Part shown: piece by piece, positions 1 through 64,000 of the stretch
Layout: every line of letters begins with the position of its first letter
Position numbering within the stretch: the stretch's first letter is position 1
Assembly: GCA_020853755.1 (NCBI GenBank)
Contig: JADYYG010000038.1
Location: 4,649 to 68,648 of the forward strand
DNA from: Dehalococcoidia bacterium
Lineage (GTDB): Bacteria > Chloroflexota > Dehalococcoidia > Tepidiformales > Tepidiformaceae
Direction: 5' to 3'
DNA: 64,000 bases
Made by a program: the position numbers and the translations under genes
Notes under the pieces: generated by a model
What the model saw: the letters and a program-made list of their open reading frames with translations, nothing else
Told to the model about the DNA's origin: nothing
The model's database searches: none

Positions 1-890
1 GGCGGCTGCCGGGCAGCGGCGCAGGCCCGAGCCCGGACCGCATGATCCTCGGCAGCGAAGGGACGCTCGGGATCATCACAGAGGCGTGGATGCGTATCCA
101 GGGGCGCCCGGTCTTCCGGGCCAGCGCGGGCCTCACGTTCGATAGCTGGCAGGCAGGCTATGAAGCCGCCCGCCACGTCGTCCAGGCCAAGCTCTGGCCC
201 GCCAACTGCCGCCTGCTCGACCCGGTGGAAGCGGGCTCGGCGGCGGGCCTCAAGGGCGACGAAGCGCTTCTCATCATCGCCTTCGAATCAGCCGACGTAC
301 CCCAGGACGCCTTCATCCGCGAGGCGGTGAACATCGCCCGCGCGGCCGGCGGCCGCATCGACGACAGCGCCATCAAGATCTCGGACGGGCGCAACGAAGA
401 AGTCGGCCGCGAAGGCGCGGTCGGCGCATGGCGCAACTCGTTCATCACCGCGCCCTATTCGCGCAACATGACGGCTGGCACGGGCCTCGTGAGCGACACG
501 TTCGAGACATCGATCACGTGGGATCGCTGGCCCGAGTTCGACCGCAACATCCGCGAAGCGATGAATGGCGCGCTCCAGCGCGTCTGCGGCGGCGGCTCGC
601 TCAGTTGCCGCTTCACGCACGTCTATACCGACGGTCCTGCGCCGTACTACTCGTTCAGCGGCATGGGCCGCCCCGGCGCCGAACTCGAAATGTGGGCCGA
701 ACTGAAGCACGCCGCGAGTGACGCCGTCATCGCCAACGGCGGGACGATCACGCACCACCACGCGGTCGGCCGGGACCACATGCCGTGGTACCGCGAGCAG
801 CGTCCGCCGCTGTTCGAAGCCGCCCTCCGCGCCGCGAAGGAGGCAGTCGACCCGCAGGGCCTGCTGAACCCGGGGATCCTCATCGGCTGA
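1..890 (+). CDS. FAD-linked oxidase, C-terminal portion (alkyl-DHAP-synthase / glycolate-oxidase-like); 5' end outside window
   Basis: ORF 42..890 stays open in the same frame back to base 3 (..RLPGSGAGPSPDR-MILGSEGTLGIITEAW..). It has a GSEGTLG motif and a C-terminal HHHAVGRDH ... DPQGLLNPG signature typical of FAD-oxidase_C proteins. Confidence 0.8.
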   Translation, partial: RLPGSGAGPSPDRMILGSEGTLGIITEAWMRIQGRPVFRASAGLTFDSWQAGYEAARHVVQAKLWPANCRLLDPVEAGSAAGLKGDEALLIIAFESADVPQDAFIREAVNIARAAGGRIDDSAIKISDGRNEEVGREGAVGAWRNSFITAPYSRNMTAGTGLVSDTFETSITWDRWPEFDRNIREAMNGALQRVCGGGSLSCRFTHVYTDGPAPYYSFSGMGRPGAELEMWAELKHAASDAVIANGGTITHHHAVGRDHMPWYREQRPPLFEAALRAAKEAVDPQGLLNPGILIG

Positions 891-902
891 GGCTGGCGGC
901 GG

Positions 903-1262
903 TCAGTAGAGGGCGGCCGGCCCCAGCTTTTCGCGCCAGAGCGCTTCGAGCATGCCGAGGTCGTCGTTGACCTGGTGCGCAGTGGCCGCAGGGTCCGGCG
1001 CCAGCACTTCGAGGACCTCGAATTCGAGGGCGGCGACGTCGGCTACGGTGATGGCCTGCTTTAGACGCATATCGAGGGCGCCGGTTGAGCCGGTCGAGCG
1101 GGCGAAATCCAGGCGGTTGCGGGCGCTCTTCAGGTTCGACGTCGAACCCAGCAGGCCGCGGCCGGTGCGCGGGTTCAGGATGCGGTAAACCCCGGCCTCG
1201 GGGCGCTGCTCTTTGTACTCCGCCTTCAGTTCGCGGCGGCTGTGCTCGTGCTGCTCAGTCAT
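903..1262 (-). CDS. small GIY-YIG nuclease family protein
   Basis: 119-aa ORF. Its N-terminal GVYRILNPRTGRGLLGSTSNLKSARNRL layout resembles the GIY-YIG catalytic core. Confidence 0.7.
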   Translation of the reverse strand: MTEQHEHSRRELKAEYKEQRPEAGVYRILNPRTGRGLLGSTSNLKSARNRLDFARSTGSTGALDMRLKQAITVADVAALEFEVLEVLAPDPAATAHQVNDDLGMLEALWREKLGPAALY

Positions 1263-1300
1263 CGAAACAGTGTGTCAGCCGCGGCAGATGCCTCGCAAGG

Positions 1301-1870
1301 TCAGTTGCCGGAGAGCGCCGCGTCCGTGTCGGTCATCTTCGCCAGTTCTTCTCGGAACTGCGCTTCGTTGGCGACCGCGCCGAAGCTGCCCATCGCGTTC
1401 CCTTCGGCGTCGAGCCAGACGAAGGTGGGAACCTGCTTTACACCGAGCCGCTCCGCCGAGGTGTCGCGGTCGATGGCTTTCTCCACGAACACCACGCTCT
1501 TGCGGTAGTCCGCCATCGCTTTGTGGACGAAGAGTTCCTTCTCGCACTCGCCGCAGGTGGCGTTGGTGAACCAGACGAGCGTGATCATGCCGTCGGCCTG
1601 GGGCGCTTTCGCGTCGGGCAGGGGCCGTGTGGAGTGATAGACGGTGTGGCCGGTGCCGGTAATCGCGGTGACGTCGCCCTTCCCGTTGGCCTGGGCGAGC
1701 GCGTAGATGGCCGGGTCGATTTTCGTTTGTTCGCTGGCCTGGGCGAACACCCAGAGCGTGAACCCGATGGTGGGGACAAGCAGTGCGGCAACCACCGCCC
1801 AGACCTTCCAGCTCCAGCGAGGGTTGAGCCACGAGACGGCCGGCGCGACCGAAGTTGCTTTCATGCTCAT
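1301..1870 (-). CDS. membrane-anchored thioredoxin-like protein
   Basis: 189 aa. N-terminal hydrophobic helix (WKVWAVVAALLVPTIGFTLWVF) followed by a thioredoxin-like region with a CGEC (CxxC) motif. Confidence 0.75.
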   Translation of the reverse strand: MSMKATSVAPAVSWLNPRWSWKVWAVVAALLVPTIGFTLWVFAQASEQTKIDPAIYALAQANGKGDVTAITGTGHTVYHSTRPLPDAKAPQADGMITLVWFTNATCGECEKELFVHKAMADYRKSVVFVEKAIDRDTSAERLGVKQVPTFVWLDAEGNAMGSFGAVANEAQFREELAKMTDTDAALSGN

Positions 1871-2096
1871 GACTGTACGTTCGACAGCCCGGTACCGGAA
1901 GCAGAGGGCTCAAAGAAGGAAAGGGAAGCGAGGACAGGGAACCGCGCGCCACCGTTACGCACGCTGCCGCGGACAGGTGTGAGGCCTCGTGGCGTGCCCT
2001 CGCTTGCGCGCGGGCCTTTGCGAAAGGGGTGGTGGTTCCGGCCAACGTTCGCGCCCACAACGATCCGCAGGCTGCCGCGCGCGGTTCCCTTTTCCG

Positions 2097-3371
2097 CTAC
2101 AGCGCCTCGTCGCACTCCCGCTGGACGACTTCCTCGAACGTTTCCCGGCGGCTGATGAGCGAGGCGTGGCCATCCTCCCAGTACACCTGCGGCGCCCGGC
2201 CAAGGGAGACGTAGTTCGAGGACATGGCGGCGCCGTAGGCCCCGGCGTCGTGCAGCACCACGAGGTCGCCCGGTTCCGGCCGCGGGAGGTCGCGCGGTTC
2301 GAGCAGTTCGTGCTCGTCCCGCGTGAAGACGTCGCCGCTTTCGCAGAGCGGCCCGGCGACCACGAACGGTTCGCGGGCCCGGCCTGCGCCTTCGCCCACG
2401 ATGGAGATGTGGTGGTACGAGCCGTACATCGCCGGGCGGACGAGGTCGTTGAAACCGGCGTCGGTCATGATGAACTGGTGGCCCGGGCCCTTCTCGTTCG
2501 TGCGGGTGGCCTTCACATCCTTGACCCGGCCGACGAGCAGGGCCATGCCCGCGACGGGGTAGCGCCCCGGCTCGATTTCGACCCGGACCTGGCGGCCCGC
2601 CGCCTCGGAGAGCGCGCGCTGGGCTTCGACGAGGATGACCTGGTAATTCGGCAGGTTGTACTCGCGGGCGCCCGGCCGGTAGGCGTGGGGGATGCCGCCG
2701 CCGAGGTTCACGCTCGTCGCTTCGGGGTACGAAGAGAGCAGGCCCTCGAACACCTCGGCGAGGTGCTTCATGTTGCGGTCGAACTCCTCGATTTGCGGGC
2801 CGGTGCCGACGTGGGCGTGGAGAGCGACCACCGTCATCCCGGCGTCGCGGGCGAGGTTGCCGGCCTCGGCGTGGTCTTCGTACCAGATGCCGTGCTTCGA
2901 AGAAGGACCGCCGGTGTCGCAGGCCTGGACGTGGCCGTGCCCGAACCCGGGGTTGATGCGAAGGGCGACCGGCCCGCCGTAGCCGGCCTCGGCGAGTTCG
3001 CGGATCATCCCCGGTGAGCCGATGTTCGGCAGGACGTTGTTCTCGATGACCGCGGCGAGGGCGTTATCGCGAAAGACGTCAGCCGTGTACATGACGACCG
3101 GCGGTTCGTTGCCCATGGCAAAGCCCGCCCGCTTCGCCCGGAGGATCTCGTTGCCGGAGACGGCGTCGATCCACATGCCGTGCTCGCGGGCGGCTTCGAG
3201 GACTTTGCGGGCGGAGTTGGCCTTGACGGCGAAGCGGCACTGGAGGCCGCGCGGCTCGGTGAGCGATGCCAGTTCAGCGAACTTCTGGCGGAGGATGTTG
3301 CCGTCGTAGAAGAAGAACGGAGTGCCAACCTTCGCGGCGATCTCCATGAGCGGGTACTGGGTCAGGTCCAT
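2097..3371 (-). CDS. lysA: PLP-dependent Orn/DAP/Arg-family decarboxylase, most likely diaminopimelate decarboxylase
   Basis: The track ORF 2097..3737 has an implausible Arg/Ser-rich N-terminus. The ATG at 3371 (MDLTQYPL..) gives 424 aa with FAVKAN (PLP-Lys), HAHVGTG, GGGIP, EPGRY and CESGD motifs. Confidence 0.8.
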   Translation of the reverse strand: MDLTQYPLMEIAAKVGTPFFFYDGNILRQKFAELASLTEPRGLQCRFAVKANSARKVLEAAREHGMWIDAVSGNEILRAKRAGFAMGNEPPVVMYTADVFRDNALAAVIENNVLPNIGSPGMIRELAEAGYGGPVALRINPGFGHGHVQACDTGGPSSKHGIWYEDHAEAGNLARDAGMTVVALHAHVGTGPQIEEFDRNMKHLAEVFEGLLSSYPEATSVNLGGGIPHAYRPGAREYNLPNYQVILVEAQRALSEAAGRQVRVEIEPGRYPVAGMALLVGRVKDVKATRTNEKGPGHQFIMTDAGFNDLVRPAMYGSYHHISIVGEGAGRAREPFVVAGPLCESGDVFTRDEHELLEPRDLPRPEPGDLVVLHDAGAYGAAMSSNYVSLGRAPQVYWEDGHASLISRRETFEEVVQRECDEAL

Positions 3372-3441
3372 CCGGACAGGGTAAGACACGGGGGCATGGA
3401 GGACACCCGGCTGCGCGGCCCGGTGTCCTCCGCCCCCGCCA

Positions 3442-4296
3442 TTAGCGCACCGTGATCGCGGCGTTCGAGATGACCGGCGTCCCGCGCTCCTTCGACTTCG
3501 ATTCCACGAGGATGGTCTTCCCGTCCCGCCAGTAGGAGGTCGCCATCGTCTCGCCCGGGAAGAACACGCCGGCGAAGCGCGCCTGGTAGCGGGCCACCTG
3601 CGCCGTGTCGCCGCCGAGTGCCTTATCGACGACCGCCTTGCAGACGATGCCGAACGAGCAGAGGCCGTGAAGGATCGGGAGGTCGAAGCCGCCCATCTTC
3701 GCGAACGCCGGGTCGGCATGGAGCGGGTTCTTGTCACCGCTGAGGCGGTAGAGCAGCGCCTGCTGGGGGATGGTCGCTGATTCGACCACGTTGTCCGGGC
3801 CGCGATCGGGCGCGGCGTTGCCGGCTGCCGGGCCGCTCTCGCCGCCGAAGCCGCCTTCGCCGCGGAGGAAGAGGGAGAAGCGGTTGACGAACAGCGGGTC
3901 GCTTTCGCCCTTGATCCTGGTCTCGGTTTCGACGACGACGAGGGCGGCCTTGCCCTTGTCGTAGATGCCAGCGACCTGGCCCTCGGTCTCGACCTCCGCC
4001 TCGACCGGGATGGCCTTGCGGATTTCGAGGTCCTGCTCGCCGTGGAGCAGCATCATCGGGTTGAACGACATGCCGGGGACGGCGCCGAGGCCGCCCATGG
4101 AGGCGAAGGCCGGGATGACGCCGAAGCTCGGCAGGACCTTGAGGTCCTTCTCGTAGGTGTAGGCGAGCTCGTTCGCGTCAGTCTGGGGGACGCCGGCGCC
4201 GACGCCGAGGTGGTAGAGGATGACCTTGTCGCGGTTCCAGCTGGCTGCGCCGCCGGAGATTTTCGCGCCGAGCGCTTTTGCGGGATCGATGGGCAC
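3442..4296 (-). CDS. MaoC-like (R)-specific enoyl-CoA hydratase, double hot-dog
   Basis: 284 aa. The C-terminal half carries the hydratase-2 motif YRLSGDKNPLHADPAFA. The N-terminal half looks like a degenerate hot-dog. Confidence 0.8.
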   Translation of the reverse strand: MPIDPAKALGAKISGGAASWNRDKVILYHLGVGAGVPQTDANELAYTYEKDLKVLPSFGVIPAFASMGGLGAVPGMSFNPMMLLHGEQDLEIRKAIPVEAEVETEGQVAGIYDKGKAALVVVETETRIKGESDPLFVNRFSLFLRGEGGFGGESGPAAGNAAPDRGPDNVVESATIPQQALLYRLSGDKNPLHADPAFAKMGGFDLPILHGLCSFGIVCKAVVDKALGGDTAQVARYQARFAGVFFPGETMATSYWRDGKTILVESKSKERGTPVISNAAITVR

Positions 4297-4414
4297 GGTG
4301 AACCTTCCTGGGGTGGGTGCGTGACTCCGAACGTGGTTCGGATGTTCCGCGCGTTAGGGTAAGGGATCAGGCGTGCAGCCCCAAGGAGGCACGGCGACGG
4401 CAAACCGCGCGGCC

Positions 4415-4678
4415 TCAGCCGCCGATGCGCTGGTGCCTGTTGGTGATCTCCTGCTGCTCTTCCTGGCCGGTCTTCAGGTGCGATTCGGCGGGGCGCAGGG
4501 TGCGTTCCCGTTCGGCCTCGGCGTCCCGCTCACGCCGCCACTCATCGAGCGAATCATCGCGCCACTGGGGGGTCTCGGGCTTCTGGCTTTCCTTCTTCGA
4601 AAGCCGCCATGCGGCGACGCCGCTGACCGCCATTGCAACGGGCATTCCAAGCGCGAAGAGGATTTCGGGGCTTGCCAT
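4415..4678 (-). CDS. small membrane-anchored charged protein (hypothetical)
   Basis: An internal ATG at 4678 within track ORF 4415..5284 gives 87 aa. These comprise MASPEILFALGMPVAMAVSGVAAW (TM helix) and then a highly charged tail. No clear SD. Confidence 0.45.
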   Translation of the reverse strand: MASPEILFALGMPVAMAVSGVAAWRLSKKESQKPETPQWRDDSLDEWRRERDAEAERERTLRPAESHLKTGQEEQQEITNRHQRIGG

Positions 4679-4737
4679 CTGCCTGCAAGTGTCGGGCTTT
4701 GGGCGCTGGCGCGAAAGGTGGCCCCGAAAGCCCGGGT

Positions 4738-5979
4738 TTACGGGTGGGGCGTTCGAACACCCCGCATCGACCACCAGGTGGCGGCCGCGGCCACGATCAG
4801 GGCGACCGCGCAGAGGCGGAAGGCTGTTTCGTAGGCGGCGGCGCTGGCCCCCACGGCGCTCACGGCCACCGGACCAAGCGCGCGCGCCGCGGCGACGAAG
4901 AGCGCCTGCAGCCCGATGATCCGGCCGAAGTACGGCCCCGCGAATTGTTCGGAGGTGACGAGCGCGCGCAACGGGTAGACCGCCCCGAAGACCGCGCCAT
5001 AGACGGCGATGTAGAGCCAGACCTGCCACCAGCTGCCGGAGACGCTCGCGAGCGCGGCGGCCGTCCCGAGGAGGACCATGCAGACCGCGAGGAGGATGAC
5101 GCTCGGCACGCGCCCCGAGGCCATCGGCAGGAGCAGGCGCGCAGGCAGGCTGATGATGCCGGTGAGGGCGATGGCGTTCGCCACCGGCGCCTCGGCGAAG
5201 CCGCGCGATTCGAGCTGGGCGATCATGTGGAACGAGAATCCGCTGATCGCCACCGTGGCCACGACGAAGGCGAGCGTGAACCACCAGAACCGCCGGTCCG
5301 CGTGGTGCAGCCCGGAGCGCGCCTCGCGCAGGAACCGCGACGGCGTGAGGCGGTCTCCTTCGGCCGTGCGTTCGAACGGTTCGCGCAGGAGTGCCGTGAC
5401 CACCAGGCCAACCGCCATGAGGATGATGCCGAGCACGATCACGGCTTCGCGCCAGCCGAGCGACGAGACGAGCCAGCGGGTGAGCGGCGTGTAAATAGTG
5501 ATAGAGAAGCCGCCCAGCAGTGTGAGCACACCGTAGGCCCGCGGCCGTTCGGAGGCGGCGAACCAGCGGTTCATCAGCACATAGACCGGCTCGTAGAAGG
5601 TGGCGGCCATCGCCGGGCCACAGAGCAGGGCCATGACGAGGAAGAACTGCCAGCCGGTCTGCGTGGCTGCCAGCAGCGCGAGGCCGGCCGCGCCCACCGC
5701 CGAGCCTGCCGCCATCAGCCGCCGCGTGCCGATCAGGTCGGCGATAGCGCCGGCGAAAATGCCCATCGCGCCGGAGACGAGGAGGGCCGCGCCGAAGGCG
5801 AAGGAGACGGTCCTCGGGCCGAATGTGCCACCCGGGCCGGACTCGGTGACGAGGACAGAGAAGGCGTAGCTGAGCGTGCCGTAACTGGTGTTGATGAACA
5901 TGGCGGCGGCGAACACCTGGAGCCAGCGGCGCGAAGAAGCCACTTGCCAGCCATGCGAAAATGCGCGGGCGACGGTCAT
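4738..5979 (-). CDS. MFS transporter
   Basis: 413 aa and about 12 hydrophobic segments. Typical MFS loop motif GAIADLIGTRR after TM2. Confidence 0.85.
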   Translation of the reverse strand: MTVARAFSHGWQVASSRRWLQVFAAAMFINTSYGTLSYAFSVLVTESGPGGTFGPRTVSFAFGAALLVSGAMGIFAGAIADLIGTRRLMAAGSAVGAAGLALLAATQTGWQFFLVMALLCGPAMAATFYEPVYVLMNRWFAASERPRAYGVLTLLGGFSITIYTPLTRWLVSSLGWREAVIVLGIILMAVGLVVTALLREPFERTAEGDRLTPSRFLREARSGLHHADRRFWWFTLAFVVATVAISGFSFHMIAQLESRGFAEAPVANAIALTGIISLPARLLLPMASGRVPSVILLAVCMVLLGTAAALASVSGSWWQVWLYIAVYGAVFGAVYPLRALVTSEQFAGPYFGRIIGLQALFVAAARALGPVAVSAVGASAAAYETAFRLCAVALIVAAAATWWSMRGVRTPHP

Positions 5980-6136
5980 CGGGTGGGTGCTACCGGGGAA
6001 TTGCTGGGGATATGACCATCCGCCATTAACCTTTCTCCGGCCAGCCCGTTATCTCTAGTACACAAGGCGCAACCGTGCCTATGGTGGAAAGGAGGACCTC
6101 GGCCTCGCAGATTCCGGTACGGCCCAGGGGGCTGGT

Positions 6137-6706
6137 TTGGGCAATACTACGGTAGAAGAGCTGGCGCCGGAGTTCGACGAAAAAGCCATCGTCGATGCGG
6201 CGCAGGGAGGGGATCAAGCAGCGCTTGGCGCGCTCTACGATCACTACTTCCCACGCGTCTACCGCTACGTCTCAACCCGCCTTGCCTCAGCGGAAGACGC
6301 AGAAGATGTCACCACGGAGATCTTCCTCCGGATCATCGAAAACCTGCGCTCTTTCACCTGGCGAGGACTCCCCTTCGCAGCCTGGGTCTTTCGCATCGCA
6401 CGGAACGAGGTTGTCTCGCACGTGCGCCGCCAGAAAGTCCGTTCAGGCGCAGCCCAGCTCACGGAATCGATCCAGGACCCATCGCCCGATCACGTGGACG
6501 AAATCGTCACCGCCTTCACCATCCAGGAAGTCCGTGAAGCCACGGCCCTCCTGCCCGAAGCGCAACGCCAGGTGATCACCCTCCGCTTCAGCGCCGGCCT
6601 CTCCGTCGCCGAAACGGCCCAGGCCCTGGGCAAGACCGAGAACAACGTGAAAGTCCTCCAACACAAAGCCATCGCAAAACTCCAGGGGATGGTGCGTCCG
6701 CAGTGA
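6137..6706 (+). CDS. ECF-type RNA polymerase sigma-70 factor
   Basis: 189 aa with region 2 (YDHYFPRVYRYV, FAAWVFRIARNEV) and region 4 (LPEAQRQVITLRFSAGLSVAETAQALGKTENNVKVLQHKAI). TTG start is 6 nt after AGGGGG. Confidence 0.9.
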   Translation: MGNTTVEELAPEFDEKAIVDAAQGGDQAALGALYDHYFPRVYRYVSTRLASAEDAEDVTTEIFLRIIENLRSFTWRGLPFAAWVFRIARNEVVSHVRRQKVRSGAAQLTESIQDPSPDHVDEIVTAFTIQEVREATALLPEAQRQVITLRFSAGLSVAETAQALGKTENNVKVLQHKAIAKLQGMVRPQ

Positions 6707-7728
6707 TCCGCCATTTGTTCGAACGCAAAGCCACTCCCCAGGCTGAACTCCTCGCCGAAGCCCAGCCCCTGCTCGATGACGGGCTGGACCTCGACTTCGT
6801 CCTCGGGCTTTTCCCCGATGACACCGACTGGCTCGAACCACTCCTCGAAGTGACCACGGGGATCGCCGAGGCGGCCGCGTCCGAGCCGCCGAGCTACTAC
6901 TTCGAAGCCTCGCTCAAGTCGCAGTTCCTCAATGCTGCTCGCAACCCGAAGCCGGCGCAGCCTGTGGTCATGCCGGCGCCGGTCTATTCGCCCGCCCGCA
7001 CCGCTGTCGCCAGCCTCTCCGTAGCCGGCGTGGCAGCCGCGGTCGGTGCACTCGCGCTTGGCTTCATCACGGCCGGCAACGCCGTCCCCGGCGATTGGAA
7101 CTACACCTTCAAGCTGGCCAACGAACGCCTCGAATACACCCTCTCGCGCGGTGACGGCCGGGTCGATGTCCAGCTTCACCAGGTCGAGAACCGCGTGGTC
7201 GAACTGCAGAAGCTCAGCTCGCGCGGCGATGTCTCGCCTGAGCAGCTCGAACGCGCGCAGCGTGACCTCGCCGACCTCCAGCAGATAGCCGGACAGCGCG
7301 ACCTCGACCAGATGCAGCGCGCCCGCCTCGAAGGCATCGGCCGCCAGGGCAAGGCGGTCGTCGTCGCTATCAGCGAAAAGCAGCCCGACATCCCGCAGGA
7401 AACGGTCGACGCGACCGCCGCCGGCTTCGATGCCGTCGCCACCCTTGGCGCCAGCGGCCCGACGGAGATCCCGACCGCAACTGCGACGGCAACGGCCAGC
7501 CCCACGGCTTCGCCAACCACGCCGCCAACCGCTTCGCCGAGTGCATCGCCTTCGGCCACGGCCGAGCCAAGCGCGACCGCGAGCCCTCCGGCCACCACGA
7601 CGGCCACCCCTGAGCCGACCGCTTCGGCTTCGCCCACGGGCAGCGTCACCGCAGAGCCGACCTCGACAGGCACAGCCACCCCGGGCGAAACCGAGACCTC
7701 GACGCCCCCGGCGACGCATACGCCCTGA
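6703..7728 (+). CDS. putative anti-sigma / membrane protein with coiled-coil ectodomain and PT/SA-rich tail
   Basis: GTG start overlaps the sigma stop (GTGA). There is one TM helix (VASLSVAGVAAAVGALALGFI), a coiled-coil-like region and a C-terminal low-complexity T/P/A/S tract. Position directly after an ECF sigma gene. Confidence 0.75.
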   Translation: MIRHLFERKATPQAELLAEAQPLLDDGLDLDFVLGLFPDDTDWLEPLLEVTTGIAEAAASEPPSYYFEASLKSQFLNAARNPKPAQPVVMPAPVYSPARTAVASLSVAGVAAAVGALALGFITAGNAVPGDWNYTFKLANERLEYTLSRGDGRVDVQLHQVENRVVELQKLSSRGDVSPEQLERAQRDLADLQQIAGQRDLDQMQRARLEGIGRQGKAVVVAISEKQPDIPQETVDATAAGFDAVATLGASGPTEIPTATATATASPTASPTTPPTASPSASPSATAEPSATASPPATTTATPEPTASASPTGSVTAEPTSTGTATPGETETSTPPATHTP

Positions 7729-7814
7729 ACCCCCGGTTAACCCGTTCGTTGCCCCCAGCCGGGCCGCTGCCTACCCTCAGAGTGCGCCCCTTCTTACCTT
7801 CCCTGGAGTACTTC

Positions 7815-8342
7815 ATGCGACGATTCGTCCTTGCCGCCACGCCGCTGGCCCTGCTCGTCCTGACCTCAGCCTGTGGTGACGGCCCCGACAAGACAGACCA
7901 GCCGACCGCGACCGTGGAGGCGACCGCCACCCTCAATTCGGGTGAACAGCCGCAGGTGCCGGATAAGGAACTGCCAAGCCCGACGCCGATTCCCGACACG
8001 CTGCCCGTCATCCAGGTGGCGTTCGGCGGCAAGGTCTACGCGCCCACGCGGACCGAGTTCAGCGCCCTCGCGAAGACGAAGGTGACCGCCGGCGGCAAGG
8101 AGTACGAGGGCGTGACCCTCGCCGCTCTTGCTGATCAGGCCGGGGCGAAGACCGGCGCGGTCGCCACCATCCGGGGCACGCGCGCGGACAACCTCCGCCT
8201 CGGGGCCGTGCGCTTCCCGGTGGCCGATATCGGCGCGAGCACCGTCTTCATCGTTGATGACAGTGGCCACGTCACGCTCTTCAGTTCCAGCATCCCCCAG
8301 GAGCAGTGGCTCAAGGACGTCACGGCGATTGCCCTGAACTGA
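7815..8342 (+). CDS. lipoprotein (hypothetical)
   Basis: The ATG at 7815 gives MRRFVLAATPLALLVLTSAC-GDG, a signal peptide plus lipobox. The upstream part of track ORF 7749 is implausible. Confidence 0.75.
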   Translation: MRRFVLAATPLALLVLTSACGDGPDKTDQPTATVEATATLNSGEQPQVPDKELPSPTPIPDTLPVIQVAFGGKVYAPTRTEFSALAKTKVTAGGKEYEGVTLAALADQAGAKTGAVATIRGTRADNLRLGAVRFPVADIGASTVFIVDDSGHVTLFSSSIPQEQWLKDVTAIALN

Positions 8343-8727
8343 CGTCTTCCGCGAGGTCAGCGCCTCCCGGATCACCGGGGTCCAGCGCCGCCCACGCGCG
8401 CATCTCTTCCACGGTTTGCGGGTCCATCACGCTGGCTGCGAACTCCCACTGGGCGGGTGTCTGCGGCGGCACGCCGTGGATCGCGCCGCCATAGACTGCC
8501 AGTTGCATGAGGGCCGTCTCGTTGTCCTGCGCGCCGGCGCCGAGCCGTTCGGCGATGCGCGCCCAGGCAGCGGCCCGCGTCGAATCCTCCGTCCGCAAGT
8601 TCCGCGAAAGATGCCCAAGCCACGCCCAGGCCAGCCCGCGGAGGTCGGCGGCGTCGAGCGCCTCGGCGGCGCGGCGCAGGTCTTCCCCGTCTGGCGGCGG
8701 CGATGTGCAGTCCTCGTCGTTGGCCAT
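8320..8727 (-). CDS. hypothetical acidic Trp-rich protein
   Basis: The internal ATG at 8727 of track ORF 8320..9195 gives 135 aa (MANDEDCTSPPPDGEDLRRAAE..). It is transcribed divergently from the SOS-box promoter region. Confidence 0.5.
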   Translation of the reverse strand: MANDEDCTSPPPDGEDLRRAAEALDAADLRGLAWAWLGHLSRNLRTEDSTRAAAWARIAERLGAGAQDNETALMQLAVYGGAIHGVPPQTPAQWEFAASVMDPQTVEEMRAWAALDPGDPGGADLAEDVSSGQSP

Positions 8728-8836
8728 GCGTCCACGCTCGGGCAGGCGGGCTGCACCGCCAAGGCGGCGTTGGCCAGCCGCCCTCGGAGCGGCGCTGCCA
8801 ACCCCTGACGAGTTCGAACCTTCACCAAAAAGGGTC

Positions 8837-8865
8837 TTGAGACGTATCAGAACGTATGTTCTAAT
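8837..8865 (+). promoter_or_regulatory. sigma-70-like promoter (TTGAGA-N17-TCTAAT) overlapped by a Cheo-type LexA/SOS box GAACGTATGTTC (8850..8861)
   Basis: Read directly from the sequence. The -35 is 8837..8842 and the -10 is 8860..8865. The arms AGAAC / GTTCT form an inverted repeat with 4-nt spacing. It sits about 35 nt upstream of the GGAGGA SD and the ATG at 8902. Confidence 0.6.
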
Positions 8866-8901
8866 ACCTCCCCACACACAGTGTGATCGGAGGAAACCGC
8901 C

Positions 8902-9210
8902 ATGCACGAAGTGCTCGAACTGCCCGCCCGCGTTGATGCGCTGCCCGAGTACATCGACTACACCGATTCGGGGTGCGACCTCTACCCGTCGTGCCTGAAC
9001 TGCCCGCTGCCGCGCTGCCGCTACGAAGTAAGCGGCGGGGCAAGCGCGATGCTCCGCATGGGTCGCGATGCCAGCATCATCGCCGCATCGAAGCGGTACG
9101 GCGCGACCATCGATGACCTGGCGCGCACCTTCGGGCTCTCCCGCCGGACCATCTTCCGCGTTCTCGAAAAGGAACGGTCGCCGCGCGGCCTCCACGGCCG
9201 CGAGGGATGA
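8902..9210 (+). CDS. small Cys-rich HTH DNA-binding protein
   Basis: 102 aa with a GGAGGA SD 7 nt upstream. It has an N-terminal C-x5-C-x2-C-x4-C cluster (CDLYPSCLNCPLPRC) and a C-terminal HTH (IDDLARTFGLSRRTIFRVL). Confidence 0.75.
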   Translation: MHEVLELPARVDALPEYIDYTDSGCDLYPSCLNCPLPRCRYEVSGGASAMLRMGRDASIIAASKRYGATIDDLARTFGLSRRTIFRVLEKERSPRGLHGREG

Positions 9211-9219
9211 CCCTGGCGG

Positions 9220-10239
9220 CTACCAGCGGGCCTCGTGCTCCTCGATCCAGCCGAAGAGGTCGCGCACTCTGATGACCTCGCCGCTGTCCGGCACGATGGT
9301 CCCGCGGTAGACGCCGAACATCTGGTGGACTTCGGTGAACCAGGCCTCGCGGCGCCCGCTCGTGCCGTGACGGTCATACTCCGGCTCGAAGACGAGGTCG
9401 ATCCGGTCTGATTCGGAGGTGCGCACGGTCCACGGCTTCATCCAGTCCGTGCGGTCGTAGTCGAGGACGAGGTCCTCGCTGATTTTCGAAAGTTTCCCGT
9501 CGATGCAGAGGCCGTTTTCGTTCATGCCGGTGCCCGTGGTCCACTTATCGCCGAGGTTGAAGCCGACCAGCCGGCCATCCTGCACGCCCGAGGCCGCGCC
9601 CCAGTTCCAGACCGTGTGCAGTGGCCACACGCCGCGGCCGTAGTCGAGGCAGCCGAACGCGCCCTCGCCGAGTTCGTACCGCGTATCACCCAGCTGGATG
9701 TACCCGGTCGCGGGGAGCGTGTTCTGCTTCGAGGTGAACTGCATCGAGAGGTCGTTCCAGGGGATGACGACGTTGAGGGTTTCGTGGCCCTCCGGGCGGC
9801 GGACATGGATATCGGCTTCGAGCGGGTAGCCCTGGAAGTCCGCCGCCCAAACCTGCAGCCGTGTGCCGGCCCCTTCGTCCGTGTGCGAAACGCGCATGTC
9901 CGGGTGCTCGATCACCATGTCGCCGTGGACATACTCCGGGATGGCGATGGTCCCGGGCGGGCGCGTCACGGTCTTGTCCAGGTGGAGTTTCGTACCCCGG
10001 TGGAAGAAGTACGCACCGCCGAGTTGCAGCCGCTCCATGTCGGCGATGGTGGTGGAAAAGAGAAGGTCGTTGTTCGTGACCGCCCAGTAGTTCCACTTCT
10101 TCGGGCGTTCGAGCGAAGGCGCGAGGTTGCAGCGGTGCAGCGGGTGGCGCGACCAGCCGACGGCGGCGCGGTTGAAGCGCCCGTCCGGGCCGCAGAGGTC
10201 GACGGGCGAAGTCAGTTCGGGTTCGTGGTAACGGGTCAC
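9220..10239 (-). CDS. DUF2804-family protein
   Basis: Body matches my recollection of DUF2804 proteins (..PVDLCGPDGRFNRAAVGWSRHPLHRCNL.. WNWGAASG..). I chose the GTG at 10239 (VTRYHEPELTSPVDLC). The longer 412-aa form would overlap the neighbouring SDR start. Start is uncertain. Confidence 0.7.
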   Translation of the reverse strand: MTRYHEPELTSPVDLCGPDGRFNRAAVGWSRHPLHRCNLAPSLERPKKWNYWAVTNNDLLFSTTIADMERLQLGGAYFFHRGTKLHLDKTVTRPPGTIAIPEYVHGDMVIEHPDMRVSHTDEGAGTRLQVWAADFQGYPLEADIHVRRPEGHETLNVVIPWNDLSMQFTSKQNTLPATGYIQLGDTRYELGEGAFGCLDYGRGVWPLHTVWNWGAASGVQDGRLVGFNLGDKWTTGTGMNENGLCIDGKLSKISEDLVLDYDRTDWMKPWTVRTSESDRIDLVFEPEYDRHGTSGRREAWFTEVHQMFGVYRGTIVPDSGEVIRVRDLFGWIEEHEARW

Positions 10240-10354
10240 GGAGGGGAAGGCTACCGTGCGCGCCGGTTCGCTGCTACGGGCCGGGCGAACACCGGGAACG
10301 CGGCCGCCCGGTAGAATCACGAGCGCATCACACCCACTGGAGAAGGAAACACCC

Positions 10355-11125
10355 ATGTCACTTTCAGGACGCGTCGCGCTTGTCACCGGCGGAGGCCGCG
10401 GCATCGGCAAGGCCATCTCGCTCGCCCTCGCTGCCGACGGTGCAACCGTCGCAGTCAACTACCGCCGCGACGAAGAGGCCGCCGCCCAGACCGTCGCCGA
10501 GATCCGGAACGCGGGCGGCACGGCGAAAGCCTACGCGGCCTCGGTCGAAGACTGGGGCCAGGATGAAGCGATGGTCGATGCGGTCATCAAGGACTTCGGC
10601 CACATCGACATCCTTATTAATAACGCTGGCATCGCCTCGCGCGGCCAGGGCGTCGCCGACACCGACCCGGCGGAGATGGAGCGCGTGGTGCGCACCCACG
10701 CCTTCGGCCCGCACTACCTTTCGAAGCTGGTCCTCCCGAACATGCGCCAGCAGGGGCGCGGCGACATCATCATGATTTCCAGCGTTGCAGCCCGCGGCCT
10801 TGGCCCGAACGGCGCCCCCTACAACATGGGCAAGGCCGCGATGGAAGCCCTCGCCATGACCCTCTTCAAGGAAGAGCGCCGCCACGGGATCCGCGTGAAC
10901 GTCGTCCGCCCGGGGCTGACCGAAACCGAGATGGGGAGTCGCCTGGCGCGCGCCACCCAGGGCATCCAGAGCATGCGCGACATCGACGCCCGCTCGCCGT
11001 TCGGCCGCGTCGCCCAGCCGGAAGACGTCGCCAAGGTCGTCGCCTTCCTCGTCAGCGACAACGCCTTCTACCTCACGGGCCAGACGATCGAAGTGGACGG
11101 GGGCGCCAACCAGGCGCTCCTGTGA
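10355..11125 (+). CDS. SDR-family oxidoreductase (FabG-like)
   Basis: ATG at 10355 after GGAGAAGGA. It has TGGGRGIG, NNAG and YxxxK (YNMGK) motifs. The stop codon TGA runs into repeat array R1. Confidence 0.9.
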   Translation: MSLSGRVALVTGGGRGIGKAISLALAADGATVAVNYRRDEEAAAQTVAEIRNAGGTAKAYAASVEDWGQDEAMVDAVIKDFGHIDILINNAGIASRGQGVADTDPAEMERVVRTHAFGPHYLSKLVLPNMRQQGRGDIIMISSVAARGLGPNGAPYNMGKAAMEALAMTLFKEERRHGIRVNVVRPGLTETEMGSRLARATQGIQSMRDIDARSPFGRVAQPEDVAKVVAFLVSDNAFYLTGQTIEVDGGANQALL

Positions 11126-11165
11126 TTTTGGATTGCGGATTTCGGATTTCGGATTTTGGATTGAG
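11124..11165. repeat. heptamer array R1: gattttg gattgcg gatttcg gatttcg gattttg gattgag (6 x 7 bp)
   Basis: Direct reading. The array starts inside the SDR stop codon. Confidence 0.9.
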
Positions 11166-11185
11166 CAACGCAGTGAACTGGCTTG

Positions 11186-11542
11186 ATGGATGAGGCAGCG
11201 TTCAAAGAGCGAACGCGCCAGCTTGGGCTGGCGGTGATCGCGCTGTCTCGTTCCATCCGGCACGACCTGGCTGCTGATGTCATCATCCGGCAGGTGGTTC
11301 GCTCCTCAACCTCAGTGGGGGCGAACTATCGTGCGGCCTGCCGGGCGAAGTCCCTGAAAGACATGGTTGCGAAGCTCGCGGTCGTCGAAGAGGAAGCCGA
11401 CGAGACGGTCCACTGGCTTGAAATGCTGCGTGACTCAGCCTCTGTCCCAGCGGATGTAGTGGCGCCGCTCATCCAGGAGGCCAGCGAAATCGTCGCAATG
11501 ACCGTCGCCTCCATTCGCACCCTCCGCCGCAGACTCAGCTGA
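11186..11542 (+). CDS. four-helix-bundle protein (23S rRNA intervening-sequence protein / Avd-like family)
   Basis: 118 aa. The motif pattern RQVVRSSTSVGANYRAACRAKSLKDMVAKL..EEADETVHWLEML is characteristic of this family. Confidence 0.85.
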   Translation: MDEAAFKERTRQLGLAVIALSRSIRHDLAADVIIRQVVRSSTSVGANYRAACRAKSLKDMVAKLAVVEEEADETVHWLEMLRDSASVPADVVAPLIQEASEIVAMTVASIRTLRRRLS

Positions 11543-11549
11543 ACTGGCT

Positions 11550-11582
11550 CAATGCAAAATCCAAAATCAAGAATCCAAAATC
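11550..11582. repeat. heptamer array R2 (reverse orientation: gattttg gattctt gattttg gattttg cattg)
   Basis: Direct reading, 8 nt after the four-helix-bundle stop. Confidence 0.9.
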
Positions 11583-11585
11583 CCT

Positions 11586-11651
11586 GAGGCCAGCGAAATC
11601 GTCGCAATGACCGTCGCCTCCATTCGCACCCTCCGCCGCAGACTCAGCTGA
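11586..11651 (+). repeat. exact 66-bp duplicate of the four-helix-bundle gene 3' end (copy of 11477..11542, including the stop codon)
   Basis: Both copies read gaggccagcgaaatcgtcgcaatgaccgtcgcctccattcgcaccctccgccgcagactcagctga. The offset is 109 bp. Confidence 0.9.
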
Positions 11652-11660
11652 GGCGCCAGA

Positions 11661-11694
11661 CCAATCCAAAATCCAAAATCACGAATCCAAAATC
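11661..11694. repeat. heptamer array R3 (reverse orientation: gattttg gattcgt gattttg gattttg gattgg)
   Basis: Direct reading. It overlaps the last 16 nt of the aldolase-family CDS. Confidence 0.9.
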
Positions 11695-12236
11695 CTCCCC
11701 CTGATGGCCGCAATCTCCGCGCTCTCCTCGAGCGCGGTAATCCAGTGGAGGGCTTCCCAGAGGGTTTGGCCGCGGGCGTAGGCGCCGTGTCCCTGGAGGA
11801 TGACGGCCAGGCGGGTTTGGAGCGCGGCGGCCACCTGCGCTACCTGGTTCGGGCCCTGGGCGATGACCGGCACGTCTTCGAGGAAGTGCTTCCGTTCGAA
11901 GTCGGGCGGAACGAACCGGTCCGTTTCGAAGGTGAGGGCGACCGCGTGGCGTGGGTGGGCGTGGACCACCGCGTTCGCGCCGCCAAGCGCGTAGATAGCA
12001 GTGTGCAGCGCCGTGTCGCTCGAAGGCGGCGGGCCTTCGTAGCCGCCGTCCGGGCGAACCAGCGAGATGTGCCGTTCGCGCAGCCGCCCGAGCATCGTGC
12101 CCGTGCCGGTAATCCACATCTCGTGCCCCGAGCGCACCGAAAGGTTGCCCCCATGCGATGAGACCAGCCCGAGCTGGTAGAGGTCCTTGCCGACTTCGGC
12201 AAACGTGCCCATGAGCTCGGGCGGGACAACGGTCAT
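11679..12236 (-). CDS. class II aldolase/adducin-family protein
   Basis: The ATG at 12236 (MTVVPPELMGTFAEVGKDLY..) gives 185 aa with SSHGGNLS and HAHP metal-binding motifs. The last residues (..GRILDS*) are encoded by array R3. Confidence 0.8.
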   Translation of the reverse strand: MTVVPPELMGTFAEVGKDLYQLGLVSSHGGNLSVRSGHEMWITGTGTMLGRLRERHISLVRPDGGYEGPPPSSDTALHTAIYALGGANAVVHAHPRHAVALTFETDRFVPPDFERKHFLEDVPVIAQGPNQVAQVAAALQTRLAVILQGHGAYARGQTLWEALHWITALEESAEIAAIRGRILDS

Positions 12237-12283
12237 GCGGGCGCCTCCGGGGGTGTTTGGCCCAGGCAATGGTAACCCGAGGG

Positions 12284-12318
12284 GATTTTGGAATGTGGAT
12301 TTCGGATCGTGGATTGGA
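12284..12318. repeat. heptamer array R4: gattttg gaatgtg gatttcg gatcgtg gattgga
   Basis: Direct reading, in the aldolase upstream region. Confidence 0.85.
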
Positions 12319-12465
12319 GGTGCTGCAGCCGAGAGGTTGACAGGTTTTGGCAGTGAGTACGGTGAGGGCGTCCGCCACGCCGGGTGGCGTGACCAACTTC
12401 TGGCACTCCGCGTGTGACGCCGGAGGCCCGTGTTCGAGCGCCGTGACAGAGAGGAGCGATTACCC

Positions 12466-13215
12466 ATGAACAAGCGTGTTCTCTGGAGCGCCCTCGGCGC
12501 TGTCATTCTCGCAGTCGTGGCAGTTGCCGCCGGTGGATTGGTGTTCGGCGGAGGAGATTCGTCGACACCGGTATCGGCGGACGGCCCTGGTCCGCTTTCG
12601 ACCGCGGTCGCGCCGGGCAAAGGCCCAGCGCCGGGCGCGGCAGCAACAACAGTGAACGTCACGGTCGGTCCGTACACGATCCCGCCCGCCCAGCTCACCG
12701 GATGGCTTGCCGTCGCGAGCGAGCGCGAGCGCCCGTTGCTCGAAGATGGCGTCCTCACGTTCGCTGAGTACCAGTCGGCGGTGCTCGATGCCGTGGCCTG
12801 TATCGAACGCGGCGGCGTGAAGGTCGTCCACTTCCCGGGCTACGGCCGCGGCGGGGTTGGCGAACCCGGTCCGCGACTTTCGAGCCGGGGTGTGTACAGC
12901 TATGCTGGCTCGGTGCAGGGTTCGTCCGGGAGTGTCCCGGCGGACGCCGCCCGTGTCGTGGCCGACTGCAAAGCAGGGTCGGCCCAGGTGGAGTTCATCT
13001 GGGCGCAGCACACCGCGCCGAGCGAAGTGGAGCTGCAGGCGATGCGCGACGCCATGGCGGTCTGCCTGCGCGAGGCCGGCGCAAGCGTGCCGGAGGCGCA
13101 CCCGTCAGATGTGCAATTGAAGGCGGCAAAGCAGCACGGCGCTTCGGACCAGGCCTACTGGACGTGCCAGTTCGCAGCTGCAGACGCGTTCGAAATCGAC
13201 CGCCTGCCCGGCTAA
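12466..13215 (+). CDS. membrane-anchored hypothetical protein
   Basis: ATG at 12466 after GAGGAG. It begins MNKRVLWSALGAVILAVVAVAAGGLVF (TM anchor) and has a Cys-containing ectodomain. I recognise no family. Confidence 0.65.
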   Translation: MNKRVLWSALGAVILAVVAVAAGGLVFGGGDSSTPVSADGPGPLSTAVAPGKGPAPGAAATTVNVTVGPYTIPPAQLTGWLAVASERERPLLEDGVLTFAEYQSAVLDAVACIERGGVKVVHFPGYGRGGVGEPGPRLSSRGVYSYAGSVQGSSGSVPADAARVVADCKAGSAQVEFIWAQHTAPSEVELQAMRDAMAVCLREAGASVPEAHPSDVQLKAAKQHGASDQAYWTCQFAAADAFEIDRLPG

Positions 13216-13230
13216 ACCCGCGCCCGCCCC

Positions 13231-13264
13231 CTCAATCCGAAATCCGAAATCCGCAATCCAGATC
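13231..13264. repeat. heptamer array R5 (reverse orientation: gatctg gattgcg gatttcg gatttcg gattgag)
   Basis: Direct reading, 16 nt after the stop of 12466..13215. Confidence 0.9.
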
Positions 13265-13445
13265 GTCTACCCTGTTCGCGTGGATGTCGTCTCGTGGGCG
13301 GTCCCATTCGCGCTCGAGCCCGAGGATGGCCAGCCAAGCCGCTGGAACACCCTTCGTGCGCTGCGGGTTCTCGCCTGGTGGGACGGCTCGCCGGGCTGAT
13401 ACTCCTCGCGCAACAGCCCTGCCCGGCTAAACCCGCGCCAGCCCA

Positions 13446-13487
13446 CTCAATCCCCAATCCCCAATCCAAAATCCGCAATCCCCGATC
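13446..13487. repeat. heptamer array R6 (reverse orientation: gatcggg gattgcg gattttg gattggg gattggg gattgag; 6 x 7 bp)
   Basis: Direct reading. It ends 1 nt before the stop codon of the convergent SDR gene and is inverted relative to R1. Confidence 0.9.
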
Positions 13488-13488
13488 G

Positions 13489-14310
13489 TCACTTCAGCGT
13501 GATGCCGCCGTCCACTGCGATGGCCTGGCCGGTGATGTTCCACGCCGCCGGGCTGCTGAGGAACGCGGCCAGGTGGCCGATGTCCTCCGGCGTCTGTTCG
13601 CGGCGCAGGGGAACGCCGTTCTTCACCACCTCGAGGAAGATGTCGCGCGGGTCGCGGTCGGCGTACTGGGGGACGCGCATCTTCATGCCCGTGGCCAACC
13701 CCTCCCATGCGCGCGTCCAGAGGAAGCCCGGCATGATGGCGTTCACGCGGATGTTCGCCGGCGCGTATTCGAGCGCGGAGGTGCGCGAGAGCGAGATGAC
13801 GCCTGCCTTGGCCGCGGCGTAGGCAGGGAGCGTTGGCGAGGCGGTTATCCCGGCGATGCTGGCGATGTTCACGATCGAGCCGCCGCCGCGGGCCTTCAGG
13901 TAAGGCACTGCCACACTCGTCCCCAGGAACGTGCTGCGCAGGTTCTGGGCCAGCTGCTCGTCCCACATTTCGGCCGACATGCCTTCGACGTTCGCCGCGC
14001 GGGTCGAGGGCGTAATCGCCGGGTCCAGTGGGCCGCGGCCGGCGCCGGCGTTGTTGACCATGATGTCGAGGCCGCCGAACGCGTCGGTGACCTGCTTCAC
14101 CGCCGCCTGCAACGCGCCATCGACGATGACGTCGCAGGCGAGGCCCATGCCCGGGACGGCCAGCGCCGCCGCGGTCTGGGCGGCCGTTTCGCCGTCGAGG
14201 TCGAGGATGGCGACCTTCGCGCCCTGTTCGGCCATGACCTTCGCGATGCCCGCGCCAATCCCGCGCGCGCCGCCGGTGACGATCGCCACCTTTCCATCAA
14301 GCTGTCCCAT
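13489..14310 (-). CDS. SDR-family oxidoreductase
   Basis: ATG at 14310 after GGGGAG (MGQLDGKVAIVTGGARGIG). It has NNAG and YAAAK motifs. The N-terminal 79 aa of the track ORF are implausible. Confidence 0.9.
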   Translation of the reverse strand: MGQLDGKVAIVTGGARGIGAGIAKVMAEQGAKVAILDLDGETAAQTAAALAVPGMGLACDVIVDGALQAAVKQVTDAFGGLDIMVNNAGAGRGPLDPAITPSTRAANVEGMSAEMWDEQLAQNLRSTFLGTSVAVPYLKARGGGSIVNIASIAGITASPTLPAYAAAKAGVISLSRTSALEYAPANIRVNAIMPGFLWTRAWEGLATGMKMRVPQYADRDPRDIFLEVVKNGVPLRREQTPEDIGHLAAFLSSPAAWNITGQAIAVDGGITLK

Positions 14311-14348
14311 GGTGTTGCTCCCCTTTCTGGTTCGAAGTTGGGCGACTG

Positions 14349-15197
14349 CTACTCGCCGATGAAGCGCGGTTCGCGCTTTTCCACGAAGGCGCGGACGGCC
14401 TCGCGGCTGTCGGTGCTCATCCCGCTGATGCGCATGTTGATCGCCTCCTGGTCGAGCACTTCCTGGAGGGTCCCGGTCTCGCTGAGGTTGAGGTTCGCCT
14501 TCATCCGGCCGTAGGTGGCCGTCGGCCCGGCGGCGATCTTCGCGCAAAACGCCATCCCCTCGGTCATCAGGTCATCGTGGGGGACGACGAGGTTCGCGAT
14601 GCCGAGCGCGAGCGCCTTCTGGGCGTCGATGATCTCGGCAGTCAGGTAGAGCTCGCGCGCTTTGCCCGCACCGACGATGCGCGGGAGGAAGTACGAGCCG
14701 CCGAAGTCGCCGCTCAGGCCCACGTTGCGGAAGGCGGTGCCGAAGCGCGCCCGGTCGCTGCAGACGCGGACATCGCAGGCCAGCGCGAGGCTGAACCCGG
14801 CGCCCACGGCCACGCCGTTGACGAGCGCGATCGTCGGCTTCGGCGTCGTGTGGAGGCGCAGCGAGGTGATGTCGTGCACGGCGCGCAGTTCGGCCGTCGT
14901 GCGTTCGAGAGTGGACATGGCGCGGGTCACCGGGTTCGCCTCCGGGTCGGCCGCCGCGGCTGACTGGCTGTCGTTGCGGGACTGCATCCCGCGGACGTCG
15001 CCGCCGGCGCAGAACCCGCGGCCAGCCCCGGTGAGGACGATGGCGCGAACCGCGCGGTCGCGTTCGGCGTCCTGGAGGGCGTCGGCCAGCATCGGCAGGA
15101 GGTGGCCGCCCATCGCGTTCAGGCTGTCGGGCCGGTTGAGGGTGATGAGCGCGACACCGTCGCTGCGCTTCTCGTAGAGGACATCCTGGTCAGACAT
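14349..15197 (-). CDS. enoyl-CoA hydratase/isomerase (crotonase) family
   Basis: The ATG at 15197 begins MSDQDVLYEKRSDGVALITLNRPDSLNAM. It has the oxyanion-hole segment GAGRGFCAGGD. Confidence 0.9.
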   Translation of the reverse strand: MSDQDVLYEKRSDGVALITLNRPDSLNAMGGHLLPMLADALQDAERDRAVRAIVLTGAGRGFCAGGDVRGMQSRNDSQSAAAADPEANPVTRAMSTLERTTAELRAVHDITSLRLHTTPKPTIALVNGVAVGAGFSLALACDVRVCSDRARFGTAFRNVGLSGDFGGSYFLPRIVGAGKARELYLTAEIIDAQKALALGIANLVVPHDDLMTEGMAFCAKIAAGPTATYGRMKANLNLSETGTLQEVLDQEAINMRISGMSTDSREAVRAFVEKREPRFIGE

Positions 15198-15295
15198 GGG
15201 GACCGTTCCGGGGCAGAGTGTGGCGGCAATACTACGCCCAATTCCGGGCGCGCTGGCGGCCATGTTCGCGGGCCGTCCTCTATACTCCGGCGGCG

Positions 15296-16654
15296 ATGGA
15301 CATTCGCCCCCTCCCCGAACCGCTGGTCCGCTACGCCGAAGCCGAAATCGCCCGCCTGCAGGTTCCCGGCGCGGCTGCGGCAGTCCTCCACGACGGCGTC
15401 ATCTACGCCGCCGGAGTGGGCGTCACGAACGTCGAACACCCGCTCCCGGTGACCCCGGAGACGCTCTTCCAGGTGGGGTCGACCTCGAAGACGTTCACGG
15501 CCACCGCACTCATGGCGCTGGTCGAAGCCGGGCGGGTCGACCTCGACGCCACGGTGCGCACGTACCTCCCGGGGTTCGCCCTCCAGTCTGAGGAAGACGC
15601 AGCCCGGCTCACGGTCCGCGACCTTGTGACGCACCACGGCGGCTACGTCGGCGACTACTTCAAGGACACCGGCCGCGGCGATGACGCCCTCGGGACCATC
15701 GTGGCGAAGATGGCGAATTCGCCCCAGCTCGTCCCGGCCGGGACTACCTTCTCCTACAGCAATGCGGGCTTCTATGTGCTCGGCCACATCGTGGCGACGG
15801 TCCATCGGCGGCCGTTCGAGCAGGTGGTGCGCGAAACCGTCTTCGAACCGCTGGGCATGGACCGCTCGTTCTACTTCCCGGAGGAGGCGCTGACGCACCG
15901 GGTGGCGGCTGGCCACATCGTCACCGGGGACGGCCCGAAGGTGGCCCGGCCGTGGCACACGCCGCGCAGCATCGCCCCCGGCGGCGGCGTGATTTCGAAC
16001 GTGATCGACCAGTTGCGCTACGCCGCGCTGCACCTTGGCCAGGCGCGCGAAAGCGGCGTCCTCAGCCGTGCGACGGTGGTTGCGATGCAGCAGGCCCAGC
16101 GCCCGGCGGGCAGCATGTGCGAATCGATCGGCACCTCCTGGATGCTCGACTGGGCCGGCGATGGGGCGCCGCTGGTGAAGCACGGCGGGGCCACCAACGG
16201 CCAGCTTTCCTCGTTCGAACTTGTGCCCTCGAAGGGGTTCGCAGTCACCGTGCTGACGAACTCGGACACGGGCCGCGAAGCGCGCCAGACCATCGCCGAC
16301 CGCTGCCAGGAGCACTTCCTCGGCTTCGGCAAGCCCGAACCGGCGCCGCTCGCCGCGCAGCCCGAGTACGCCGGATACGAAGGCGTCTACCAGTCCGTCC
16401 TCGCCCGGCTCGAGGTGCGCGCCCGCGATGGTGCGCTCATGGTTGCCGACACCACGCCGGAGCGCGGGTTCGCGGAGCGCCGCCACCGGCCGATCCCGCT
16501 GCCGCCAGCCGCGCTCGTCTTCACGGGCACGGATGCAACGGCCGTGCTGAGCGGGCCACGGAAGGGCGAGCGAGCGGAGTTCCTGCGCGGCGAAGATGGC
16601 CGCATCGCCTGGATGCGCTGGGACGGCCGCATCGCGCGGCGCATCGCCGATTGA
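15296..16654 (+). CDS. serine hydrolase (beta-lactamase / PBP4*-like family)
   Basis: The ATG at 15296 begins MDIRPLPEPL. It has an SxxK motif (STSK) and YSN, plus a C-terminal extra domain. Confidence 0.85.
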   Translation: MDIRPLPEPLVRYAEAEIARLQVPGAAAAVLHDGVIYAAGVGVTNVEHPLPVTPETLFQVGSTSKTFTATALMALVEAGRVDLDATVRTYLPGFALQSEEDAARLTVRDLVTHHGGYVGDYFKDTGRGDDALGTIVAKMANSPQLVPAGTTFSYSNAGFYVLGHIVATVHRRPFEQVVRETVFEPLGMDRSFYFPEEALTHRVAAGHIVTGDGPKVARPWHTPRSIAPGGGVISNVIDQLRYAALHLGQARESGVLSRATVVAMQQAQRPAGSMCESIGTSWMLDWAGDGAPLVKHGGATNGQLSSFELVPSKGFAVTVLTNSDTGREARQTIADRCQEHFLGFGKPEPAPLAAQPEYAGYEGVYQSVLARLEVRARDGALMVADTTPERGFAERRHRPIPLPPAALVFTGTDATAVLSGPRKGERAEFLRGEDGRIAWMRWDGRIARRIAD

Positions 16655-17787
16655 CCCGCCTCGAAGTTGCCGCCTGCCTCGCGCTGGCCATGATCGGCGT
16701 CTCGTCGACCTCCTACGGCCCGGCGATGGAGAGCTTCGCGGCCGATTTCGACGTCTCGCTTGACCATGCCGGTGTCATCCTCACGCTCCTGTTCCTCGGG
16801 TCGATCGTGGCCTCGGCGGCGTTCGCAGCCTGGTTCCACGCCTACGAACCGCGGCGGTTCATGCTCGCGGGCACGCTGCTCATGGCGGTGGGTTCGGCGG
16901 GCATCGGCCTTGCGCCGTCGTGGGGGTTGCTGCTCCCGTGCCTGGTCATCTCCGGCGCGGGCGGCGGGCTGGTGGATGCGGGTTCGCTCACCATCGTCAC
17001 GCGCGTGAGCGACGACGTCACACGCAGCATCAACCGCCTCAACGTCGGCTTCGCAGTGGGGGCGCTGGCCGGTCCGCTCTGGGCCGGGAGCGTGCTCGCC
17101 GCCCATGCCGGGGCGCGGCCGCTCGTTTACCTGGGAGTGGCTGGCGTCACGCTGCTGGCGGCCGCGTTCACGCTGTTCAGCCCGGCGGTCGAAGCGCACC
17201 CGGCGGCGCCGCGGCATTCCTCGCCCCGGCTGACGCGCGGGGCCCTGGCCCTCGGGCTGGTGCTCTTCCTTTACGTCGGCGCGGAGTTCGGGCTCGGCTC
17301 CTGGGTGGCCAGCTACGCCAGCCGCGAGTTCGACGCGGGCACGTTCAGCGGCGGGCTTATCACCGCGGGCTACTGGGGCGCGCTGATGGTCGGCAGGCTT
17401 ATCTCGGGGTGGCTGTTCCAGCGCGGCATGGGCGCGCGGCAGGTGCTTCTCGGCAGCATCGCCCTCGCCACGATGACCAGCGCCGCCATCGCCGCCGCGA
17501 ACGAGTCGCTCGCGCTCGCTGCGGCCGCGGCATTCGCCACCGGGCTCGCCTTCGGGCCCATCTGGCCGGCCGCGATGGCGGTCGCAGCCGGCAAGCGTGC
17601 AGCGAACGTCCCCGCCGCGCTTGTCACGATTGGCAACTCGGGTGGGTTCATCTTCCCCTGGCTGCAGGGCCGCATCCTCGTCTCATCCGGGGCAAGCGCT
17701 GGCATCGGGCTCAGCGCCGTGCTCTGCGTGGGCATGCTCCTCATCGCCTGGCGCGCCCCGCGGGACCCGGACGATCCGCCTTCCTAA
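16651..17787 (+). CDS. MFS transporter
   Basis: This is the hydrophobic C-terminal 378 aa of track ORF 15952..17787. The TTG at 16651 overlaps the preceding stop. The start could instead be a downstream ATG. Confidence 0.75.
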   Translation: MTRLEVAACLALAMIGVSSTSYGPAMESFAADFDVSLDHAGVILTLLFLGSIVASAAFAAWFHAYEPRRFMLAGTLLMAVGSAGIGLAPSWGLLLPCLVISGAGGGLVDAGSLTIVTRVSDDVTRSINRLNVGFAVGALAGPLWAGSVLAAHAGARPLVYLGVAGVTLLAAAFTLFSPAVEAHPAAPRHSSPRLTRGALALGLVLFLYVGAEFGLGSWVASYASREFDAGTFSGGLITAGYWGALMVGRLISGWLFQRGMGARQVLLGSIALATMTSAAIAAANESLALAAAAAFATGLAFGPIWPAAMAVAAGKRAANVPAALVTIGNSGGFIFPWLQGRILVSSGASAGIGLSAVLCVGMLLIAWRAPRDPDDPPS

Positions 17788-18890
17788 TAGATCACGAGGT
17801 TGTCGCGGTGGATGGCTTCGTCCCCGAAGTCGTAGCCCAGGGTTTCAGCGATGCGGTCGCTGTGCAGGCCGCGAATGCGCGCCAGTTCGCCGCTCGCGTA
17901 GTTCGTCGTGCCGACCGCGACGCGGTTGCCGGCCGGGTCCCGGATTTCGACGGCGTCACCGCGTTCGAACGTCCCGGTGACAGACGCGATCCCGGCGGGA
18001 AGAAGGCTGCGGCCGTGGCCCCGCAGCGCCGAAGCAGCACCGGCATCGACGACGATGTGCCCCTCGCGTGAGATGTGGGCGAGGATCCAGCGTTTGCGGC
18101 TTTCGATGCGGTCGCCCGGCGCCGGGAACGAGGTGCCGCGCTGTTCGCCGTTCGCCGACGCGATGAGCGCGTCCGGTTCGCGGCCGTTCGCGATAACAAC
18201 GTCGACGCCGGCCTGGGTGGCGACCTGGGCCGCGCGCAGCTTGGTGGCCATGCCGCCGGTGCCGGTATGCGCGCCACCGCCGAGGGACTCGATCGTCGCG
18301 TCGATGCGCTCGACCCGTTCGAGCAGGCGGGCCTCCGGGTTCTGGCGCGGGTCGCTGTCGAACAACCCGGCGACGTCGGTGAGCATGACCAGCAGGTCGG
18401 CGTCGATGAGGTTGGCGACGTAGGCCGAGAGGCTGTCGTTTTCGCCGATGCGGGTGGCCAGCACCTGGTCGAGGGCGACGGCGTCGTTCTCGTTCACGAT
18501 GGGCACGGCCCCGGCTTCGATGAGGTCGCGCAGGGTGTTGCGGGCGTTCAGGTAGCCGAGGCGGTCGGCCAGGTCACGGCGGGTGAGAAGCACCTGGGCG
18601 ACCACGGTGTCGTGCCAGTCGAAGAGTTCGTCCCAGCTCTGCATGAGGTGGCTCTGGCCGACGGAGGCGATGGCCTGGCGGCTGGGGGAGCGGCCCGCCG
18701 GGATGCGCCCGCGCAGGCGATGGCGGCCCGCTGCCTGGGCGCCGCTCGAAACCACCACGACTTCGTGGCCGGCCGCCCGAAGGCGCACCACCTGGCCCAC
18801 GAGTTGGGCCATGGCTTCGAGGTCCAGCCGGTTGCTGCCGGCGGTCAGCAGGCTGGTGCCGAACTTGGCGACGATGCGGCGATAGCGCAT
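17784..18890 (-). CDS. proB: glutamate 5-kinase with PUA domain
   Basis: The ATG at 18890 begins MRYRRIVAKFGTSLLT. It has VVSSGA, ENDSLSA and GTGGMATKL motifs and a C-terminal PUA-like region. Confidence 0.9.
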   Translation of the reverse strand: MRYRRIVAKFGTSLLTAGSNRLDLEAMAQLVGQVVRLRAAGHEVVVVSSGAQAAGRHRLRGRIPAGRSPSRQAIASVGQSHLMQSWDELFDWHDTVVAQVLLTRRDLADRLGYLNARNTLRDLIEAGAVPIVNENDAVALDQVLATRIGENDSLSAYVANLIDADLLVMLTDVAGLFDSDPRQNPEARLLERVERIDATIESLGGGAHTGTGGMATKLRAAQVATQAGVDVVIANGREPDALIASANGEQRGTSFPAPGDRIESRKRWILAHISREGHIVVDAGAASALRGHGRSLLPAGIASVTGTFERGDAVEIRDPAGNRVAVGTTNYASGELARIRGLHSDRIAETLGYDFGDEAIHRDNLVIY

Positions 18891-18955
18891 GCCGCTAGTA
18901 GATAGGAGAACGCGGGAACGGGGAAGGATTCGAACGTGCGGCCTGCCGGTAGCCG

Positions 18956-19711
18956 TCAGCGGCCGGTGACCCGGCGGGTGGCATCGCGGAAGCGAGCGAC
19001 CTGCTCGTCGCTGCCGCGGAGGCGGCGGTTTGCCTCGTCCTCGAGCTGCCGCGCTTCGTCCGAAAGCGTGGCGGCATCGATGACCTGCTTCGCCGCGCGG
19101 ACAGCCCCGGGCGAATGGCTCGCGATGGTTTCGGCCATGGCCCATGCCGCCGGCAGCAGTTCGGCCTGCGGGTAAACCGCGGAAAGCAGCCCGTAGGAGA
19201 AGGCCTCGGCGGCGGTGAACCGGCGGGCCGTGAAAATCAGGTCCTTGGCACGTTCGGCGCCGACCAGCCGGGGCAACGTGGCTGCAGCCACCACGAGGCC
19301 GTACTCGGAGCCGGGGAGCCGGAAGGACGCCTGTTCGGCGGCGAGGCGGATGTCGCAGCCGATGGCGAGGCGCGCGCCGCCGCCGAAGCAGTAGCCGTTG
19401 ATGGCGGCTATAACCGGCATCGGCGCACTGTCGATCGCCGCATACAGGCGGGACGCGCCGGAAGCCGTCGAACCTTCGCCACCGGCGCCGCTCATTTCAA
19501 CCATGTCGGCCCCGGCGCAGAACGCCTTTTCGCCGCTGCCGGTGATGACCAGGCAGGCCACGCTGTCGTCGTTCGAGGCCCGCGTAATCGCGCCCGCGAG
19601 GGCGTCGCTCAGGGCCTGGTTGAGGGCGTGGTGGCGCTCGGGCCGGTTGAGGGTGAGGAGCACGGCGTTGCCGCGGCGCTCCTCGATGACGAGGTTGGAA
19701 TCGGCGGTCAC
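18956..19711 (-). CDS. enoyl-CoA hydratase/isomerase family
   Basis: 251 aa with a GTG start. It has LNRPERHHAL and GSGEKAFCAGAD crotonase motifs. Confidence 0.85.
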   Translation of the reverse strand: MTADSNLVIEERRGNAVLLTLNRPERHHALNQALSDALAGAITRASNDDSVACLVITGSGEKAFCAGADMVEMSGAGGEGSTASGASRLYAAIDSAPMPVIAAINGYCFGGGARLAIGCDIRLAAEQASFRLPGSEYGLVVAAATLPRLVGAERAKDLIFTARRFTAAEAFSYGLLSAVYPQAELLPAAWAMAETIASHSPGAVRAAKQVIDAATLSDEARQLEDEANRRLRGSDEQVARFRDATRRVTGR

Positions 19712-19748
19712 CCGGGCAGTTTACCGTGACCGCCGCCCTGCATGCCGG

Positions 19749-20135
19749 TTAGCGGTTCTTCAGGAGGTCGCGGATTTCGCGCAGGAGGGCGATGTCCTCC
19801 GGGTCGGCCGGGGCCGGTTCGGCGCCGCTCTTCTGGCGGGCGCGGATTGCTTCCACCGGCTTCACGATGAAGAAGAAGACCGCCCCCCCAACGAGGATCA
19901 GGTTCACGACAGCAGTCAGGAAGGTGCCGATGAGCAGCCGGCTGTCACCGACGTCGAGGCCGATGTCATCGAAGTTTGGCTTGCCCACGATGGCCGCGAT
20001 GAAGTTGAGGACGATGCCGTTCGTGAACGAATTGACAACAGGCAGGAACGCCCCGGCCATGATGAAGGCGACGGCAAGCGAGATGATGTCGCCCCTGAGC
20101 AGGAAGTCTCGGAACTCTTTGAGCAGTTGATTCAT
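19749..20135 (-). CDS. mscL: large-conductance mechanosensitive channel
   Basis: 128 aa. The N-terminus is MNQLLKEFRDFLLRGDIISLAVAFIMAGAF. It has two TM helices and the typical MscL length. Confidence 0.9.
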   Translation of the reverse strand: MNQLLKEFRDFLLRGDIISLAVAFIMAGAFLPVVNSFTNGIVLNFIAAIVGKPNFDDIGLDVGDSRLLIGTFLTAVVNLILVGGAVFFFIVKPVEAIRARQKSGAEPAPADPEDIALLREIRDLLKNR

Positions 20136-20215
20136 GTACGGCGTCTCCTTTCGCGGCGCGCGGATGCTAGGCGGGCGGATTCGGCGAAGTCAAGCAAAAA
20201 CTCGGGCAGGCTGAA

Positions 20216-21454
20216 TCAGGAGTACTGGGCCTGCTGCGAGGCTGCGCCGCCCGCGCCGGCTTCGGCGATGCATTCGGCAGCAGCGGCGGCGTAGGCGTCC
20301 GCCGAGCTTTCGTGGACCGGCGTCGCCATGACGTGGATACCCGCCGGGCTCGTGGTCTGGCCGCAGAGCCAGCCGCGGCGGGCCATCGCCCCGGCAACCG
20401 CGCCCATGTCGACTCCCGGAGCGGCCCACGAGAAGGCGTAGAGCGGCGGCGCGCCGTGGACCTGGACGCCCTCGATGGCGGTCAGCCCGGCGATGGTGCG
20501 CTCCTTCGCGCGCATGCTGGCCGCGGCGATCTCGCGGTAACCCTCGCGGCCGAGGAAGTTCAGTGCCGCCCACGAGGCCGCGATCGCCCCGCCCGGGCGC
20601 GTGCCCGTGAACGTCAGCGATGCGTACGTCCCGCTTGGCCAGTCATCGAAGACGTAGCGCGCGAAATCGCGGTGGGCGCGCGTGCGGAAGCTCACCGTCG
20701 ACGCCGGCTTGGCGGCGAAGCCGGACTTGTGCAGGTCCGCCGAGATGGACGTGACGCCGGGGACCGAGAAATCGAACGGGGGGACTTCGTAGCCGCACTC
20801 GCGCACGAACGGCGCGAGGATGCCGCCCACGCAGGCATCGACATGGAGCCAGAGGCCGTGCTTCGCCGCCATCGCCCCGAGCGCCGGGATAGGGTCGACC
20901 ATGCCAAGGGAGTAGCTCGGCGCGGAGGCATAGACGCCCACCGTGTTGGGGCCGATGGCCGCTTCGAGGGCTGCGGGGTCGGCCCGGAAGTCCGCGCCGA
21001 CGGGCACGCGCTTCACATCGAGGCCGAGCATGAAGGCCGCCTTGTTCAGTGCTGGGTGGGCGGAATGTGGCGCGATGACCTGGGGCCGGGAAACGCCGCG
21101 CTTCTCCTTCTTCGCCCACTCCCGCAGCGCGAACATGGCGAGGAAGATGCTCTCCGTGCCGCCGCTGGTGAAGATGCCGGCCGTCTCGTCGTCGCCGCTG
21201 AGGAGGCCGCGCACCATCGAGAGCACTTCGTTCTCCATCCGGGCGATGCTCGGGAAGGCACGCATGCCGAGGCCGTTTTCGACGAGGAACATGCCGAACG
21301 CCTCGCGCAGCACGTCTTCGAGTTCGTCACTGGCGTACCAGACGTAGGCGCCGTGGCGGCCGTGCTTCCAGTCGAGGTCGTTCGCGCGCATGGCCATCAT
21401 TTCGTCGCGGAGGACGGGCCAGCGATGTCCGTGAAGGGGCAGGTCCATTGGCAT
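20216..21454 (-). CDS. PLP-dependent group II decarboxylase / sphingosine-1-phosphate-lyase-like
   Basis: ATG at 21454 (MPMDLPLHGH..). It has TSGGTESI and the SADLHKSG (PLP-Lys) motif. Confidence 0.8.
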   Translation of the reverse strand: MPMDLPLHGHRWPVLRDEMMAMRANDLDWKHGRHGAYVWYASDELEDVLREAFGMFLVENGLGMRAFPSIARMENEVLSMVRGLLSGDDETAGIFTSGGTESIFLAMFALREWAKKEKRGVSRPQVIAPHSAHPALNKAAFMLGLDVKRVPVGADFRADPAALEAAIGPNTVGVYASAPSYSLGMVDPIPALGAMAAKHGLWLHVDACVGGILAPFVRECGYEVPPFDFSVPGVTSISADLHKSGFAAKPASTVSFRTRAHRDFARYVFDDWPSGTYASLTFTGTRPGGAIAASWAALNFLGREGYREIAAASMRAKERTIAGLTAIEGVQVHGAPPLYAFSWAAPGVDMGAVAGAMARRGWLCGQTTSPAGIHVMATPVHESSADAYAAAAAECIAEAGAGGAASQQAQYS

Positions 21455-21495
21455 GCCGGGGAGTCTACAGCGCGGGCGGGCGTCCGTGCCTGCAG

Positions 21496-21873
21496 TTATC
21501 CCTCGATGGGGGCGGCGAAGCGCACGCCGAAACCGTCCGGGTCGAGGACGATGAAGTCGCGCAGGCCGTAGTCGCGGTTGCCGATGGGCACGAAGACCGG
21601 CGCGCCGAGCGACCGCGCGAGGTCCCACCTCGCGTCCACTTCGGCGATGGTTTCGACGAGGATGCGAAGGTTCGCCGCGGGCCGCCGGGGCAGTTCACCG
21701 AGGCGGCTGGAGTGCTGGAGCATCAGCCCGCACTGGTCAAAGCGGAGGAAGGCGAACCCTTCCTCCTCGCGTTCGACTTCGAACCCCAGCGCGAGGTAGA
21801 ACGCGCGCGACCGGGCGAAATCGCGGACGAAGAGTTCGAGGACGAGTTGGTCGCCGGCAGGGAATGTGGACAT
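21496..21873 (-). CDS. VOC/glyoxalase-bleomycin-resistance family protein
   Basis: The ATG at 21873 (MSTFPAGDQLVLELFV..) gives 125 aa with the typical small VOC fold pattern. Confidence 0.75.
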   Translation of the reverse strand: MSTFPAGDQLVLELFVRDFARSRAFYLALGFEVEREEEGFAFLRFDQCGLMLQHSSRLGELPRRPAANLRILVETIAEVDARWDLARSLGAPVFVPIGNRDYGLRDFIVLDPDGFGVRFAAPIEG

Positions 21874-22061
21874 GGCGGCAGGAGTGTAGGGGATCCGCGT
21901 GCGCACAGTTTCGCGATCCGTGCTACGCTCGATAACGAGCCCCGCACGATTATGCCGTGCACCCGTGCCCTACTCGTTCTACTTGTGTTTGTTCGTCGTG
22001 AGCGCAACCCGAGACCAGGCCACACCCAGCGCTCACATCTTCCTGGAGTAGTCCTACCCGT

Positions 22062-23444
22062 TTGTCTCTGAATCTTTCGAACCGCACCAGCGTGCCGGCC
22101 GTTGCCGATGCGCCGGAAACCCCTGCCTTCGCCAACCTTGGCCTGGCGCCCGAAATCGTCTCGACCCTCGATGAGCTCGGTATTACCGCGCCCTTCCCCA
22201 TCCAGGCGATGACCATCGCCGACGCGCTCGCCGGGCGCGATGTCTGCGGCAAGGCGAAGACCGGCTCGGGCAAGACCCTTGCCTTTGGCCTGCCCGTCAT
22301 CCAGCTGACGACGACCGCCCGCAAGCGCCGGCCACACGCGCTCATCCTCGTCCCCACGCGGGAACTCGCGAACCAGGTCGCCGACGAGCTGACCCCGTTC
22401 GCGGCCGCTCGCGGCCTCTGGCTGACCGCTATCTACGGCGGCGCCTCGATCGTGAACCAGGTGCGCGCCCTCCACGCCGGCGTCGATATCGTGATCGCCA
22501 CGCCCGGCCGCCTTAATGACCTGATCGAACGGAAGGAGATGTCCGTCGCCAGCGTCTCGATGGTGGTCCTCGACGAAGCGGACCAGATGGCCGACATGGG
22601 CTTCCTGCCCCAGGTTCGCCAGATCCTCGACCGTATCGAGGGCGAACACCAGACGCTGCTCTTCTCCGCCACGCTCGACGGCTCCATCGGCGAACTGTCC
22701 GCGCGCTACCAGCATGACCCGGTCACCCACGAAGTCGCTTCGCCGACCACCTCGGTGGAGACGCTCGATCAGCGCTTCATCGGCGTGGACCGGATGGAGA
22801 AGCTGCCGGTGGCGGCTGAAGTGTGCAGTGCCGCCCGCCGCTCGATCGTCTTCGTGCGCACGAAGCACGGCGCCGACCGGCTGGCCCTCCAGCTTTCGCG
22901 CTATGGCGTGGCTGCGGCCCCCATCCACGGCGGCCTGAACCAGAACAAGCGCGAACGCACCCTCGCCCGCTTCGCCAGCGGCGATACCCCGGTGCTGGTG
23001 GCCACGAACGTCGCTGCTCGCGGCATCCACGTCGACGGCGTTGATACGGTGCTGCACTTCGACATCCCGGAGGACGCGAAGACCTACCTCCACCGCTCGG
23101 GCCGCACGGCACGCGCCGGCAGCGAGGGCCTTGTGGTCACGCTCGTCGCCCCGGACGAAGCGCGCGAGGTGCGGGCCTTCCAGAAGGACGCGGGCATCAA
23201 CCTCGCTATCGTGCCCATGAAGCCCGGTGACGAACGCCTGCGAGACCTCGCTTCGTTCGAACCCGGACCGATGCCGGAAGCGCCCGCCGCAAAGGAGCAC
23301 ACTCCTCGCGCAGCAGGCGACCAGCGGCGTCCCTTCGCGGGTGGCCGCGGCAACGGCCGCCGTCCGTTCCGCCCGCGCGAGGTAAGCCCGGCCGAAGGCG
23401 GTTCGCGCCGCCACAACCGGGCGCCGCGTCCGGCAGGGCGCTAA
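22062..23444 (+). CDS. DEAD-box ATP-dependent RNA helicase with basic C-terminal tail
   Basis: It has a Q motif (FPIQ), AKTGSGKT, DEAD, SAT and HRSGRTARAG. The TTG start is uncertain. A roughly 190-nt lower-GC leader precedes it. Confidence 0.9.
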   Translation: MSLNLSNRTSVPAVADAPETPAFANLGLAPEIVSTLDELGITAPFPIQAMTIADALAGRDVCGKAKTGSGKTLAFGLPVIQLTTTARKRRPHALILVPTRELANQVADELTPFAAARGLWLTAIYGGASIVNQVRALHAGVDIVIATPGRLNDLIERKEMSVASVSMVVLDEADQMADMGFLPQVRQILDRIEGEHQTLLFSATLDGSIGELSARYQHDPVTHEVASPTTSVETLDQRFIGVDRMEKLPVAAEVCSAARRSIVFVRTKHGADRLALQLSRYGVAAAPIHGGLNQNKRERTLARFASGDTPVLVATNVAARGIHVDGVDTVLHFDIPEDAKTYLHRSGRTARAGSEGLVVTLVAPDEAREVRAFQKDAGINLAIVPMKPGDERLRDLASFEPGPMPEAPAAKEHTPRAAGDQRRPFAGGRGNGRRPFRPREVSPAEGGSRRHNRAPRPAGR

Positions 23445-23515
23445 CCAGCAGCCCGACCCGTTGACAGCCCGGCGGCATGAGCCAGATGATCCTTACGCAA
23501 AGTAAGGAGTGACTC

Positions 23516-23989
23516 ATGCCGCCCGTCACGCTCTCCCGCCTCAACCACGCCGTCCTCTTCGTCCGCAATGTCGAGCGGTCGGTCGCGTTCTACCAGGCCG
23601 TCTTCGGCTTCGAAGTCATCGGCCGCGAGGGCGGCGGGCGGATGGCCTTCCTCCGCGCTGAAGGCGGCGCGAACCATCACGACCTCGGCCTCTTCGAAGT
23701 CGGCGAGAACGCTCCCTCCGCGCCGCGCGGCGCCACCGGGCTCTACCACCTCGCCTGGGAAGTGCCCGCCCTCGAGGACCTGGCGACTGCACGCGCCACG
23801 CTCGCTGAACTCGGCGCACTCGTCGGCCAGAGCGACCACGGCGCGACAAAGTCGCTCTACGCCGTCGACCCCGACGGCAACGAGTTCGAGGTGATGTGGA
23901 TGGTTCCACGGGCGGAATGGGGCGACTACGACCGCCGCGCGATCACCGCGCCGCTGAACCTCGAGCGGGAGATCGCCGCTCGCAGCTAA
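23516..23989 (+). CDS. VOC-family (catechol-dioxygenase-like) protein
   Basis: 157 aa with an AAGGAG SD. It begins LNHAVLFVRNVERSVAFY and also contains HHDLGLFEV and YHLAWEV. Confidence 0.8.
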   Translation: MPPVTLSRLNHAVLFVRNVERSVAFYQAVFGFEVIGREGGGRMAFLRAEGGANHHDLGLFEVGENAPSAPRGATGLYHLAWEVPALEDLATARATLAELGALVGQSDHGATKSLYAVDPDGNEFEVMWMVPRAEWGDYDRRAITAPLNLEREIAARS

Positions 23990-23997
23990 GCCCGCAC

Positions 23998-24723
23998 CTA
24001 ATCCGCGCGGTGCTGGTGGGCGGCCTGCGCAAAGGCGGCGAAGAGCGCCCGCGCCTGCCTTCGTTCCGGCGAATCATCGGCGGCGATGGCCATGTTCTCC
24101 GGGTGCCACTGCACCCCGAGGACGAAACGCGGCCCGCTCTCCTCCACCGCCTCGACCGTGCCGTCGGTGCACCGCCCGCTGAGGGTCAGTCCCGCGCCGA
24201 GCCGTGCCGGGTCCAGCGCCTGGTGGTGGCGCGAGTTCGTCTCCGCAGTCGCGCCGAGCAGCTTCGCCGTGCGCGTGCCGGGGATGACATCGACCGTGTG
24301 GAACGGCCGCCACTTCTCGGCTTGCTCGCGGCCGTCGCGGTGGGCATCGCCGAGGTCCTGGATGAGTCCGCCGCCGCGCTGCACATTCAACACCTGCGCG
24401 CCCCGGCAGATGGCGAGCACGGGCAGCCCCGCTGCGTCGGCCTCGGCGAGGGCGGCGAACTCCAGTGCGTCCCGCGTCTCGTCGACGTAGCGCATCTCGG
24501 TTCCCGCGGGCTCTTCGTTGTAGCGCGCCGGGTGGACGTCGGGTCCGCCCGAAAGGACGAGGCCAGCTGATTCGCGGACGAGCGCGCGCACCGTCTCCGG
24601 GTCATCGGCGGGCCGCACACAGACCACTTCGAGGTCGAGGCCGTCGAGCCCGAGCGCACCGAGGTAGCACTGGTCGGGCGGCCCCGGTTTCGACCCGAGG
24701 CTGAGGACGACGCGCCGGGTCAC
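23998..24723 (-). CDS. class I glutamine amidotransferase (peptidase C26, gamma-glutamyl hydrolase-like)
   Basis: 241 aa with LAICRGAQ (nucleophile Cys) and the QWHPE motif. Confidence 0.85.
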   Translation of the reverse strand: MTRRVVLSLGSKPGPPDQCYLGALGLDGLDLEVVCVRPADDPETVRALVRESAGLVLSGGPDVHPARYNEEPAGTEMRYVDETRDALEFAALAEADAAGLPVLAICRGAQVLNVQRGGGLIQDLGDAHRDGREQAEKWRPFHTVDVIPGTRTAKLLGATAETNSRHHQALDPARLGAGLTLSGRCTDGTVEAVEESGPRFVLGVQWHPENMAIAADDSPERRQARALFAAFAQAAHQHRAD

Positions 24724-24917
24724 CGGGGAAGGATCCTCGCAGGTTGGTTGGGGCGGGCGCGCATGCCTGCCATGGTAGCAACCTGGCGAGTTCCGGGGGC
24801 GGGAGCAGCCCGTAAGCGTTCACACCTGCGCATTCCGCGGGGCATGGTACCGTGAAGCTGGCCGGCGGATGCTGGCTGCTTGAGAAGGCAACCTCTCGGG
24901 CGGAGAGGATCGAAACG

Positions 24918-25973
24918 TTGGCAGTGTTTACCGCGCAGCGGGAGGGCAATGCCCGGCCCGCGCCGGCAGTGGACTATGTTGTCCTCAAGCGCCGGATCAA
25001 AGAAGCAGGATTGATGGAGCCACGCCCGGCGTACTACTGGCTCAAGACGGCGATCGCCATCGGAACGCTGGGGCTCGCCATCACCCTCGCCCTGGTGGTG
25101 GAAAACCCGTGGTTGCTGATGCTGGATGCGGTGTTCATGGGCTTCGCCTCCACGCAGATCGCCCTGCTTGCGCACGATGTCGGCCATCGGCAGGGGTATC
25201 GCGGGCGCCGCACGAACCGGATCGCACGCTCGATGTTCGGCAATCTCCTCCTCTGCGTCAGCCACTCCTGGTGGAACGATAAGCACAATCAGCACCACGC
25301 GAGCCCGAACCATATCGATAAGGACCCGGACATCCAGTTCCCGATGATTGTGTTCGCCGCGGAGCAGATTGAATCACGCAGCCGCTTGCTTCGCCCGCTG
25401 ATTGCCATCCAGGCCTTCCTGCTCCTCTTCTTGCTGCCGTTCCAGGCATTGAACATGCGCATCATCAGTGTGCAGCACCTGTTCAGCCCGAAAGCGGAGC
25501 GGCCGTGGCTCCAGGCGGCCCTGCTCCTGGCGCACCTCGCAGGCTATGCAATGCTGCTTTTCTTCATCGGTCTCCCCTGGGCGATCCCGTTCGCGGTGGT
25601 CCACCAGTTGACGTTTGGGCTGTACAACAGCTCAGTCTTCGCTTCGAACCACAAGGGAATGCCGCTCACCGCCGATGGCCGACGGATGGACTTCTTCCGT
25701 GAGCAGGTGTTGACTTCGCGGAACGTTACCGGCCGGCGGCTGACGGACTTCTGGTACGGCGGGCTGAACTACCAGATCGAGCATCACCTCTTCCCCACGA
25801 TGCCGCGCTGCAACCTGAGCAAGGCGCAGCCGATTGTCGAGGCGTTCTGCGCGGAGCAGGGTGTCAGCTACCACTCGACCGGGCTCTTCGCGTCGTACCG
25901 CGAGATCCTGGCGCACCTGCACCGCGAGAGCGCATCACTCCGCGGGGGGCGCGAGGCAGCGCGCGCAATCTGA
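24918..25973 (+). CDS. membrane fatty-acid desaturase
   Basis: Three His boxes: HDVGH, HNQHH and QIEHH. I prefer the TTG at 24918 (GAGAGGA SD 8 nt upstream); the track start GTG 24852 is possible. Confidence 0.85.
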   Translation: MAVFTAQREGNARPAPAVDYVVLKRRIKEAGLMEPRPAYYWLKTAIAIGTLGLAITLALVVENPWLLMLDAVFMGFASTQIALLAHDVGHRQGYRGRRTNRIARSMFGNLLLCVSHSWWNDKHNQHHASPNHIDKDPDIQFPMIVFAAEQIESRSRLLRPLIAIQAFLLLFLLPFQALNMRIISVQHLFSPKAERPWLQAALLLAHLAGYAMLLFFIGLPWAIPFAVVHQLTFGLYNSSVFASNHKGMPLTADGRRMDFFREQVLTSRNVTGRRLTDFWYGGLNYQIEHHLFPTMPRCNLSKAQPIVEAFCAEQGVSYHSTGLFASYREILAHLHRESASLRGGREAARAI

Positions 25974-26046
25974 GGCGGATCGCGCGACGGCGCGGGCCAC
26001 CGCCGTTACCATGATCGTGCACGCTTTTGTGGCCCAGGAGTCCTCC

Positions 26047-26580
26047 ATGCAACTGTCCGCAGAACTGACGAAAGCCTATAACGACCAGATCCAGCTCGAG
26101 TTCGAGTCCTCCTTCGCCTACCTCCAGATGGGCGCCGACTTCGAACTGCGCAGCCTGCCCGGCATGGGCCGCTGGATGCGGCTCCAGTCCGCTGAAGAGC
26201 ACCTCCACGCCATGAAGTTCATCCAGTTCGTGCTCGACCGCGGGGGCAAGCTCGAACTGCAGACGCTGGCCGCGCCCCACGCCACGCCGGACACAGTGGT
26301 CCACACCTTCGAGGCCGCCCTTGCCCACGAGCAGCGCGTCACCCGCGCGATCCACGGCCTCTACAAGAAGGCGCTCGACGCCCAGGACTTCGCGAGCCTG
26401 CCGCTCCTCCAATGGTTTGTGAACGAACAGGTCGAAGAGGAAGCGACCGTTTCGACCATCCTCGAGCGGCTCCGCATGGTCGGTGACGACCAGACCGGCC
26501 TGCTCTTCCTCGACCGGGAACTGGGGTCCCGCGCGCCCGGCGCCGATTCCGGCGCGCCCGAGGCCGACGGAGCCGCCTAA
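26047..26580 (+). CDS. ferritin-like protein (non-haem ferritin)
   Basis: ATG at 26047 after GGAG. It begins MQLSAELTKAYNDQIQLEFESSFAYLQM and contains EEHLHAMKF, the ferroxidase-centre ligand pattern. Confidence 0.85.
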   Translation: MQLSAELTKAYNDQIQLEFESSFAYLQMGADFELRSLPGMGRWMRLQSAEEHLHAMKFIQFVLDRGGKLELQTLAAPHATPDTVVHTFEAALAHEQRVTRAIHGLYKKALDAQDFASLPLLQWFVNEQVEEEATVSTILERLRMVGDDQTGLLFLDRELGSRAPGADSGAPEADGAA

Positions 26581-26611
26581 CAGGCTCGCGCCGCTGGTGT
26601 AGGCTGCGCGC

Positions 26612-27808
26612 GTGACCGTCGACCTCGCCTGCAGGGAAGCCATCACCCGCCCGGCGGAGTACTTCGGCCGCGCGCTGGACGATGGCCCGGTGCAGTGGAG
26701 TGATGCCCAGCACGCCTGGCTCGCCCTCTCCCACGCCGAAGTCGAGGCTGGCTTCCGCGACGGCGAACTCCTTTCGGCCGAACGCAGCGGCGTGTTCGCC
26801 CGCGCCGCCCGCGGCCGCAGTGAAGCGTTCACCCGCGCGGTCGACATGCTCAGCGCATGGATGAACTTCCGCGATCCGCCGGCCCATACCCGCCTGCGCG
26901 GCCCGGTCAAAGGCGCGTTCACGCCGCGCGCAGTGGCGGCGTTCGAGGCCCGGGTCCAGGCCATCGTCGATGCTGCCATCGACCGCTTCGCCGACGGCGG
27001 CGTGGTCGACCTGAACGAAAGCTTCGCTCATCCCGTCCCGGCGCTCGTCATCGCCGCGATCCTCGGCGCGGACGAGGGGGACCGTGAACGCTTCCAGGGC
27101 TGGTCCGACGACATCGGCCGCCTCGTCTTCGCGATGGAGCCGGGCAAGGTGGACGAGGCGCCGGTGAACCGCGCGACTGCCGAATTCGTGAGCTTCTTCG
27201 GCCGCCTGATCGAACGGGAACGAGCAGAGCCTTCGGGCAGCGTCCTCTCCGCAATCGTCCATTCGGACATCGGCGAACTGAGCGAGATGGAACTCGTTGG
27301 AGCCTGCACGCTCATCCTCTTCGGCGGGCACGAAACGACAACGACGCTTTTGACCAACGCCTTCAGCATCCTCCTCGAACGGCCGGACCTCGTGGACTGG
27401 TTGCGGCGCCACCCGGAGGGGACGGCGACCGCCGTCGAGGAGTTCATGCGGGTGGCCGGCCCGGCCCGGAGCATGCCGCGCAAGGTGGCGAAGACCCACG
27501 AGCGCGGCGGCCAGCTGCTGCGCGAGGGCCAGAACATCTTCCTCGCCATCGTCTCGGCGAACCACGACCCGGCGGTCTTCACCGACCCCGGCGAAATTGA
27601 CCTTACGCGGGACCCGAACCCGCACCTCGGATTCGGCTGGGGTCTCCACTTCTGCCTTGGCGCGAACCTGGCCCGGCTCGAAGCCACGACGGCGCTGCGC
27701 ACGCTCCTCGCGCGCTTCCCCCGCTTCGAGCCGGCGGGCCCGGTGGCGGAGGTGCGGGCGAGCGCGATGGGGTTCGGGCGCCGCCCGGTCCTCGCTCGGC
27801 TTCGCTGA
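26612..27808 (+). CDS. cytochrome P450
   Basis: 398 aa with the I-helix GGHETT, ExxR and haem-binding FGWGLHFCLG. Confidence 0.9.
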   Translation: MTVDLACREAITRPAEYFGRALDDGPVQWSDAQHAWLALSHAEVEAGFRDGELLSAERSGVFARAARGRSEAFTRAVDMLSAWMNFRDPPAHTRLRGPVKGAFTPRAVAAFEARVQAIVDAAIDRFADGGVVDLNESFAHPVPALVIAAILGADEGDRERFQGWSDDIGRLVFAMEPGKVDEAPVNRATAEFVSFFGRLIERERAEPSGSVLSAIVHSDIGELSEMELVGACTLILFGGHETTTTLLTNAFSILLERPDLVDWLRRHPEGTATAVEEFMRVAGPARSMPRKVAKTHERGGQLLREGQNIFLAIVSANHDPAVFTDPGEIDLTRDPNPHLGFGWGLHFCLGANLARLEATTALRTLLARFPRFEPAGPVAEVRASAMGFGRRPVLARLR

Positions 27809-27942
27809 CTGTGAAACTTCCGCAGAGCGAGTGACAGGTGAGTGACTGTTAGGGGTTTTCCCTGACAATTCGCGCAGATAATCAGAGAAATCGCACCATT
27901 GCGCCGCCACCGCCCCTCCGGCCGCGAGTGAGGAACCACCGT

Positions 27943-28422
27943 GTGCATGCCGAAAACCTCCGTATGAGTCAGCCACGCCCCGGCGGCGATTACCGGCCTG
28001 CATATGAGGCCTTGCGGCGGGAGTACAACGACTTCCGCTACTTCCTGCCGGATGCGCTGATCGAGGTCGACCTCAGTTCGCTCCAGATCCTGTACGCGAA
28101 TCGGATGGCCGAGATCGTCATCGGGATCACTCCCGAGGACGTGGAGGCAGGACTCAACGGGACCGCCCTGGTCGACGGTCCGGACATGCCGCGGCTGCTC
28201 GAATTGATGCAGGGCTACGCCGGTGAAAGCCGGGCAAAGAACAGCCCCTACGAGCGCACCGGACGCCAGGCCATCCACACGGCCACGCTCCGGCGGCGCG
28301 ACGGTTCGACGTTCCTCGCCGAGACGCAGAGTTCGTTCGTCCTCGACTCTCGCGGCGTGCCCGTGCGCATGCTCACGATCATCCGCGACATCTCCTACCG
28401 GGAGAGCCAGGCCGACGGCTGA
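27943..28422 (+). CDS. stand-alone PAS-domain protein
   Basis: Single PAS-like fold (..LIEVDLSSLQILYANRMAEIVIG.. RRRDGSTFLAETQSSFVLD..). I chose the GTG at 27943 because GAGGAA lies 6 nt upstream. Starts at 27928 or 27964 are also possible. Confidence 0.65.
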   Translation: MHAENLRMSQPRPGGDYRPAYEALRREYNDFRYFLPDALIEVDLSSLQILYANRMAEIVIGITPEDVEAGLNGTALVDGPDMPRLLELMQGYAGESRAKNSPYERTGRQAIHTATLRRRDGSTFLAETQSSFVLDSRGVPVRMLTIIRDISYRESQADG

Positions 28423-28487
28423 GGCGCCCCGAAACAGGCTCCAACCTGTCCCTTGAAAGGCCCGGCCGGGCGGAGTACCGTGCCCGT

Positions 28488-28868
28488 ATGCCGATTCCAG
28501 TTGTAATGGGCGCCCAGATCATGTGTTCCTTTGGGACCGGACCCGGGTCGTTAATCGTGGTCCCACAGGGGCCGCCAGTGCTGATCGAAGGGAAGCCCGC
28601 CGCAACGGTGATGGACCACATCCCGTTCGTGAACATCGCGCCGTTCCCGACCTGCATCGCGCCGACGAACCCGGCCGGGATGGCGAAAGTGCCGCCAACG
28701 CCCGGCCCGTGCATCCCGGTGACCACGGCCCCCTGGGTTCCCCCGTCACCGACAACTCAGATCAACAAGAAGCCGGCACTCTGCATGGGCGCGACGCTGA
28801 TGTGTACCGCCTGGGCGGGCGTCATCACCATCGTGAACCCCGGCGCCACCAAGGAAATCGTCAACTAG
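28488..28868 (+). CDS. DUF4280 (PAAR-like spike-tip) domain protein
   Basis: 126 aa. The pattern VVMGAQIMCSFGTGPGSL..GKPAATVMDHIPFVNIAPFPTC..PGPCIPVTTAPWVP..KPALCMGATLMC..GVITI follows the DUF4280 Cys/Pro pattern closely. Confidence 0.8.
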   Translation: MPIPVVMGAQIMCSFGTGPGSLIVVPQGPPVLIEGKPAATVMDHIPFVNIAPFPTCIAPTNPAGMAKVPPTPGPCIPVTTAPWVPPSPTTQINKKPALCMGATLMCTAWAGVITIVNPGATKEIVN

Positions 28869-30208
28869 GACGCCCGGCTGCGCCCGAACGCCCGCCGCTC
28901 GGGCCGGAGGCCTTCGGCTGCGCGCAGGCAGAGGGCCAGGCTCGCCACGCAGTCATCGTGTTCGCCCTGCGGCGCGGCCCACCCGATCTGGAGATGGCCC
29001 GCGCGTTCGACCCGGCAGAGGCGCAGTTCGCGCCAGAGCCGGCCAATCCCGGCGCTCCCGGCCCGGGCAATGGCGAGGCGGCCCGTCGCCGCGGCGGCCT
29101 GCAAGGCGAACCCCAGCGCTGACTTCTCGGCACGGGTGAAGACGAGCGGCTCGACTACCCGCCCGAGTTCGCCACGGAGCTGCGCGGTGAGCGCCGCGCC
29201 GAGGCCGGTGGCATCGCAGACCAGCCGCTCGATTCGCCAGGCGCGGGCAAGCGCCGCCACCGCCGCAACCTGCGTTTCGAACGGCGTGCCGGTCCAGCAT
29301 TCGACGGCCACGACCTCCAGCCCGCCATCGGTTTGCCGGCCGATGGTGAGGACGGTCGAGTCGCCGCCGAGCCGTTCGCCCGCGAAATCGAGCCCGGCGC
29401 AGTAGCGTTCGCCCGGCAGTGGTTGTTCGAGCGCCGGGAAGCTGCCGGCGACGGCGCGGAGGGCCTCGGGTGAGAGCAGCGTTGCCTCGGACGCCGCGGC
29501 CACCAGGTCGTACTGGGACCGGAAGATCGGGTGATCCGCACCAAGGCGCTCGCGTTCGAGTTCGACGTAGCGGCCATAGGGCGGGTTGTACCGCGCGACC
29601 TCGGCCCAGCTGAACTGGTGGTGCCAGCTGCGGAGGCTGATTTCCGCCGGGCTCCCGGTCAGGCCCGCGTCGCGCCGGCGGTTGGCTTCGACGGCGTCTT
29701 CGAGAAGCGAGTTGCCGCTCCACGGCGTGCCGAACATCACCGTCGATGCTCCAGTTGATGCCGTCATCGGCCGGAACTGGCGGTTGAACCAGTCAGCATC
29801 GATGTCCTGCGCTTCGTCGGCGATGAGGGCGAGCGAGGCGGTGTGCCCGGCGACGTTCGCGGTTGGCGCGGCGCTGAGGAAGACGGCGTGCGCGCGGCCG
29901 CAATGGATGGCCTGGCCCTCGCGCCGCGGGCGGATTGGGAAGAGGTCATCCCAGCGGCGCATCTGGGCGAGCGTGCGCTGGAGGCTTAGGCCCGCCTGGG
30001 GCCGGAAGCTCGGCGCGCAGACCACGATGCTGCCGCCTTCGGCGGCGTTCGCCAGTAACAGCCCGGCCACCAGCCACGCCGAGATCTCATTCTTGCCTGC
30101 CTGCCGCGGGAACATCACGGTCAGCGTCTGGCCGCGGGCCGCGACGAGGTTGTAGTGGAGGCTGCGAAGCGTAGCCGCCTGGTAGGCGCGAAGACCGGGG
30201 ATTGCCAT
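28865..30208 (-). CDS. phage terminase large-subunit-like protein
   Basis: 447 aa with the N-terminal LRAYQ...FPRQAGKNE (Walker A-like, GKN instead of GKS/T) and LALIADEAQDI (Walker B). The C-terminal RNaseH-like nuclease acidic residues are present (GLDFAGE, VCDATGLG, GEHDDCV). Codon usage looks host-like. Confidence 0.75.
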   Translation of the reverse strand: MAIPGLRAYQAATLRSLHYNLVAARGQTLTVMFPRQAGKNEISAWLVAGLLLANAAEGGSIVVCAPSFRPQAGLSLQRTLAQMRRWDDLFPIRPRREGQAIHCGRAHAVFLSAAPTANVAGHTASLALIADEAQDIDADWFNRQFRPMTASTGASTVMFGTPWSGNSLLEDAVEANRRRDAGLTGSPAEISLRSWHHQFSWAEVARYNPPYGRYVELERERLGADHPIFRSQYDLVAAASEATLLSPEALRAVAGSFPALEQPLPGERYCAGLDFAGERLGGDSTVLTIGRQTDGGLEVVAVECWTGTPFETQVAAVAALARAWRIERLVCDATGLGAALTAQLRGELGRVVEPLVFTRAEKSALGFALQAAAATGRLAIARAGSAGIGRLWRELRLCRVERAGHLQIGWAAPQGEHDDCVASLALCLRAAEGLRPERRAFGRSRAS

Positions 30209-30260
30209 GCCTTGGAGGGTGGCTTGCCTGCGCGTTTGGTCGAACGCCCTGCTGGCGCGC

Positions 30261-30782
30261 TTAGTTCGCGGCCGGGTTTGGCGTTTCGGTAGCCGTTGGT
30301 TCGGTCGTCGGGGCGGGAGTCTCGCTGCCCGGCGTTGCCGTTTCGGTGGCCTCGGGCGTTGGCGTGCCCTCCGGTGTTTCCGTCGCTTCCGGCGTCTCGT
30401 CGGTGTCCGAGGCGACGTTCACGATCTTGAGCGGAGGAGGCGTCGGATCGGCGGCGGCGGCGCTCACACCCGCATCATCACCCGAGAGGCCGAAGATGCG
30501 CAGCGGCGTCAGCGTGGGCGAGGGTTCTGGTTCAGGTTCGGCGACGAGCGCGGGGGCGGCGGGTTCTTTGTGGACAACCGGCTCGATGTACGACGTCAAC
30601 AGGGTGTCGAGTGCGGGGACGGTGAACGGCGTTCCGGTGTCGATAACGCGGGCCTGTTGGGTGGCCGGCGGCGGGCCTTCGAATGGCCCCCATTGCGCCC
30701 GCTCGGCGGAACTGAGCGCGAGGCCAGACACGCCGATCGCGAAAAGCACCATGGCCAGCAGGAGGGGCGCTTTCCCTGCCAT
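30261..30782 (-). CDS. membrane-anchored protein with acidic T/P/E-rich tail (hypothetical)
   Basis: 173 aa. It begins MAGKAPLLLAMVLFAIGVSGLAL (TM anchor), with GGGAAAGAGGGGG upstream. The C-terminus is low-complexity TPEATETP repeats. Confidence 0.6.
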   Translation of the reverse strand: MAGKAPLLLAMVLFAIGVSGLALSSAERAQWGPFEGPPPATQQARVIDTGTPFTVPALDTLLTSYIEPVVHKEPAAPALVAEPEPEPSPTLTPLRIFGLSGDDAGVSAAAADPTPPPLKIVNVASDTDETPEATETPEGTPTPEATETATPGSETPAPTTEPTATETPNPAAN

Positions 30783-30964
30783 AACGCCGATCTTGCCCCC
30801 TCTTTCCCGTCAGCGCCACCTTGAGGATGGCGCTGTCACCTGTTCGCTCCATCCTGACACCCGAATTGGCCCTGCGCGACCCGCCACCCGTAAGGGTTCT
30901 CCCCCATTCCCGCCGGGCAACCCCCGCTGTTTCGGCGAAGGGCTGCCCGGCAGCGAACCGGGCC

Positions 30965-32575
30965 TTAGCGGGCGAGGAACTCCTTGCTTGCCCAGCCCGT
31001 CTCACCGGAAGGCGCCTGCACCTTGTGGAAGGTGACGCCCCCCGCGGCCTGCTCGTCCGAGAGGTCACGCAGGAGCACGGTATCCGCGTAGCAGCCGAGC
31101 ACCTTCGCGCTCGTTGAAGGGGTCTCGCGGACGTTCAGGCAGTCACCGGCGCCGGTCACCCGGAGGAACGGACCGGGTTCGACCAGCTCGATGCGGTTGC
31201 GCTGGAAGTCGTACGCGCTGCTGCCCACCGGCCCGAAGAGTTCGAGCACATTCACGGTCCCCGTGTGGAGGTCCAGCATCGCCGGGTAGAGCGGCGCGCC
31301 GCCGTCGGGGGCCACGTTGCCGAAGGCCACCGCCTGCGTCAGGACGCTGCCGATAGAGAGGCTGGCCGGGCCCTTGAACGCCCGCGTGAGCTTGCCGCCC
31401 TGCATCAGCCCCAGGTAGGCATCCGGCCCGTTCCCGGTGTACCAGCCGATGAGCATATCGCCGCCGGGCGACACGTCGACGATCCATGCGCGCTGGGCTC
31501 CGAGGTCCGGCAGGACGACGAGGGTCGAACCGTCGAGCGCCTGGATGGTGCGATTGTCGGCCATCCGCCAGCCGACGAGGCGGTTCTCCGCGAATTCGGG
31601 TTGCGCGCCCGCTGGCGGGGTGAGCACCTGGTTCGAACCGAGCAGCTGGAAGCGCCACTGCACCTGACCGTCGCTGGAGGTGGATCGGTTGACGAGCACG
31701 CCCTGGGCGGTCGTCGCCGCGACGGTGGCCGCGCCGTCGAAGGTCCCGAGCGCCTGCCAGCTGACGCCGCCGTCCGTCGAGCGGTAGATAGTGGTCTGCG
31801 CATCGGCGCTGATCTGGCCGACGTCGCCGCAGTAGCCGCGGGTGCACATGCTCAGGTAGTCCGCGCCGTCGCGCGTCCAGTAATCGCCGATGATGTCGCC
31901 GGGCGGCTTCGGCAGCGCCTCGATCTTGAGCTTGCCGTTTGCATCGAGGGTGACGCGTTCGAAACCGGTCGTCGGGCCGTCGCACTGGTAGCAGCCCTTC
32001 GCCACGATGACCGAGAGCGGCACCGGCAGTGAGCCGGGCGCGCCGAACGTCATTGCGGAAACCGGGACACCGGCCACCACTTCGCCGGTGGGATTGGCGA
32101 TGATGGGCGAAGGCGCCGGCGTGACGCTGGCGGGAACGCTGGGCGAGGCGGTGGCGGGCGCGGGCACGGTCGCGGTGGATTCGATGCCGCCACCGGCATG
32201 CTCTTCGCCTTCGCTGCCGGTTTCGTAGAGGGCGAAGATCGCCATCGCCGCGATGATGGCAACCCCGGCGGCCAGGGCAGTAACCCCGGCCCACTTGAAG
32301 ACGCCCGAGGTGGCGAAGCCGGCAACGCGTGTGATTCGCATCCGCCAGCCGTTTTCGTGGCGCCAGTATTCGGCCGCCTCATCGCGCGATTGGACGCCGA
32401 GGCGGGTGATGATTTCGCTGACGTGCCACTTGGCGCCGTCGAGGCTGATGCCGAGTTCCTCGGCGATTTCGCGGTTCGTGCGGCCGCGTGCGAGCAGGGT
32501 GAGAACCTCCCGCTGGCGCGGTGTCCAGCTCGTCACACGGGACGTTTCGATGGGAGAGGGCGTTGTCACAGTCAT
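30965..32575 (-). CDS. membrane-tethered LuxR-family HTH regulator with extracytoplasmic Asp-box domain and C-terminal SH3b-like domain
   Basis: ATG at 32575. The N-terminal LuxR HTH is TPRQREVLTLLARGRTNREIAEELGISLDGAKWHVSEI. One TM helix follows (WAGVTALAAGVAIIAAMAIFAL). The ectodomain carries STDGGVSW (Asp-box). The C-terminal ~60 aa look SH3b-like. Confidence 0.75.
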   Translation of the reverse strand: MTVTTPSPIETSRVTSWTPRQREVLTLLARGRTNREIAEELGISLDGAKWHVSEIITRLGVQSRDEAAEYWRHENGWRMRITRVAGFATSGVFKWAGVTALAAGVAIIAAMAIFALYETGSEGEEHAGGGIESTATVPAPATASPSVPASVTPAPSPIIANPTGEVVAGVPVSAMTFGAPGSLPVPLSVIVAKGCYQCDGPTTGFERVTLDANGKLKIEALPKPPGDIIGDYWTRDGADYLSMCTRGYCGDVGQISADAQTTIYRSTDGGVSWQALGTFDGAATVAATTAQGVLVNRSTSSDGQVQWRFQLLGSNQVLTPPAGAQPEFAENRLVGWRMADNRTIQALDGSTLVVLPDLGAQRAWIVDVSPGGDMLIGWYTGNGPDAYLGLMQGGKLTRAFKGPASLSIGSVLTQAVAFGNVAPDGGAPLYPAMLDLHTGTVNVLELFGPVGSSAYDFQRNRIELVEPGPFLRVTGAGDCLNVRETPSTSAKVLGCYADTVLLRDLSDEQAAGGVTFHKVQAPSGETGWASKEFLAR

Positions 32576-32662
32576 GACTCTACCGTAGGAGGGAACCGGT
32601 CGCGGCTCCCTACCCGATGGTAAAGATTGCAATGAGCGATGTGACGCAGTTCACACGATCCG

Positions 32663-33241
32663 TCAGCTCGTCATCCCCTGCAGGCCCACGAGCGCGCGGC
32701 CGTGCTCGATTTCGCCCATGTGGCGAAGGCCGTGCTGGTAGACGAAGCACTCCAGCACTTCGAGCCGGCGCAGCGGCGCGCCCGGCCCGATGACGATCGC
32801 GCAGAAGATGTTCTGCATGTTCGGCGGCAACTGGGGCATGAGCACTTCGGCCAGGCGCTCGGCGGTGATGGTTTCGAGGGCGCCTTTCGTCCGGGCGATG
32901 ACCGCCGACTGGTATGCCCGCCACGCGTCGAGGTCGCCGAAGCGGAGGTGTTGCATCTCCTCCACGGTCTCCTCGCGGCCGAGGACATCGACGGTCACGC
33001 CTACCTTGTCGCGCCAGCCGCCGGTCTCCCAGAGCGGGTTTTCGGCGAGGAAGACGCGGCTGACGGACTGGTCCTGGGCCTTGATGTAGTGGCTGAAGCT
33101 GAACGCCATGGGCAGCACGCCGTCGCGCTCGTGGTGGTTCACCTGCTCGAGCGAAAGGTCGCTCACGGCGCGCTCCCAGAGCACGTTCATGGCGTTGATG
33201 CGGTTGCGCAGGCTTGTAACGAACATCGCTTCGTGGCTCAT
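32663..33241 (-). CDS. DinB-family (DinB_2-like four-helix metal-binding) protein
   Basis: 192 aa with spaced His residues (HHERD ... HYIKAQD ... HMGEIEHGR), as in DinB-superfamily proteins. Confidence 0.6.
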   Translation of the reverse strand: MSHEAMFVTSLRNRINAMNVLWERAVSDLSLEQVNHHERDGVLPMAFSFSHYIKAQDQSVSRVFLAENPLWETGGWRDKVGVTVDVLGREETVEEMQHLRFGDLDAWRAYQSAVIARTKGALETITAERLAEVLMPQLPPNMQNIFCAIVIGPGAPLRRLEVLECFVYQHGLRHMGEIEHGRALVGLQGMTS

Positions 33242-34143
33242 GGTTGGTTCCTCTTCTCGACGCTGATGCGCTGGGTGTCGCGCGCGATCTGGATGGGGCC
33301 GGGGAAGATGTCGCTCATCCCGGCGGCGAACTGCTCCTCCATCGCCGGGTCGTTCGGCAGGTTCGGCAGCAGGTGGCTGAGGACGAGGCGGCCGACCCCG
33401 GCGTCGCGCGCGAGGCGGGCAACCTCCGGCGTGTGGATGTGGTAGCTCGGCACGTCATCGAAGAGCGCCGCCGCGAGCGGGCGGATAGCCCTCACCCGCT
33501 CGGTGAACTGGGCGAACATCGCCGGGTTCAGGGCGTCGCTCACCAGCAGGTCCGCGCCCTGGGCGGCGGCGAGCAGCGAATCGCACATGCTCGTATCGCC
33601 CGAAAGCACCGCGCTGCGGCCGTCGAAGCGGAACCGGTAGCCCAGCGCAGGGACCACCGGGAAGTGGTCGACCTCGAAGCTTTCGAGTGACAGCCCGCTG
33701 GCCGCGGTGGCGAACGATGCGGCATCGGGCGTGGCCGGGATCTCGGTGACCTCGACGCGGATGCCGTCCGGGTGCAGCTTGCCCGGGTGGTGGGCCAGGC
33801 GGAAGCGGATGTCGTCTTCGAGGGCGAGGAGGAAGCCGTCCATCATCTTTTTCGTGCCGGTTGGGCCGAACACCTGGAGCGGCTTCGTCGCGCCCGAAGT
33901 CCAGCGCAGGTTGAGGAAATCCGGCACATCGGTGATGTGGTCGGTGTGCATGTGAGTGAAGACGGCGGTACCGATGGTGGCCGGGACGATGCCGGTTGGC
34001 ATCAGGCGGCGGGCCGAACCGTACCCGCAGTCCACCAGGACATGCGATTCTCCCGCGACGACGACGTGGCCGCAGCCACACCGGTCGGGGCTGGGGATCG
34101 GGCTCCCGGTCCCCAGGAAGACGATATCGAAGACAGGCGGCAA
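33238..34143 (-). CDS. MBL-fold metallo-hydrolase (RNase Z / arylsulfatase-like)
   Basis: 301 aa with the HMHTDH motif. It shares a 4-nt overlap with the downstream DinB-like gene. TTG start. Confidence 0.8.
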   Translation of the reverse strand: MPPVFDIVFLGTGSPIPSPDRCGCGHVVVAGESHVLVDCGYGSARRLMPTGIVPATIGTAVFTHMHTDHITDVPDFLNLRWTSGATKPLQVFGPTGTKKMMDGFLLALEDDIRFRLAHHPGKLHPDGIRVEVTEIPATPDAASFATAASGLSLESFEVDHFPVVPALGYRFRFDGRSAVLSGDTSMCDSLLAAAQGADLLVSDALNPAMFAQFTERVRAIRPLAAALFDDVPSYHIHTPEVARLARDAGVGRLVLSHLLPNLPNDPAMEEQFAAGMSDIFPGPIQIARDTQRISVEKRNQP

Positions 34144-34197
34144 AGGTTCCCCCGAGGCCGCCGGGCAGGCGGCGGGGGCGATTCTACACGAGGGAGC

Positions 34198-34275
34198 GGG
34201 TGAGAATCGAACCGGGTTCGGGTTTTCAAGCCCGGTCCATCCGTCGAAAGGATTGACGGATCCGCGTTCTCGCCC
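34198..34275 (+). other. candidate structured RNA / tRNA-like fragment (three-way junction)
   Basis: P1 is GGGTGAGAA (34198..34206) pairing with TTCTCGCCC (34267..34275). That is 9 bp with one U-G on the + strand, which would be a C-A mismatch on the - strand. P2 is ACCGGG (34211..16) with CCCGGT (34231..36). P3 is ATCCGTC (34239..45) with GACGGAT (34255..61). The - strand reads GGTTCGATTC, a tRNA T-loop-like string, but no cloverleaf can be built. Confidence 0.3.
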
Positions 34276-34337
34276 GAGGCGCTTTGTGGCAAGATGGTGC
34301 CTGGAGGGCCGTTCGGCCCACTTTGGAGAAGCAGCGA

Positions 34338-34604
34338 ATGGCGTCAGTGAACTACGAAATTGGCAGCCCCGCAGCCGTGGCGAAAGAACTTCATGAGTTC
34401 CGAAAGTCCGCTGTGCTGTTTTCCGGTGGCCGGTCCCTGCTCGGTGACTATGACGGGCAATGGGTCGCGGCGATCGGCGGGGAAGTCTGCGCTACGGCCG
34501 AGTCGTTCGATGGCATCTTCGAGGAACTCGAACATCGCGGTCTCGATGCCCGCTACGCGATCATCCGCCACATCCAGCGTAACCAGCGAACTCTGATCCT
34601 GTAG
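34338..34604 (+). CDS. DUF5678-like small protein
   Basis: ATG at 34338 after GGAGAAG gives 88 aa. The segment LLGDYDGQWVAAIGGEVCATAESFDGIFEEL resembles the DUF5678 pattern. It is directly abutted by the protease gene. Confidence 0.65.
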   Translation: MASVNYEIGSPAAVAKELHEFRKSAVLFSGGRSLLGDYDGQWVAAIGGEVCATAESFDGIFEELEHRGLDARYAIIRHIQRNQRTLIL

Positions 34605-35099
34605 GTGATCCACGGCAGGTTTGGCGACACGACAGGACGGCCGTACGTCGAAGGGCGATTCGTCTTTCCGCATCAGCCCGGCAATGTCTGGGCATGGTGT
34701 TCGTTCATCATTGATACAGGAGCGGAGCGGAGCGTCCTGCTCCCGGTGGATGCGAGGAGAATGGGCCTGGATCGCACCAGGCTGCAGCACCGCGCCAACT
34801 CTCTCGGCATCGGCGGCAACGCCCCCGGCTATAACGAGTTCGCCATCGTCATCCTCGGAGATGACGAGTTGGGCCGCCTCTTCGAGTTCCGGCTCGAGGC
34901 TGGCGCGTTCATCCCGGACGACAGTCCCGAGATGCGAGAGATCGACGCAAGCGTCCTGGGCCGCGATGTGCTCGACCGGACCCGATTGGTGTACGACAAG
35001 CCGAACGGCGTTGTGACCCTTGAGGTGCTCTCCTTCGACCGCGAATGGCAGGTGCCGCCTGGCCCGTTGCCAGACCAGCCCGGCAATATCGCCCGCTAA
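34605..35099 (+). CDS. retropepsin-like (clan AA) aspartic protease
   Basis: 164 aa. The GTG comes immediately after the previous stop (TAGGTG). It has the active-site IIDTGAERS and the later SVLGRDVL motif typical of bacterial/archaeal retropepsin-like proteins. Confidence 0.75.
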   Translation: MIHGRFGDTTGRPYVEGRFVFPHQPGNVWAWCSFIIDTGAERSVLLPVDARRMGLDRTRLQHRANSLGIGGNAPGYNEFAIVILGDDELGRLFEFRLEAGAFIPDDSPEMREIDASVLGRDVLDRTRLVYDKPNGVVTLEVLSFDREWQVPPGPLPDQPGNIAR

Positions 35100-35193
35100 G
35101 GAACGCTGGCCAGATCACCTATCAACTGACCTCCCCCTCCACAACCTTCCCCCACAGGTCTAAGGTGGAAGGAGAACGCGAAGGAGGCATTCG

Positions 35194-37254
<2,061 letters not shown>

Positions 37255-37261
37255 TGCACTG

Positions 37262-37292
37262 ACTATATCGGCAGCGGTGCGGCGATTGTCAA
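37262..37292 (-). promoter_or_regulatory. promoter-like element TTGACA-N17/19-(GA)TATAGT for the leu leader
   Basis: On the minus strand TTGACA is 37292..37287 and TATAGT is 37267..37262. The ATG of the leader peptide lies only about 8 nt downstream, so the leader may be near-leaderless. Confidence 0.5.
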
Positions 37293-37332
37293 GCATTGCG
37301 GGGCTCGAAACGTCCAGGCTGGGAGACATTCG

Positions 37333-37902
37333 TCATTGCGCCGCTTCGGCGAGGCCGGCCTGCCAGCCCGGCGCGCGGCAACCCGGCGGCAGCGAGAGTT
37401 CCTCCGGGTGCAGCCCGGCCCTCGCGAGGATCCACGCCAGCGCCGAATCGGAGGTCCACATCTCCGGGTGGCCCGGGCGGCGGCGGCCCCAGGTGTAGGC
37501 TGGGACCGAACGGCTGGCGGCGACAATTGCCTCGACGGTTTCGGCGTCACCGGCAAGGCGGACTGGCGGCGCCACCGCCCACTGCTGGTCCGGCAGCGCG
37601 GCGTTCGGCAACAGGCAGACCTGGTAGCGAAACAGCCGCAGCCTGCCCGCGGCGGCGATGCCAACAGGCCCGGTCACTTCGTCGCGGGTGTTCGGCCCAG
37701 GCGGCGACGGCATCAGTTCGAGGGTGAAGGATTCGCCGTGCAACCGGCAGACCAGCCCGCCGTGTACGAGACGCTGACGCGGGCGGCGCGCAATCGTGGC
37801 GGCGCACCATTCGTACGCGAGGAGCGAAGCCCGCTGGAAGTGCGTCCCCGCGCCGACCGGGATCCACCAGAGGTCGACGCTGGAATCACCGGGAGGTTCC
37901 AC
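37333..37902 (-). CDS. conserved hypothetical protein
   Basis: 189 aa. The N-terminal VDLWWIPVGAGTHF motif recalls an uncharacterised family common in high-GC Gram-positives. No function assigned. Confidence 0.65.
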   Translation of the reverse strand: MEPPGDSSVDLWWIPVGAGTHFQRASLLAYEWCAATIARRPRQRLVHGGLVCRLHGESFTLELMPSPPGPNTRDEVTGPVGIAAAGRLRLFRYQVCLLPNAALPDQQWAVAPPVRLAGDAETVEAIVAASRSVPAYTWGRRRPGHPEMWTSDSALAWILARAGLHPEELSLPPGCRAPGWQAGLAEAAQ

Positions 37903-37979
37903 GCCGGGAATGGTGCGCGCTGGATTCGCGCGTCGTCACGGTCCGAAGGGCCATCCTGCTGGTCCAGCCAGCCGGGGCG

Positions 37980-38579
37980 TCAGGCTGGCACGTAGAGGCG
38001 GTGCTGGCGCACACGGTTCTTTCGCCCGTAGGTGTGGAGTAGCTGCCGGAAGGCGGTCTGGCGCGCCCGCGCGAGAGCGGCGTACCGTTCGCTGGCCTCC
38101 GGTTGGAGGGTGACGATATTCGTGACGCCGGCTGCCAGTTCGAGCGCCGCATAGGCCGCCGCGCCCGTCACCAGGACGTCCGCCAGGTGGTCCGGCAGCG
38201 TCGAACCATCCTCGTCGAGCACGTGCGAGGCCGTGTAGAAGACGCGCACGTCCGCTCCGTCGGGCGGCGAATCGGTGTGCAGGATGAGTGTTTGCGCCCA
38301 GGTTCCGAAGCCCGGGTAACACGGCGGGTACTGTCCGATGGGGTACTCGACCATCTCCACTTCGATCAGGGCGTCGAGCGCGGAGAGGTCGAGGTCGCGG
38401 CTACCCGCCGTGGTCGCGATGTCCTCGGACAGTTCGCGCGGGATGGCAAGGCTCAGGTCGGAAAGCGCGTGGGCGATGTGCCGGTCGATCTGGTCATCCG
38501 GCCAGGCCGTGGCATCGAGGTCGGACAGGTCGCTGCGGACGCGCCCGCGGATATCGGTGAGGGTGGTCATGGCGGTCAC
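37980..38579 (-). CDS. phage-associated hypothetical protein (possible head-completion / neck adaptor)
   Basis: 199 aa. The pattern LTDIRGRVRSDLSDLD..WPDDQIDRHIAHALSDLSLAIPRE ... RLYVPA resembles proteins I have seen next to capsid genes in prophages. The assignment rests on recollection only. Confidence 0.4.
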   Translation of the reverse strand: MTAMTTLTDIRGRVRSDLSDLDATAWPDDQIDRHIAHALSDLSLAIPRELSEDIATTAGSRDLDLSALDALIEVEMVEYPIGQYPPCYPGFGTWAQTLILHTDSPPDGADVRVFYTASHVLDEDGSTLPDHLADVLVTGAAAYAALELAAGVTNIVTLQPEASERYAALARARQTAFRQLLHTYGRKNRVRQHRLYVPA

Positions 38580-38663
38580 CGTAGCCAGCCGCCCGGCGAG
38601 CGCGAACGGCCCGATGGCACGCCCGGCGGTTCCGCGTTGAACCTATGCGTGGACCCTGTGGCG

Positions 38664-39200
38664 ATGCACCCCTGGCACGATATCCCCGTCAACCCCGCAG
38701 ACATCGAGACGCACCTCCCGGTTGTCGTCGAAATCCCGGCGGGCAGCAAGAACAAGTACGAACTCGATAAGCCGACCGGCATCCTCAAGCTCGACCGCGT
38801 GCTCTACAGCTCGGTCCACTACCCGGCGAACTACGGCTTTATCCCGCGCAGCTACTGCGACGACGGTGACCCGCTCGATGTCCTCGTCCTCGGCCAGGAG
38901 CCGGTCCACCCGCTGACGCTCATCTTCGTGCGTCCGATTGGCGTGATGCACATGCGCGACCAGGGGAAGGCCGACGACAAGGTGCTCGCGGTCCATGCCA
39001 ACGATCCCGCGGTGAACCACCTCCAGGAATTGGACGAAGTGCCGCCGCACACCATGCTCGAAATCCGGCGCTTCTTCCTCGACTACAAAGTGCTCGAAGA
39101 GAAGGAAGTGGTGGTCGACCCATTCCAGGGCCGCCTCGCCGCGATCGAGGTCATCCGCCAGGCGCTCGTGGACTATCAGGCGCTCCGGGCGAAGGGTTAG
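38664..39200 (+). CDS. ppa: inorganic pyrophosphatase (family I)
   Basis: ATG at 38664 (MHPWHDIP..). It has EIPAGSKNKYE, YPANYGFIP and DGDPLDVLVL motifs. Confidence 0.9.
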   Translation: MHPWHDIPVNPADIETHLPVVVEIPAGSKNKYELDKPTGILKLDRVLYSSVHYPANYGFIPRSYCDDGDPLDVLVLGQEPVHPLTLIFVRPIGVMHMRDQGKADDKVLAVHANDPAVNHLQELDEVPPHTMLEIRRFFLDYKVLEEKEVVVDPFQGRLAAIEVIRQALVDYQALRAKG

Positions 39201-39292
39201 CCGTCCTTCGCCGTTAGCAAAAAGCTGACAGTTATGCACTGTTCGCTGTACGCTCTGCCGCGCCGGGTGGTGGGAATCTGGCAGGTCAGCAC

Positions 39293-39730
39293 ATGCTGGA
39301 CGTTTTCGCTCGCCGCGCCGTGCGCATCTTTCCCTGCGGTTCCACGCGTTCCCATCACTCCCAGTTTGCGTTGCTCGCAGCGGCGCCGGCCGCGGCCGGG
39401 ACAGGCGGTGCAGGCTTCGACCCGGTGTTTCTCGTTTGCGGCCTGGCCGTCCTGAGCGCGGGCCTCGTCGTCCTCCACGCGGCCCAATCGTTGCCGCGCC
39501 GAGCGCCGGCGATGGCGCTCGCGGGCGAACCGCGCCGCCTGTTCACGGCCGACGAAGCGCTCGCCGAGCGGGACCGCCTGCGCGAAACCTCGGTCCTCGT
39601 CGATGCCCTGGCCGAAGCGGCGGCGACCTTCTACGCCATCGCCGGGCAACTGCCCCAGGACGCCTCGGAACGCGTGGTCCAGCGCGCAGATGACCTGCGC
39701 GAACTGGTCTGGCAGAACCGGACGGGGTGA
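39293..39730 (+). CDS. hypothetical protein (weak call)
   Basis: 145-aa ORF with one hydrophobic stretch (FDPVFLVCGLAVLSAGLVVL) and a helical acidic C-terminus. I recognise no family. The antisense ORF looks worse. Confidence 0.35.
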   Translation: MLDVFARRAVRIFPCGSTRSHHSQFALLAAAPAAAGTGGAGFDPVFLVCGLAVLSAGLVVLHAAQSLPRRAPAMALAGEPRRLFTADEALAERDRLRETSVLVDALAEAAATFYAIAGQLPQDASERVVQRADDLRELVWQNRTG

Positions 39731-39755
39731 TGTGGGTGGCCGCTACTGCGCCAAC

Positions 39756-39769
39756 TGTAGCGTGCTACA
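39756..39769. promoter_or_regulatory. perfect 6-2-6 palindrome TGTAGC-GT-GCTACA just upstream of the dinD-like gene
   Basis: Direct reading. With flanks it reads CTGT-N8-ACAC, one base off the gamma-proteobacterial LexA box CTGT-N8-ACAG. It ends 9 nt before the ATG at 39779, and no SD is visible. Confidence 0.4.
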
Positions 39770-39778
39770 CTGATACCG

Positions 39779-40642
39779 ATGACCAGGAGCACTGATCTGC
39801 CCTTTGAGGGTGAAACTGCCATTGCTCTTTTCCAGGCGAAGCAAGTCCGCCGTATATTCCACGATGATGAGTGGTACTTCTCGATCATCGATGTCGTCGA
39901 AGCTCTAACCGACTCAGGTACCCCACGCCGCTACTGGTCAGATCTCAAGGCAAAACTTGGCCGAGAAGCAGGGGATCTTCAACTGTACGATGAAATCGTA
40001 CAGTTGAAACTAGAGGCTGCTGACGGGCGCCTCCGCGAGACCGACACCGCCAATGCCGAGACTCTCCTGCGTATCATCCAATCCATCCCTTCGCCGAAGG
40101 CGGAGCCTTTCAAGCGCTGGCTCGCTCGGGTCGCCTTCGAGCGGCTCCAGGAGTACCAGGATCCCGAGAAAGCGATCCGGCGGGCAATCCTTGATTATCA
40201 ACTACAAGGTTATGACGATGACTGGATCGACACCCGCATCAAGACCATCGTCAGCCGGAAAGAACTGACCGGCGAATGGGCAAGACGTGGAGTCAAAGAA
40301 GGGCAAGAGTTTGCCATCCTGACCAATGTAATTTCGGAGGAGACCTTTGGTGTCGGCGTCCAGGCTCATAAGGAGCACAAGAGCCTGAAACGGAACCATA
40401 ACCTTCGGGACCACATGACCGATCTGGAGCTTATCCTCACGATGCTCGGAGAGAAGTCCACGGTGAACATCGCCCGGGCTCGCGATGCGCAGGGGTTTCA
40501 GCAGAACAGGGGCGCGGCCACGGATGGCGGGAAGATCGCAGGAGATGCGCGGAGGAACTTGGAGAGGGAGCTCGGGGAGTCCGTGGTGTCCCCCTCGAAT
40601 TTTCTTCCCGACAGGCGCCGGCCGGAACTCCCAACCGAATAA
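39779..40642 (+). CDS. BRO-N domain / DNA-damage-inducible protein D (DinD)-like protein
   Basis: 287 aa. The N-terminal Bro-N-like region is FQAKQVRRIFHDDEWYFSIIDVVEAL. The C-terminal part is collinear with E. coli DinD as I recall it (..KSLKRNHNLRDHMTDLEL..). The gene is clearly lower in GC than its surroundings. Confidence 0.75.
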   Translation: MTRSTDLPFEGETAIALFQAKQVRRIFHDDEWYFSIIDVVEALTDSGTPRRYWSDLKAKLGREAGDLQLYDEIVQLKLEAADGRLRETDTANAETLLRIIQSIPSPKAEPFKRWLARVAFERLQEYQDPEKAIRRAILDYQLQGYDDDWIDTRIKTIVSRKELTGEWARRGVKEGQEFAILTNVISEETFGVGVQAHKEHKSLKRNHNLRDHMTDLELILTMLGEKSTVNIARARDAQGFQQNRGAATDGGKIAGDARRNLERELGESVVSPSNFLPDRRRPELPTE

Positions 40643-40693
40643 GTGTGGGATCAAACATCGGGCGGCAAGGTCGTCGGACTCGCTTTCTCGCCG

Positions 40694-42415
40694 CTACCGT
40701 CGCCGCTTTTCGAACGCCGCCTTCGCCCGCTGGCCGGCCTGTGCTTCTGAGGCGACGGCTTCGAGGGCCGGCGCGTTGATTCGCTCGAGGTAGGCGCTGT
40801 AGCCGCCTTCGAAGCTCCGCAGTTGGCCGTCGCGCACTTCGATGACGCGGTCGACCAGCCGGTCGAGCAGGTAGCGGTCGTGCGAAACCACGATGACCGT
40901 GCCGGGGAACTTTTCGAGTGACTCTTCGAGCACCTCTGCGGCGGGGATGTCGAGGTTGTTCGTCGGTTCATCGAGGACCAGGCAGTTGGCGTTGAGCTGC
41001 ATCAACCGGGCGAGTTGGACGCGCGACTTTTCGCCGCCGCTGAGCCGCGCGATCGGCTGCGAGCAGGCATCGTAGGGCAAGAGGAAGCGCTGCAACTGGG
41101 CCACCGCTTCGCCTTCGTACATTGGGCGGACCTCGCGCAGCGCCTCGACCGGTGTCTGGCGGAAGTCGAGCGTCTCGTGCTCCTGCGAGTAGTAGCCGGT
41201 GCGCACGCTCGGGCCTATCCAGACCTCGCCGCTGTCCGGCTGGAGCTGGCCGAGGACGAGCTTGAGCAGCACGGACTTGCCCGCGCCGTTCGGCCCGACG
41301 ATGCCGATGCGCTCCGCGTTGAGGATGGTTTCGTTGACGCCGCCGAGGACGCGCTTCTCGCCGAACGCCTTGCTGAGGCCGCGCAGTTCGAGCGTCTTCG
41401 CACCGCCACGGCCGCCCGTGCGGAACTCGAGACGCATCTTCCGCCGTTCGAGCACCGGGCGTTCGACCTTGTCCATCGCATCGATCTGGCGCTGCTTGTT
41501 GCGGGCCTGCTTGATGTGGCGCTCATCGATGACGATGGACGCCCACAGCTTGAAGCGGGCGATGGCCGCTTCGAGCCGCTGGATCTCCTTCTGCTGGGCC
41601 ACGAAATCCTGCTGCTGCTTGAGCAGCGCGAGTTCCTTCTGGGTCACGTAGCTCGTGTAGTTGCCTTCCCAGCGGCGAAGGACGATGCCGGCCTCGCGGG
41701 AGTAGTCGAGTTCGCAGATAACCGTCGCCACCTCGTCCAGCAGGTAGCGGTCGTGCGAGACGACGACGACGCAGCCGGGGAACTGGCGGATGACCTTTTC
41801 GAGGAGTGCCTTGCGTTCGAGGTCGAGGTGGTTGTCCGGTTCGTCGAGGAGGAGCAGGTCCGGCTCAGCGAGGATGCAGCGGGCGATGCCGATGAGCTTC
41901 CGCTGGCCGCCCGAGAGCAGTTCCATCGGCCGCGACCAGGCGTCTTCATCGAAGCCGAGCGAGCGGAGCAGGGCCTCCGCGCGGTTGCGGACTGCGCCGC
42001 CCCCGGCCTTCTCGAACTGTTCCAGGAGGTCGGCGTGGTCGTGCAACACGCGGTCGAAAGCGTCCGGGTCGGCGAGGATGTCCGGGTCGGCCATGCGCTG
42101 TTCGGCCTCGGTCAGCGCGTGTTCGATGGCGGCAAGGTTGCCGCTCGCGCTCAGCAGTTCTTCGAACGCGCTGCGGCCGGGCTGCCCGCTGAACTCCTGT
42201 TCCAGGTAGGCGACACGCGCGCCCCGGCGGAGCGTCAGCGTCCCGGTATCCGGCGTATCCACCCCGGCGAGGACGCGCAGGAGCGTGGACTTTCCCCAGC
42301 CACTGGGCCCGACGAGGCCGATCTTCTCGCCGTCCTGGAGGGACCACGAAAGGCCGCGGAAAATGGTGCGGCCCCCGTGGATGCGCGAAATCGAGGCAAG
42401 GTCGGCGACGATCAT
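40694..42415 (-). CDS. ABC-F family ATPase (two ABC domains, no TMD)
   Basis: 573 aa with two Walker A motifs (GPSGWGKST, GPNGAGKSV), two signature motifs (LSGGQR, LSGGEK) and an inter-domain linker. Confidence 0.9.
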   Translation of the reverse strand: MIVADLASISRIHGGRTIFRGLSWSLQDGEKIGLVGPSGWGKSTLLRVLAGVDTPDTGTLTLRRGARVAYLEQEFSGQPGRSAFEELLSASGNLAAIEHALTEAEQRMADPDILADPDAFDRVLHDHADLLEQFEKAGGGAVRNRAEALLRSLGFDEDAWSRPMELLSGGQRKLIGIARCILAEPDLLLLDEPDNHLDLERKALLEKVIRQFPGCVVVVSHDRYLLDEVATVICELDYSREAGIVLRRWEGNYTSYVTQKELALLKQQQDFVAQQKEIQRLEAAIARFKLWASIVIDERHIKQARNKQRQIDAMDKVERPVLERRKMRLEFRTGGRGGAKTLELRGLSKAFGEKRVLGGVNETILNAERIGIVGPNGAGKSVLLKLVLGQLQPDSGEVWIGPSVRTGYYSQEHETLDFRQTPVEALREVRPMYEGEAVAQLQRFLLPYDACSQPIARLSGGEKSRVQLARLMQLNANCLVLDEPTNNLDIPAAEVLEESLEKFPGTVIVVSHDRYLLDRLVDRVIEVRDGQLRSFEGGYSAYLERINAPALEAVASEAQAGQRAKAAFEKRRR

Positions 42416-42482
42416 TCCGTCGATTGTGGCGGATCAGGCGTTCGCGGCGAATCCGCCGGAAGGGGGAGGCTCCGCCGGCGCC

Positions 42483-43496
42483 TCACATTCCGTCATCGAA
42501 GTAGCTGACCTGCTGTCCTGTGCAGTTGTACAGGACAGCGTCGTCGTTATCCGAATTGCTCCACTGGCTTGCAGCGGTCCACCACAGGGTAGCCGGCGTG
42601 TTGGGGAACGCCGGCGTTCCAGACCGAATCTGTACTGAGCCGTTCAGGGTGAAGTTGCCGGGGAAGTCGAACCGCTGCTGTCCCTTCACCGAGATGACGT
42701 ACCACCCAGTCATGTTTCCCGAGCCCGAGACGGTCACCACCTCTCCGAACTTATCCAGACCGGTGATCGTTGCAGTGGCAGCCTGGCATAAGCTGCCGAC
42801 CGTGGGTGTAGGGGTAGCTGTCCCCTGCGGCGTGGGGCTTGGCGTCGCGGTTGCCGTCGGCGATTGAACCGGGGTGGCGGTTCCGGGAACACCGACCATG
42901 CCGCATACAGGCCAGAGGCCGCGCTTCTCCGCCTTCGCCTCTTGCTGTGCCGCCTCGATGCGTGCCCGGTACTTTACGTCGGGAGGGTACACCGCCAGCT
43001 CGGCGTACCCGTCGCGAACGAGGCGCTCGTTGAACAATGCGCCGTCGAGCCAGACGTAGCGCAGGTTTCGCCCGAATGAATCCTTGTTCGACACATCCTT
43101 TTCAAGCGCCACCTGGTGGTTGAGGAGTGCCTCGTTCGTGTAGCCCGCCGCCTGCTTCCCGAAGCATTCACCCGGGTTTATCTCGGGTGTGTTCACAAGG
43201 ATGAGCCGGACACGCCCGGGTTCGGCGCAACCGGCGACGTCGATAGTGTCCCCATCGACAATGTGTGTGACTGTGCAGATGGCCATGCCCGCCGGTGTGC
43301 TGGCGGGCATGGCCGTTGCGGTTGCTGTCATCGCCGGAGTGGCTGGAGGGGCTGCGGAGTCAGCTGCGAGTTGCGGTAGCCGAGCGCGCACCAAGGTGCT
43401 CGAAGCACTGCTGGTTCGTTCGGAGGAGACCATCGCGAGAACGCCGAGCGCGAGACCGCATCCGGCAAGAAGCGCCGCGGAGAACCTGCCGTTCAT
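42483..43496 (-). CDS. secreted thermonuclease (SNase) fused to a lamin-tail-like C-terminal domain
   Basis: 337 aa with a signal/anchor. The SNase core is HIVDGDTIDV..RVRLILVNTPE..GRNLRYVWL. A PT linker follows, then a C-terminal ITGLDKFGEVVTVSGSGNMTGWYV...NSDNDDAVLYN, which is LTD-like. Confidence 0.75.
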   Translation of the reverse strand: MNGRFSAALLAGCGLALGVLAMVSSERTSSASSTLVRARLPQLAADSAAPPATPAMTATATAMPASTPAGMAICTVTHIVDGDTIDVAGCAEPGRVRLILVNTPEINPGECFGKQAAGYTNEALLNHQVALEKDVSNKDSFGRNLRYVWLDGALFNERLVRDGYAELAVYPPDVKYRARIEAAQQEAKAEKRGLWPVCGMVGVPGTATPVQSPTATATPSPTPQGTATPTPTVGSLCQAATATITGLDKFGEVVTVSGSGNMTGWYVISVKGQQRFDFPGNFTLNGSVQIRSGTPAFPNTPATLWWTAASQWSNSDNDDAVLYNCTGQQVSYFDDGM

Positions 43497-43649
43497 AAAG
43501 CCGCTCCGATCTGTACGTTTGTCTCGAATCTATCCCTGCCTGCACTCGTCGGGAAGAGGTATCGCAAAACTCGTCATCGGTTGACGCGAACAGCTATCCC
43601 CGGTGACTCGAATCACGTGATATGCTCCGGCACCGGGTGGTATTGCGAA

Positions 43650-44261
43650 ATGAACGGTGAACCGCGGAAAGACTACGGTGCATTCGACAACTTCATGCGC
43701 TGGCTTGGGCGAACAATCGCTCGGATGAGTAAGCGATGGTGGCGCGTGAGTCCGCGGTGGCGGATCGAAACCACAGCTATCGCCGTGCTGGTCCCGCTCA
43801 TCGCCGCCGCATCGGCCTGCGGTGGGGAATCGAGTTCCTCCCCAGCTTCTCGCGATGAAGATACTTCTTCCGGCGTGACACCCACAGCCCTCGCGTCAGC
43901 CAGCAGCACTGCGACGAGTGCAATCCAGGGCTTCCTGGGCACACCGGCGGCGAGTTCTCCGGCTACAGCTTCCGGCGTTGCCACGGTCGCGGCGACTGCC
44001 ACCACTGTGCCATCAGCAACTCAAGTCCCGGCGACTGCAACAAAGATGCCGCCCACGCCAGTACCACCCACGCCAATACCGCCCACGCCAATACCGCCCA
44101 CGGCCACCGCCACCGCCACTTCGGCGCCTTCGGTGTATTACCCGAACTGTGCTGCGGTCCGCGCGGCGGGCAAGGCCCCGCTTTATCGCGGTGACCCCGG
44201 GTATCGCTCGGGGTTAGACCGGGACAATGACGGCATTGCGTGTGATACGGTCGGGAACTAG
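43650..44261 (+). CDS. secreted/lipoprotein with C-terminal Excalibur calcium-binding domain
   Basis: The C-terminus YYPNCAAVRAAGKAPLYRGDPGYRSGLDRDNDGIAC is the Excalibur signature. It also has a TM/lipobox-like AAASAC, a PT-rich linker and a 15-bp tandem (PPTPI). Start is uncertain: ATG 43650 or TTG 43581. Confidence 0.7.
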   Translation: MNGEPRKDYGAFDNFMRWLGRTIARMSKRWWRVSPRWRIETTAIAVLVPLIAAASACGGESSSSPASRDEDTSSGVTPTALASASSTATSAIQGFLGTPAASSPATASGVATVAATATTVPSATQVPATATKMPPTPVPPTPIPPTPIPPTATATATSAPSVYYPNCAAVRAAGKAPLYRGDPGYRSGLDRDNDGIACDTVGN

Positions 44262-44278
44262 CCGCTCGCCGGTCGCCC

Positions 44279-45052
44279 CTACACGTGGCGGGTGCTGATG
44301 CCGCCGTCCACCGGGATGATGACGCCGGTGATGTAGGCGCTCGCCCGCGAGGAGAGGAAGATGGCGGTTCCGGCCATGTCGTCCGGTTCGCCGAGGCGGT
44401 GACGCGGGTTTGTCGCAATCATGCCGGCGCCGAAGCGCTGGATGGTCTCGTGCATCATCTTGCTTTCGAACGGCCCCGGCGCGATGGCGTTCACGGCGAT
44501 GTTCCTGTCGGCCAGGTTGTGGGCCAGGTGGCGGGTGAGCTGGTGCACCGCCGCCTTGCTCGACGAGTACGCGTAGGTCTCCATCGCCGGCGCCTGGATG
44601 CCGTCGATCGAACCGATGTTGATGACGCGCGCCGGGTCTTCCTGGGTGGCCGCCGCTTCGAGCTGGGGCAGGAGGAAGCGGGTGAGGTGGAAGATGCCCT
44701 TCACGTTCAGGTTCATCACCTTGTCGAAGGCGTCATCCGGGTAGTCGGCGATGGGCGCGCCCCAGGTGGCGCCGGCGTTGTTCACGAGGACCTGGAGCTT
44801 CGGCTCGCGCTTCGCGATTTCGTCGGCGAGGTAGCGGCAGCCCGCCTCTGTGCCGAGGTCCGCGGGGATGGAGATGCACTGGCCGGACTTCGAGAGTTCG
44901 GCGGCCACGGCGTCGCAGACGTCGGCCTTGCGCGAGGAGATGTAGGTCTTCGCGCCGGCCTCGACGAAGCCGCGGGCGATCATCAGGCCGATGCCGCGCG
45001 AACCCCCGGTGACGAGGGCGACTTTGCCGGAAATATCGAAGAGGCGGGACAT
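44279..45052 (-). CDS. SDR-family oxidoreductase (RhlG-like)
   Basis: 257 aa with TGGSRGIG, NNAG and YSSSK motifs. Confidence 0.9.
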   Translation of the reverse strand: MSRLFDISGKVALVTGGSRGIGLMIARGFVEAGAKTYISSRKADVCDAVAAELSKSGQCISIPADLGTEAGCRYLADEIAKREPKLQVLVNNAGATWGAPIADYPDDAFDKVMNLNVKGIFHLTRFLLPQLEAAATQEDPARVINIGSIDGIQAPAMETYAYSSSKAAVHQLTRHLAHNLADRNIAVNAIAPGPFESKMMHETIQRFGAGMIATNPRHRLGEPDDMAGTAIFLSSRASAYITGVIIPVDGGISTRHV

Positions 45053-45143
45053 TGGCGAACTCCTGGGGGCCCGTGCTGCGGGCAGACTGTTGTGCCGCGA
45101 TTGTGGCCGATCCGGGGCATGCGCGCGAAGCCGCCGGCGCGCG

Positions 45144-45171
45144 AAAAGGCGGCCCCGGTACGGCGCCGCCT
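45144..45171 (-). terminator. intrinsic terminator after the capsid-like gene
   Basis: The minus strand reads AGGCGGC-gccgtaccggg-GCCGCCT-TTTT, 29 nt downstream of the stop at 45200. Confidence 0.6.
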
Positions 45172-45199
45172 CTCGTGATTTGGCCGGGCCGGACTGGCG

Positions 45200-46090
45200 T
45201 CAGGCCGCGCGCACGCCGGTGAGCCGGGCCAGCTTTACGCTGTTGAACAGCGCGAGCCCCGCGTACCACTTCACCCGCACGCGGCTGGCGTCCTTCGTTT
45301 CGAGGTTGCCGACGCGGTCGACGGTGAGGCCGCCGGGAGCGGTCAGCCCGCTGAGCGCTCCCTCGCCGAACTGCATCGCGTAGATGGTGCTGCAGTCGTT
45401 GCTCGTGCCGACGGTTTTCGCGTCGCTGATGTAGTCGCAAATGCCGATCGGCACGCCGTCGTAGTACTGGACCATGTGGCCGAACTGGTCGCGGTCCGCT
45501 TCGAGGAAGCCGCCGCTGGCGCGGGCCAGTTCGTTCAGCGTGCGCCGGGTGCGGCGGCTCATCAGCAGCAACTCCGGCTTGCCGCCGCGCACCTTGTCGA
45601 TCATCTCGTCGAGTTTCGCCAGCGTGAGGACGGCGCCGTTCGTGCCCATGCTGACCGATTGCCCGGCGGCGCAGAGCACGTCGATGCCGTCGAAGCTCAG
45701 CGGGTCCACGCCGTCGTCGCCGTTCACGAAGGTGTCGTCGAAGAGCGCCTGGACGGCCTTCGCCTTGAGCTGGACGACCGCGGCTTCGAGGTCCTGGATG
45801 TTCGAACGGGTGGACTTGAGGAAGTTATCGACGTCCGCGTCGCCGCCGAGGATTTTCAGCGTCGCGGTCGCCTGGGTGAAGGTCGGCGTGCTTTCGTCCC
45901 AGTCGTCGCCGACGTCGTAGAAGCTGGCCGAGGGAGCGGCGTTTTCACGGTTGTAGGTCAGGCCGTTGCCGACGATCTCGACGAACGGCAGGCGCTGGAG
46001 GATGGGGCTTTCGAGCGCGATCGTCTCGATCACGCCGGTGAGCAGCGAGTCGTTGCTCAGTTTCGAAGCTTCGACGAGGGTCAGGGCCAA
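45200..46090 (-). CDS. phage major-capsid-like protein (presumed HK97-fold)
   Basis: TTG start at 46090, 7 nt after a perfect AAGGAGG, giving 296 aa. The N-terminus ALTLVEASKLSNDSLLTGVIETIALESPILQRLPFVEIVGNGLTYNRE resembles a recurrent phage MCP family from memory. The upstream 76 aa of the track ORF are implausible. Confidence 0.65.
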   Translation of the reverse strand: MALTLVEASKLSNDSLLTGVIETIALESPILQRLPFVEIVGNGLTYNRENAAPSASFYDVGDDWDESTPTFTQATATLKILGGDADVDNFLKSTRSNIQDLEAAVVQLKAKAVQALFDDTFVNGDDGVDPLSFDGIDVLCAAGQSVSMGTNGAVLTLAKLDEMIDKVRGGKPELLLMSRRTRRTLNELARASGGFLEADRDQFGHMVQYYDGVPIGICDYISDAKTVGTSNDCSTIYAMQFGEGALSGLTAPGGLTVDRVGNLETKDASRVRVKWYAGLALFNSVKLARLTGVRAA

Positions 46091-46172
46091 GTGGGCGCCT
46101 CCTTGTGGGTTGGCTCGATGGTTGCGAGCCGCGGGAGGAACCCGAAGGGCCGGTTGGCACGAACGCAGAAGG

Positions 46173-47558
46173 TTATCCGGCCGGCCCGGCAGTCTGTGCC
46201 TCGGTGGCCGCTGCCGGGCCCGAACCCTGCGCGAACCAGAGCCACGCGAACCCGGCGAGACCCGCGACCGTGGACGCCGCGAGGATGCCCAGCTTCGCCT
46301 CGTCCACCATGCTGGCGTCATTGAAGGCCAGGTTCGTGATGAAGAGCGAGACGGTGAAGCCGATGCCTGCGACCAGCCCCGCGCCGAGCATCTGCCTGTA
46401 GCCCAGGCCGCCGGGCAGGTCAGCGAGGCGGAGGCGGACGGCGAGGAAGCTCGCGAGGAGGATGCCCGCCGGTTTGCCGAGGGCCAGGCCGGTCGCCACG
46501 CCGAGGCTCACCGGGCTCGCCAGCGAATCGGACACGAGCGAGGACGAGATGGCCACGCCTGCATTCATGAACGCGAACACCGGGACGATGAGGTAGCTGA
46601 CCCACGGGTGGAGCATTCGTTCGAGGCGGTCCAGCGGCGATTCGCTGCCCCGGCTCAGGGCCTCGAACTCGCCGAGGAGTTGCTGGGCGCGGTCACCGTC
46701 GCCAGCGGCAAGCGCCTGCCGGTAGCTGGCGAGGAGGTCGACGGCGCTGGCTTCGAACGCTTCCCGGGCGAACTGCGGCCGCGCCGGCGTGAGCGCTGCA
46801 AGGATCACGCCGGCCAGCGTGGCATGGATGCCGCTCTTGTAGACGGCCATCCAGAGCGCCACGCCGAGGACAACGTACACGTCGGTGCTCTGAACCCCTG
46901 CGCGCTTCAGGGTAACGATGGCGGCGAGGACAACGGCCGCCCACGCTACCGCTTCGAGCGAGATGCTGCCGCTGTAGAACACGGCGATGACGAGGATCGC
47001 GCCAAGGTCATCGACGATGGCGAGGGCGAGGAGGAACACCTTGAGCGAGACGGGCACGCGCCTGCCGAGGAGGGCGAGGACGCCCATTGCGAAGGCGATG
47101 TCGGTCGCCATGGGGATGCCCCAGCCGTGGGCGCTGTCGCTCCCCAGGTTCCAGCCGGCGTAGATGAGTGCGGGCACGGCCATGCCGCCAAGGGCCGCGG
47201 CGACGGGGAGGGCAGCCTTGCGCCGCCCGGCCAGTTCGCCGGTCAGCAGTTCGCGCTTGATTTCGAGGCCGACGACGAAGAAGAAGACCGTCATCAGGCC
47301 GTCGTTCACGAGGTGGCCGAGGCTGTCATCGATCGTGAACGCGCCGAAGTCGGCCTGCAGGCGGGCGTGGACCAGGTCGGCGTAGCGCCCGTCCCACGCC
47401 GAGTTCGCCCAGGCGAGGGCGATCAGCGTGGCCGCGAGCAGGAATACGCCGCCCGAGGCCTCGGTGTTGACGAACTCGCTGATCGGCTGGATGAAGCGCT
47501 CGCGGACGAAGCGCGGGCCGGGCCGCCAGAGCCGGGAAAGCGTCTCCATTCCGTCCAT
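46173..47558 (-). CDS. nhaA: Na+/H+ antiporter NhaA
   Basis: 461 aa and polytopic, with characteristic NhaA segments (FLLALAIVDDLGAILVIAVFY, the DD pair). Confidence 0.9.
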   Translation of the reverse strand: MDGMETLSRLWRPGPRFVRERFIQPISEFVNTEASGGVFLLAATLIALAWANSAWDGRYADLVHARLQADFGAFTIDDSLGHLVNDGLMTVFFFVVGLEIKRELLTGELAGRRKAALPVAAALGGMAVPALIYAGWNLGSDSAHGWGIPMATDIAFAMGVLALLGRRVPVSLKVFLLALAIVDDLGAILVIAVFYSGSISLEAVAWAAVVLAAIVTLKRAGVQSTDVYVVLGVALWMAVYKSGIHATLAGVILAALTPARPQFAREAFEASAVDLLASYRQALAAGDGDRAQQLLGEFEALSRGSESPLDRLERMLHPWVSYLIVPVFAFMNAGVAISSSLVSDSLASPVSLGVATGLALGKPAGILLASFLAVRLRLADLPGGLGYRQMLGAGLVAGIGFTVSLFITNLAFNDASMVDEAKLGILAASTVAGLAGFAWLWFAQGSGPAAATEAQTAGPAG

Positions 47559-47656
47559 TCAAACACACCTGCGGGTGTCTTCGCGCCCGGTACCCGCCGG
47601 GCAACGAAAAAGGGCGCCCGCTGGGCGCCCTCTCCAAGCTTGCCGGGTGGCTGGCG

Positions 47657-48886
47657 TTACAGCCGTTCGATGATAGTGGCCGTGCCCATGCCGCCGCCGG
47701 TGCACATCGCGATGAGCGCCGTCGACTGGTTGCGCCGCTCGAGTTCGTCGAGCGCGGTCTGGATGAGCATACCGCCGGTCGCGCCGATGGGGTGGCCGAG
47801 GGCGATGGCGCCGCCGTTCACGTTCAGCTTCTCGTTGCCGAGGTCCATCTCGCGCTGCCACTTGAGGACGACGGCCGCGAAGGCTTCATTGATCTCGAAG
47901 AGGTCGATGTTCTCCTTGCGCATGCCGGCCTTCTTCAGAACGAGCTGTGTGGCCGGGGCCGGGGCCGTCAGCATGATCACGGGCTCGCTGCCGGCTGTCG
48001 CGGTCATGACGACGCGGCCGCGCGGCTTCAGGCCGCGGGACTTCGCGTACTCCGGCGATGCGAGCAGGAGCGCGCTCGCGCCATCGACCACACCGGAGGA
48101 GTTGCCCGCGTGGTGGACGTGATTGACCTCGCTGATCTGCGGGTACACGGCTTTGCAGATCTCGTCGAAGCTGCGCGTGTCGTTCGGCGGGTTCATGGCG
48201 CCCATCTTCGCGAACGACGGGTTGAGGCCGGCCAGGCTCTCCATCGTGGTGCCTGCGCGGGGGTATTCGTCGTGGTCGAGGGCGAGCGTGCCGTCATCGT
48301 TGTGAATCGGGACGACGCTGCGCTTGAAGTGGCCCGCATCGATGGCGGCGGCAGCACGGCGCTGGCTTTCGACGCCGAGGCGGTCGCAGTCTTCGCGGCT
48401 GAAGCCCTCAACCGTCGCGATGAGGTCGGCCGAGATGCCCTGCGGAACCAGCGGGTACTGGGCGTAGAGGTGGGCGTTGTTCGCCGTGAAGCCGTCGACG
48501 CTGAGCGGCGCCGTGCGCGACATCGATTCGATGCCGCCGGCGACGACGAGATCCTGCTGTCCGGACATCACGCTCATCGCCGCCACGTTGACGGCCTGCT
48601 GGGCCGAACCGCAGAAGCGGTGGAGGGTGACACCGGGGACGCTCACCGGCCAGCCTGCATCGAGCGTGGCCATGCGGGCGATGTCCATCGCATGGTCGCC
48701 CACGCCGGACCCATTGCCCATGATGACGTCTTCGACGTCTGCGGGGTCGAAGCCGGCGCGTTCCTGCAGGGCGTTGAGGACCTGCGCGAGGATGCGCTGG
48801 GGGTGGATGTGGGTCATGCTGCCGACGCCCTGCTTGCCGCCTCCGCGGGGCGAGCGGACGCCTTCGATAATCCAGGCTTCAGACAC
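47657..48886 (-). CDS. acetyl-CoA C-acyl/acetyltransferase (thiolase)
   Basis: GTG at 48886 (VSEAWIIEGVRSPRG) after GGAGAG. The active-site Cys context is RFCGSAQQA, and the C-terminal CTGGGMG motif is present. Confidence 0.9.
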   Translation of the reverse strand: MSEAWIIEGVRSPRGGGKQGVGSMTHIHPQRILAQVLNALQERAGFDPADVEDVIMGNGSGVGDHAMDIARMATLDAGWPVSVPGVTLHRFCGSAQQAVNVAAMSVMSGQQDLVVAGGIESMSRTAPLSVDGFTANNAHLYAQYPLVPQGISADLIATVEGFSREDCDRLGVESQRRAAAAIDAGHFKRSVVPIHNDDGTLALDHDEYPRAGTTMESLAGLNPSFAKMGAMNPPNDTRSFDEICKAVYPQISEVNHVHHAGNSSGVVDGASALLLASPEYAKSRGLKPRGRVVMTATAGSEPVIMLTAPAPATQLVLKKAGMRKENIDLFEINEAFAAVVLKWQREMDLGNEKLNVNGGAIALGHPIGATGGMLIQTALDELERRNQSTALIAMCTGGGMGTATIIERL

Positions 48887-49024
48887 TGTGGCTCTCCGTA
48901 ACGTGGGTGATCTGGTCATGCGCAGCCCGTCGGCGGCGGCGCGTATGGCTTGGCCACATGGTAACGGGGAACGCTTGCTCGCGCCGGAGGCTGCGGGGAC
49001 GGAATGCCGGATGGCGGCCCAGGT

Positions 49025-49279
49025 CTACGGGATCGAAGGCAACAGGTCAGAGTACTTCGAGCTGGACGGGAGGCCGCCGAAGTAGTTCGCGTGGGTGATC
49101 TTGATGGTCTCCAGCGAATCGGAACCGATCAGGACAACCTCGATGCGCGGCCGACCCCAGTACTCACGTTCCTTCTTGTCGTAAGCATCGACCGCCTTCT
49201 TCCAGTTGCGACCAAACTCGATCGTCTCGATGAGCTTCCGGGCGTCGCGGTCATATACGAAGAGGTAGTGCTTGGTCAT
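49025..49279 (-). CDS. small hypothetical protein
   Basis: The ATG at 49279 after GAGGA gives 84 aa (MTKHYLFVYDRDARKLIETIEF..). It begins 10 nt after the stop of the PSP1/RicT gene, so it probably shares that operon. Confidence 0.6.
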   Translation of the reverse strand: MTKHYLFVYDRDARKLIETIEFGRNWKKAVDAYDKKEREYWGRPRIEVVLIGSDSLETIKITHANYFGGLPSSSKYSDLLPSIP

Positions 49280-49289
49280 GAGTTTTCCT

Positions 49290-50678
49290 CTACTCCGCCG
49301 AAGGCGCGCCGCCGCCGCCGCGCCCGCGCCGTCGCCTGCGGGAGGAACGCTGGCCTTCGCCGGGTTGACCCTCTGGCGTGCTGGCTTCGCCCTGGGGGCG
49401 CTGCTCGCGTGGCGGTCGTGGCTCGCGCGGTGGCCGTGTCTGTGCCGGTTCTGCCGCTTCACCGCCGCGCCGGAAGACGCGGCCTTCGCCGAGGTTCTGC
49501 GGTTCGCTCCGTGGCGGGCCGCCGCGCCCGCGTTCCCGCCGCGGCTGCCCTTCACTCGGCTGCTGCTGGCGTGGCTCGTTGCCCTGACGGCGTCCTCCCT
49601 GCTGCTGGCGGCCTTGCGGGCGTTCGGGGGCCTGTTCCCCGCGAGGCGGTCGCGCGGGCACGTTGCGCCGGGGTCCGCCGCCGGGCAGGCGTCCGCGCCC
49701 CGGGCCGGGGTCGAGGATTGGCCGTTCGTCCAGCCAGTCTGGCGCCTGCTGCTGGCGAGCGGCGGCCAGCACATCTTCTTCGGTCTCTTCGATGAGCCCC
49801 TGGGCAATGGCTTCGGCCCGGCTGATGCTCGGCGGCGGGTCGCCACTCTTGCTGCCGGTGTCCCAGCGGACCACCGTCCCGAGGTCCCGGTCCGGCACTT
49901 CGACGCGCTGGCCATCGGCCCAGAGGGTGATGGAGCGGCGGAGGATATTGATGGCGATGACCTTGCCTTCGCCGGTAGGGGTGCTGCAGCGCTGCCCGAT
50001 CTTTGGCAGCGTCTTGCGCATCTCCTTGTAGCCTTCCTCTTCGTAGCTCAGGCAGCAGAGCAGCCGCCCGCAAAGCCCGCTGATCTTCTGCGGGTTGAGG
50101 GGCAACTCCTGTTCCTTCGCCATCCGGATGGAGATGCTGGGGAAGGTCGTTAGCCAGCTCGAACAGCAGAGTTCGCGGCCGCAGATGCCGTAGCCGCCGG
50201 CCAGCTTGGCCCGGTCGCGAGCGCCCATCTGGCGCATGTCGACCCGGGCCTTGAAGCGGTCGCTCGCGCGCTTGAGGAACTCGCGATAGTCGAGCCGCTC
50301 CTCGCTCGTGAACGAAAAGGTCAGGCGCCGCCCGTCGAGGGTGTATTCGGCGGCGTCGATGTGGGCGGGAAATCGCAGCTCCTCGCCGAGGCGGCGGGCC
50401 TCGGGGAGCAGTTCCTCCGCCTGGTTTCGAAGCTGGTCGGCCTTGCGGATGTCCCCTTCGGTGGCGAGCCGGAGGATCGGCTTCAGCTCCTCGCGGCCCA
50501 TCTCGTTGACCACCACCTGGTCCGGCGCGATGACCACCTTGGCGATCTCGGGACCGCGCACGGTTTCGACCACGACGTATTCGCCCGGCTCCAGGCGCAT
50601 CCCGGCGGTGTGGAAGTAGAAGATCTTTCCGGCGTTTCGAAAGCGTACGCCGGCGACGCGAGGCAATTCTTCAGGCAT
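49290..50678 (-). CDS. PSP1-domain protein (RicT/YaaT-like) with long Arg/Gly/Gln/Pro-rich C-terminal tail
   Basis: ATG at 50678 (MPEELPRVAGVRFRNAGKIFYF). The PSP1 core has the Cys cluster GICGRELCCSSWL...GLCGRLLCCLSYE. The last ~190 aa are low-complexity RGG/RQ-rich. Confidence 0.85.
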   Translation of the reverse strand: MPEELPRVAGVRFRNAGKIFYFHTAGMRLEPGEYVVVETVRGPEIAKVVIAPDQVVVNEMGREELKPILRLATEGDIRKADQLRNQAEELLPEARRLGEELRFPAHIDAAEYTLDGRRLTFSFTSEERLDYREFLKRASDRFKARVDMRQMGARDRAKLAGGYGICGRELCCSSWLTTFPSISIRMAKEQELPLNPQKISGLCGRLLCCLSYEEEGYKEMRKTLPKIGQRCSTPTGEGKVIAINILRRSITLWADGQRVEVPDRDLGTVVRWDTGSKSGDPPPSISRAEAIAQGLIEETEEDVLAAARQQQAPDWLDERPILDPGPGRGRLPGGGPRRNVPARPPRGEQAPERPQGRQQQGGRRQGNEPRQQQPSEGQPRRERGRGGPPRSEPQNLGEGRVFRRGGEAAEPAQTRPPREPRPPREQRPQGEASTPEGQPGEGQRSSRRRRRGRGGGGAPSAE

Positions 50679-50772
50679 AAGCCGCGGGTTCTTCCTCTCG
50701 GCGAAGAACCAGTGTAGCGCGGGGACTGCCCTCGGGCACTCCGGGCCGCAGCGAGCCCCGGGCGCGCCCTGG

Positions 50773-51519
50773 CTATGCCCTCGTGGCAAGCGCCGGGCGG
50801 ATGACCTCGAGCAGCCTGTCGGCCATCATCACGTGGAACGGCTCGCGGCGGTGGATGAGGTCCCCTATGTGGGCGGCGTCGCGCCCCAACTCATCGATGA
50901 TCGACTGGCTTTCGAACCAGGTCAGGCGGCGTTCATTTACCCGCCGGTGGATCACACGGTTGTGGCTTGCGATTTCGTCGTTCACCTTCGGCCATGTCTT
51001 GAGCAGGTCTCCGTGCTGGTCCGTCTTCCCGACGACGACGGCGAAGGCTTCCTCCCGCGCGACCCGGTCGATGATCTTCAGCCAGCGAGCTTCGGCCACC
51101 GAGCGGGAGAGGAACGTCCCGGGCGGCACCGTGTGGCGGACTATCCAGTGCACGCCGCTCGCAACTTTCTCGGCCACCCGGTGGGAGCGCGCGTGTTCGT
51201 CCATGCGCCGCTGTTGGCGTTCGGCCCATCCCCCGGCGCCCCGTCCGAACCACTTGCGCAGCCGGATTGGCACCGTCCGGAATGACCAGCTCACGCCGTT
51301 GACACAGACCACGATGATGTCCGGTTCGGCCGAGGCAATCGCCTGTTCGAAGCGGTCTTCCCAGCCCTCGGCGTGCACGTAAAGGCGGCAGAACGACAGT
51401 TCGAGGTCAGTGCCGCACTCCGTAGCTGCGCGCTCTTTAAGGAGCACCGGCCATGCCAGCGAGCGGTCGGGAAGGTTCGAACCGTCGCTGTCGCTGCTGC
51501 CGAAGACCAACAAGTGCAT
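50773..51519 (-). CDS. SGNH/GDSL-like hydrolase family protein (tentative)
   Basis: 248 aa. The N-terminal LLVFGSSDSDG resembles block I of SGNH hydrolases. It lies between holB and the PSP1 gene. Confidence 0.55.
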   Translation of the reverse strand: MHLLVFGSSDSDGSNLPDRSLAWPVLLKERAATECGTDLELSFCRLYVHAEGWEDRFEQAIASAEPDIIVVCVNGVSWSFRTVPIRLRKWFGRGAGGWAERQQRRMDEHARSHRVAEKVASGVHWIVRHTVPPGTFLSRSVAEARWLKIIDRVAREEAFAVVVGKTDQHGDLLKTWPKVNDEIASHNRVIHRRVNERRLTWFESQSIIDELGRDAAHIGDLIHRREPFHVMMADRLLEVIRPALATRA

Positions 51520-51564
51520 AGCGGCGGCAATAGTAACGGAATTACGCTTTGTGGATAGCCGGCA

Positions 51565-52668
51565 TCAGGCCGTCGCCTGCGCCTCTTCGACCGCGACGCT
51601 CGCCAGCCGCGGGAAGCAGAGCAGCATGTATTCGAGGGCGACGCGGGCGATGACCTGCGTGGTCAGGTCTTCGCGCGCCTGGGCGATCGCCTTGAGCGCG
51701 CCAAGTGCGCCGCGCAGGTCTTCCTCGCTGGCGCCCTCCGAAGCGCCGTCGCGCAGGCGCTGCTCCCAGAAGGCCTCCCAGACGTCGAGTTCGTTGAGCA
51801 CGCCGGCGCGGTCCTTGCGCCAGGTTTCTGCGAGCGTGGTAGCGTAGCGGAAGCGTTCGCCTGTGCCTTCGCCGGCCAGCCGCGCGCACCGTTCCCACAA
51901 CCGTCCGCGGATGTCCATCAGGTCGGGCCGTTCGGCGAAGGCGATCGCCTGGCCCGGGCGGCCGCGGGCGGCTTCGGCGCAGCGGGCGGCAAGCGCCAGG
52001 TCGAACCCGCGGGCGACGAGCCCCGCTTCGATTTCGGACCGCGGCACAGGCTGGACGTCGATCCGCCGGCAGCGCGAGCGGATGGTTTCGAGCAGCGCTT
52101 CGGGCGCGGCCGTGACCAGGCAGAAGACGGTGTGGCCGGGCGGTTCTTCCAGCGTCTTGAGGATGGTGTGGGCGGCCGTGCCCTCGCGGTAGAGCCGGTC
52201 AGCCGGGTCGATGATGACGAGGCGGTAGCGGGCTTCGAAGGGGTACTTCGCCACGAGGTCGATGAGGCCGCGGACCTGGCAGATGCGGATGTCGCGCGAG
52301 TCGGCGTGCTGAGCGTGGCTCTCGCCGTCACGCGGCCGGCAGAGCGTATCGCCCGGCCCGAGCGTGATGACGTCCGGGTGTGAACGCTCGCTGATGAGGC
52401 GGCAGGGACGGCATTCGCCGCACGGTTCGCCCAACGTCGCCGGACCGGTCTGCAGCTCCGAAAGCGTGTCATCACCGAAGAGTGATGCCCCGGCGGCGGG
52501 CGGCGCGTTGAGCCGTTCGCAGTTCAACAGCTTCGCGTACTCGAGGGCGAGGGCGGTGCGCCCGGAGGAATCCGGCCCGGCGAAGAGGATGGAGTGCGGC
52601 GGGTCGTCGCTCGCGGCCAGGGCCTGGAGTTCGCGGACGATGGCGGCATGGCCGATGAGGGCGCTCAC
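51565..52668 (-). CDS. holB: DNA polymerase III delta-prime subunit
   Basis: 367 aa and AAA+-like (HSILFAGPDSSGRT), with a Zn-module-like CGECRPC. It sits upstream of a PSP1 gene, as in Firmicutes. Confidence 0.8.
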   Translation of the reverse strand: MSALIGHAAIVRELQALAASDDPPHSILFAGPDSSGRTALALEYAKLLNCERLNAPPAAGASLFGDDTLSELQTGPATLGEPCGECRPCRLISERSHPDVITLGPGDTLCRPRDGESHAQHADSRDIRICQVRGLIDLVAKYPFEARYRLVIIDPADRLYREGTAAHTILKTLEEPPGHTVFCLVTAAPEALLETIRSRCRRIDVQPVPRSEIEAGLVARGFDLALAARCAEAARGRPGQAIAFAERPDLMDIRGRLWERCARLAGEGTGERFRYATTLAETWRKDRAGVLNELDVWEAFWEQRLRDGASEGASEEDLRGALGALKAIAQAREDLTTQVIARVALEYMLLCFPRLASVAVEEAQATA

Positions 52669-52705
52669 AGGGAAAGTCTAAACGGAGTTGCGGCGCGGCG
52701 CGGCG

Positions 52706-53413
52706 CTAAAACCCCAGCTTCTCCCGGCGCATGCTCACGAAGCTGTTCGTCCCGATCACGATGTGGTCTTCGACGGTAATGTCGAGCAGCTTGCCCGCGG
52801 CCGTGAAGGCCTTCGTTGAGGCCACGTCCTGGGGGCTGGGCCGCGGGTCCCCTGACGGGTGGTTGTGGACGAGGATGACCGACGGCGCGTCGAGGATGAC
52901 GGCCTCCCGGAAGAGCTCGGCCGGGCGGAGCGAGATGGAGTTCGCCGTGCCCGAAATGACCGGGTTGATGCCGCCGAGAAGCCGGCCCTTCGTGTCGAGC
53001 GCGAGGCAGAAGAGGTCCTCGCGGCGCGCGCCGATGAGCCGCGGGCCCATCAGGTCCATCACCCTCTCCGGCGTGCGCAGGTCGGGGCGTTCGCCCATCG
53101 TCAGGCCCTGGGCGCGACGCCCCAGTTCGATTGCCGCAGCGAGTTGGGCGGCCTTTGCCGGGCCAAGGCCGCGCGTGCGCTGGAGGGCTTTCGGACCCGC
53201 GCGCAGCAGTCCGTCGATGCCGCCGAAGGTTTCGAGCAGCCCCCGCGCCATATCGACCACGTTCTCGCCGGGCACGCCGGAGCGCAGGACGATGGCGATG
53301 AGGTCGGCGTCGCTGAGGGTTTCGGGGCCGTGTTCGAGGAGGCGTTCGCGGGGGCGCTCATCGCCCGCCCAGTCGCGGATGGTGCGGTAGGCCGGGCGCT
53401 CTCCGTCTGACAT
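52706..53413 (-). CDS. radC: RadC-family JAB/MPN domain protein
   Basis: 235 aa with an N-terminal HhH region and the C-terminal HNHPSGDPRPSPQD JAMM motif. Confidence 0.9.
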   Translation of the reverse strand: MSDGERPAYRTIRDWAGDERPRERLLEHGPETLSDADLIAIVLRSGVPGENVVDMARGLLETFGGIDGLLRAGPKALQRTRGLGPAKAAQLAAAIELGRRAQGLTMGERPDLRTPERVMDLMGPRLIGARREDLFCLALDTKGRLLGGINPVISGTANSISLRPAELFREAVILDAPSVILVHNHPSGDPRPSPQDVASTKAFTAAGKLLDITVEDHIVIGTNSFVSMRREKLGF

Positions 53414-53455
53414 CCGGCCGATTCTACCCGCGGTACGCTCGATGCGCGGGACGCG

Positions 53456-53498
53456 AAAAAGCGAGGCACGGAAAGAGAGGGGGAGTTCCGTGCCTCGC
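53456..53498 (-). terminator. intrinsic terminator (12-bp perfect stem)
   Basis: The minus strand reads GCGAGGCACGGA-(14 nt)-TCCGTGCCTCGC followed by TTTTT, downstream of the small CDS 53549..53734. Confidence 0.75.
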
Positions 53499-53548
53499 TG
53501 GAAAAAAGGTAGCTTCCGCTCGGTGGGAGGATGTGCGGTTCGAAGGCC

Positions 53549-53734
53549 TCAGGCCGCGATGCGGTGTTCTTCGTTGGTGATGAAGTCGGTGTCTTCGAGC
53601 CAGTTCTTAAAGTCGCGCGAGGCGCCGCAGGTCTTGCAGCGGCCCTTGCTCAGCGGCCCGGAGGCCTCTTCGATGATCCAGTGGTGGGCGTGCTGCGCGG
53701 TGCGCGGGGCCAGGTCGAGAATCGTTGCTTCCAT
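53549..53734 (-). CDS. small hypothetical protein (possible CxxC zinc-binding)
   Basis: 61 aa with a GGAGGG SD upstream. It contains RCKTCG. A strong terminator follows. Confidence 0.65.
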   Translation of the reverse strand: MEATILDLAPRTAQHAHHWIIEEASGPLSKGRCKTCGASRDFKNWLEDTDFITNEEHRIAA

Positions 53735-53908
53735 TGTGTTGTCCCTCCGTGGTGAGGCCGGTGTCCCGTGCTCTCTCCTGTATGACCAGATAGTAGGTAC
53801 ACCCTTCCATGGCTACTCCCGACTGGCGGGTGACGCGGGGTCACCCGAAAGTCGGAAAATGTGGCGAATGCCACACTGCGACGTTACCCGGCATGGATGG
53901 GAAGCTGA

Positions 53909-54820
53909 TTGGAATCGCCTGAGATTTCGCTAAGAATCCGGGAGCGGCTCATCGGCGCCAACGGCGAGGCCGGGCGTGAGTGGCTGGCACGCTTCCCGGC
54001 GCTGCTGCGCGAGGTCTGCGCCCGCTGGGACGTTGTCTCGCTCGAGCCCGCGTTCGAATACGTGGGGTACGCCTGGGTGGCGCCGGTCCGCCTCGGGAGC
54101 GGCGAACCCGCCGTGCTAAAACTCGCCCCGCCGGGCCCCGAATCGGTCGCGGAGTGCGCGGCCCTCCGTCTCTATGACGGGGACGGCGCGGTTCGCCTGC
54201 TCGAAGCCGACCCCGCAGCCGTGGCGTTGCTGCTCGAACGGCTCGAACCGGGCACGCCGCTCGCAGACCTCGAAGACGACACCGAGGCGACGGCGATCGC
54301 CGCTCGGGCGATGGCGCGCTGCTTCCGGCCGCTGCCAGCGAACCATGAGTTCCCCACCGTCGAACGGCTGGGGGCAGCCTTTGCGCGGGTGCGGGCTGCG
54401 AACGGCGGCGGCTGCGGGCCCTTCCCGGTTGACCTGTTCGACCCGGCCGAGCGCCTCTATTTCGAACTCTGCGCGAGCCAGGCGCCGCCCGTCCTGCTCC
54501 ACGGCGACCTCCACCACTGGAACATCCTCCGCGCTGGCCGCGAACCGTGGCTCGTGATCGACCCGAAGGGCGTCGCCGGTGAACCAGCCTTCGACCCCGC
54601 GGCGTATCTGCGCAACCGTGTCGACGTCGAAGGAGATGTGACTGCGACGGCGCTTCGGCGCATCGCTCAGTTCGCGGAGACCCTCGGCGTCGACCACGAG
54701 CGGGTGCTGCGGTGGGCGTTCGCGGCAGGCATGCTCAGCGCCCTCTGGGACTTCGAAGACCACGGCGACGCCGAGGAGCGCTGGCTGGCGCTCCCGCAGG
54801 CGTTGCTGCCGTTTATATAA
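53909..54820 (+). CDS. aminoglycoside/protein-kinase-like phosphotransferase (APH family)
   Basis: 303 aa with the catalytic-loop motif HGDLHHWN followed by IDPKG. TTG start is uncertain. Confidence 0.75.
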   Translation: MESPEISLRIRERLIGANGEAGREWLARFPALLREVCARWDVVSLEPAFEYVGYAWVAPVRLGSGEPAVLKLAPPGPESVAECAALRLYDGDGAVRLLEADPAAVALLLERLEPGTPLADLEDDTEATAIAARAMARCFRPLPANHEFPTVERLGAAFARVRAANGGGCGPFPVDLFDPAERLYFELCASQAPPVLLHGDLHHWNILRAGREPWLVIDPKGVAGEPAFDPAAYLRNRVDVEGDVTATALRRIAQFAETLGVDHERVLRWAFAAGMLSALWDFEDHGDAEERWLALPQALLPFI

Positions 54821-54835
54821 GCCGGGCGGCCGGGC

Positions 54836-55771
54836 TTAGAACCAGTGGCGGCGGCGGAAGAAGTAGGCCATCCCGAGCATCACGCCCGTGATGCCGCCGA
54901 TCATCAGGGCGAACCCGGTCTGGCTGTGCAGCCCGGGCACGTTATCGAAGTTCGTGCCGAAGACCCCGGTGATGAGCGTGCCCGGCAGCGCCAGCGCCGA
55001 GACGACGGCGAGCACCTTCATCACTTCGTTGAGCTTGTTGTTCATCGCGCTCAAATACATGCTCAGGGCGACTTCCGTGTCCTCGCGCAACTCCTCGAGG
55101 GCGAGGTCCACCCGGAGGAGGTGGTCGTACACGTCGCGGAAGTAGGGCCGGTCCGAGGGTTCGACGACGGCGAATTCGCCGCGGCCGAGGCGCATCATGA
55201 ACTGGAGTTCGGGCGTGAGCAGCCGCCGCATCTTGCCGGCAAGGCCGCGCTGGGCCATCACCCGCCGGTGGTCCTCGCCAAGCCGCCCGTCTATCAGGAT
55301 GTGATCCTCGATGGCGTCGAGTTCCTCCCCGAGCTGTGTGACGATCGGGATCATCGCGTCCACCGAGCGGTCGGCGACTTCGTAGAACAGGCCGGAAGCG
55401 CCGGGGCGAAGGTTCATCCCGCTTTCGAGCGCGTTCACCACGCCCGCGATGGCGGCGGGCAGCTCGGGCGCGTCGTGATAGGTAATCAGGAAGTCTTTGC
55501 CGAGGAAGATGTCGAGTTCCTGGACCTCCGGCGTCGTCTCGCCCTCGACCATGTCGGCGAGGATCATGAACAAGTAGCTGTTGAAGTCTTCGAGCTTGGG
55601 CGTGTGCAGGTAGGGTGAAAGACAATCGTCGACCGCGAGTGGATGGAGGGCGAAGGTGGCGGCCAGCGTGCGGAGCGGCGCTTCATCCTCGCGGCAGAGG
55701 TCGAACCAGCGCAGCCCGCTGCCGGCGTCACCCGGCTGCCATCGCCCATCGACCCGTGACCACGCGTGCAT
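54836..55771 (-). CDS. corA: CorA-family divalent-cation transporter with GTN in place of GMN
   Basis: 311 aa with two C-terminal TM helices. The signature loop reads FGTNFDNVPG. Codons GGC ACG AAC at 54958..54950 were verified on the sequence. Confidence 0.8.
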   Translation of the reverse strand: MHAWSRVDGRWQPGDAGSGLRWFDLCREDEAPLRTLAATFALHPLAVDDCLSPYLHTPKLEDFNSYLFMILADMVEGETTPEVQELDIFLGKDFLITYHDAPELPAAIAGVVNALESGMNLRPGASGLFYEVADRSVDAMIPIVTQLGEELDAIEDHILIDGRLGEDHRRVMAQRGLAGKMRRLLTPELQFMMRLGRGEFAVVEPSDRPYFRDVYDHLLRVDLALEELREDTEVALSMYLSAMNNKLNEVMKVLAVVSALALPGTLITGVFGTNFDNVPGLHSQTGFALMIGGITGVMLGMAYFFRRRHWF

Positions 55772-55966
55772 TGCGCGATCCTAGGGCCTGCGCGGGTAGC
55801 GGCGAACCAGCCCCGCGGGCGCGGTTTGCCGGCGCCCTCGGTCTTTGGTCGGATTGCCGGGCCGAGCGTGAACCGGGCCACTGTTGGTAGTCGAGCAAAC
55901 AGGGAACCTCGAGTGCAGGCGCTGGCGGAGGCGCCGCCACTTTTGTTTGAGGGAGCACCCCATTTC

Positions 55967-56647
55967 ATGGCGATCGCCACAGTCAATTCGACCTTTTCCC
56001 GGACCGCCGTTAGCGCGCCCGCGGGCAAGACCTGGGCATGGTCCGGCCTGCTGACTTTTGTCCTCGGGTTCGCATTTACCTGGGCGCCCGCCTTCATGGG
56101 CGTGAGCGAAAGCGACCAGCAAGACCCTGCCCGCCTGATGGCCTCGCTCGACACTACCTCGAACCTCTGGCTCGGGCGGGTCAGTTCGGGCGTCGGCTTC
56201 CTCGCCGTCGCGGCGCTCATTGTGTTCGCCACCGGGTTCCGCCGGATGCTCCGTTCGCGCATGCCCGAAAGCCTCGTGCCTGACGTGGCCTACGGCAGCC
56301 TGCTCGCGACGGCAGGCGCGCTGACGGTGGCCTCGGTCTTCCGAGCCATGCTGTTCGACAGCATCGATTCCTACGACAACAGCGTGCACGCGATGCTGTA
56401 CGCGCTGAGCTGGGACGCCGCCCTTGCTGGCTGGACGCTCGGCTTCCTCGCAGCCGGGGCGAGCGCAGTAGCGGCCTTCCGGGGCTCGCTCCCACGCTGG
56501 TTCGGCTGGACGAGTGCGGTCCTCACCGGCCTCGCCATCCTCCTCGCGCTCACGGGGCTTTCGTTCCCGGCGCACATGCCGGTGTTCATCTGGCTCATCT
56601 GCGCGGCGATCGTCTCCATCCGAGCGAGCGGCGAAGCCGCCGCCTGA
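55967..56647 (+). CDS. polytopic membrane protein (hypothetical)
   Basis: ATG at 55967 after GAGGGAG gives 226 aa with about 6 hydrophobic segments. Confidence 0.65.
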   Translation: MAIATVNSTFSRTAVSAPAGKTWAWSGLLTFVLGFAFTWAPAFMGVSESDQQDPARLMASLDTTSNLWLGRVSSGVGFLAVAALIVFATGFRRMLRSRMPESLVPDVAYGSLLATAGALTVASVFRAMLFDSIDSYDNSVHAMLYALSWDAALAGWTLGFLAAGASAVAAFRGSLPRWFGWTSAVLTGLAILLALTGLSFPAHMPVFIWLICAAIVSIRASGEAAA

Positions 56648-56673
56648 CCCGGGCGGCCGCGCGCCACATAGAG

Positions 56674-56714
56674 GCGGACCCTTTCGCCACAGGCAAGGGG
56701 TCCGCTTCGTTTCT
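56674..56714 (+). terminator. intrinsic terminator
   Basis: GCGGACCC-(16 nt)-GGGTCCGC followed by TTCGTTTCT, 27 nt after the stop at 56647. Confidence 0.6.
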
Positions 56715-56719
56715 GGAAC

Positions 56720-57472
56720 CTACTTCAGCAGACCGTCGAGGAGCTTGCGCCACTCCGCAGCGCTCGCGGGGCCATCGGTCACCTTCCCGTTAATCACGAA
56801 CGACGGCGTGCCCGGGAGGTTCAGGTCATTCGCCGACTTGAGGTCGGCCTGGACTGCGGTCACGGCCTTATCGCTCGAAATGCAGTCGCCGAACTTCGCG
56901 GTATCGAGTTTCAGGTCGCTGGCGAGTTGCTTGAGGCCGTCAGGTGCGAAGGCCTGGTTGAGCGATGGCCCCTTGCGCTCGTTCGCTTCGGCCTGGGCGA
57001 TAAAGAGCAGCCGGTGGTACGCCCAGAACTGGTTCTGTTCGCCCGCGCAGTACGCGCCGATGGCCGCTGCCGCGGTGATCTGGTGGAGCGGGAAGTAGCG
57101 GTAAACGAGCTGCACCTTCCCCGTAGCCACGTACTCGTCCATCAGCACCGGTTCGATCGAGGCGGTGAAGTCGAGGCAGTGCGGGCAGCCGAAGTCCTCG
57201 TACATTTCCACGACGACCTTCGCATCCGCCTTGCCGATGGCCTGGCCGTTCGCGAGGTCCTGCGGGATCTTCGCCTGGTTGATCTTCTTGCCGAGGGCCG
57301 ATTGCGGCGAACCGTTGCCGGTGACGCCCGCGGCCGTCGGGGCGGCTTTGGTGGCTGCCGTGGTTGGTTCTGGGCCGCTGTCGTCGTCATCTCCGCCACA
57401 GGCCGCGAAGACGGCGCCCGCCGCGAGCAGGGCCACGCCGGCAACGGCCAGCAGCATGCGGCGCTTATCCAT
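56720..57472 (-). CDS. DsbA-family thiol:disulfide oxidoreductase lipoprotein
   Basis: ATG at 57472 (MDKRRMLLAVAGVALLAAGAVFAAC-GG, lipobox). It has a CPHC active site. Confidence 0.85.
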   Translation of the reverse strand: MDKRRMLLAVAGVALLAAGAVFAACGGDDDDSGPEPTTAATKAAPTAAGVTGNGSPQSALGKKINQAKIPQDLANGQAIGKADAKVVVEMYEDFGCPHCLDFTASIEPVLMDEYVATGKVQLVYRYFPLHQITAAAAIGAYCAGEQNQFWAYHRLLFIAQAEANERKGPSLNQAFAPDGLKQLASDLKLDTAKFGDCISSDKAVTAVQADLKSANDLNLPGTPSFVINGKVTDGPASAAEWRKLLDGLLK

Positions 57473-58316
57473 TGAGGAACCCGTTGACGTGACCCATGAA
57501 GACCTCGAACTGGTCGTGGTGCACCCAGTGGCCGGCGTTCGCCACCTCCACCGAGCGGACATCGTGGAAGGCGCTGAGGTCGACCACGCCGGAGCGATTG
57601 CCCCAGCTCTCCTTGCCCCAGATCACCAGCAACGGGCAGCGAATCTGGTTCCAGAGGTCGCGCGCGTCTTCCATGTTGAACTCGTAGGGCGAACCGGCGT
57701 GGGTGTAGTTGTCGAACTTCCACGTATAGCCGTCTTCGACCTTGCGGACGCCCTGTTCGGTGAGATGGCGGGCCAGTTCCGGCGTGAGGTGGCGGTTGGC
57801 CTCGCGCATCCTCTGCGTGGCCTCATCGATGCTGGCGTAGATGTGGAGCCGGCGCCCTTCGAGGCCCTTCATGCTCTCCACCCAGGAGCGCATGCGGACG
57901 TGCGCGGGCCTTCGTTCACGCGTCCAGCCGAGGCCCCCGAGGCCCTCGATGGTGATCAGCCGGCTGATCTGCTCGGGGAAAGCGCCCGCGTACTGGAGCG
58001 TCACTCCGCCGCCGAGCGAGTGCCCGATGATGGTGTATGGCCCGCGCCCGATCTCCTCGCCGAGGGCGTGGATGTCGAGGGCGTAATCGATGATCGAGTA
58101 GTTGCCGCCCTGGGCCCACGCTGAATCGCCGTGGCCGCGGAGGTCCGGCGCATACACGCAGTAGCGGTCGGCCAGGGCCTGGGCTGTCCGGTCCCAGCTG
58201 CGGGCGTGGTCCCGCGTGCCGTGGACGAGGATGAGCGGCGGCTTCGCCTCATCGCCCCAGACCACGTAGTGCATCTTCAGTCGTTGCGAATAGTAATAGC
58301 GGCTCTCTGGCTCCAT
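57465..58316 (-). CDS. alpha/beta-fold hydrolase
   Basis: 283 aa with HGTRDH, the nucleophile elbow GHSLGG and a C-terminal His (AGHWVHHD). Confidence 0.85.
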   Translation of the reverse strand: MEPESRYYYSQRLKMHYVVWGDEAKPPLILVHGTRDHARSWDRTAQALADRYCVYAPDLRGHGDSAWAQGGNYSIIDYALDIHALGEEIGRGPYTIIGHSLGGGVTLQYAGAFPEQISRLITIEGLGGLGWTRERRPAHVRMRSWVESMKGLEGRRLHIYASIDEATQRMREANRHLTPELARHLTEQGVRKVEDGYTWKFDNYTHAGSPYEFNMEDARDLWNQIRCPLLVIWGKESWGNRSGVVDLSAFHDVRSVEVANAGHWVHHDQFEVFMGHVNGFLNG

Positions 58317-58465
58317 AGCTCACCAAGGGTAAGCGGCAAGCCTGTGGCAGGGAATCCGCGTGTGAACCCGGGCTCGCCGGCGCAACTGCTGAGTGATTTT
58401 GTCCGAAGCGCGGTGACAAACCTCCCTTCGCCGTCGGGTGCGAAGGAAAACACCCTTGTCCCGCG

Positions 58466-60535
58466 ATGCTCACTCTCACCAGCACCCTCCAAGCCGCCAT
58501 CGGCGACCCTCGCCGTAAGCCCGCTATCGCCGCCTCAGTCCAGCCCTACCGCTTCAACGTCCCCATCCTCACCGCTTCCTGGCTCGGCGCCAACGGCTCC
58601 GCCGATACCCAACTCTCCCTCGCCGTCAATCCCACCGACCGCTCAAAGCTCGTCGCTGTCCGCTCCAACGGCACCGCCCTCGACTTCTCTACCCCCTACC
58701 CCTCCGGCGCCTGGACTAACCTCGACACTATCTCCGCAGGCCAGGGCTTCCAGCTCGCCTACGACCCCACAGCCGCCGTCTTCGCCGTCGCCTATGGTGA
58801 CGGTACGGCCCTCAAATTCCGCACCTCCGCTGACGGCCTCACCTGGTCCGCCGCCACCACCATCGTCACCGAGGCCTCTAACATCGGAGCCGTCGCACTC
58901 GCCTTCGACGACTCCGGCGACGCCTGCGTCTTCTACGTCATCGGCACCTCCACCACCCTCAACCGCATCCGCCGCACAGCTGGCGCCTGGGCGGCCTCCG
59001 GCGCCAACTGGTCCCGCTCGTCCAGCGTCGCCAACCTCACCGGCCTCGCCGCCTACTGGCGCGCCGACTACTTCCTCGCCGTCACCGGCCTCGCCGCCAC
59101 ATCCCTCGCCCCCACCGCCTGGGCGGTCCGCATGGGAGACACCTTCTACGCCCCCAACGCCTGGTCAACCCTCAAAACCATCACCGAGGCTGACCCAGCC
59201 TCTACACTCACCTTCGCCTACCCCTCCATCGTCGACTTCGACGGCTACGCCTTCGCCACCTTCCAGCGCACCGAAGCCGGCAACGTCCCCAGCCAGACCG
59301 TCCAGCTCGCCCACTCCCTCTCTCCCGGCCCTATCGGCCTCTGGTCGGAACCTCGCCCCGTCCCATGGATCGACACCACCCACGGAGCCGCACTCGCACA
59401 CTTCGACGACGACACCTACAACCTCACCTGGATCGCAGGCTCCGCCTACGGCCACGTCTCCCAGCATCCCCCTTCCTACGACGTCTCAGCCCGCATCCTC
59501 GCACTCTCCTACCGCCTCACACCCGGCTCCCTCAGCCTCCGGCTCGAGCTCGACAACCACGACGGCAACGCACGCTTTCACCCCTCAGCCGACTTCCGCA
59601 TCGACGTCGGCCGCGACGTCCTCGTCTCCCTCGGCTACCACACCTCAGCCGGAGCCGAGCACGCCACCTTCCTCCGCGCCAACATCCACCGCATCACCGA
59701 CCAGATCGGCCCCGGCGCTCACCGCCTCATCATCGAGGCTAGCGGCCCATGGGAAGCCATGGACCGCTACCGTGCCCTCGCCGCCTGGACTGCACCCGCA
59801 GGCACCACCCGCGGCAACACCTTCCAGCGCGTCGCCGCTCTCGCCGGCCTTGAAGTCTCCACCGCCTCCGGCGGCTTCGCACCCTCCACCGCCTGGACCA
59901 CCGACACCCCGGCCTTCGCCATCGCCGCCGGCGAGAAGGGTTCAACCACCCTTCAACGCCTCCTCACCGTCACACCCGACTTTGTCCGCCCAGCCTTCGG
60001 CTCCGGCGGCCTTGAAATCTGCACCGCACCCGTCGACACCTCCGGCGCGCCCATCTTCGCCCTCGGCCCTTCCCCTGGTTCCCCCTACCCCCTGCTTGAC
60101 CTCCAACTCGCCGACCAGCTCGCGCCCAACCTCTTCCGCCTGCAGGGTCCCGACCGCTACGCCGACTCCGCCCGTCTCGGCGCCGACGGCTACGTCGACA
60201 TCCTCAGCGTCGGCCCCGCCGCCCAGCTCGTCCGTGACCTGGACGCCACCACCAACACCGCCGCCACCACCCGCGCCGCCAACGCCCGCAAACGCGCCCT
60301 GCAGCTGGAGCCTCGCGGCCGCGCCGTCGTCCCATTTCACCCCGGCCTTGAACTCTTCGACCCCGTCGCCTTCCGCTGGAACCTCAACCCCCTCGACGGA
60401 CTGGAAGACGCAACCCGCCGCATCGTCGGCCTCGCCGTCGACTACCGCGCCGACCCGGCCCCAGCCGCCGGCGCCGGTCGCGTCGCCTACACCGCCACAC
60501 TCGACCTCGCCGAAGCCGCCGGCTTCGACGGCTAA
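58466..60535 (+). CDS. phage tail/baseplate-hub-like protein with N-terminal Asp-box (BNR) beta-propeller-like region
   Basis: 689 aa. It has SADGLTW (Asp-box). The C-terminal half (..LSLRLELDNHDGNARF..DVLVSLGYHTSAGAEHATFLRANIHRI..LIIEASGPWEAM..) resembles gpD/gp27-type hub proteins from memory. Almost every codon ends in C. The 897-aa alternative frame 58131..60824 is a P/S/T-rich shadow. Confidence 0.6.
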   Translation: MLTLTSTLQAAIGDPRRKPAIAASVQPYRFNVPILTASWLGANGSADTQLSLAVNPTDRSKLVAVRSNGTALDFSTPYPSGAWTNLDTISAGQGFQLAYDPTAAVFAVAYGDGTALKFRTSADGLTWSAATTIVTEASNIGAVALAFDDSGDACVFYVIGTSTTLNRIRRTAGAWAASGANWSRSSSVANLTGLAAYWRADYFLAVTGLAATSLAPTAWAVRMGDTFYAPNAWSTLKTITEADPASTLTFAYPSIVDFDGYAFATFQRTEAGNVPSQTVQLAHSLSPGPIGLWSEPRPVPWIDTTHGAALAHFDDDTYNLTWIAGSAYGHVSQHPPSYDVSARILALSYRLTPGSLSLRLELDNHDGNARFHPSADFRIDVGRDVLVSLGYHTSAGAEHATFLRANIHRITDQIGPGAHRLIIEASGPWEAMDRYRALAAWTAPAGTTRGNTFQRVAALAGLEVSTASGGFAPSTAWTTDTPAFAIAAGEKGSTTLQRLLTVTPDFVRPAFGSGGLEICTAPVDTSGAPIFALGPSPGSPYPLLDLQLADQLAPNLFRLQGPDRYADSARLGADGYVDILSVGPAAQLVRDLDATTNTAATTRAANARKRALQLEPRGRAVVPFHPGLELFDPVAFRWNLNPLDGLEDATRRIVGLAVDYRADPAPAAGAGRVAYTATLDLAEAAGFDG

Positions 60536-60553
60536 CCACACCCCAAAAACCCC

Positions 60554-60581
60554 AACCTCAAACCTCAAACCTCAAACCTCT
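60554..60581. repeat. heptamer array aacctca x3 + aacctct
   Basis: Direct reading. It lies in the 76-nt spacer between 58466..60535 and 60612..60824, embedded in C/A-rich sequence. Confidence 0.85.
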
Positions 60582-60611
60582 ACCCCCCAACCCCTACCCC
60601 CGGAGCCCCCC

Positions 60612-60824
60612 ATGGCCGTCCTTCGCGCCCACCTCGTCAGCTTCGACTCAGGAACCTACCTCGCCACCGTCCGCGTCGACGGCTCAGCCGCCCAGGTCCT
60701 CGCCGGCATCCCCACCGCACGCGACATCGCCGCCGCCGAGATGACCGCAGGCCGCCGCGTCCTCCTCGACACCGGCGACCACAACCACCCCTCAGACTTC
60801 GTCGTCACCGTCGTCTACGTCTGA
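60612..60824 (+). CDS. small beta-rich hypothetical protein (phage-tail-associated type)
   Basis: ATG at 60612, 7 nt after GGAG, gives 70 aa (MAVLRAHLVSFDSGTYLATVRVDGSAAQVLAGIPTARDI...). It shares the extreme C-ending codon bias of the preceding gene. Confidence 0.55.
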   Translation: MAVLRAHLVSFDSGTYLATVRVDGSAAQVLAGIPTARDIAAAEMTAGRRVLLDTGDHNHPSDFVVTVVYV

Positions 60825-60851
60825 GCCCGGCGTGACTGCTGCGACAGCCGG

Positions 60852-61757
60852 GTGGAAGATGAACCCGAAGGCTGCCGGGGGACGGCCGTGGAGGGTGCGG
60901 CCCTGGAACGAACGGCGCGGGCGAATCGGTGGACCCACCTCATCGGTGTTGGTCTCGTCGCGCTCTCCGGGGTAGCCGCCATCGCCCTCAGCGTCATCGA
61001 AAACGAAACGCGCCCCGTCAAGGTCAGCGCCGCCAGCCCGGCAACCACCTCTCTCGTCCGCCTGCCCGACCTTGCCTTCGACGGCACGCCCGAACCCCTT
61101 CCGACGCCCACCCCGACGCCGACGCCGACACCCACGCCGGTGCGCACCTCGCTCGAAGGCCTTCGCGTCTGGAGCGACGGCGACTCGACCAGCTACTTCG
61201 TGACCGTGGCCTTCTACCAGATTGCCGCCGCCCAGGGCGGAATCCCGGTGCGCGCCGCCGACTACAAGATCTCCTCCGGCCTCGTCAGCACCTGGTTCTT
61301 CGACTGGCCGCCGTTCATCGCCAGCGAGATGGCGACCTACGACCCGGACGTCGCCGTCTTCATGGTCGGCGCGAACGACGCCATGCAGATCAGTTCGTAC
61401 GAAAACTATGCTGCGAAGGTTGGCGCGGTGATGGACGAGATGTACCGCCCCGGCCGCATCGTCATCTGGATGGGCCAGCCGAACATGCGCCCGGACCCGT
61501 CGCAGGGCTACAACCCGGCGCTCGCGCAGGCCATCCCGCCGGTCAACGCCGTGTTCCAGGCCGAAGCGGCGAAACGCTCCTGGGTCCGCTACGTCGATAC
61601 CTGGGCGCTGACCTCCTACTCCGAAGGCTCCTACGCCGACGTCCTCCCCGACGAAAACGGCGTCCCGCAGGTCCTCCGCGCGAGTGACGGCATCCACTTC
61701 ACCCCTGCCGGCGGCCACCGGCTGGCCCTCGCCGCGGTGGCGGCCGTCCTCCGCTGA
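60852..61757 (+). CDS. membrane-anchored SGNH-hydrolase / DUF459-like protein
   Basis: 301 aa with a TM anchor and a TPTPTPTPTPTP linker. It has GDS (WSDGDST) and GANDA blocks, and DGIHFT (catalytic His block). GTG start is uncertain. Confidence 0.75.
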   Translation: MEDEPEGCRGTAVEGAALERTARANRWTHLIGVGLVALSGVAAIALSVIENETRPVKVSAASPATTSLVRLPDLAFDGTPEPLPTPTPTPTPTPTPVRTSLEGLRVWSDGDSTSYFVTVAFYQIAAAQGGIPVRAADYKISSGLVSTWFFDWPPFIASEMATYDPDVAVFMVGANDAMQISSYENYAAKVGAVMDEMYRPGRIVIWMGQPNMRPDPSQGYNPALAQAIPPVNAVFQAEAAKRSWVRYVDTWALTSYSEGSYADVLPDENGVPQVLRASDGIHFTPAGGHRLALAAVAAVLR

Positions 61758-61861
61758 GGCCGTAACCGCCCCATTACGAACGTTCGCCCGTGCGCCAGCC
61801 GCAGGCGACAATGCCCGCGGGCACGGCGGCTCCGCGGGGCCGGCGGCGGCCAAAGACACCG

Positions 61862-63286
61862 ATGCTCTTCCCGACAGTCGATTTCGCCATCTTCTTCGTG
61901 TGCGTGTTTGCCGTCGCCTGGCTCATCCGGCCGTGGCACCTCGGCTGGCGAATCTTCCTCGTCCTCGCAAGCTGGTTCTTCTACGCCTTCTGGGAGCCCG
62001 AGTTCGTCCTCCTCCTTATCGGCTCGACGGCGGTGAACTGGGCGATCGGCCGTGACCTCGCGCAGATGCGCGACGAAGCCGGCAAGCCCACGCCGGGCGC
62101 CCGCGCGCTCCTCACCTTCGGCATCACTCTCAACCTCTTCACCCTCGGCTGGTTCAAGTACTACGGCTTCTTCGCCGAAGAACTCGACGGCCTCTTCGGC
62201 GTCTTCCGCATGGGGAACCCCATCCCCCTGAAGGAGATAACGCTCCCGATCGCCATCTCTTTCTTCACCTTCCACGCCATCAGCTACCTGGTCGATATCG
62301 TCCGCGGCGAAATCGCCGAACCGATGTCGCCGCTCGATTTCGCCCTCTACCTCTCGTTCTTCCCCCACCTCGTGGCAGGTCCGATCGTCCGCGTGACGGA
62401 GTTCGCCCCGCAGATCCGCGAGCCGGTCACGAAGCGCCTGATCGACGCTGCGCCGGCCTTCCAGCTCATCCTCTTCGGCCTCTTCAAGAAGGTGGTGATT
62501 TCGAGCTACCTCTCGAAGCAGATCGCCGACCCGGTGTTCGCGTCACCCGGTTCGCACAGCGCCTTCGAAGTCATCGTCGGGGTCTACGCCTACGCCGTGC
62601 AGATCTTCGCCGACTTCTCCGGCTATACGGACATCGCAATCGGTTGCGCGCTGCTCCTCGGCATTCGCTTCCCCCAGAACTTCGATGCGCCCTACCGCGC
62701 ACTGTCGCTCCAGGACTTCTGGCGGCGATGGCACATGACGCTCTCCCGCTGGCTGCGCGATTACCTCTACATCCCCCTCGGCGGCAACCGCGGGACGAAA
62801 GCGTTCATCTACCGCAACCTCTTCATCACCATGGTCCTCGGCGGGCTGTGGCACGGCGCGGCGTTCACCTTCATCGTCTGGGGCGCCATCCACGGCGGCG
62901 GTCTCGTGGTCGAACGGGAACTGCGCGAACGCTTCCCCGGCCGTCTCGGGCGGGCGGCCCCGGTGGTCCACTGGCTCATCACCTTCCACGTTGTCTGCCT
63001 TGCCTGGATCTTCTTCCGGGCTGAGACGTTCGGCGCTGCATGGGAGATCCTCGGGCGAATGGTCACCGGCTGGGGCGCTTCGCCAGCGGTGACGCCGCTG
63101 CTCCTCCTCGTCATCGCGGGCAGCATCGCCTCCCAGTTCGTACCGCCGCGCTGGTGGGAGCGGGTGCAGGTGTCTTTCTCGAAGCTGGCGCCAGCCGCGC
63201 AGGCCGGTACCCTAGCCCTCGGGCTCGTCCTCATCGATGCGCTCGGCCCCGAAGGCGTCGCCCCGTTCATCTACTTTCAGTTCTGA
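61862..63286 (+). CDS. MBOAT-family membrane O-acyltransferase (AlgI/DltB/PatA-like)
   Basis: ATG at 61862 (MLFPTVDFAIFF..). Polytopic, with FWRRWHMTLSRWLRDYLYIPLGGNRG containing the conserved His. Confidence 0.9.
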   Translation: MLFPTVDFAIFFVCVFAVAWLIRPWHLGWRIFLVLASWFFYAFWEPEFVLLLIGSTAVNWAIGRDLAQMRDEAGKPTPGARALLTFGITLNLFTLGWFKYYGFFAEELDGLFGVFRMGNPIPLKEITLPIAISFFTFHAISYLVDIVRGEIAEPMSPLDFALYLSFFPHLVAGPIVRVTEFAPQIREPVTKRLIDAAPAFQLILFGLFKKVVISSYLSKQIADPVFASPGSHSAFEVIVGVYAYAVQIFADFSGYTDIAIGCALLLGIRFPQNFDAPYRALSLQDFWRRWHMTLSRWLRDYLYIPLGGNRGTKAFIYRNLFITMVLGGLWHGAAFTFIVWGAIHGGGLVVERELRERFPGRLGRAAPVVHWLITFHVVCLAWIFFRAETFGAAWEILGRMVTGWGASPAVTPLLLLVIAGSIASQFVPPRWWERVQVSFSKLAPAAQAGTLALGLVLIDALGPEGVAPFIYFQF

Positions 63287-63293
63287 GGTTGGC

Positions 63294-64000
63294 ATGGCGC
63301 GAAGCAGACCCAACCGCGACGAGGAGCACATCGAGGGCGGACGACGTGGCTACCGGCCCGCACGCGTGATGTGGGTGCTCGTCGTGGGCCTGCTCATCGC
63401 CCTCATGCTCAACGCCACCGAACTCGAAAACGAAGCCAAATCGAAGCCTTACGGCCGCAACCGCGACGTCTGGGTGGCCATCTGGAAGCCGTTCGCCGTC
63501 GTCAGCCACGCGCTCTACATCGACCGGCCGCGCGCCTGGTTCGACGATGCCATCGGCCGCGGCGATAGCGGTTCACTCTTCGAACTGCCCCCGGCCGAAG
63601 CTGGCGAAACCCCGGCCAGCGGCGCCACCGAAACCTCGACCACCGGGCCGAAGGGCACGAAGACCCCGGCCGCCACGCCAACCCCTTCGAAGCCGAAGCA
63701 GCTGGTGCGCACCCCCAGCGCGGCTGACCCCCTGCGCGTGTGGGTCGGAGGCGACTCGATGTCGAAGATCCTCGGCGAAGCGCTCGTCCGCCAGGCGACC
63801 GAGTCCGGCGTGATGAAACCGGTGCAGGACTCCCAGCTGTCGAGCGGCCTCACCCGGCCCGATTTCTTCGACTGGCCCGGCCACTTAAACGACCTCGTCA
63901 AGGCGAACCCGCCGAACGAGGTGTTCGTCGTGATGTTCGGCGCGAACGACGCGCAGGGCATCAAGACCCCCGACGGCAAGATCTTCCAGTCGACCGATGA
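63294..64000 (+). CDS. second SGNH/DUF459-like protein (partial, 3' end outside window)
   Basis: Not in the ORF track because there is no stop in the window. Hand translation from the ATG at 63294 gives MARSRPNRDEEH..WVLVVGLLIALML (TM)..LRVWVGGDSMSK..VVMFGANDAQG. It is a paralogue of 60852..61757. Confidence 0.75.
   Translation, partial: MARSRPNRDEEHIEGGRRGYRPARVMWVLVVGLLIALMLNATELENEAKSKPYGRNRDVWVAIWKPFAVVSHALYIDRPRAWFDDAIGRGDSGSLFELPPAEAGETPASGATETSTTGPKGTKTPAATPTPSKPKQLVRTPSAADPLRVWVGGDSMSKILGEALVRQATESGVMKPVQDSQLSSGLTRPDFFDWPGHLNDLVKANPPNEVFVVMFGANDAQGIKTPDGKIFQSTD

Follow-up and report, generated by a model that had tools for sequence, protein, structure and literature searches.

To our knowledge, all genetically characterised gene transfer agents (GTAs) come from a few lineages: Alphaproteobacteria, Brachyspira and Bartonella. 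The head–tail genes of the Rhodobacter capsulatus agent (RcGTA) form one cluster of ~15 kb. Counting structural and regulatory genes together, RcGTA occupies five loci in all (PMC9662315), and the GTA and viriform criteria applied here were taken from the same source. In the literature, we found no report of a Chloroflexota GTA. A paper on the cryo-tomography of Tepidiforma makes no mention of capsid, phage, prophage, virus, encapsulin or gene transfer. An encapsulin survey has a single Family 3 entry from Chloroflexi, and the accessible text of its supplements mentions neither Chloroflexi nor Tepidiforma nor Dehalococcoidia. What, then, is the role of a major capsid protein gene that sits by itself among ordinary chromosomal genes of this phylum?

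The gene lies in a 64-kb window (the whole stretch of DNA that was analysed; Table 1). Its mechanical open reading frame (ORF) reaches back to an ATG at 46321, overlapping nhaA. The TTG start is nevertheless supported by an alignment of 84 homologous loci, all of which have a start codon at this first position (ATG in 60, GTG in 13 and TTG in 11). A GGAGG at the Shine-Dalgarno position is kept across homologous capsid loci. At the other end of the gene, the single hairpin is not remarkable for DNA of 68% GC (z = -1.6). A consensus terminator scan did not pick it up because its T run comprises four residues only, and a simple promoter and terminator scan of positions 44000-47800 returned no matches. 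Among close relatives, a GC-rich hairpin no more than 70 nt past the capsid stop, mostly with a T tract, is present in 45 of 48 loci, and the median folding energy is -36 kcal/mol as compared to -26 kcal/mol for shuffles. With a terminator and a conserved upstream motif of its own (see below), the capsid gene is probably monocistronic, with read-through from nhaA being possible. Its wider neighbours encode a thiolase, NhaA, an SDR, a nuclease and an ABC-F protein. GC content is flat across the region (0.67-0.69), and the codon-usage log-odds per codon of the capsid gene (0.57) resemble those of nhaA (0.46) and the SDR gene (0.54). The original prediction had described a capsid gene with a well-placed ribosome-binding site, a terminator-like hairpin, ordinary chromosomal neighbours and host-like codon usage; the analysis bears out each of these points.

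Table 1 Features of the capsid locus and of the dispersed module genes in the window
Feature	Position	Strand	Remarks
Major capsid protein gene	45200..46090	-	296 aa (296 codons), predicted HK97 fold; TTG start at 46090-46088, TGA stop at 45202-45200
Shine-Dalgarno AAGGAGG	46098..46104	-	7-nt spacer to TTG; direct sequence reading
Terminator-like hairpin GGCGGCGCCGUACCGGGGCCGCC + TTTT	45144..45170	-	Hairpin 45170-45148, TTTT 45147-45144; 29 nt past capsid stop
nhaA (NhaA)	46173-47558	-	Flanks capsid gene, 82 nt upstream
SDR gene	44279-45052	-	Other flank of capsid gene
Shared motif CGTGCCAACCGGCCCTTCGGGTTC	46138..46161	-	Putative promoter or activator site; about 70 nt before capsid start
Conserved block ACCATCG	46116..46122	-	About 30 nt after capsid motif; anchored upstream comparison
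Shared motif, second copy	38598..38621	-	Upstream of adaptor gene
Shared motif, third copy	58412..58435	+	Upstream of c2
Head-tail adaptor gene	37980..38570	-	196 aa, SU10 adaptor family; Pfam PF24175, 30.9 bits (cut-off 27)
Large terminase gene	28865..30208	-	447 aa; Pfam Terminase_6C 9.3e-12, PHROG 2 9e-19
Neck/tail protein gene c2	58466..60535	+	689 aa; position of podovirus nozzle protein, putative function
c5	60612..60824	+	70-aa protein, always directly after c2; tblastn matches in 31 loci
Small HTH protein gene	8902..9210	+	102 aa; candidate activator; its orthologue in compact clusters is flanked by terminase and portal
Perfect LexA-type box AGAACGTATGTTCT	8849..8862	.	About 40 nt upstream of HTH gene

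That the 296-aa protein belongs to the capsids is a solid assignment from protein families: it matches NCBIfam NF045672 with 209.8 bits (cut-off 75) over residues 4-293, PHROG 212 with 2.8e-71 and Pfam PF05065 with 2.4e-10 (40.7 bits; cut-off 24.2). Searches of cultured phages and IMG/VR contigs yielded no capsid of more than 64% identity, the closest capsid of a cultured phage reaching at most 42%.

The capsid gene does not stand for itself. GTAs are fully endogenised and often occupy several loci, and here six module genes are dispersed among housekeeping genes, from 8.9 to 60.8 kb in the window. The tailed-phage descent expected of GTA proteins is likewise apparent, with family matches for capsid, portal, terminase and adaptor. 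The catalytic motifs of the terminase (Walker A, Walker B and the Asp/HDD motifs of the nuclease) do not vary among 17 orthologues. Adaptor homologues occur in 56 loci, mostly directly 3′ of the capsid gene, and are followed in more than 30 loci by c2, which bears a weak Asp-box/propeller similarity. The small HTH protein is 50-54% identical to the products of cluster HTH genes in three other loci (L062, L063 and L113) and has weak Mor, Sigma70_r4 and late-activator matches. Neither c2 and c5 nor c13, c69 and c45 (the small upstream protein) gave an informative Pfam, PHROG or NCBIfam match, and tblastn of the adaptor and c2 against 50,697 phage records found none. Two further ORFs were discarded as module genes: a 173-aa ORF upstream of the window terminase, considered as a small terminase, encodes a Pro/Thr-rich protein, and a 189-aa ORF 3′ of the adaptor has a match in L006 only and was taken as a host gene. 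Among the genes scanned, no integrase was recognised, nor was a lysis gene or a receptor-binding fibre, and the window holds no tRNA genes or Rfam families. A portal or scaffold gene was not found within the 64 kb either; the portal is nonetheless probably kept in the source genome, because the terminase is intact and lone, motif-bearing portal genes exist on other contigs.

Related genomes disclose how these pieces belong together. A genome scan detected relatives in 161 species genomes; nearly all of the 80 best loci are labelled Chloroflexota, the complete chromosome of Tepidiforma flava included. In related Dehalococcoidia genomes, the module genes form, together with portal and scaffold, one compact cluster of ~11 kb. 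In orthologous loci, the capsid gene follows a portal (PF05133) and a coiled-coil scaffold gene, with the terminase nearby. The compact clusters sit between housekeeping genes (L114 and L113) or beside ruvB and valS (other loci), and no integrase, replication or lysis family is recorded for any of their genes. The original prediction would have fallen had orthologues always resided in complete prophages; such a context was never seen. Nor does the module resemble a temperate prophage, even its compact versions being head-neck clusters of ~11 kb.

How might genes so far apart be expressed in concert? A motif matrix (PWM), learned from the upstream regions of capsid genes in other genomes with the window left out, was then run over the window, where its three best matches precede the capsid gene (25.0), the adaptor gene (19.7) and c2 (16.1). 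The adaptor score surpasses the maximum of 20 simulated windows (17.8), and the placement before c2 is repeated in L009, L015 and L113. The motif is kept upstream of the capsid gene whatever genes adjoin. Of 25 matches away from capsid genes in 4.1 Mb, 16 precede a portal, c2, terminase, scaffold or adaptor gene, and the lone portal genes of L140 and L144 bear the motif with scores of 24.8 and 26.7. A good copy is absent for the window terminase, the best (8.6) being located upstream of the preceding ORF. As to its nature, a sigma-54 promoter was rejected (spacing of 13 nt, not 11), as was a conserved RNA hairpin (inconsistent across loci), and no -10 element is apparent in the capsid upstream comparison.

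A second layer of control might act on the HTH gene. The box preceding it is the window's only perfect LexA-type copy; perfect boxes are also found at stand-alone HTH genes in L012 and L036, and compact-cluster relatives have a GAAC-N4-GTTC-like box at the position of the ACCATCG block. We take GAAC-N4-GTTC to be a putative LexA box from general knowledge and from a control, the same box preceding ruvB in L057, L065 and L067. Neither lexA nor recA was found in the window as an internal control.

The capsid gene has also been kept with care. It is intact and single-copy in 84 of the 84 loci examined, with dN/dS of 0.06-0.29 (0.06-0.17 versus close relatives) at dS of 0.4-2, and its identity is at the level of RuvB and ValRS when identical pairs of genomes are compared. 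Gene order around it is constant within clades, and capsid identity co-varies with that of flanking host proteins (Spearman 0.67, 425 pairs). Judged from gene order and this correlation, the module appears to be mostly inherited vertically and to co-diversify with its host. The capsid is far more conserved than terminase, portal and adaptor. Phage modules do not usually show such a disparity, which could point to an additional or different role of the shell.

Together, we consider it probable, with moderate confidence, that the capsid forms the shell of a GTA-like particle system of phage origin that is vertically inherited, host-owned, SOS-linked and DNA-packaging. The original suggestion that the gene could serve an unlinked particle system is thereby given substance, by terminase, adaptor, neck protein and regulator within the window, portal and scaffold in relatives, and a motif common to them. 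In such a scenario, an ancestor of Tepidiformia/Dehalococcoidia-type Chloroflexota would have gained a podovirus-like head-and-neck module in the order small upstream protein, large terminase, HTH, portal, scaffold, capsid, adaptor, large neck protein and 70-aa protein. The module may have lost, or never had, functions for integration, replication and lysis, and would have been passed on with the chromosome. Within the clade of the window, it would have been broken up by host genes into single-gene units that each possess a copy of the promoter-type motif and a terminator. Upon DNA damage, LexA would leave the box before the HTH gene, whose product may turn on the motif-bearing genes; capsids would assemble on the portal, helped by the scaffold, and the terminase would load them with DNA. 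Because the genes are strewn over more than 50 kb and interleaved with host genes, a particle could probably not take up its whole gene set in one piece, so that the DNA it packages, if any, would come from the host, as is the case for a GTA.

Would such particles have to transfer genes? The same structural and regulatory evidence suits particles with another role, for instance PBSX-like defective phages that are released upon DNA damage and kill neighbouring cells or signal to them, and SOS-type control via a small activator does recall what is generally known of PBSX. We regard this as unlikely: neither a tail sheath or tube nor a killing module was recognised, DNA packaging is indicated by the intact terminase, and known GTAs typically show vertical retention over such very long times (PMC9662315).

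Alternatively, the capsid alone could form an encapsulin-like shell around an enzyme encoded elsewhere, the other phage genes being relics, as the original prediction had also proposed. The strong conservation of the capsid relative to the remaining module genes would suit such a compartment, as would about 50 genomes in which no module gene lies within 10 kb of the capsid gene. In addition, Family 3 encapsulins are also annotated as PF05065 and are often encoded near SDR genes. The predicted structure has to be weighed here, too. An AlphaFold (AF2) model, computed from an alignment of 46 close homologues (79-94% identity) plus 101 distant Firmicutes phage capsid proteins, attained a pLDDT of 83.9 and a pTM of 0.81 (the 46 close homologues alone gave a pLDDT of 33). 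The fold is predicted to be HK97-like, in agreement with what had been anticipated: Foldseek returned 391 PDB matches at E <= 0.001, the best 50 of which include HK97 gp5, the RcGTA capsid, phage capsids and encapsulins. Family 2 encapsulins rank at the top (E about 1e-16, TM 0.69), and the matches also comprise the capsids of RcGTA (6tb9; E = 5e-13) and of a cf-PICI (9gyi). However, the TM of 0.69 is the likeness common to all HK97 capsids, and predicted viral capsids fit the model better, the best BFVD match reaching a TM of 0.82. Searches of PDB sequences with the single sequence or a narrow profile had no match, and a broad capsid profile detected 3j4u, the capsid of BPP-1 (E = 1e-3), as well as the capsid protein in entry 8cjz (E = 5e-7), as compared to E = 0.09 for SrpI.

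Encapsulin families are further told apart by their surroundings, and these argue against a compartment. No neighbour or cargo gene is conserved around the capsid gene across loci, extending to relatives the lack of an adjacent cargo gene noted at the outset, and the SDR gene adjoins it only in the closest relatives (L004-L007). With respect to Family 1, the protein has no match to PF04454 (Linocin_M18); for Family 2, besides the poor SrpI score, there is no neighbouring cysteine desulfurase, terpene cyclase, polyprenyl transferase or xylulose kinase gene; and for Family 3, judged by gene context, we find phage packaging genes in association and no natural-product or other biosynthetic cluster. 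Since scaffold, portal and terminase have been kept, with catalytic motifs intact and an upstream motif in common with the capsid gene, we think an encapsulin very unlikely and drop this part of the original prediction. Least probable of all, and hardly credible in our view, is a decaying prophage remnant, or a capsid for a satellite or helper phage, devoid of host-level function: the cluster is phage-derived and broken up, and its compact versions are entered in IMG/VR as viral contigs, but copies that are all intact, dN/dS well below 1, conservation on par with core proteins, clade-fixed positions, the lack of any integrase or att-type feature seen, and genes too distant to move as one element speak against it.

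More tentatively, we suggest an independently domesticated, podovirus-derived GTA family, ancestral to much of Tepidiformia/Dehalococcoidia, that is organised in single-gene units and governed by a LexA-to-HTH regulon through one motif; this is possible rather than probable. If true, no such system would have been known before from Chloroflexota, and none elsewhere would be as dispersed. A class-level lineage of the abundant, poorly studied Chloroflexota seems to retain such a gene set, which bears on how frequent such phage domestication is and on how a scattered gene set can be coordinated: a simple, scannable promoter motif links the pieces of the module, and its capsid gene equals core genes of repair and translation in conservation. 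There are also consequences for annotation, as compact clusters currently count as viral contigs and lone capsid genes of this kind could be taken wrongly for encapsulins. Because Tepidiforma species have been cultured, the GTA-like claim is directly testable.

How does the Chloroflexota set compare with known systems? With encapsulins of Families 2 and 3, it shares an HK97-fold shell gene away from obvious phage genes, but encapsulin genes lie beside conserved cargo or biosynthetic genes and lack a portal, scaffold or terminase, and the present set is the reverse on both counts. cf-PICIs resemble it as small chromosomal sets coding for their own capsid and packaging genes. They are, however, contiguous, integrase-bearing, mobile and helper-dependent, whereas the genes described here are scattered and fixed at clade-specific positions, with no integrase or tRNA gene recognised, which speaks against a phage satellite of this type. 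The head modules of the epsilon15 gp7/BPP-1/SU10 type have an NF045672 capsid, a PF24175 adaptor and a separate scaffold gene upstream of the capsid gene in common with the set, yet in those phages the genes are part of a phage genome, which does not surround the Chloroflexota genes. PBSX of Bacillus is, from general knowledge, likewise SOS-linked, phage-derived and host-kept, with late genes under a small dedicated factor; in contrast, its genes form a single contiguous cluster of myovirus type, it has a contractile tail and it kills, and we see none of these traits here. A close parallel is to RcGTA and other viriform GTAs, which are equally endogenised sets of tailed-phage head genes, inherited vertically, spread over several loci and controlled by cellular or dedicated regulators, and which have no integrase or replication genes (PMC9662315); none was recognised in the present set either. 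Unlike RcGTA, the set resides in Chloroflexota, has its head genes as single-gene units and appears to be of independent origin, with proteins of the epsilon15/SU10/BPP-1 type. And whereas RcGTA is siphovirus-like, the Chloroflexota set is devoid of a tape measure or tail tube and would thus be podovirus-like.

What kind of protein does the capsid-like gene encode? The product scores 209.8 bits against NCBIfam NF045672 (epsilon15 gp7-type major capsid protein; cut-off 75), reaches 2.8e-71 against PHROG 212 (major head protein) and also matches Pfam PF05065, and a broad capsid profile matches two solved capsid proteins, 8cjz (5e-7) and that of phage BPP-1 (3j4u, 1e-3). An AlphaFold model built on a deep alignment (pLDDT 83.9, pTM 0.81) shows the HK97 pattern of N-arm, E-loop hairpin, spine helix and A-domain. 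With this model, Foldseek returned 391 solved-structure matches at E ≤ 0.001, headed by Family 2 encapsulins (TM about 0.69) and followed by the capsid of RcGTA (the Rhodobacter capsulatus gene transfer agent), HK97 and many phage heads; predicted viral capsid structures fitted more closely (TM 0.82) than solved ones. The original prediction had proposed such a comparison with HK97 capsids and encapsulins, and it identifies the fold as HK97. The nearest capsid of a cultured phage is 42% identical, the nearest in IMG/VR 64%.

The expression signals described from the sequence—a TTG start 7 nt after AAGGAGG, and a hairpin with TTTT beginning 29 nt past the stop—are indeed present (see table). 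While the mechanical open reading frame reaches back to an ATG at 46321, overlapping nhaA, the first aligned codon is a start codon in 84 of 84 homologous loci (ATG 60, GTG 13, TTG 11), and all copies measure 294–296 aa. The hairpin is by itself statistically unremarkable (folding z = −1.6), and a consensus terminator scan does not pick it up; 45 of 48 close relatives nevertheless carry a GC-rich, non-homologous hairpin right after the capsid stop, mostly with a T tract. The chromosomal setting was likewise borne out: thiolase and nhaA genes lie upstream and an SDR gene downstream, all on the same strand, GC content is level throughout, and by codon usage the gene looks no less host-like than its neighbours (score trained on long ORFs of the window and of the 83 loci fetched first). 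Two genes 1–3 kb away encode proteins with Thr/Pro/Ala-rich linkers, one a probably secreted staphylococcal-nuclease-domain protein (42483–43496, minus strand), the other an Excalibur calcium-binding-domain protein (43581–44261, plus strand).

Features of the capsid gene and of the dispersed head-neck genes in the window
Feature	Position	Strand	Remark
HTH gene	8902-9210		
Large terminase gene	28865-30208		
Adaptor gene	37980-38570		
GC-rich hairpin, 23 nt	45170-45148	-	begins 29 nt past capsid stop; then TTTT 45147-45144
Major capsid gene	45200-46090	-	start TTG 46090-46088, stop TGA 45202-45200
Shine-Dalgarno AAGGAGG	46104-46098	-	TTG 7 nt downstream
c2 gene (putative neck/tail protein)	58466-60535		
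c5 gene (follows c2)	60612-60824		

The capsid gene is present in a single copy, is passed on vertically and is fixed in the chromosome of the whole lineage. Its relatives in the protein database number in the thousands; the best 120 are 79–94% identical and 295–306 aa long (nearly all 295–296) and, where named, belong with one exception to Tepidiformaceae or Dehalococcoidia. In a scan of genomes, 161 species genomes held relatives, and the best 80 loci are almost all labelled Chloroflexota, among them the complete Tepidiforma flava chromosome. Surroundings are constant within clades and wholly unlike between them: the window shares nhaA–capsid–SDR with two fetched loci (L004 and L006), and Tepidiforma species have another, likewise fixed, context. 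The protein is under strong purifying selection (dN/dS 0.06–0.17 against the closest relatives, at dS 0.4–0.7; medians at most 0.29 throughout). Across 425 pairs, its identity correlates with that of the host proteins flanking it (Spearman 0.67) and equals or exceeds theirs in 77%; for the same genome pairs it is comparable to that of RuvB and ValRS.

The gene is no orphan. When genes were called in all loci and neighbours clustered, relatives with 69–76% identical capsids proved to hold it within a co-directional set: a ~110-aa protein, large terminase, ~95-aa HTH protein, portal (PF05133, 4.5e-23), a coiled-coil protein of ~170 aa in the place of a scaffold just before the capsid, then between one and three proteins of small or medium size, an SU10-type adaptor (PF24175), c2 (650–780 aa) and c5 (70 aa). 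In one contig (L114), the set spans ~11 kb between acyl-CoA dehydrogenase/HIT genes and moaC/moaA, and none of its genes was assigned to an integrase, replication or lysis family. A second locus (L113) shares the left flank, the set adjoins ruvB and valS in other genomes, and host genes break into it to varying degree. Metagenome contigs with capsids 77–78% identical to the window's retain the compact order. Short IMG/VR contigs of 4–14 kb classed as viral (L084–L110) hold the compact module and nothing else phage-like; they may be fragments of host chromosome.

The window's own clade no longer keeps the set together. Contrary to the view of a lone capsid gene, the same 64 kb also carries HTH, terminase, adaptor, c2 and c5 genes; portal and scaffold genes were not found within it. 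Walker A, Walker B and nuclease residues are kept in 17 of 17 terminase orthologues. Residues ~94–190 of c2 bear an Asp-box/BNR-like SxDxGxT signature with weak sialidase beta-propeller profile matches (E about 0.02), compatible with, though not establishing, a propeller-containing nozzle protein. A DUF4280/PAAR-like gene (28488–28868, plus strand) is convergent with the terminase gene and abuts its 3′ end; the ORF 52 nt upstream of the terminase gene, on its strand (30261–30782, minus strand), encodes a protein of 173 aa that is rich in Pro, Thr and Glu and has a hydrophobic segment at its N-terminus.

The scattered pieces have one upstream motif in common. All genomes of the lone-capsid clade carry GTG(C/A)CA, 6–7 nt and CC(T)T(C/G)G about 70 nt ahead of the capsid gene's start codon, independent of the upstream gene. 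With a 24-nt weight matrix built from 46 capsid-upstream sequences, neither the window nor its near-twin L004 among them, the three top matches on both strands of the window lie upstream of capsid (25.0), adaptor (19.7) and c2 (16.1); maxima in simulated windows were 11–18. The 4.1 Mb of DNA that was fetched contains 76 sites with a score of at least 15, among them 51 upstream of capsid genes and 16 ahead of genes for portal, c2, terminase, scaffold or adaptor. A conserved portal peptide, used as a search pattern on metagenomes, led to two lone portal genes amid ordinary genes (L140 and L144), each with the motif ahead of it (24.8 and 26.7). The window's terminase has no good copy; since a weak one (8.6, 30840–30817) precedes the 173-aa ORF, the two genes may be co-transcribed. 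Nine strong copies adjoin no recognised module gene (L174 7339, L172 1544, L013 4645, L032 3890, L140 5777 and four others). That at L140 5777 is a duplicated repeat copy before the lone portal; the others may mark further module or regulon genes. In L140, a ~50-bp direct repeat containing the motif (5772–5822 and 7010–7062) flanks an insert (5833–6902) with a PIN_10 toxin-like gene and a DUF433/HTH gene on the minus strand, directly before the portal gene, and an AIPR abortive-infection gene adjoins it. This looks like a snapshot of foreign genes splitting the module.

The window's HTH gene lacks the motif upstream; about 40 nt ahead of it stands a perfect AGAAC-N4-GTTCT, the single such copy in the window. 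In Gram-positive-type bacteria, GAAC-N4-GTTC serves as the LexA box; it is used also by Dehalococcoides and reportedly in a paper on the Clostridium difficile LexA regulon. Stand-alone HTH genes of two further loci (L012, L036) have perfect boxes too, and compact clusters have them at scaffold or capsid promoters or at the left end. In three genomes (L057 19013, L065 18989, L067 19024), ruvB is preceded at about 45 nt by a perfect CAGAACGCCTGTTCGC box, which suggests that the box marks the SOS regulon of this lineage. A perfect TAGAACACATGTTCTA box also sits between divergent genes (92 aa, 398 aa) immediately downstream of a lone capsid gene (L047 4842).

Together, this suggests a network wherein an HTH protein under LexA control would read, directly or indirectly, the shared motif as a promoter or activator site, and the module products would build a short-tailed, DNA-packaging particle. 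With its genes interleaved with housekeeping genes over >50 kb, such a particle would probably be unable to package these genes as a unit. On the points that sequence can judge, the system agrees with how gene transfer agents are defined in the literature (PMC9662315), a definition that also has experimental points, namely random host DNA in particles and delivery to recipient cells. Against this, lysis and receptor-binding genes were not recognised, the window's terminase lacks a good motif copy, and conservation within the module is unequal. Compared over the same pairs of genomes, the capsid is far more conserved than terminase (about 50%), portal (about 66%) and adaptor (about 55%), whereas phages usually show the opposite, so the shell may have an extra role; scaffold and c2 are likewise much less conserved.

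A particle that serves some purpose other than transfer, for instance PBSX-like killing, is not separable by sequence from a gene transfer agent. An encapsulin-like compartment, as the original prediction had considered, is disfavoured: no neighbour or cargo is conserved, packaging genes are retained together with the capsid and apparently regulated with it, and the encapsulin family tests failed. A decaying prophage or mobile satellite is disfavoured as well, as all copies are intact with low dN/dS, in fixed positions, with no integrase or tRNA features recognised.

If the reading as a gene transfer agent is correct, how does it compare with known systems? In full-text searches of the literature, neither a gene transfer agent nor this gene set turned up for Chloroflexota. 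Domesticated phage particles are already known as a kind of system; apparently new are its occurrence in this lineage, the podovirus-type components, the dispersal of head genes one by one and the motif shared by the pieces, in a system whose function is predicted.

What the first reader, a model, noticed from the sequence alone, without database searches (positions are those of the whole stretch)
58466..60824. 2.36-kb block with extreme C-over-G coding-strand bias encoding a hub-like Asp-box protein and a 70-aa partner
Nearly every codon in both ORFs ends in C (CTC, GCC, CCC, ACC, TCC, GTC, CGC, GGC).

A hand count of 58521..58580 gives 31 C and 8 G. The same-strand P450 gene gives 21 C and 23 G over 26641..26700. 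The bias starts at the ATG (58466) and stops at the TGA (60824). It also creates an 897-aa P/S/T-rich shadow ORF.

No other gene in the window is this skewed, including the other phage-like genes. That suggests a different origin or a different selective regime for this pair.

The large protein combines an Asp-box (SADGLTW) propeller-like N-terminus with a C-terminal half resembling baseplate-hub or late-control-D proteins. Such a protein could carry the DUF4280 tip encoded 30 kb away.
Basis: seen in the sequence. Interest (0 to 1): 0.6.

Follow-up and report, generated by a model that had tools for sequence, protein, structure and literature searches.

The report
G-starved phage tail-hub gene pair
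Two adjacent genes for the tail tip (hub plus plug) of a phage-derived particle kept by Dehalococcoidia bacteria are almost stripped of the letter G on their coding strand, and comparison with relatives shows that natural selection, not foreign origin, maintains this, for a reason still unknown.

Summary
Window 58466-60824 is the most G/C-skewed stretch of the 3.37-Mb genome (GC skew -0.38; GC3 skew -0.80, against -0.17 +/- 0.11 for 2,175 ORFs).

The 689-aa protein is a beta-propeller fused to a gp27/Mu-gp44/gpD-type tail hub. The 70-aa partner is an OB-fold like the N-terminal domain of phage spikes. In other Dehalococcoidia families the order is capsid, SU10-type adaptor, hub, OB in one operon. 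The pair is therefore the tail tip of the scattered, gene-transfer-agent-like set that this scan had already noted on this same DNA (e1-3859527).

The skew is not a mark of a foreign donor:
- It recurs in relatives with 30-61% identical hubs, but only in part of the family, and patchily.
- Synonymous divergence in the pair is 2.5-4 times lower than in flanking genes, and C/G third-position differences are about 10 times lower. A non-skewed lineage shows neither effect.
- G is depleted at all three codon positions, specifically in the hub.
- Predicted mRNA folding energy is about two thirds of the genome average, and half that of non-skewed orthologues.

The 897-aa shadow ORF is a by-product. 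A DUF4280 partnership is not supported.

The ultimate cause is unresolved. My best guess is selection for a nearly structure-free coding message. No expression data were available.

The parts
58466..60535 (+). Gene for the 689-aa tail-hub protein (GC3 skew -0.80; G 22%, C 48%)
   Evidence: ORF. The start ML(T/S)L is conserved in 22 homologues. AlphaFold2 model has pLDDT 86.8 and pTM 0.86.
58508..59470 (+). N-terminal beta-propeller domain (about residues 15-335), with the Asp-box-like SADGLTW at residues 121-127 (nt 58826-58846)
   Evidence: All-beta secondary structure. Foldseek matches to sialidase/pseudaminidase and PLL-lectin propellers have E 1e-10 to 1e-7. The canonical SxDxGxTW is seen in homologues.
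59483..60532 (+). C-terminal gp27/gpD/Mu gp44-type hub domain (about residues 340-689)
   Evidence: Foldseek PDB matches: eCIS baseplate hubs 7aef_q and 7b5h_AJ (E 3e-14), MuSo2 43-kDa tail protein 3cdd, Mu gp44 1wru and 9ki1_G, P1 hub 9vzk_1, VgrG1, T4 gp27 1k28_D. TM normalised on the target is 0.6-0.7 for the 325-aa hubs. BFVD matches are 'phage protein D' and '43 kDa tail protein'.
60536..60611 (+). 76-nt C/A-only spacer with four AACCTCA heptamers (60554-60581). Its only Gs are the GGAG Shine-Dalgarno at 60602-60605
   Evidence: Sequence. Composition is A .30, C .58, G .04, T .08. The array is longer (123 nt) in the 96%-identical strain L052. Spacers of other loci are not G-poor.
60612..60824 (+). 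Gene for the 70-aa OB-fold partner ('plug'); GC3 skew -0.87
   Evidence: ORF. It follows the hub gene, on the same strand, in nearly all loci where it was found. 413 homologues of 68-71 aa were found. The model has pLDDT 93 and a five-strand barrel. Foldseek hits include the OB domains of P2 gpV, the R2 pyocin spike, Mu gp45 and the P1 spike, with E 5e-3 to 2e-2.
58131..60824 (+). 897-aa P/S/T-rich 'shadow' ORF: a by-product, not a gene
   Evidence: Its codon position 2 is the real position 3 (C), so its codons read NCN. In seven orthologues this frame has 1-10 stops, as codon-shuffled controls predict.
45200..46090 (-). Context: major-capsid-like gene of the same particle set (GC3 skew only -0.19 to -0.32)
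   Evidence: Found in 172 of 301 class genomes, in the same families as the hub. It lies 0.7-3 kb upstream of the hub in most of them.
37980..38579 (-). Context: SU10-type head-to-tail adaptor gene. In other families it lies directly upstream of the hub gene
   Evidence: Pfam PF24175, E 5e-7. The order adaptor-hub-OB is contiguous in 13 of 15 loci from other families.
28865..30208 (-). Context: large terminase-like gene of the set (ordinary skew, -0.15)
   Evidence: Pfam Terminase_6C, E 9e-12.

Best explanation
What it is (shown, about 0.85). The block is a two-gene unit for the tail tip of a phage-derived, host-kept particle. The first gene encodes a hub protein, a receptor-type beta-propeller fused to a gp27/gpD-type hub. 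The second encodes a 70-aa OB-fold plug that corresponds to the N-terminal domain of a phage central spike. In most Dehalococcoidia families the two genes end a capsid, SU10-adaptor, hub, OB operon. In the window's family the operon has been scattered.

How the skew is kept (shown, about 0.8). In part of this family, G on the sense strand of the translated sequence is removed by purifying selection. C replaces G at four-fold sites. A replaces it where C is not synonymous (AAA, CAA, GAA). TCN replaces AGC. G-first codons are also lost (Val, Gly, Glu and Arg go down; Thr, Ile and Asn go up).

Why (inferred, about 0.4). G is the limiting pairing partner in a C-rich RNA. Its removal brings the predicted folding of the coding RNA to about two thirds of the genome average, and to half that of non-skewed orthologues. 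The operon then reads as NNC codons on an almost structure-free message that ribosomes can cross unhindered.

Unexplained: why the hub-plug unit needs this and the capsid, adaptor and terminase genes do not.
For: Identity.
- The operon order is capsid-adaptor-hub-OB in other families.
- Hub (158 of 301 genomes) and capsid (172 of 301) share the same family distribution.

Selection rather than mutation.
- W against strain L052 (96% nt identity): codons with a synonymous difference are .032 in the hub and .079-.127 in six flanking genes. C/G third-position differences are 3 in 690 codons, against about .04 per codon. Non-synonymous change is not reduced.
- Two further skewed pairs repeat this (synonymous .14-.17 against .20-.35; C/G .03 against .08-.19).
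- The non-skewed pair G242/G281 shows no reduction (.309, C/G .218).

Nucleotide level rather than tRNA level.
- A-ending codons are kept or raised (TCA .19 against .06 in the genome and .02 in ribosomal genes; AAA .50).
- In skewed against non-skewed orthologues G falls at position 1 (.38 against .45), position 2 (.20 against .25) and position 3 (.11 against .35).
- The capsid of the same genomes shows no such shift.
- C3 is no commoner at conserved residues (Mantel-Haenszel odds ratio 1.00).

Translated sequence only.
- The 5' flank, the 276-nt spacer of L008 and the spacers of L001, L004 and L005 have normal G.
- Extra ORFs lying between hub and OB (L043, and the M23 peptidase of L053) are skewed.

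Folding.
- The block gives -31 kcal/mol per 120 nt, against -45 +/- 8 for the genome.
- Skewed orthologues give -27 to -36, non-skewed ones -57 to -61.
Against:
- Native sequences fold no less than synonymous shuffles of the same composition (z -3.2 to +2.0). Nothing beyond composition therefore points to structure avoidance.
- Ribosomal and EF genes, which should profit most from fast translation, have GC3 skew of only -0.06 to -0.36.
- A hub is needed in few copies per particle. In alphaproteobacterial GTAs the tail-tip genes are the least codon-adapted (PMC9765227).
- Non-skewed relatives live with a strongly folding hub mRNA.
- The trait is patchy within the family.
- Kin are not independent, so the group comparisons overstate significance.
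Confidence: 0.45

Rival explanations
1. Ordinary translational (tRNA-level) selection, unusually strong. C-ending codons are this family's optimal codons, and the hub-plug operon is expressed in very large bursts, as phage late genes are.
For: - CAI against a ribosomal/EF reference correlates with GC3 skew (r = -0.55). The hub (.70) and the OB gene (.775) lie above the genome mean of .577.
- The next most C3-skewed genes are GDH, GAPDH, a NirK-like gene, MurC and EF-G.
- T-ending codons are purged as in ribosomal genes (GAT .02, ATT 0).
- The bias is graded among lineages.
- The capsid carries a bias of the same type (-0.56 to -0.64) in genus g3.
- GTA genes of Alphaproteobacteria show selection for translational efficiency (PMC9765227).
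Against: - A-ending rare codons are not purged but raised. CCC and TCC replace CCG and AGC, which ribosomal genes keep.
- G also falls at codon positions 1 and 2, which tRNA choice cannot explain.
- The bias far exceeds that of ribosomal and EF genes.
- The hub's CAI is not among the top values, which reach .84.
- The copy number of a hub is low.
Confidence: 0.2
2. Immunity code. The G-poor coding sequence protects the mRNA from a ribosome-dependent, G-preferring endoribonuclease (RelE type) or another G-dependent RNase. Tail-tip proteins can then still be made when bulk translation is shut down.
For: - RelE cleaves after C and before G in the A site and strongly avoids cutting before C, so NCG codons are the best substrates and NNC the worst (PMC5224514). 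The hub has lost NCG codons almost entirely.
- The skew is confined to translated sequence.
- PF05016 (RelE/ParE) genes were found in 8 of 8 strongly skewed genomes. They were found in 0 of 5 genomes of genera g3 and g6, although g6 is rich in PIN and MazF toxins.
- G000 has four PF05016 genes, one of them RelE/StbE-like.
Against: - The prospective test failed. G314 has 13 PF05016 genes and hub skew -0.16. G302 has 10 and -0.36. G312 has none and -0.58.
- There is no avoidance of C3|G1 junctions (observed/expected 1.02).
- PF05016 also covers ParE gyrase poisons.
- The capsid and terminase mRNAs of the same set are not protected.
Confidence: 0.12
3. Rho gate. The 2.4-kb C-rich, G-poor transcript is one giant Rho-utilisation region, so the operon is transcribed to its end only when translation is tightly coupled or Rho is antagonised.
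For: - C>G, unstructured RNA is the accepted signature of rut sites (PMC6144790 and PMC9160355, found; the content is from my own knowledge).
- The block is the strongest such region of the genome.
- A rho gene is present (607 bits).
- From my own knowledge, not checked here: anti-termination controls the Caulobacter GTA cluster.
Against: - Untranslated parts, where Rho could load best, are not skewed in most loci.
- One rut of about 80 nt would suffice, yet every synonymous site is constrained.
- No anti-terminator was identified.
Confidence: 0.08
4. Foreign origin or gene-specific mutation bias. The block came from a donor with this composition, or a strand-specific mutational process depletes G.
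For: - The pair sits at different loci in genomes of one genus. Hubs of that genus fall in two clades, with g3 hubs between them.
- An integrase-bearing IMG/VR contig carries a skewed hub-M23-OB module.
- Cassette exchange within the family is therefore likely.
Against: - All hubs of the family form one clade inside the class-wide tree.
- No hit in 50,697 phage records.
- Terminase and portal on the viral contig are unskewed.
- A mutation-driven equilibrium predicts more, not about 10 times fewer, C/G differences between close strains.
- As I recall, transcription-linked deamination would lower C, not G, on the sense strand.
Confidence: 0.04
5. Dual coding. The 897-aa P/S/T-rich frame, or an antisense frame, is a real gene that constrains position 3.
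For: The frame is open over 2.7 kb in the window.
Against: It carries 1-10 stops in seven orthologues, no fewer than synonymous shuffles give, and no antisense frame is kept open. NCG codons, which could never make a stop in that frame, are removed as thoroughly as NTG codons.
Confidence: 0.01

Closest known systems
Central baseplate hub plus spike of Mu/P2-type phages and contractile injection systems (Mu gp44 + gp45, P2 gpD + gpV, T4 gp27 + gp5, VgrG)
   Same: The C-terminal half has the hub fold. The next gene encodes an OB barrel like the N-terminal domain of gpV, gp45 and the R2 pyocin spike. Hub and spike chains of the same solved baseplates (9ki1 G and V, 9vzk 1 and q) match the two proteins.
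   Different: - No Pfam or PHROG profile matches.
- A roughly 330-aa beta-propeller is fused in front of the hub.
- The 'spike' is cut down to 70 aa, with no beta-helix or apex.
- No tube, sheath or baseplate genes lie nearby. The ancestral neighbours are a capsid and a podovirus-type (SU10) adaptor.
Gene transfer agents with multi-locus genomes (RcGTA and relatives), and their codon and composition biases (PMC7360931, PMC9765227)
   Same: Phage structural genes are kept by the host, inherited within a class, scattered over loci, and lie among core genes. GTA genes are known to carry special codon bias whose strength varies between genes and taxa.
   Different: - In RcGTA-like GTAs the capsid gene is the most adapted and the tail-tip genes g12-g15 the least. 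Here the tail tip is extreme and the capsid ordinary.
- The bias here is removal of G at all codon positions, not a match to the tRNA pool.
- Particle production and DNA packaging are untested.
- No paper in the held library links GTAs with Chloroflexota.
mRNAs that escape endoribonuclease toxins by lacking the target, such as ACA-less mRNAs and MazF, or codon-dependent reprogramming by MazF/VapC in mycobacteria (from my own knowledge), and RelE specificity (PMC5224514)
   Same: A whole coding sequence is depleted of one short RNA feature, with a per-site effect. NNC codons are the poorest RelE substrates.
   Different: No toxin is linked to the trait. The co-occurrence test failed in an enlarged sample.
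Rho-utilisation (rut) regions
   Same: C-rich, G-poor RNA with little predicted structure. Rho is encoded in the genome.
   Different: Known rut sites span about 80-100 nt and are often untranslated. Here 2.3 kb of translated sequence is affected and the untranslated parts mostly are not.

Membership tests
gp27/gpD/Mu gp44 baseplate-hub family | Hub fold (tandem pseudo-symmetric beta-barrel domains) | tested here: met
   Foldseek E 3e-14 to 1e-8 to more than 30 solved hubs, with TM on the target 0.6-0.7. Viral models 'protein D' and '43 kDa tail protein' also match. The model has pLDDT 86.8.
gp27/gpD/Mu gp44 baseplate-hub family | Sequence-profile match (Pfam Phage_GPD or PHROG hub families) | tested here: not met
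   No Pfam or PHROG family at E <= 1. No PDB sequence hit.
gp27/gpD/Mu gp44 baseplate-hub family | Trimer that seats a central spike; genes for tube, sheath or baseplate alongside | tested here: not met
   The neighbours are core genes in the window and capsid plus adaptor in other families.
Phage central spike (gpV / gp45 / gp5) | N-terminal OB domain followed by a trimeric beta-helix and an apex | tested here: not met
   Only the OB barrel is present. It is 70 aa with five strands, and its matches to the spike OB domains are weak (E 5e-3 to 2e-2).
BNR/Asp-box beta-propeller (sialidase-like) | Repeated S-x-D-x-G-x-T-W motifs on a propeller fold | tested here: inconclusive
   Propeller-type fold matches to sialidases and PLL lectins have E 1e-10 to 1e-7 but low TM. 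There is one motif, one residue short in the window (SADGLTW) and canonical in homologues. Catalytic residues were not examined.
Gene transfer agent (viriform) | Phage-derived structural genes kept in the host genome, scattered, vertically conserved, without phage replication or lysogeny genes at the loci | tested here: met
   The hub is in 158 and the capsid in 172 of 301 class genomes, in the same families. Nine loci show core-gene neighbours. Caveat: one relative lies on an integrase-bearing viral contig.
Gene transfer agent (viriform) | Particles that package and transfer host DNA | not testable with these tools
   This needs culture, microscopy and transfer assays.
Highly expressed genes under translational selection | Codon use shifted in the same way as ribosomal/EF genes, including loss of rare A-ending codons | tested here: not met
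   The direction is the same for C against T endings. However, A-ending codons are raised, CCG is replaced although ribosomal genes keep it, and CAI is only .70/.775.
PAAR/DUF4280-capped spike complex | The DUF4280 gene co-occurs with the hub | tested here: not met
   The DUF4280 orthologue is in 10 of 301 genomes, against 158 with the hub. It was not found in the skewed genera g4 and g5. This was a single-protein search, so distant homologues may have been missed.
Rho-utilisation region | C>G, weakly structured RNA, with Rho present | tested here: met
   C .48 / G .21 and -31 kcal/mol per 120 nt. rho is present. Termination itself is not testable here.

The most novel reading that the evidence does not exclude
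Removal of G from a coding sequence acts as a cis 'pass'. It lets the tail-tip messages, and only those, be read in the particle-producing cell state, when bulk mRNA or translation is shut down by a G-dependent nuclease, a stalled-ribosome surveillance system or loss of coupling. The pass travels with the hub-(lysin)-plug cassette between active phages and domesticated particle sets. It has been gained or lost several times within one bacterial family.
Probability: 0.2. Interest if true: 0.85.

Novelty: new variant of a known kind. Interest (0 to 1): 0.66.

Why it matters
- It assigns a tail tip (hub plus plug) to the scattered phage-derived particle genes of Dehalococcoidia. It also recovers their ancestral capsid-adaptor-hub-plug operon, a minimal short-tailed design. 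This makes the candidate gene-transfer-agent-like system of a large, mostly uncultured class more concrete.
- It documents a rare thing: one operon whose synonymous sites are constrained far more than those of ribosomal genes. The constraint is nucleotide-level (G avoidance), appears and disappears between close genera, and also marks the tail-tip module of a related viral contig.
- It runs opposite to the pattern reported for alphaproteobacterial GTAs, where tail-tip genes are the least adapted.
- Whatever reads G in this message (ribosome, nuclease or Rho) would be a new layer of control of virus-like particle production. It is directly testable by synonymous recoding.

Tried and rejected
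1. Foreign donor or mutation bias. Rejected by the lowered synonymous divergence and the about 10-fold deficit of C/G differences, and by the family-level monophyly of the hubs.
2. Dual coding. The shadow and antisense frames are not conserved.
3. Translational accuracy. C3 is no commoner at conserved residues (odds ratio 1.00).
4. RelE/ParE link. A first contrast looked good (8/8 against 0/5). It failed on new genera, and there is no C|G junction avoidance.
5. Structure avoidance beyond composition. Not seen against synonymous shuffles.
6. Shine-Dalgarno difference. Most hubs, skewed or not, lack an SD.
7. tRNA set. Ordinary, with one GNN tRNA per four-fold box.
8. A second skewed region. C46 is a G-rich repeat protein, C3 a T/P-rich linker and C43 holds gatC plus non-coding DNA. 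None is like this block.
9. No paralogue in the genome.
10. DUF4280 as a constant partner. Rejected.
11. Shared promoter with capsid, terminase and adaptor. Only a loose GTTCG-type resemblance was seen by eye, and it was not tested.
13. No relevant literature on Chloroflexota GTAs, and no mention of phage particles in the Tepidiforma paper.
Full report
OBSERVATION

The block is real and exceptional.
- Sliding GC skew is -0.28 to -0.41 inside the block and near zero upstream. The 150 nt on either side have normal G.
- In the 3.37-Mb assembly (63 contigs, 66% G+C) it is the most skewed of 12,999 2-kb windows: -0.384, against a genome SD of 0.053 and a next extreme of 0.24.
- It is the only stretch longer than 600 nt beyond |0.30| at 400-nt scale.
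- The 689-aa ORF has GC3 skew -0.80, against -0.166 +/- 0.111 for 2,175 coding-like ORFs. It also has the lowest total G of all of them.220, against a mean of .323, SD .021 and a next lowest of .255.
- NNG codons of four-fold boxes are nearly absent: GTG 0/48, ACG 1/71, CCG 2/47, GGG 0/63.
Ribosomal, EF-Tu and EF-G genes have GC3 skew of only -0.06 to -0.36. The next most skewed genes (GDH, GAPDH, a NirK-like gene, MurC) reach -0.4 to -0.57.

WHAT THE GENES ENCODE

Neither protein hits Pfam, PHROGs or PDB sequences.

The hub:
- An AlphaFold2 model built on 22 homologues is confident (pLDDT 86.8, pTM 0.86).
- Residues from about 340 to 689 match solved central hubs. These are eCIS baseplates 7aef and 7b5h, MuSo2 3cdd, Mu gp44 (1wru, 9ki1_G), the P1 hub 9vzk_1, VgrG1 and T4 gp27. 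E values run from 3e-14 to 1e-9, and TM on the 325-aa targets is 0.6-0.7.
- They also match viral 'protein D' and '43 kDa tail protein' models.
- Residues from about 15 to 335 form a beta-propeller with sialidase- and lectin-type matches.
- SADGLTW (residue 121) is an Asp-box one residue short. The canonical motif stands in the 655-aa homologues.

The partner:
- The 70-aa protein models as a five-strand OB barrel (pLDDT 93).
- Besides generic OB domains, it matches the N-terminal OB domains of P2 gpV, the R2 pyocin spike, Mu gp45 and the P1 spike, weakly (E 5e-3 to 2e-2).
- The pair therefore parallels Mu gp44+gp45 or P2 gpD+gpV, with the spike cut down to its OB 'plug'.

CONTEXT

- The hub family occurs in 158 of 301 sampled genomes of the class, mostly once per genome.
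- The small protein has 413 relatives of 68-71 aa and follows the hub in nearly every locus.
- In nine loci read in full, the neighbours are ordinary chromosomal genes.
- The capsid-like gene of this window (45200-46090, minus strand) occurs in 172 of 301 genomes of the same families and usually lies 0.7-3 kb upstream of the hub.
- In 13 of 15 loci from other families the SU10-type adaptor gene directly precedes the hub, and where the flank reaches far enough the capsid precedes the adaptor. There the hub ATG often abuts the adaptor's stop codon.
- The ancestral unit is therefore capsid, adaptor, hub, OB. In the window's family it has been scattered.
That note was taken as a lead. Only the capsid's distribution and its linkage to the hub were checked here.
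- The hub evolves fast. Within one genus it is 39-61% identical where the capsid is 85-94% identical.
- Hubs of that genus fall into two clades with another genus between them, and they sit at different loci. Cassette replacement within the family is therefore likely.
- No isolated phage record carries a relative.
- One IMG/VR contig does, in the order integrase, hub, M23 peptidase, OB, terminase, SPP1-type portal.
- The DUF4280 gene is no constant partner. Its orthologue is in 10 of 301 genomes.

THE SKEW IN RELATIVES

- GC3 skew of hub and OB is -0.51 to -0.85 in the metagenomic loci L001-L009, against -0.35 to +0.18 in their neighbours.
- It is not family-wide. In the class sample it is strong only in some genera of the window's own family, and -0.1 to -0.4 elsewhere.
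- Further genera of the family give a graded, patchy picture from -0.16 to -0.85.
- On the hub tree, strongly and weakly skewed rows are interleaved. For example, weakly skewed genus g3 is nested among strongly skewed rows, and the viral contig (-0.82) is sister to a -0.23 row.
- On the viral contig the hub, the M23 peptidase and OB are skewed (-0.71, -0.51, -0.67), but the terminase is not (-0.27).

SELECTION, NOT MUTATION OR ANCESTRY

W against strain L052 (96% nt identity):

| Measure | Hub | OB | Six flanking genes |
|---|---|---|---|
| Codons with a synonymous difference | .032 | .028 | .079-.127 |
| Codons with a non-synonymous difference | .028 | .014 | .006-.059 |
| C/G third-position differences | 3 in 690 codons | not given | about .04 per codon (commonest class) |

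- Two more skewed pairs repeat this: synonymous .14-.17 against .20-.35, and C/G .03 against .08-.19.
- In the non-skewed pair G242/G281 the hub is as divergent as its flanks (.309; C/G .218).
- A G-depleting mutation pressure at equilibrium would raise, not lower, C/G differences. The data therefore point to purifying selection against G3, specific to the skewed lineages.

NUCLEOTIDE LEVEL, TRANSLATED SEQUENCE ONLY

- The pattern is not that of ribosomal genes. A-ending codons are kept or raised (TCA .19, AAA .50). CCC and TCC replace CCG and AGC. CAI against a ribosomal reference is only .70/.775, where the top genes reach .84.
- Skewed hubs have less G than non-skewed orthologues at position 1 (.38 against .45), position 2 (.20 against .25) and position 3 (.11 against .35). 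Thr doubles, Ile and Asn rise, and Val, Gly, Glu and Arg fall.
- The capsid of the same genomes shows no such shift. Across the genome G3 does not co-vary with G1 or G2.
- C3 is no commoner at conserved residues (odds ratio 1.00). This speaks against selection for translational accuracy.
- Non-coding parts are mostly unskewed. These are the 5' flanks, the 276-nt spacer of L008 and the spacers of L001, L004 and L005. Extra ORFs between hub and OB are skewed.
- The C/A-only heptamer spacer is peculiar to the window's strain group.

PHYSICAL CONSEQUENCE

| Sequence set | Predicted folding, kcal/mol per 120 nt |
|---|---|
| This block | -31 |
| Genome (random 120-mers) | -45 +/- 8 |
| Skewed orthologues | -27 to -36 |
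| Non-skewed orthologues | -57 to -61 |

Native sequences fold no less than synonymous shuffles, so composition alone accounts for the effect.

WHY

This step is inferred. I commit, at about 0.4, to selection for a nearly structure-free, NNC-coded reading frame that ribosomes cross unhindered. This reading fits four things:
- C replaces G where synonymous, and A replaces it elsewhere.
- Positions 1 and 2 are affected too.
- The effect is confined to translated sequence.
- The loss of predicted folding energy is what that composition produces.

It does not explain why only the tail-tip unit is affected. It also sits badly with the weak bias of ribosomal genes, and with the reverse pattern in alphaproteobacterial GTAs (PMC9765227).

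Rivals:
- Very strong tRNA-level selection (0.2).
- Protection from a RelE-type, G-preferring A-site nuclease (0.12). RelE's specificity fits (PMC5224514). A first contrast of toxin gene presence looked good, but a prospective test on new genera failed, and C|G junctions are not avoided.
- A Rho gate (0.08). rho is present, but untranslated parts are unskewed.
- A foreign donor or mutation bias (0.04).
- Dual coding (0.01).

LIMITS

- Genomes other than G000 have no genome-wide background, so their skews were compared with flanking genes only.
- Related genomes are not independent samples.

VERDICT

The structural reading is supported. 'A different selective regime' is supported and sharpened to selection against G in the translated message. 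A foreign donor and the DUF4280 link are not supported.

The pair is a new member of the hub/spike kind, in a domesticated phage set. It carries an unusual, selected compositional regime whose cause is open.

Noticed in passing
window 60554-60581; L052:8750-8872; L001:10089-10137; L005:9969-10019; L006 upstream of 8001: Short tandem heptamer arrays sit between (or just before) the hub and OB genes. The unit differs by lineage: AACCTCA x4 in the window, about ten CCTCA[AC]A units in the 96%-identical strain L052 (123-nt against 76-nt spacer), GAATCGT in L001, CCAACGG-like in L005 and CAGTCCT x3 in L006. Copy number thus changes between close strains.
   Followed up: partly
L053 (IMGVR_UViG_3300045902_000464) 1297-10052: A viral contig carries integrase, hub, M23 peptidase, OB, terminase and SPP1-type portal in a row. 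The three tail-tip genes are C3-skewed (-0.71, -0.51, -0.67) and the terminase is not (-0.27). It may be an active phage relative of the domesticated set, or a donor of hub cassettes.
   Followed up: partly
G056, G242, G281 capsid genes (loci L065, L063, L064): In genus g3, whose hub is only weakly skewed (-0.3), the capsid gene has GC3 skew -0.56 to -0.64. Which particle gene carries the strong C3 bias therefore differs between genera.
   Followed up: partly
window 58425-58446: A 7-bp hairpin (CCTTCGC-N8-GCGAAGG) lies 20 nt before the hub ATG. Its 3' arm is changed at two positions in strain L052, and it is missing in G184/L001, so it is probably not functional. Most hub genes, skewed or not, lack a Shine-Dalgarno sequence.
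   Followed up: partly
L007:8001-10113 (Ca. Amarobacter glycogenicus contig): The hub gene is called as two ORFs (497 + 160 aa) whose matches to the query overlap. This is either a frameshift or an assembly error.
   Followed up: no
genome contig C46:99427-104922 (outside the window): An 1,832-aa repetitive protein gene has a G-rich sense strand (GC skew +0.24) and is the second most skewed region of the genome. Amino-acid repeats drive the skew, not position 3.
   Followed up: partly
genome contig C43:59700-62400 (outside the window): About 2.7 kb with 60% G+C has no convincing ORF and includes a C-rich 600-nt stretch (skew -0.39). It may be an RNA gene or decayed DNA.
   Followed up: no
genome contig C17:17430-18680 (outside the window): The rho gene lies in a 623-aa open frame, about 200 aa longer than the 415-position family model. 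This suggests an N-terminal extension.
   Followed up: no
window 37333-37902 (-) and L001:17134-17787, L040:1357-1923: A 189-217-aa gene without any Pfam family always follows the SU10-type adaptor gene in this family (75% identity). It is a further candidate component of the particle set.
   Followed up: partly
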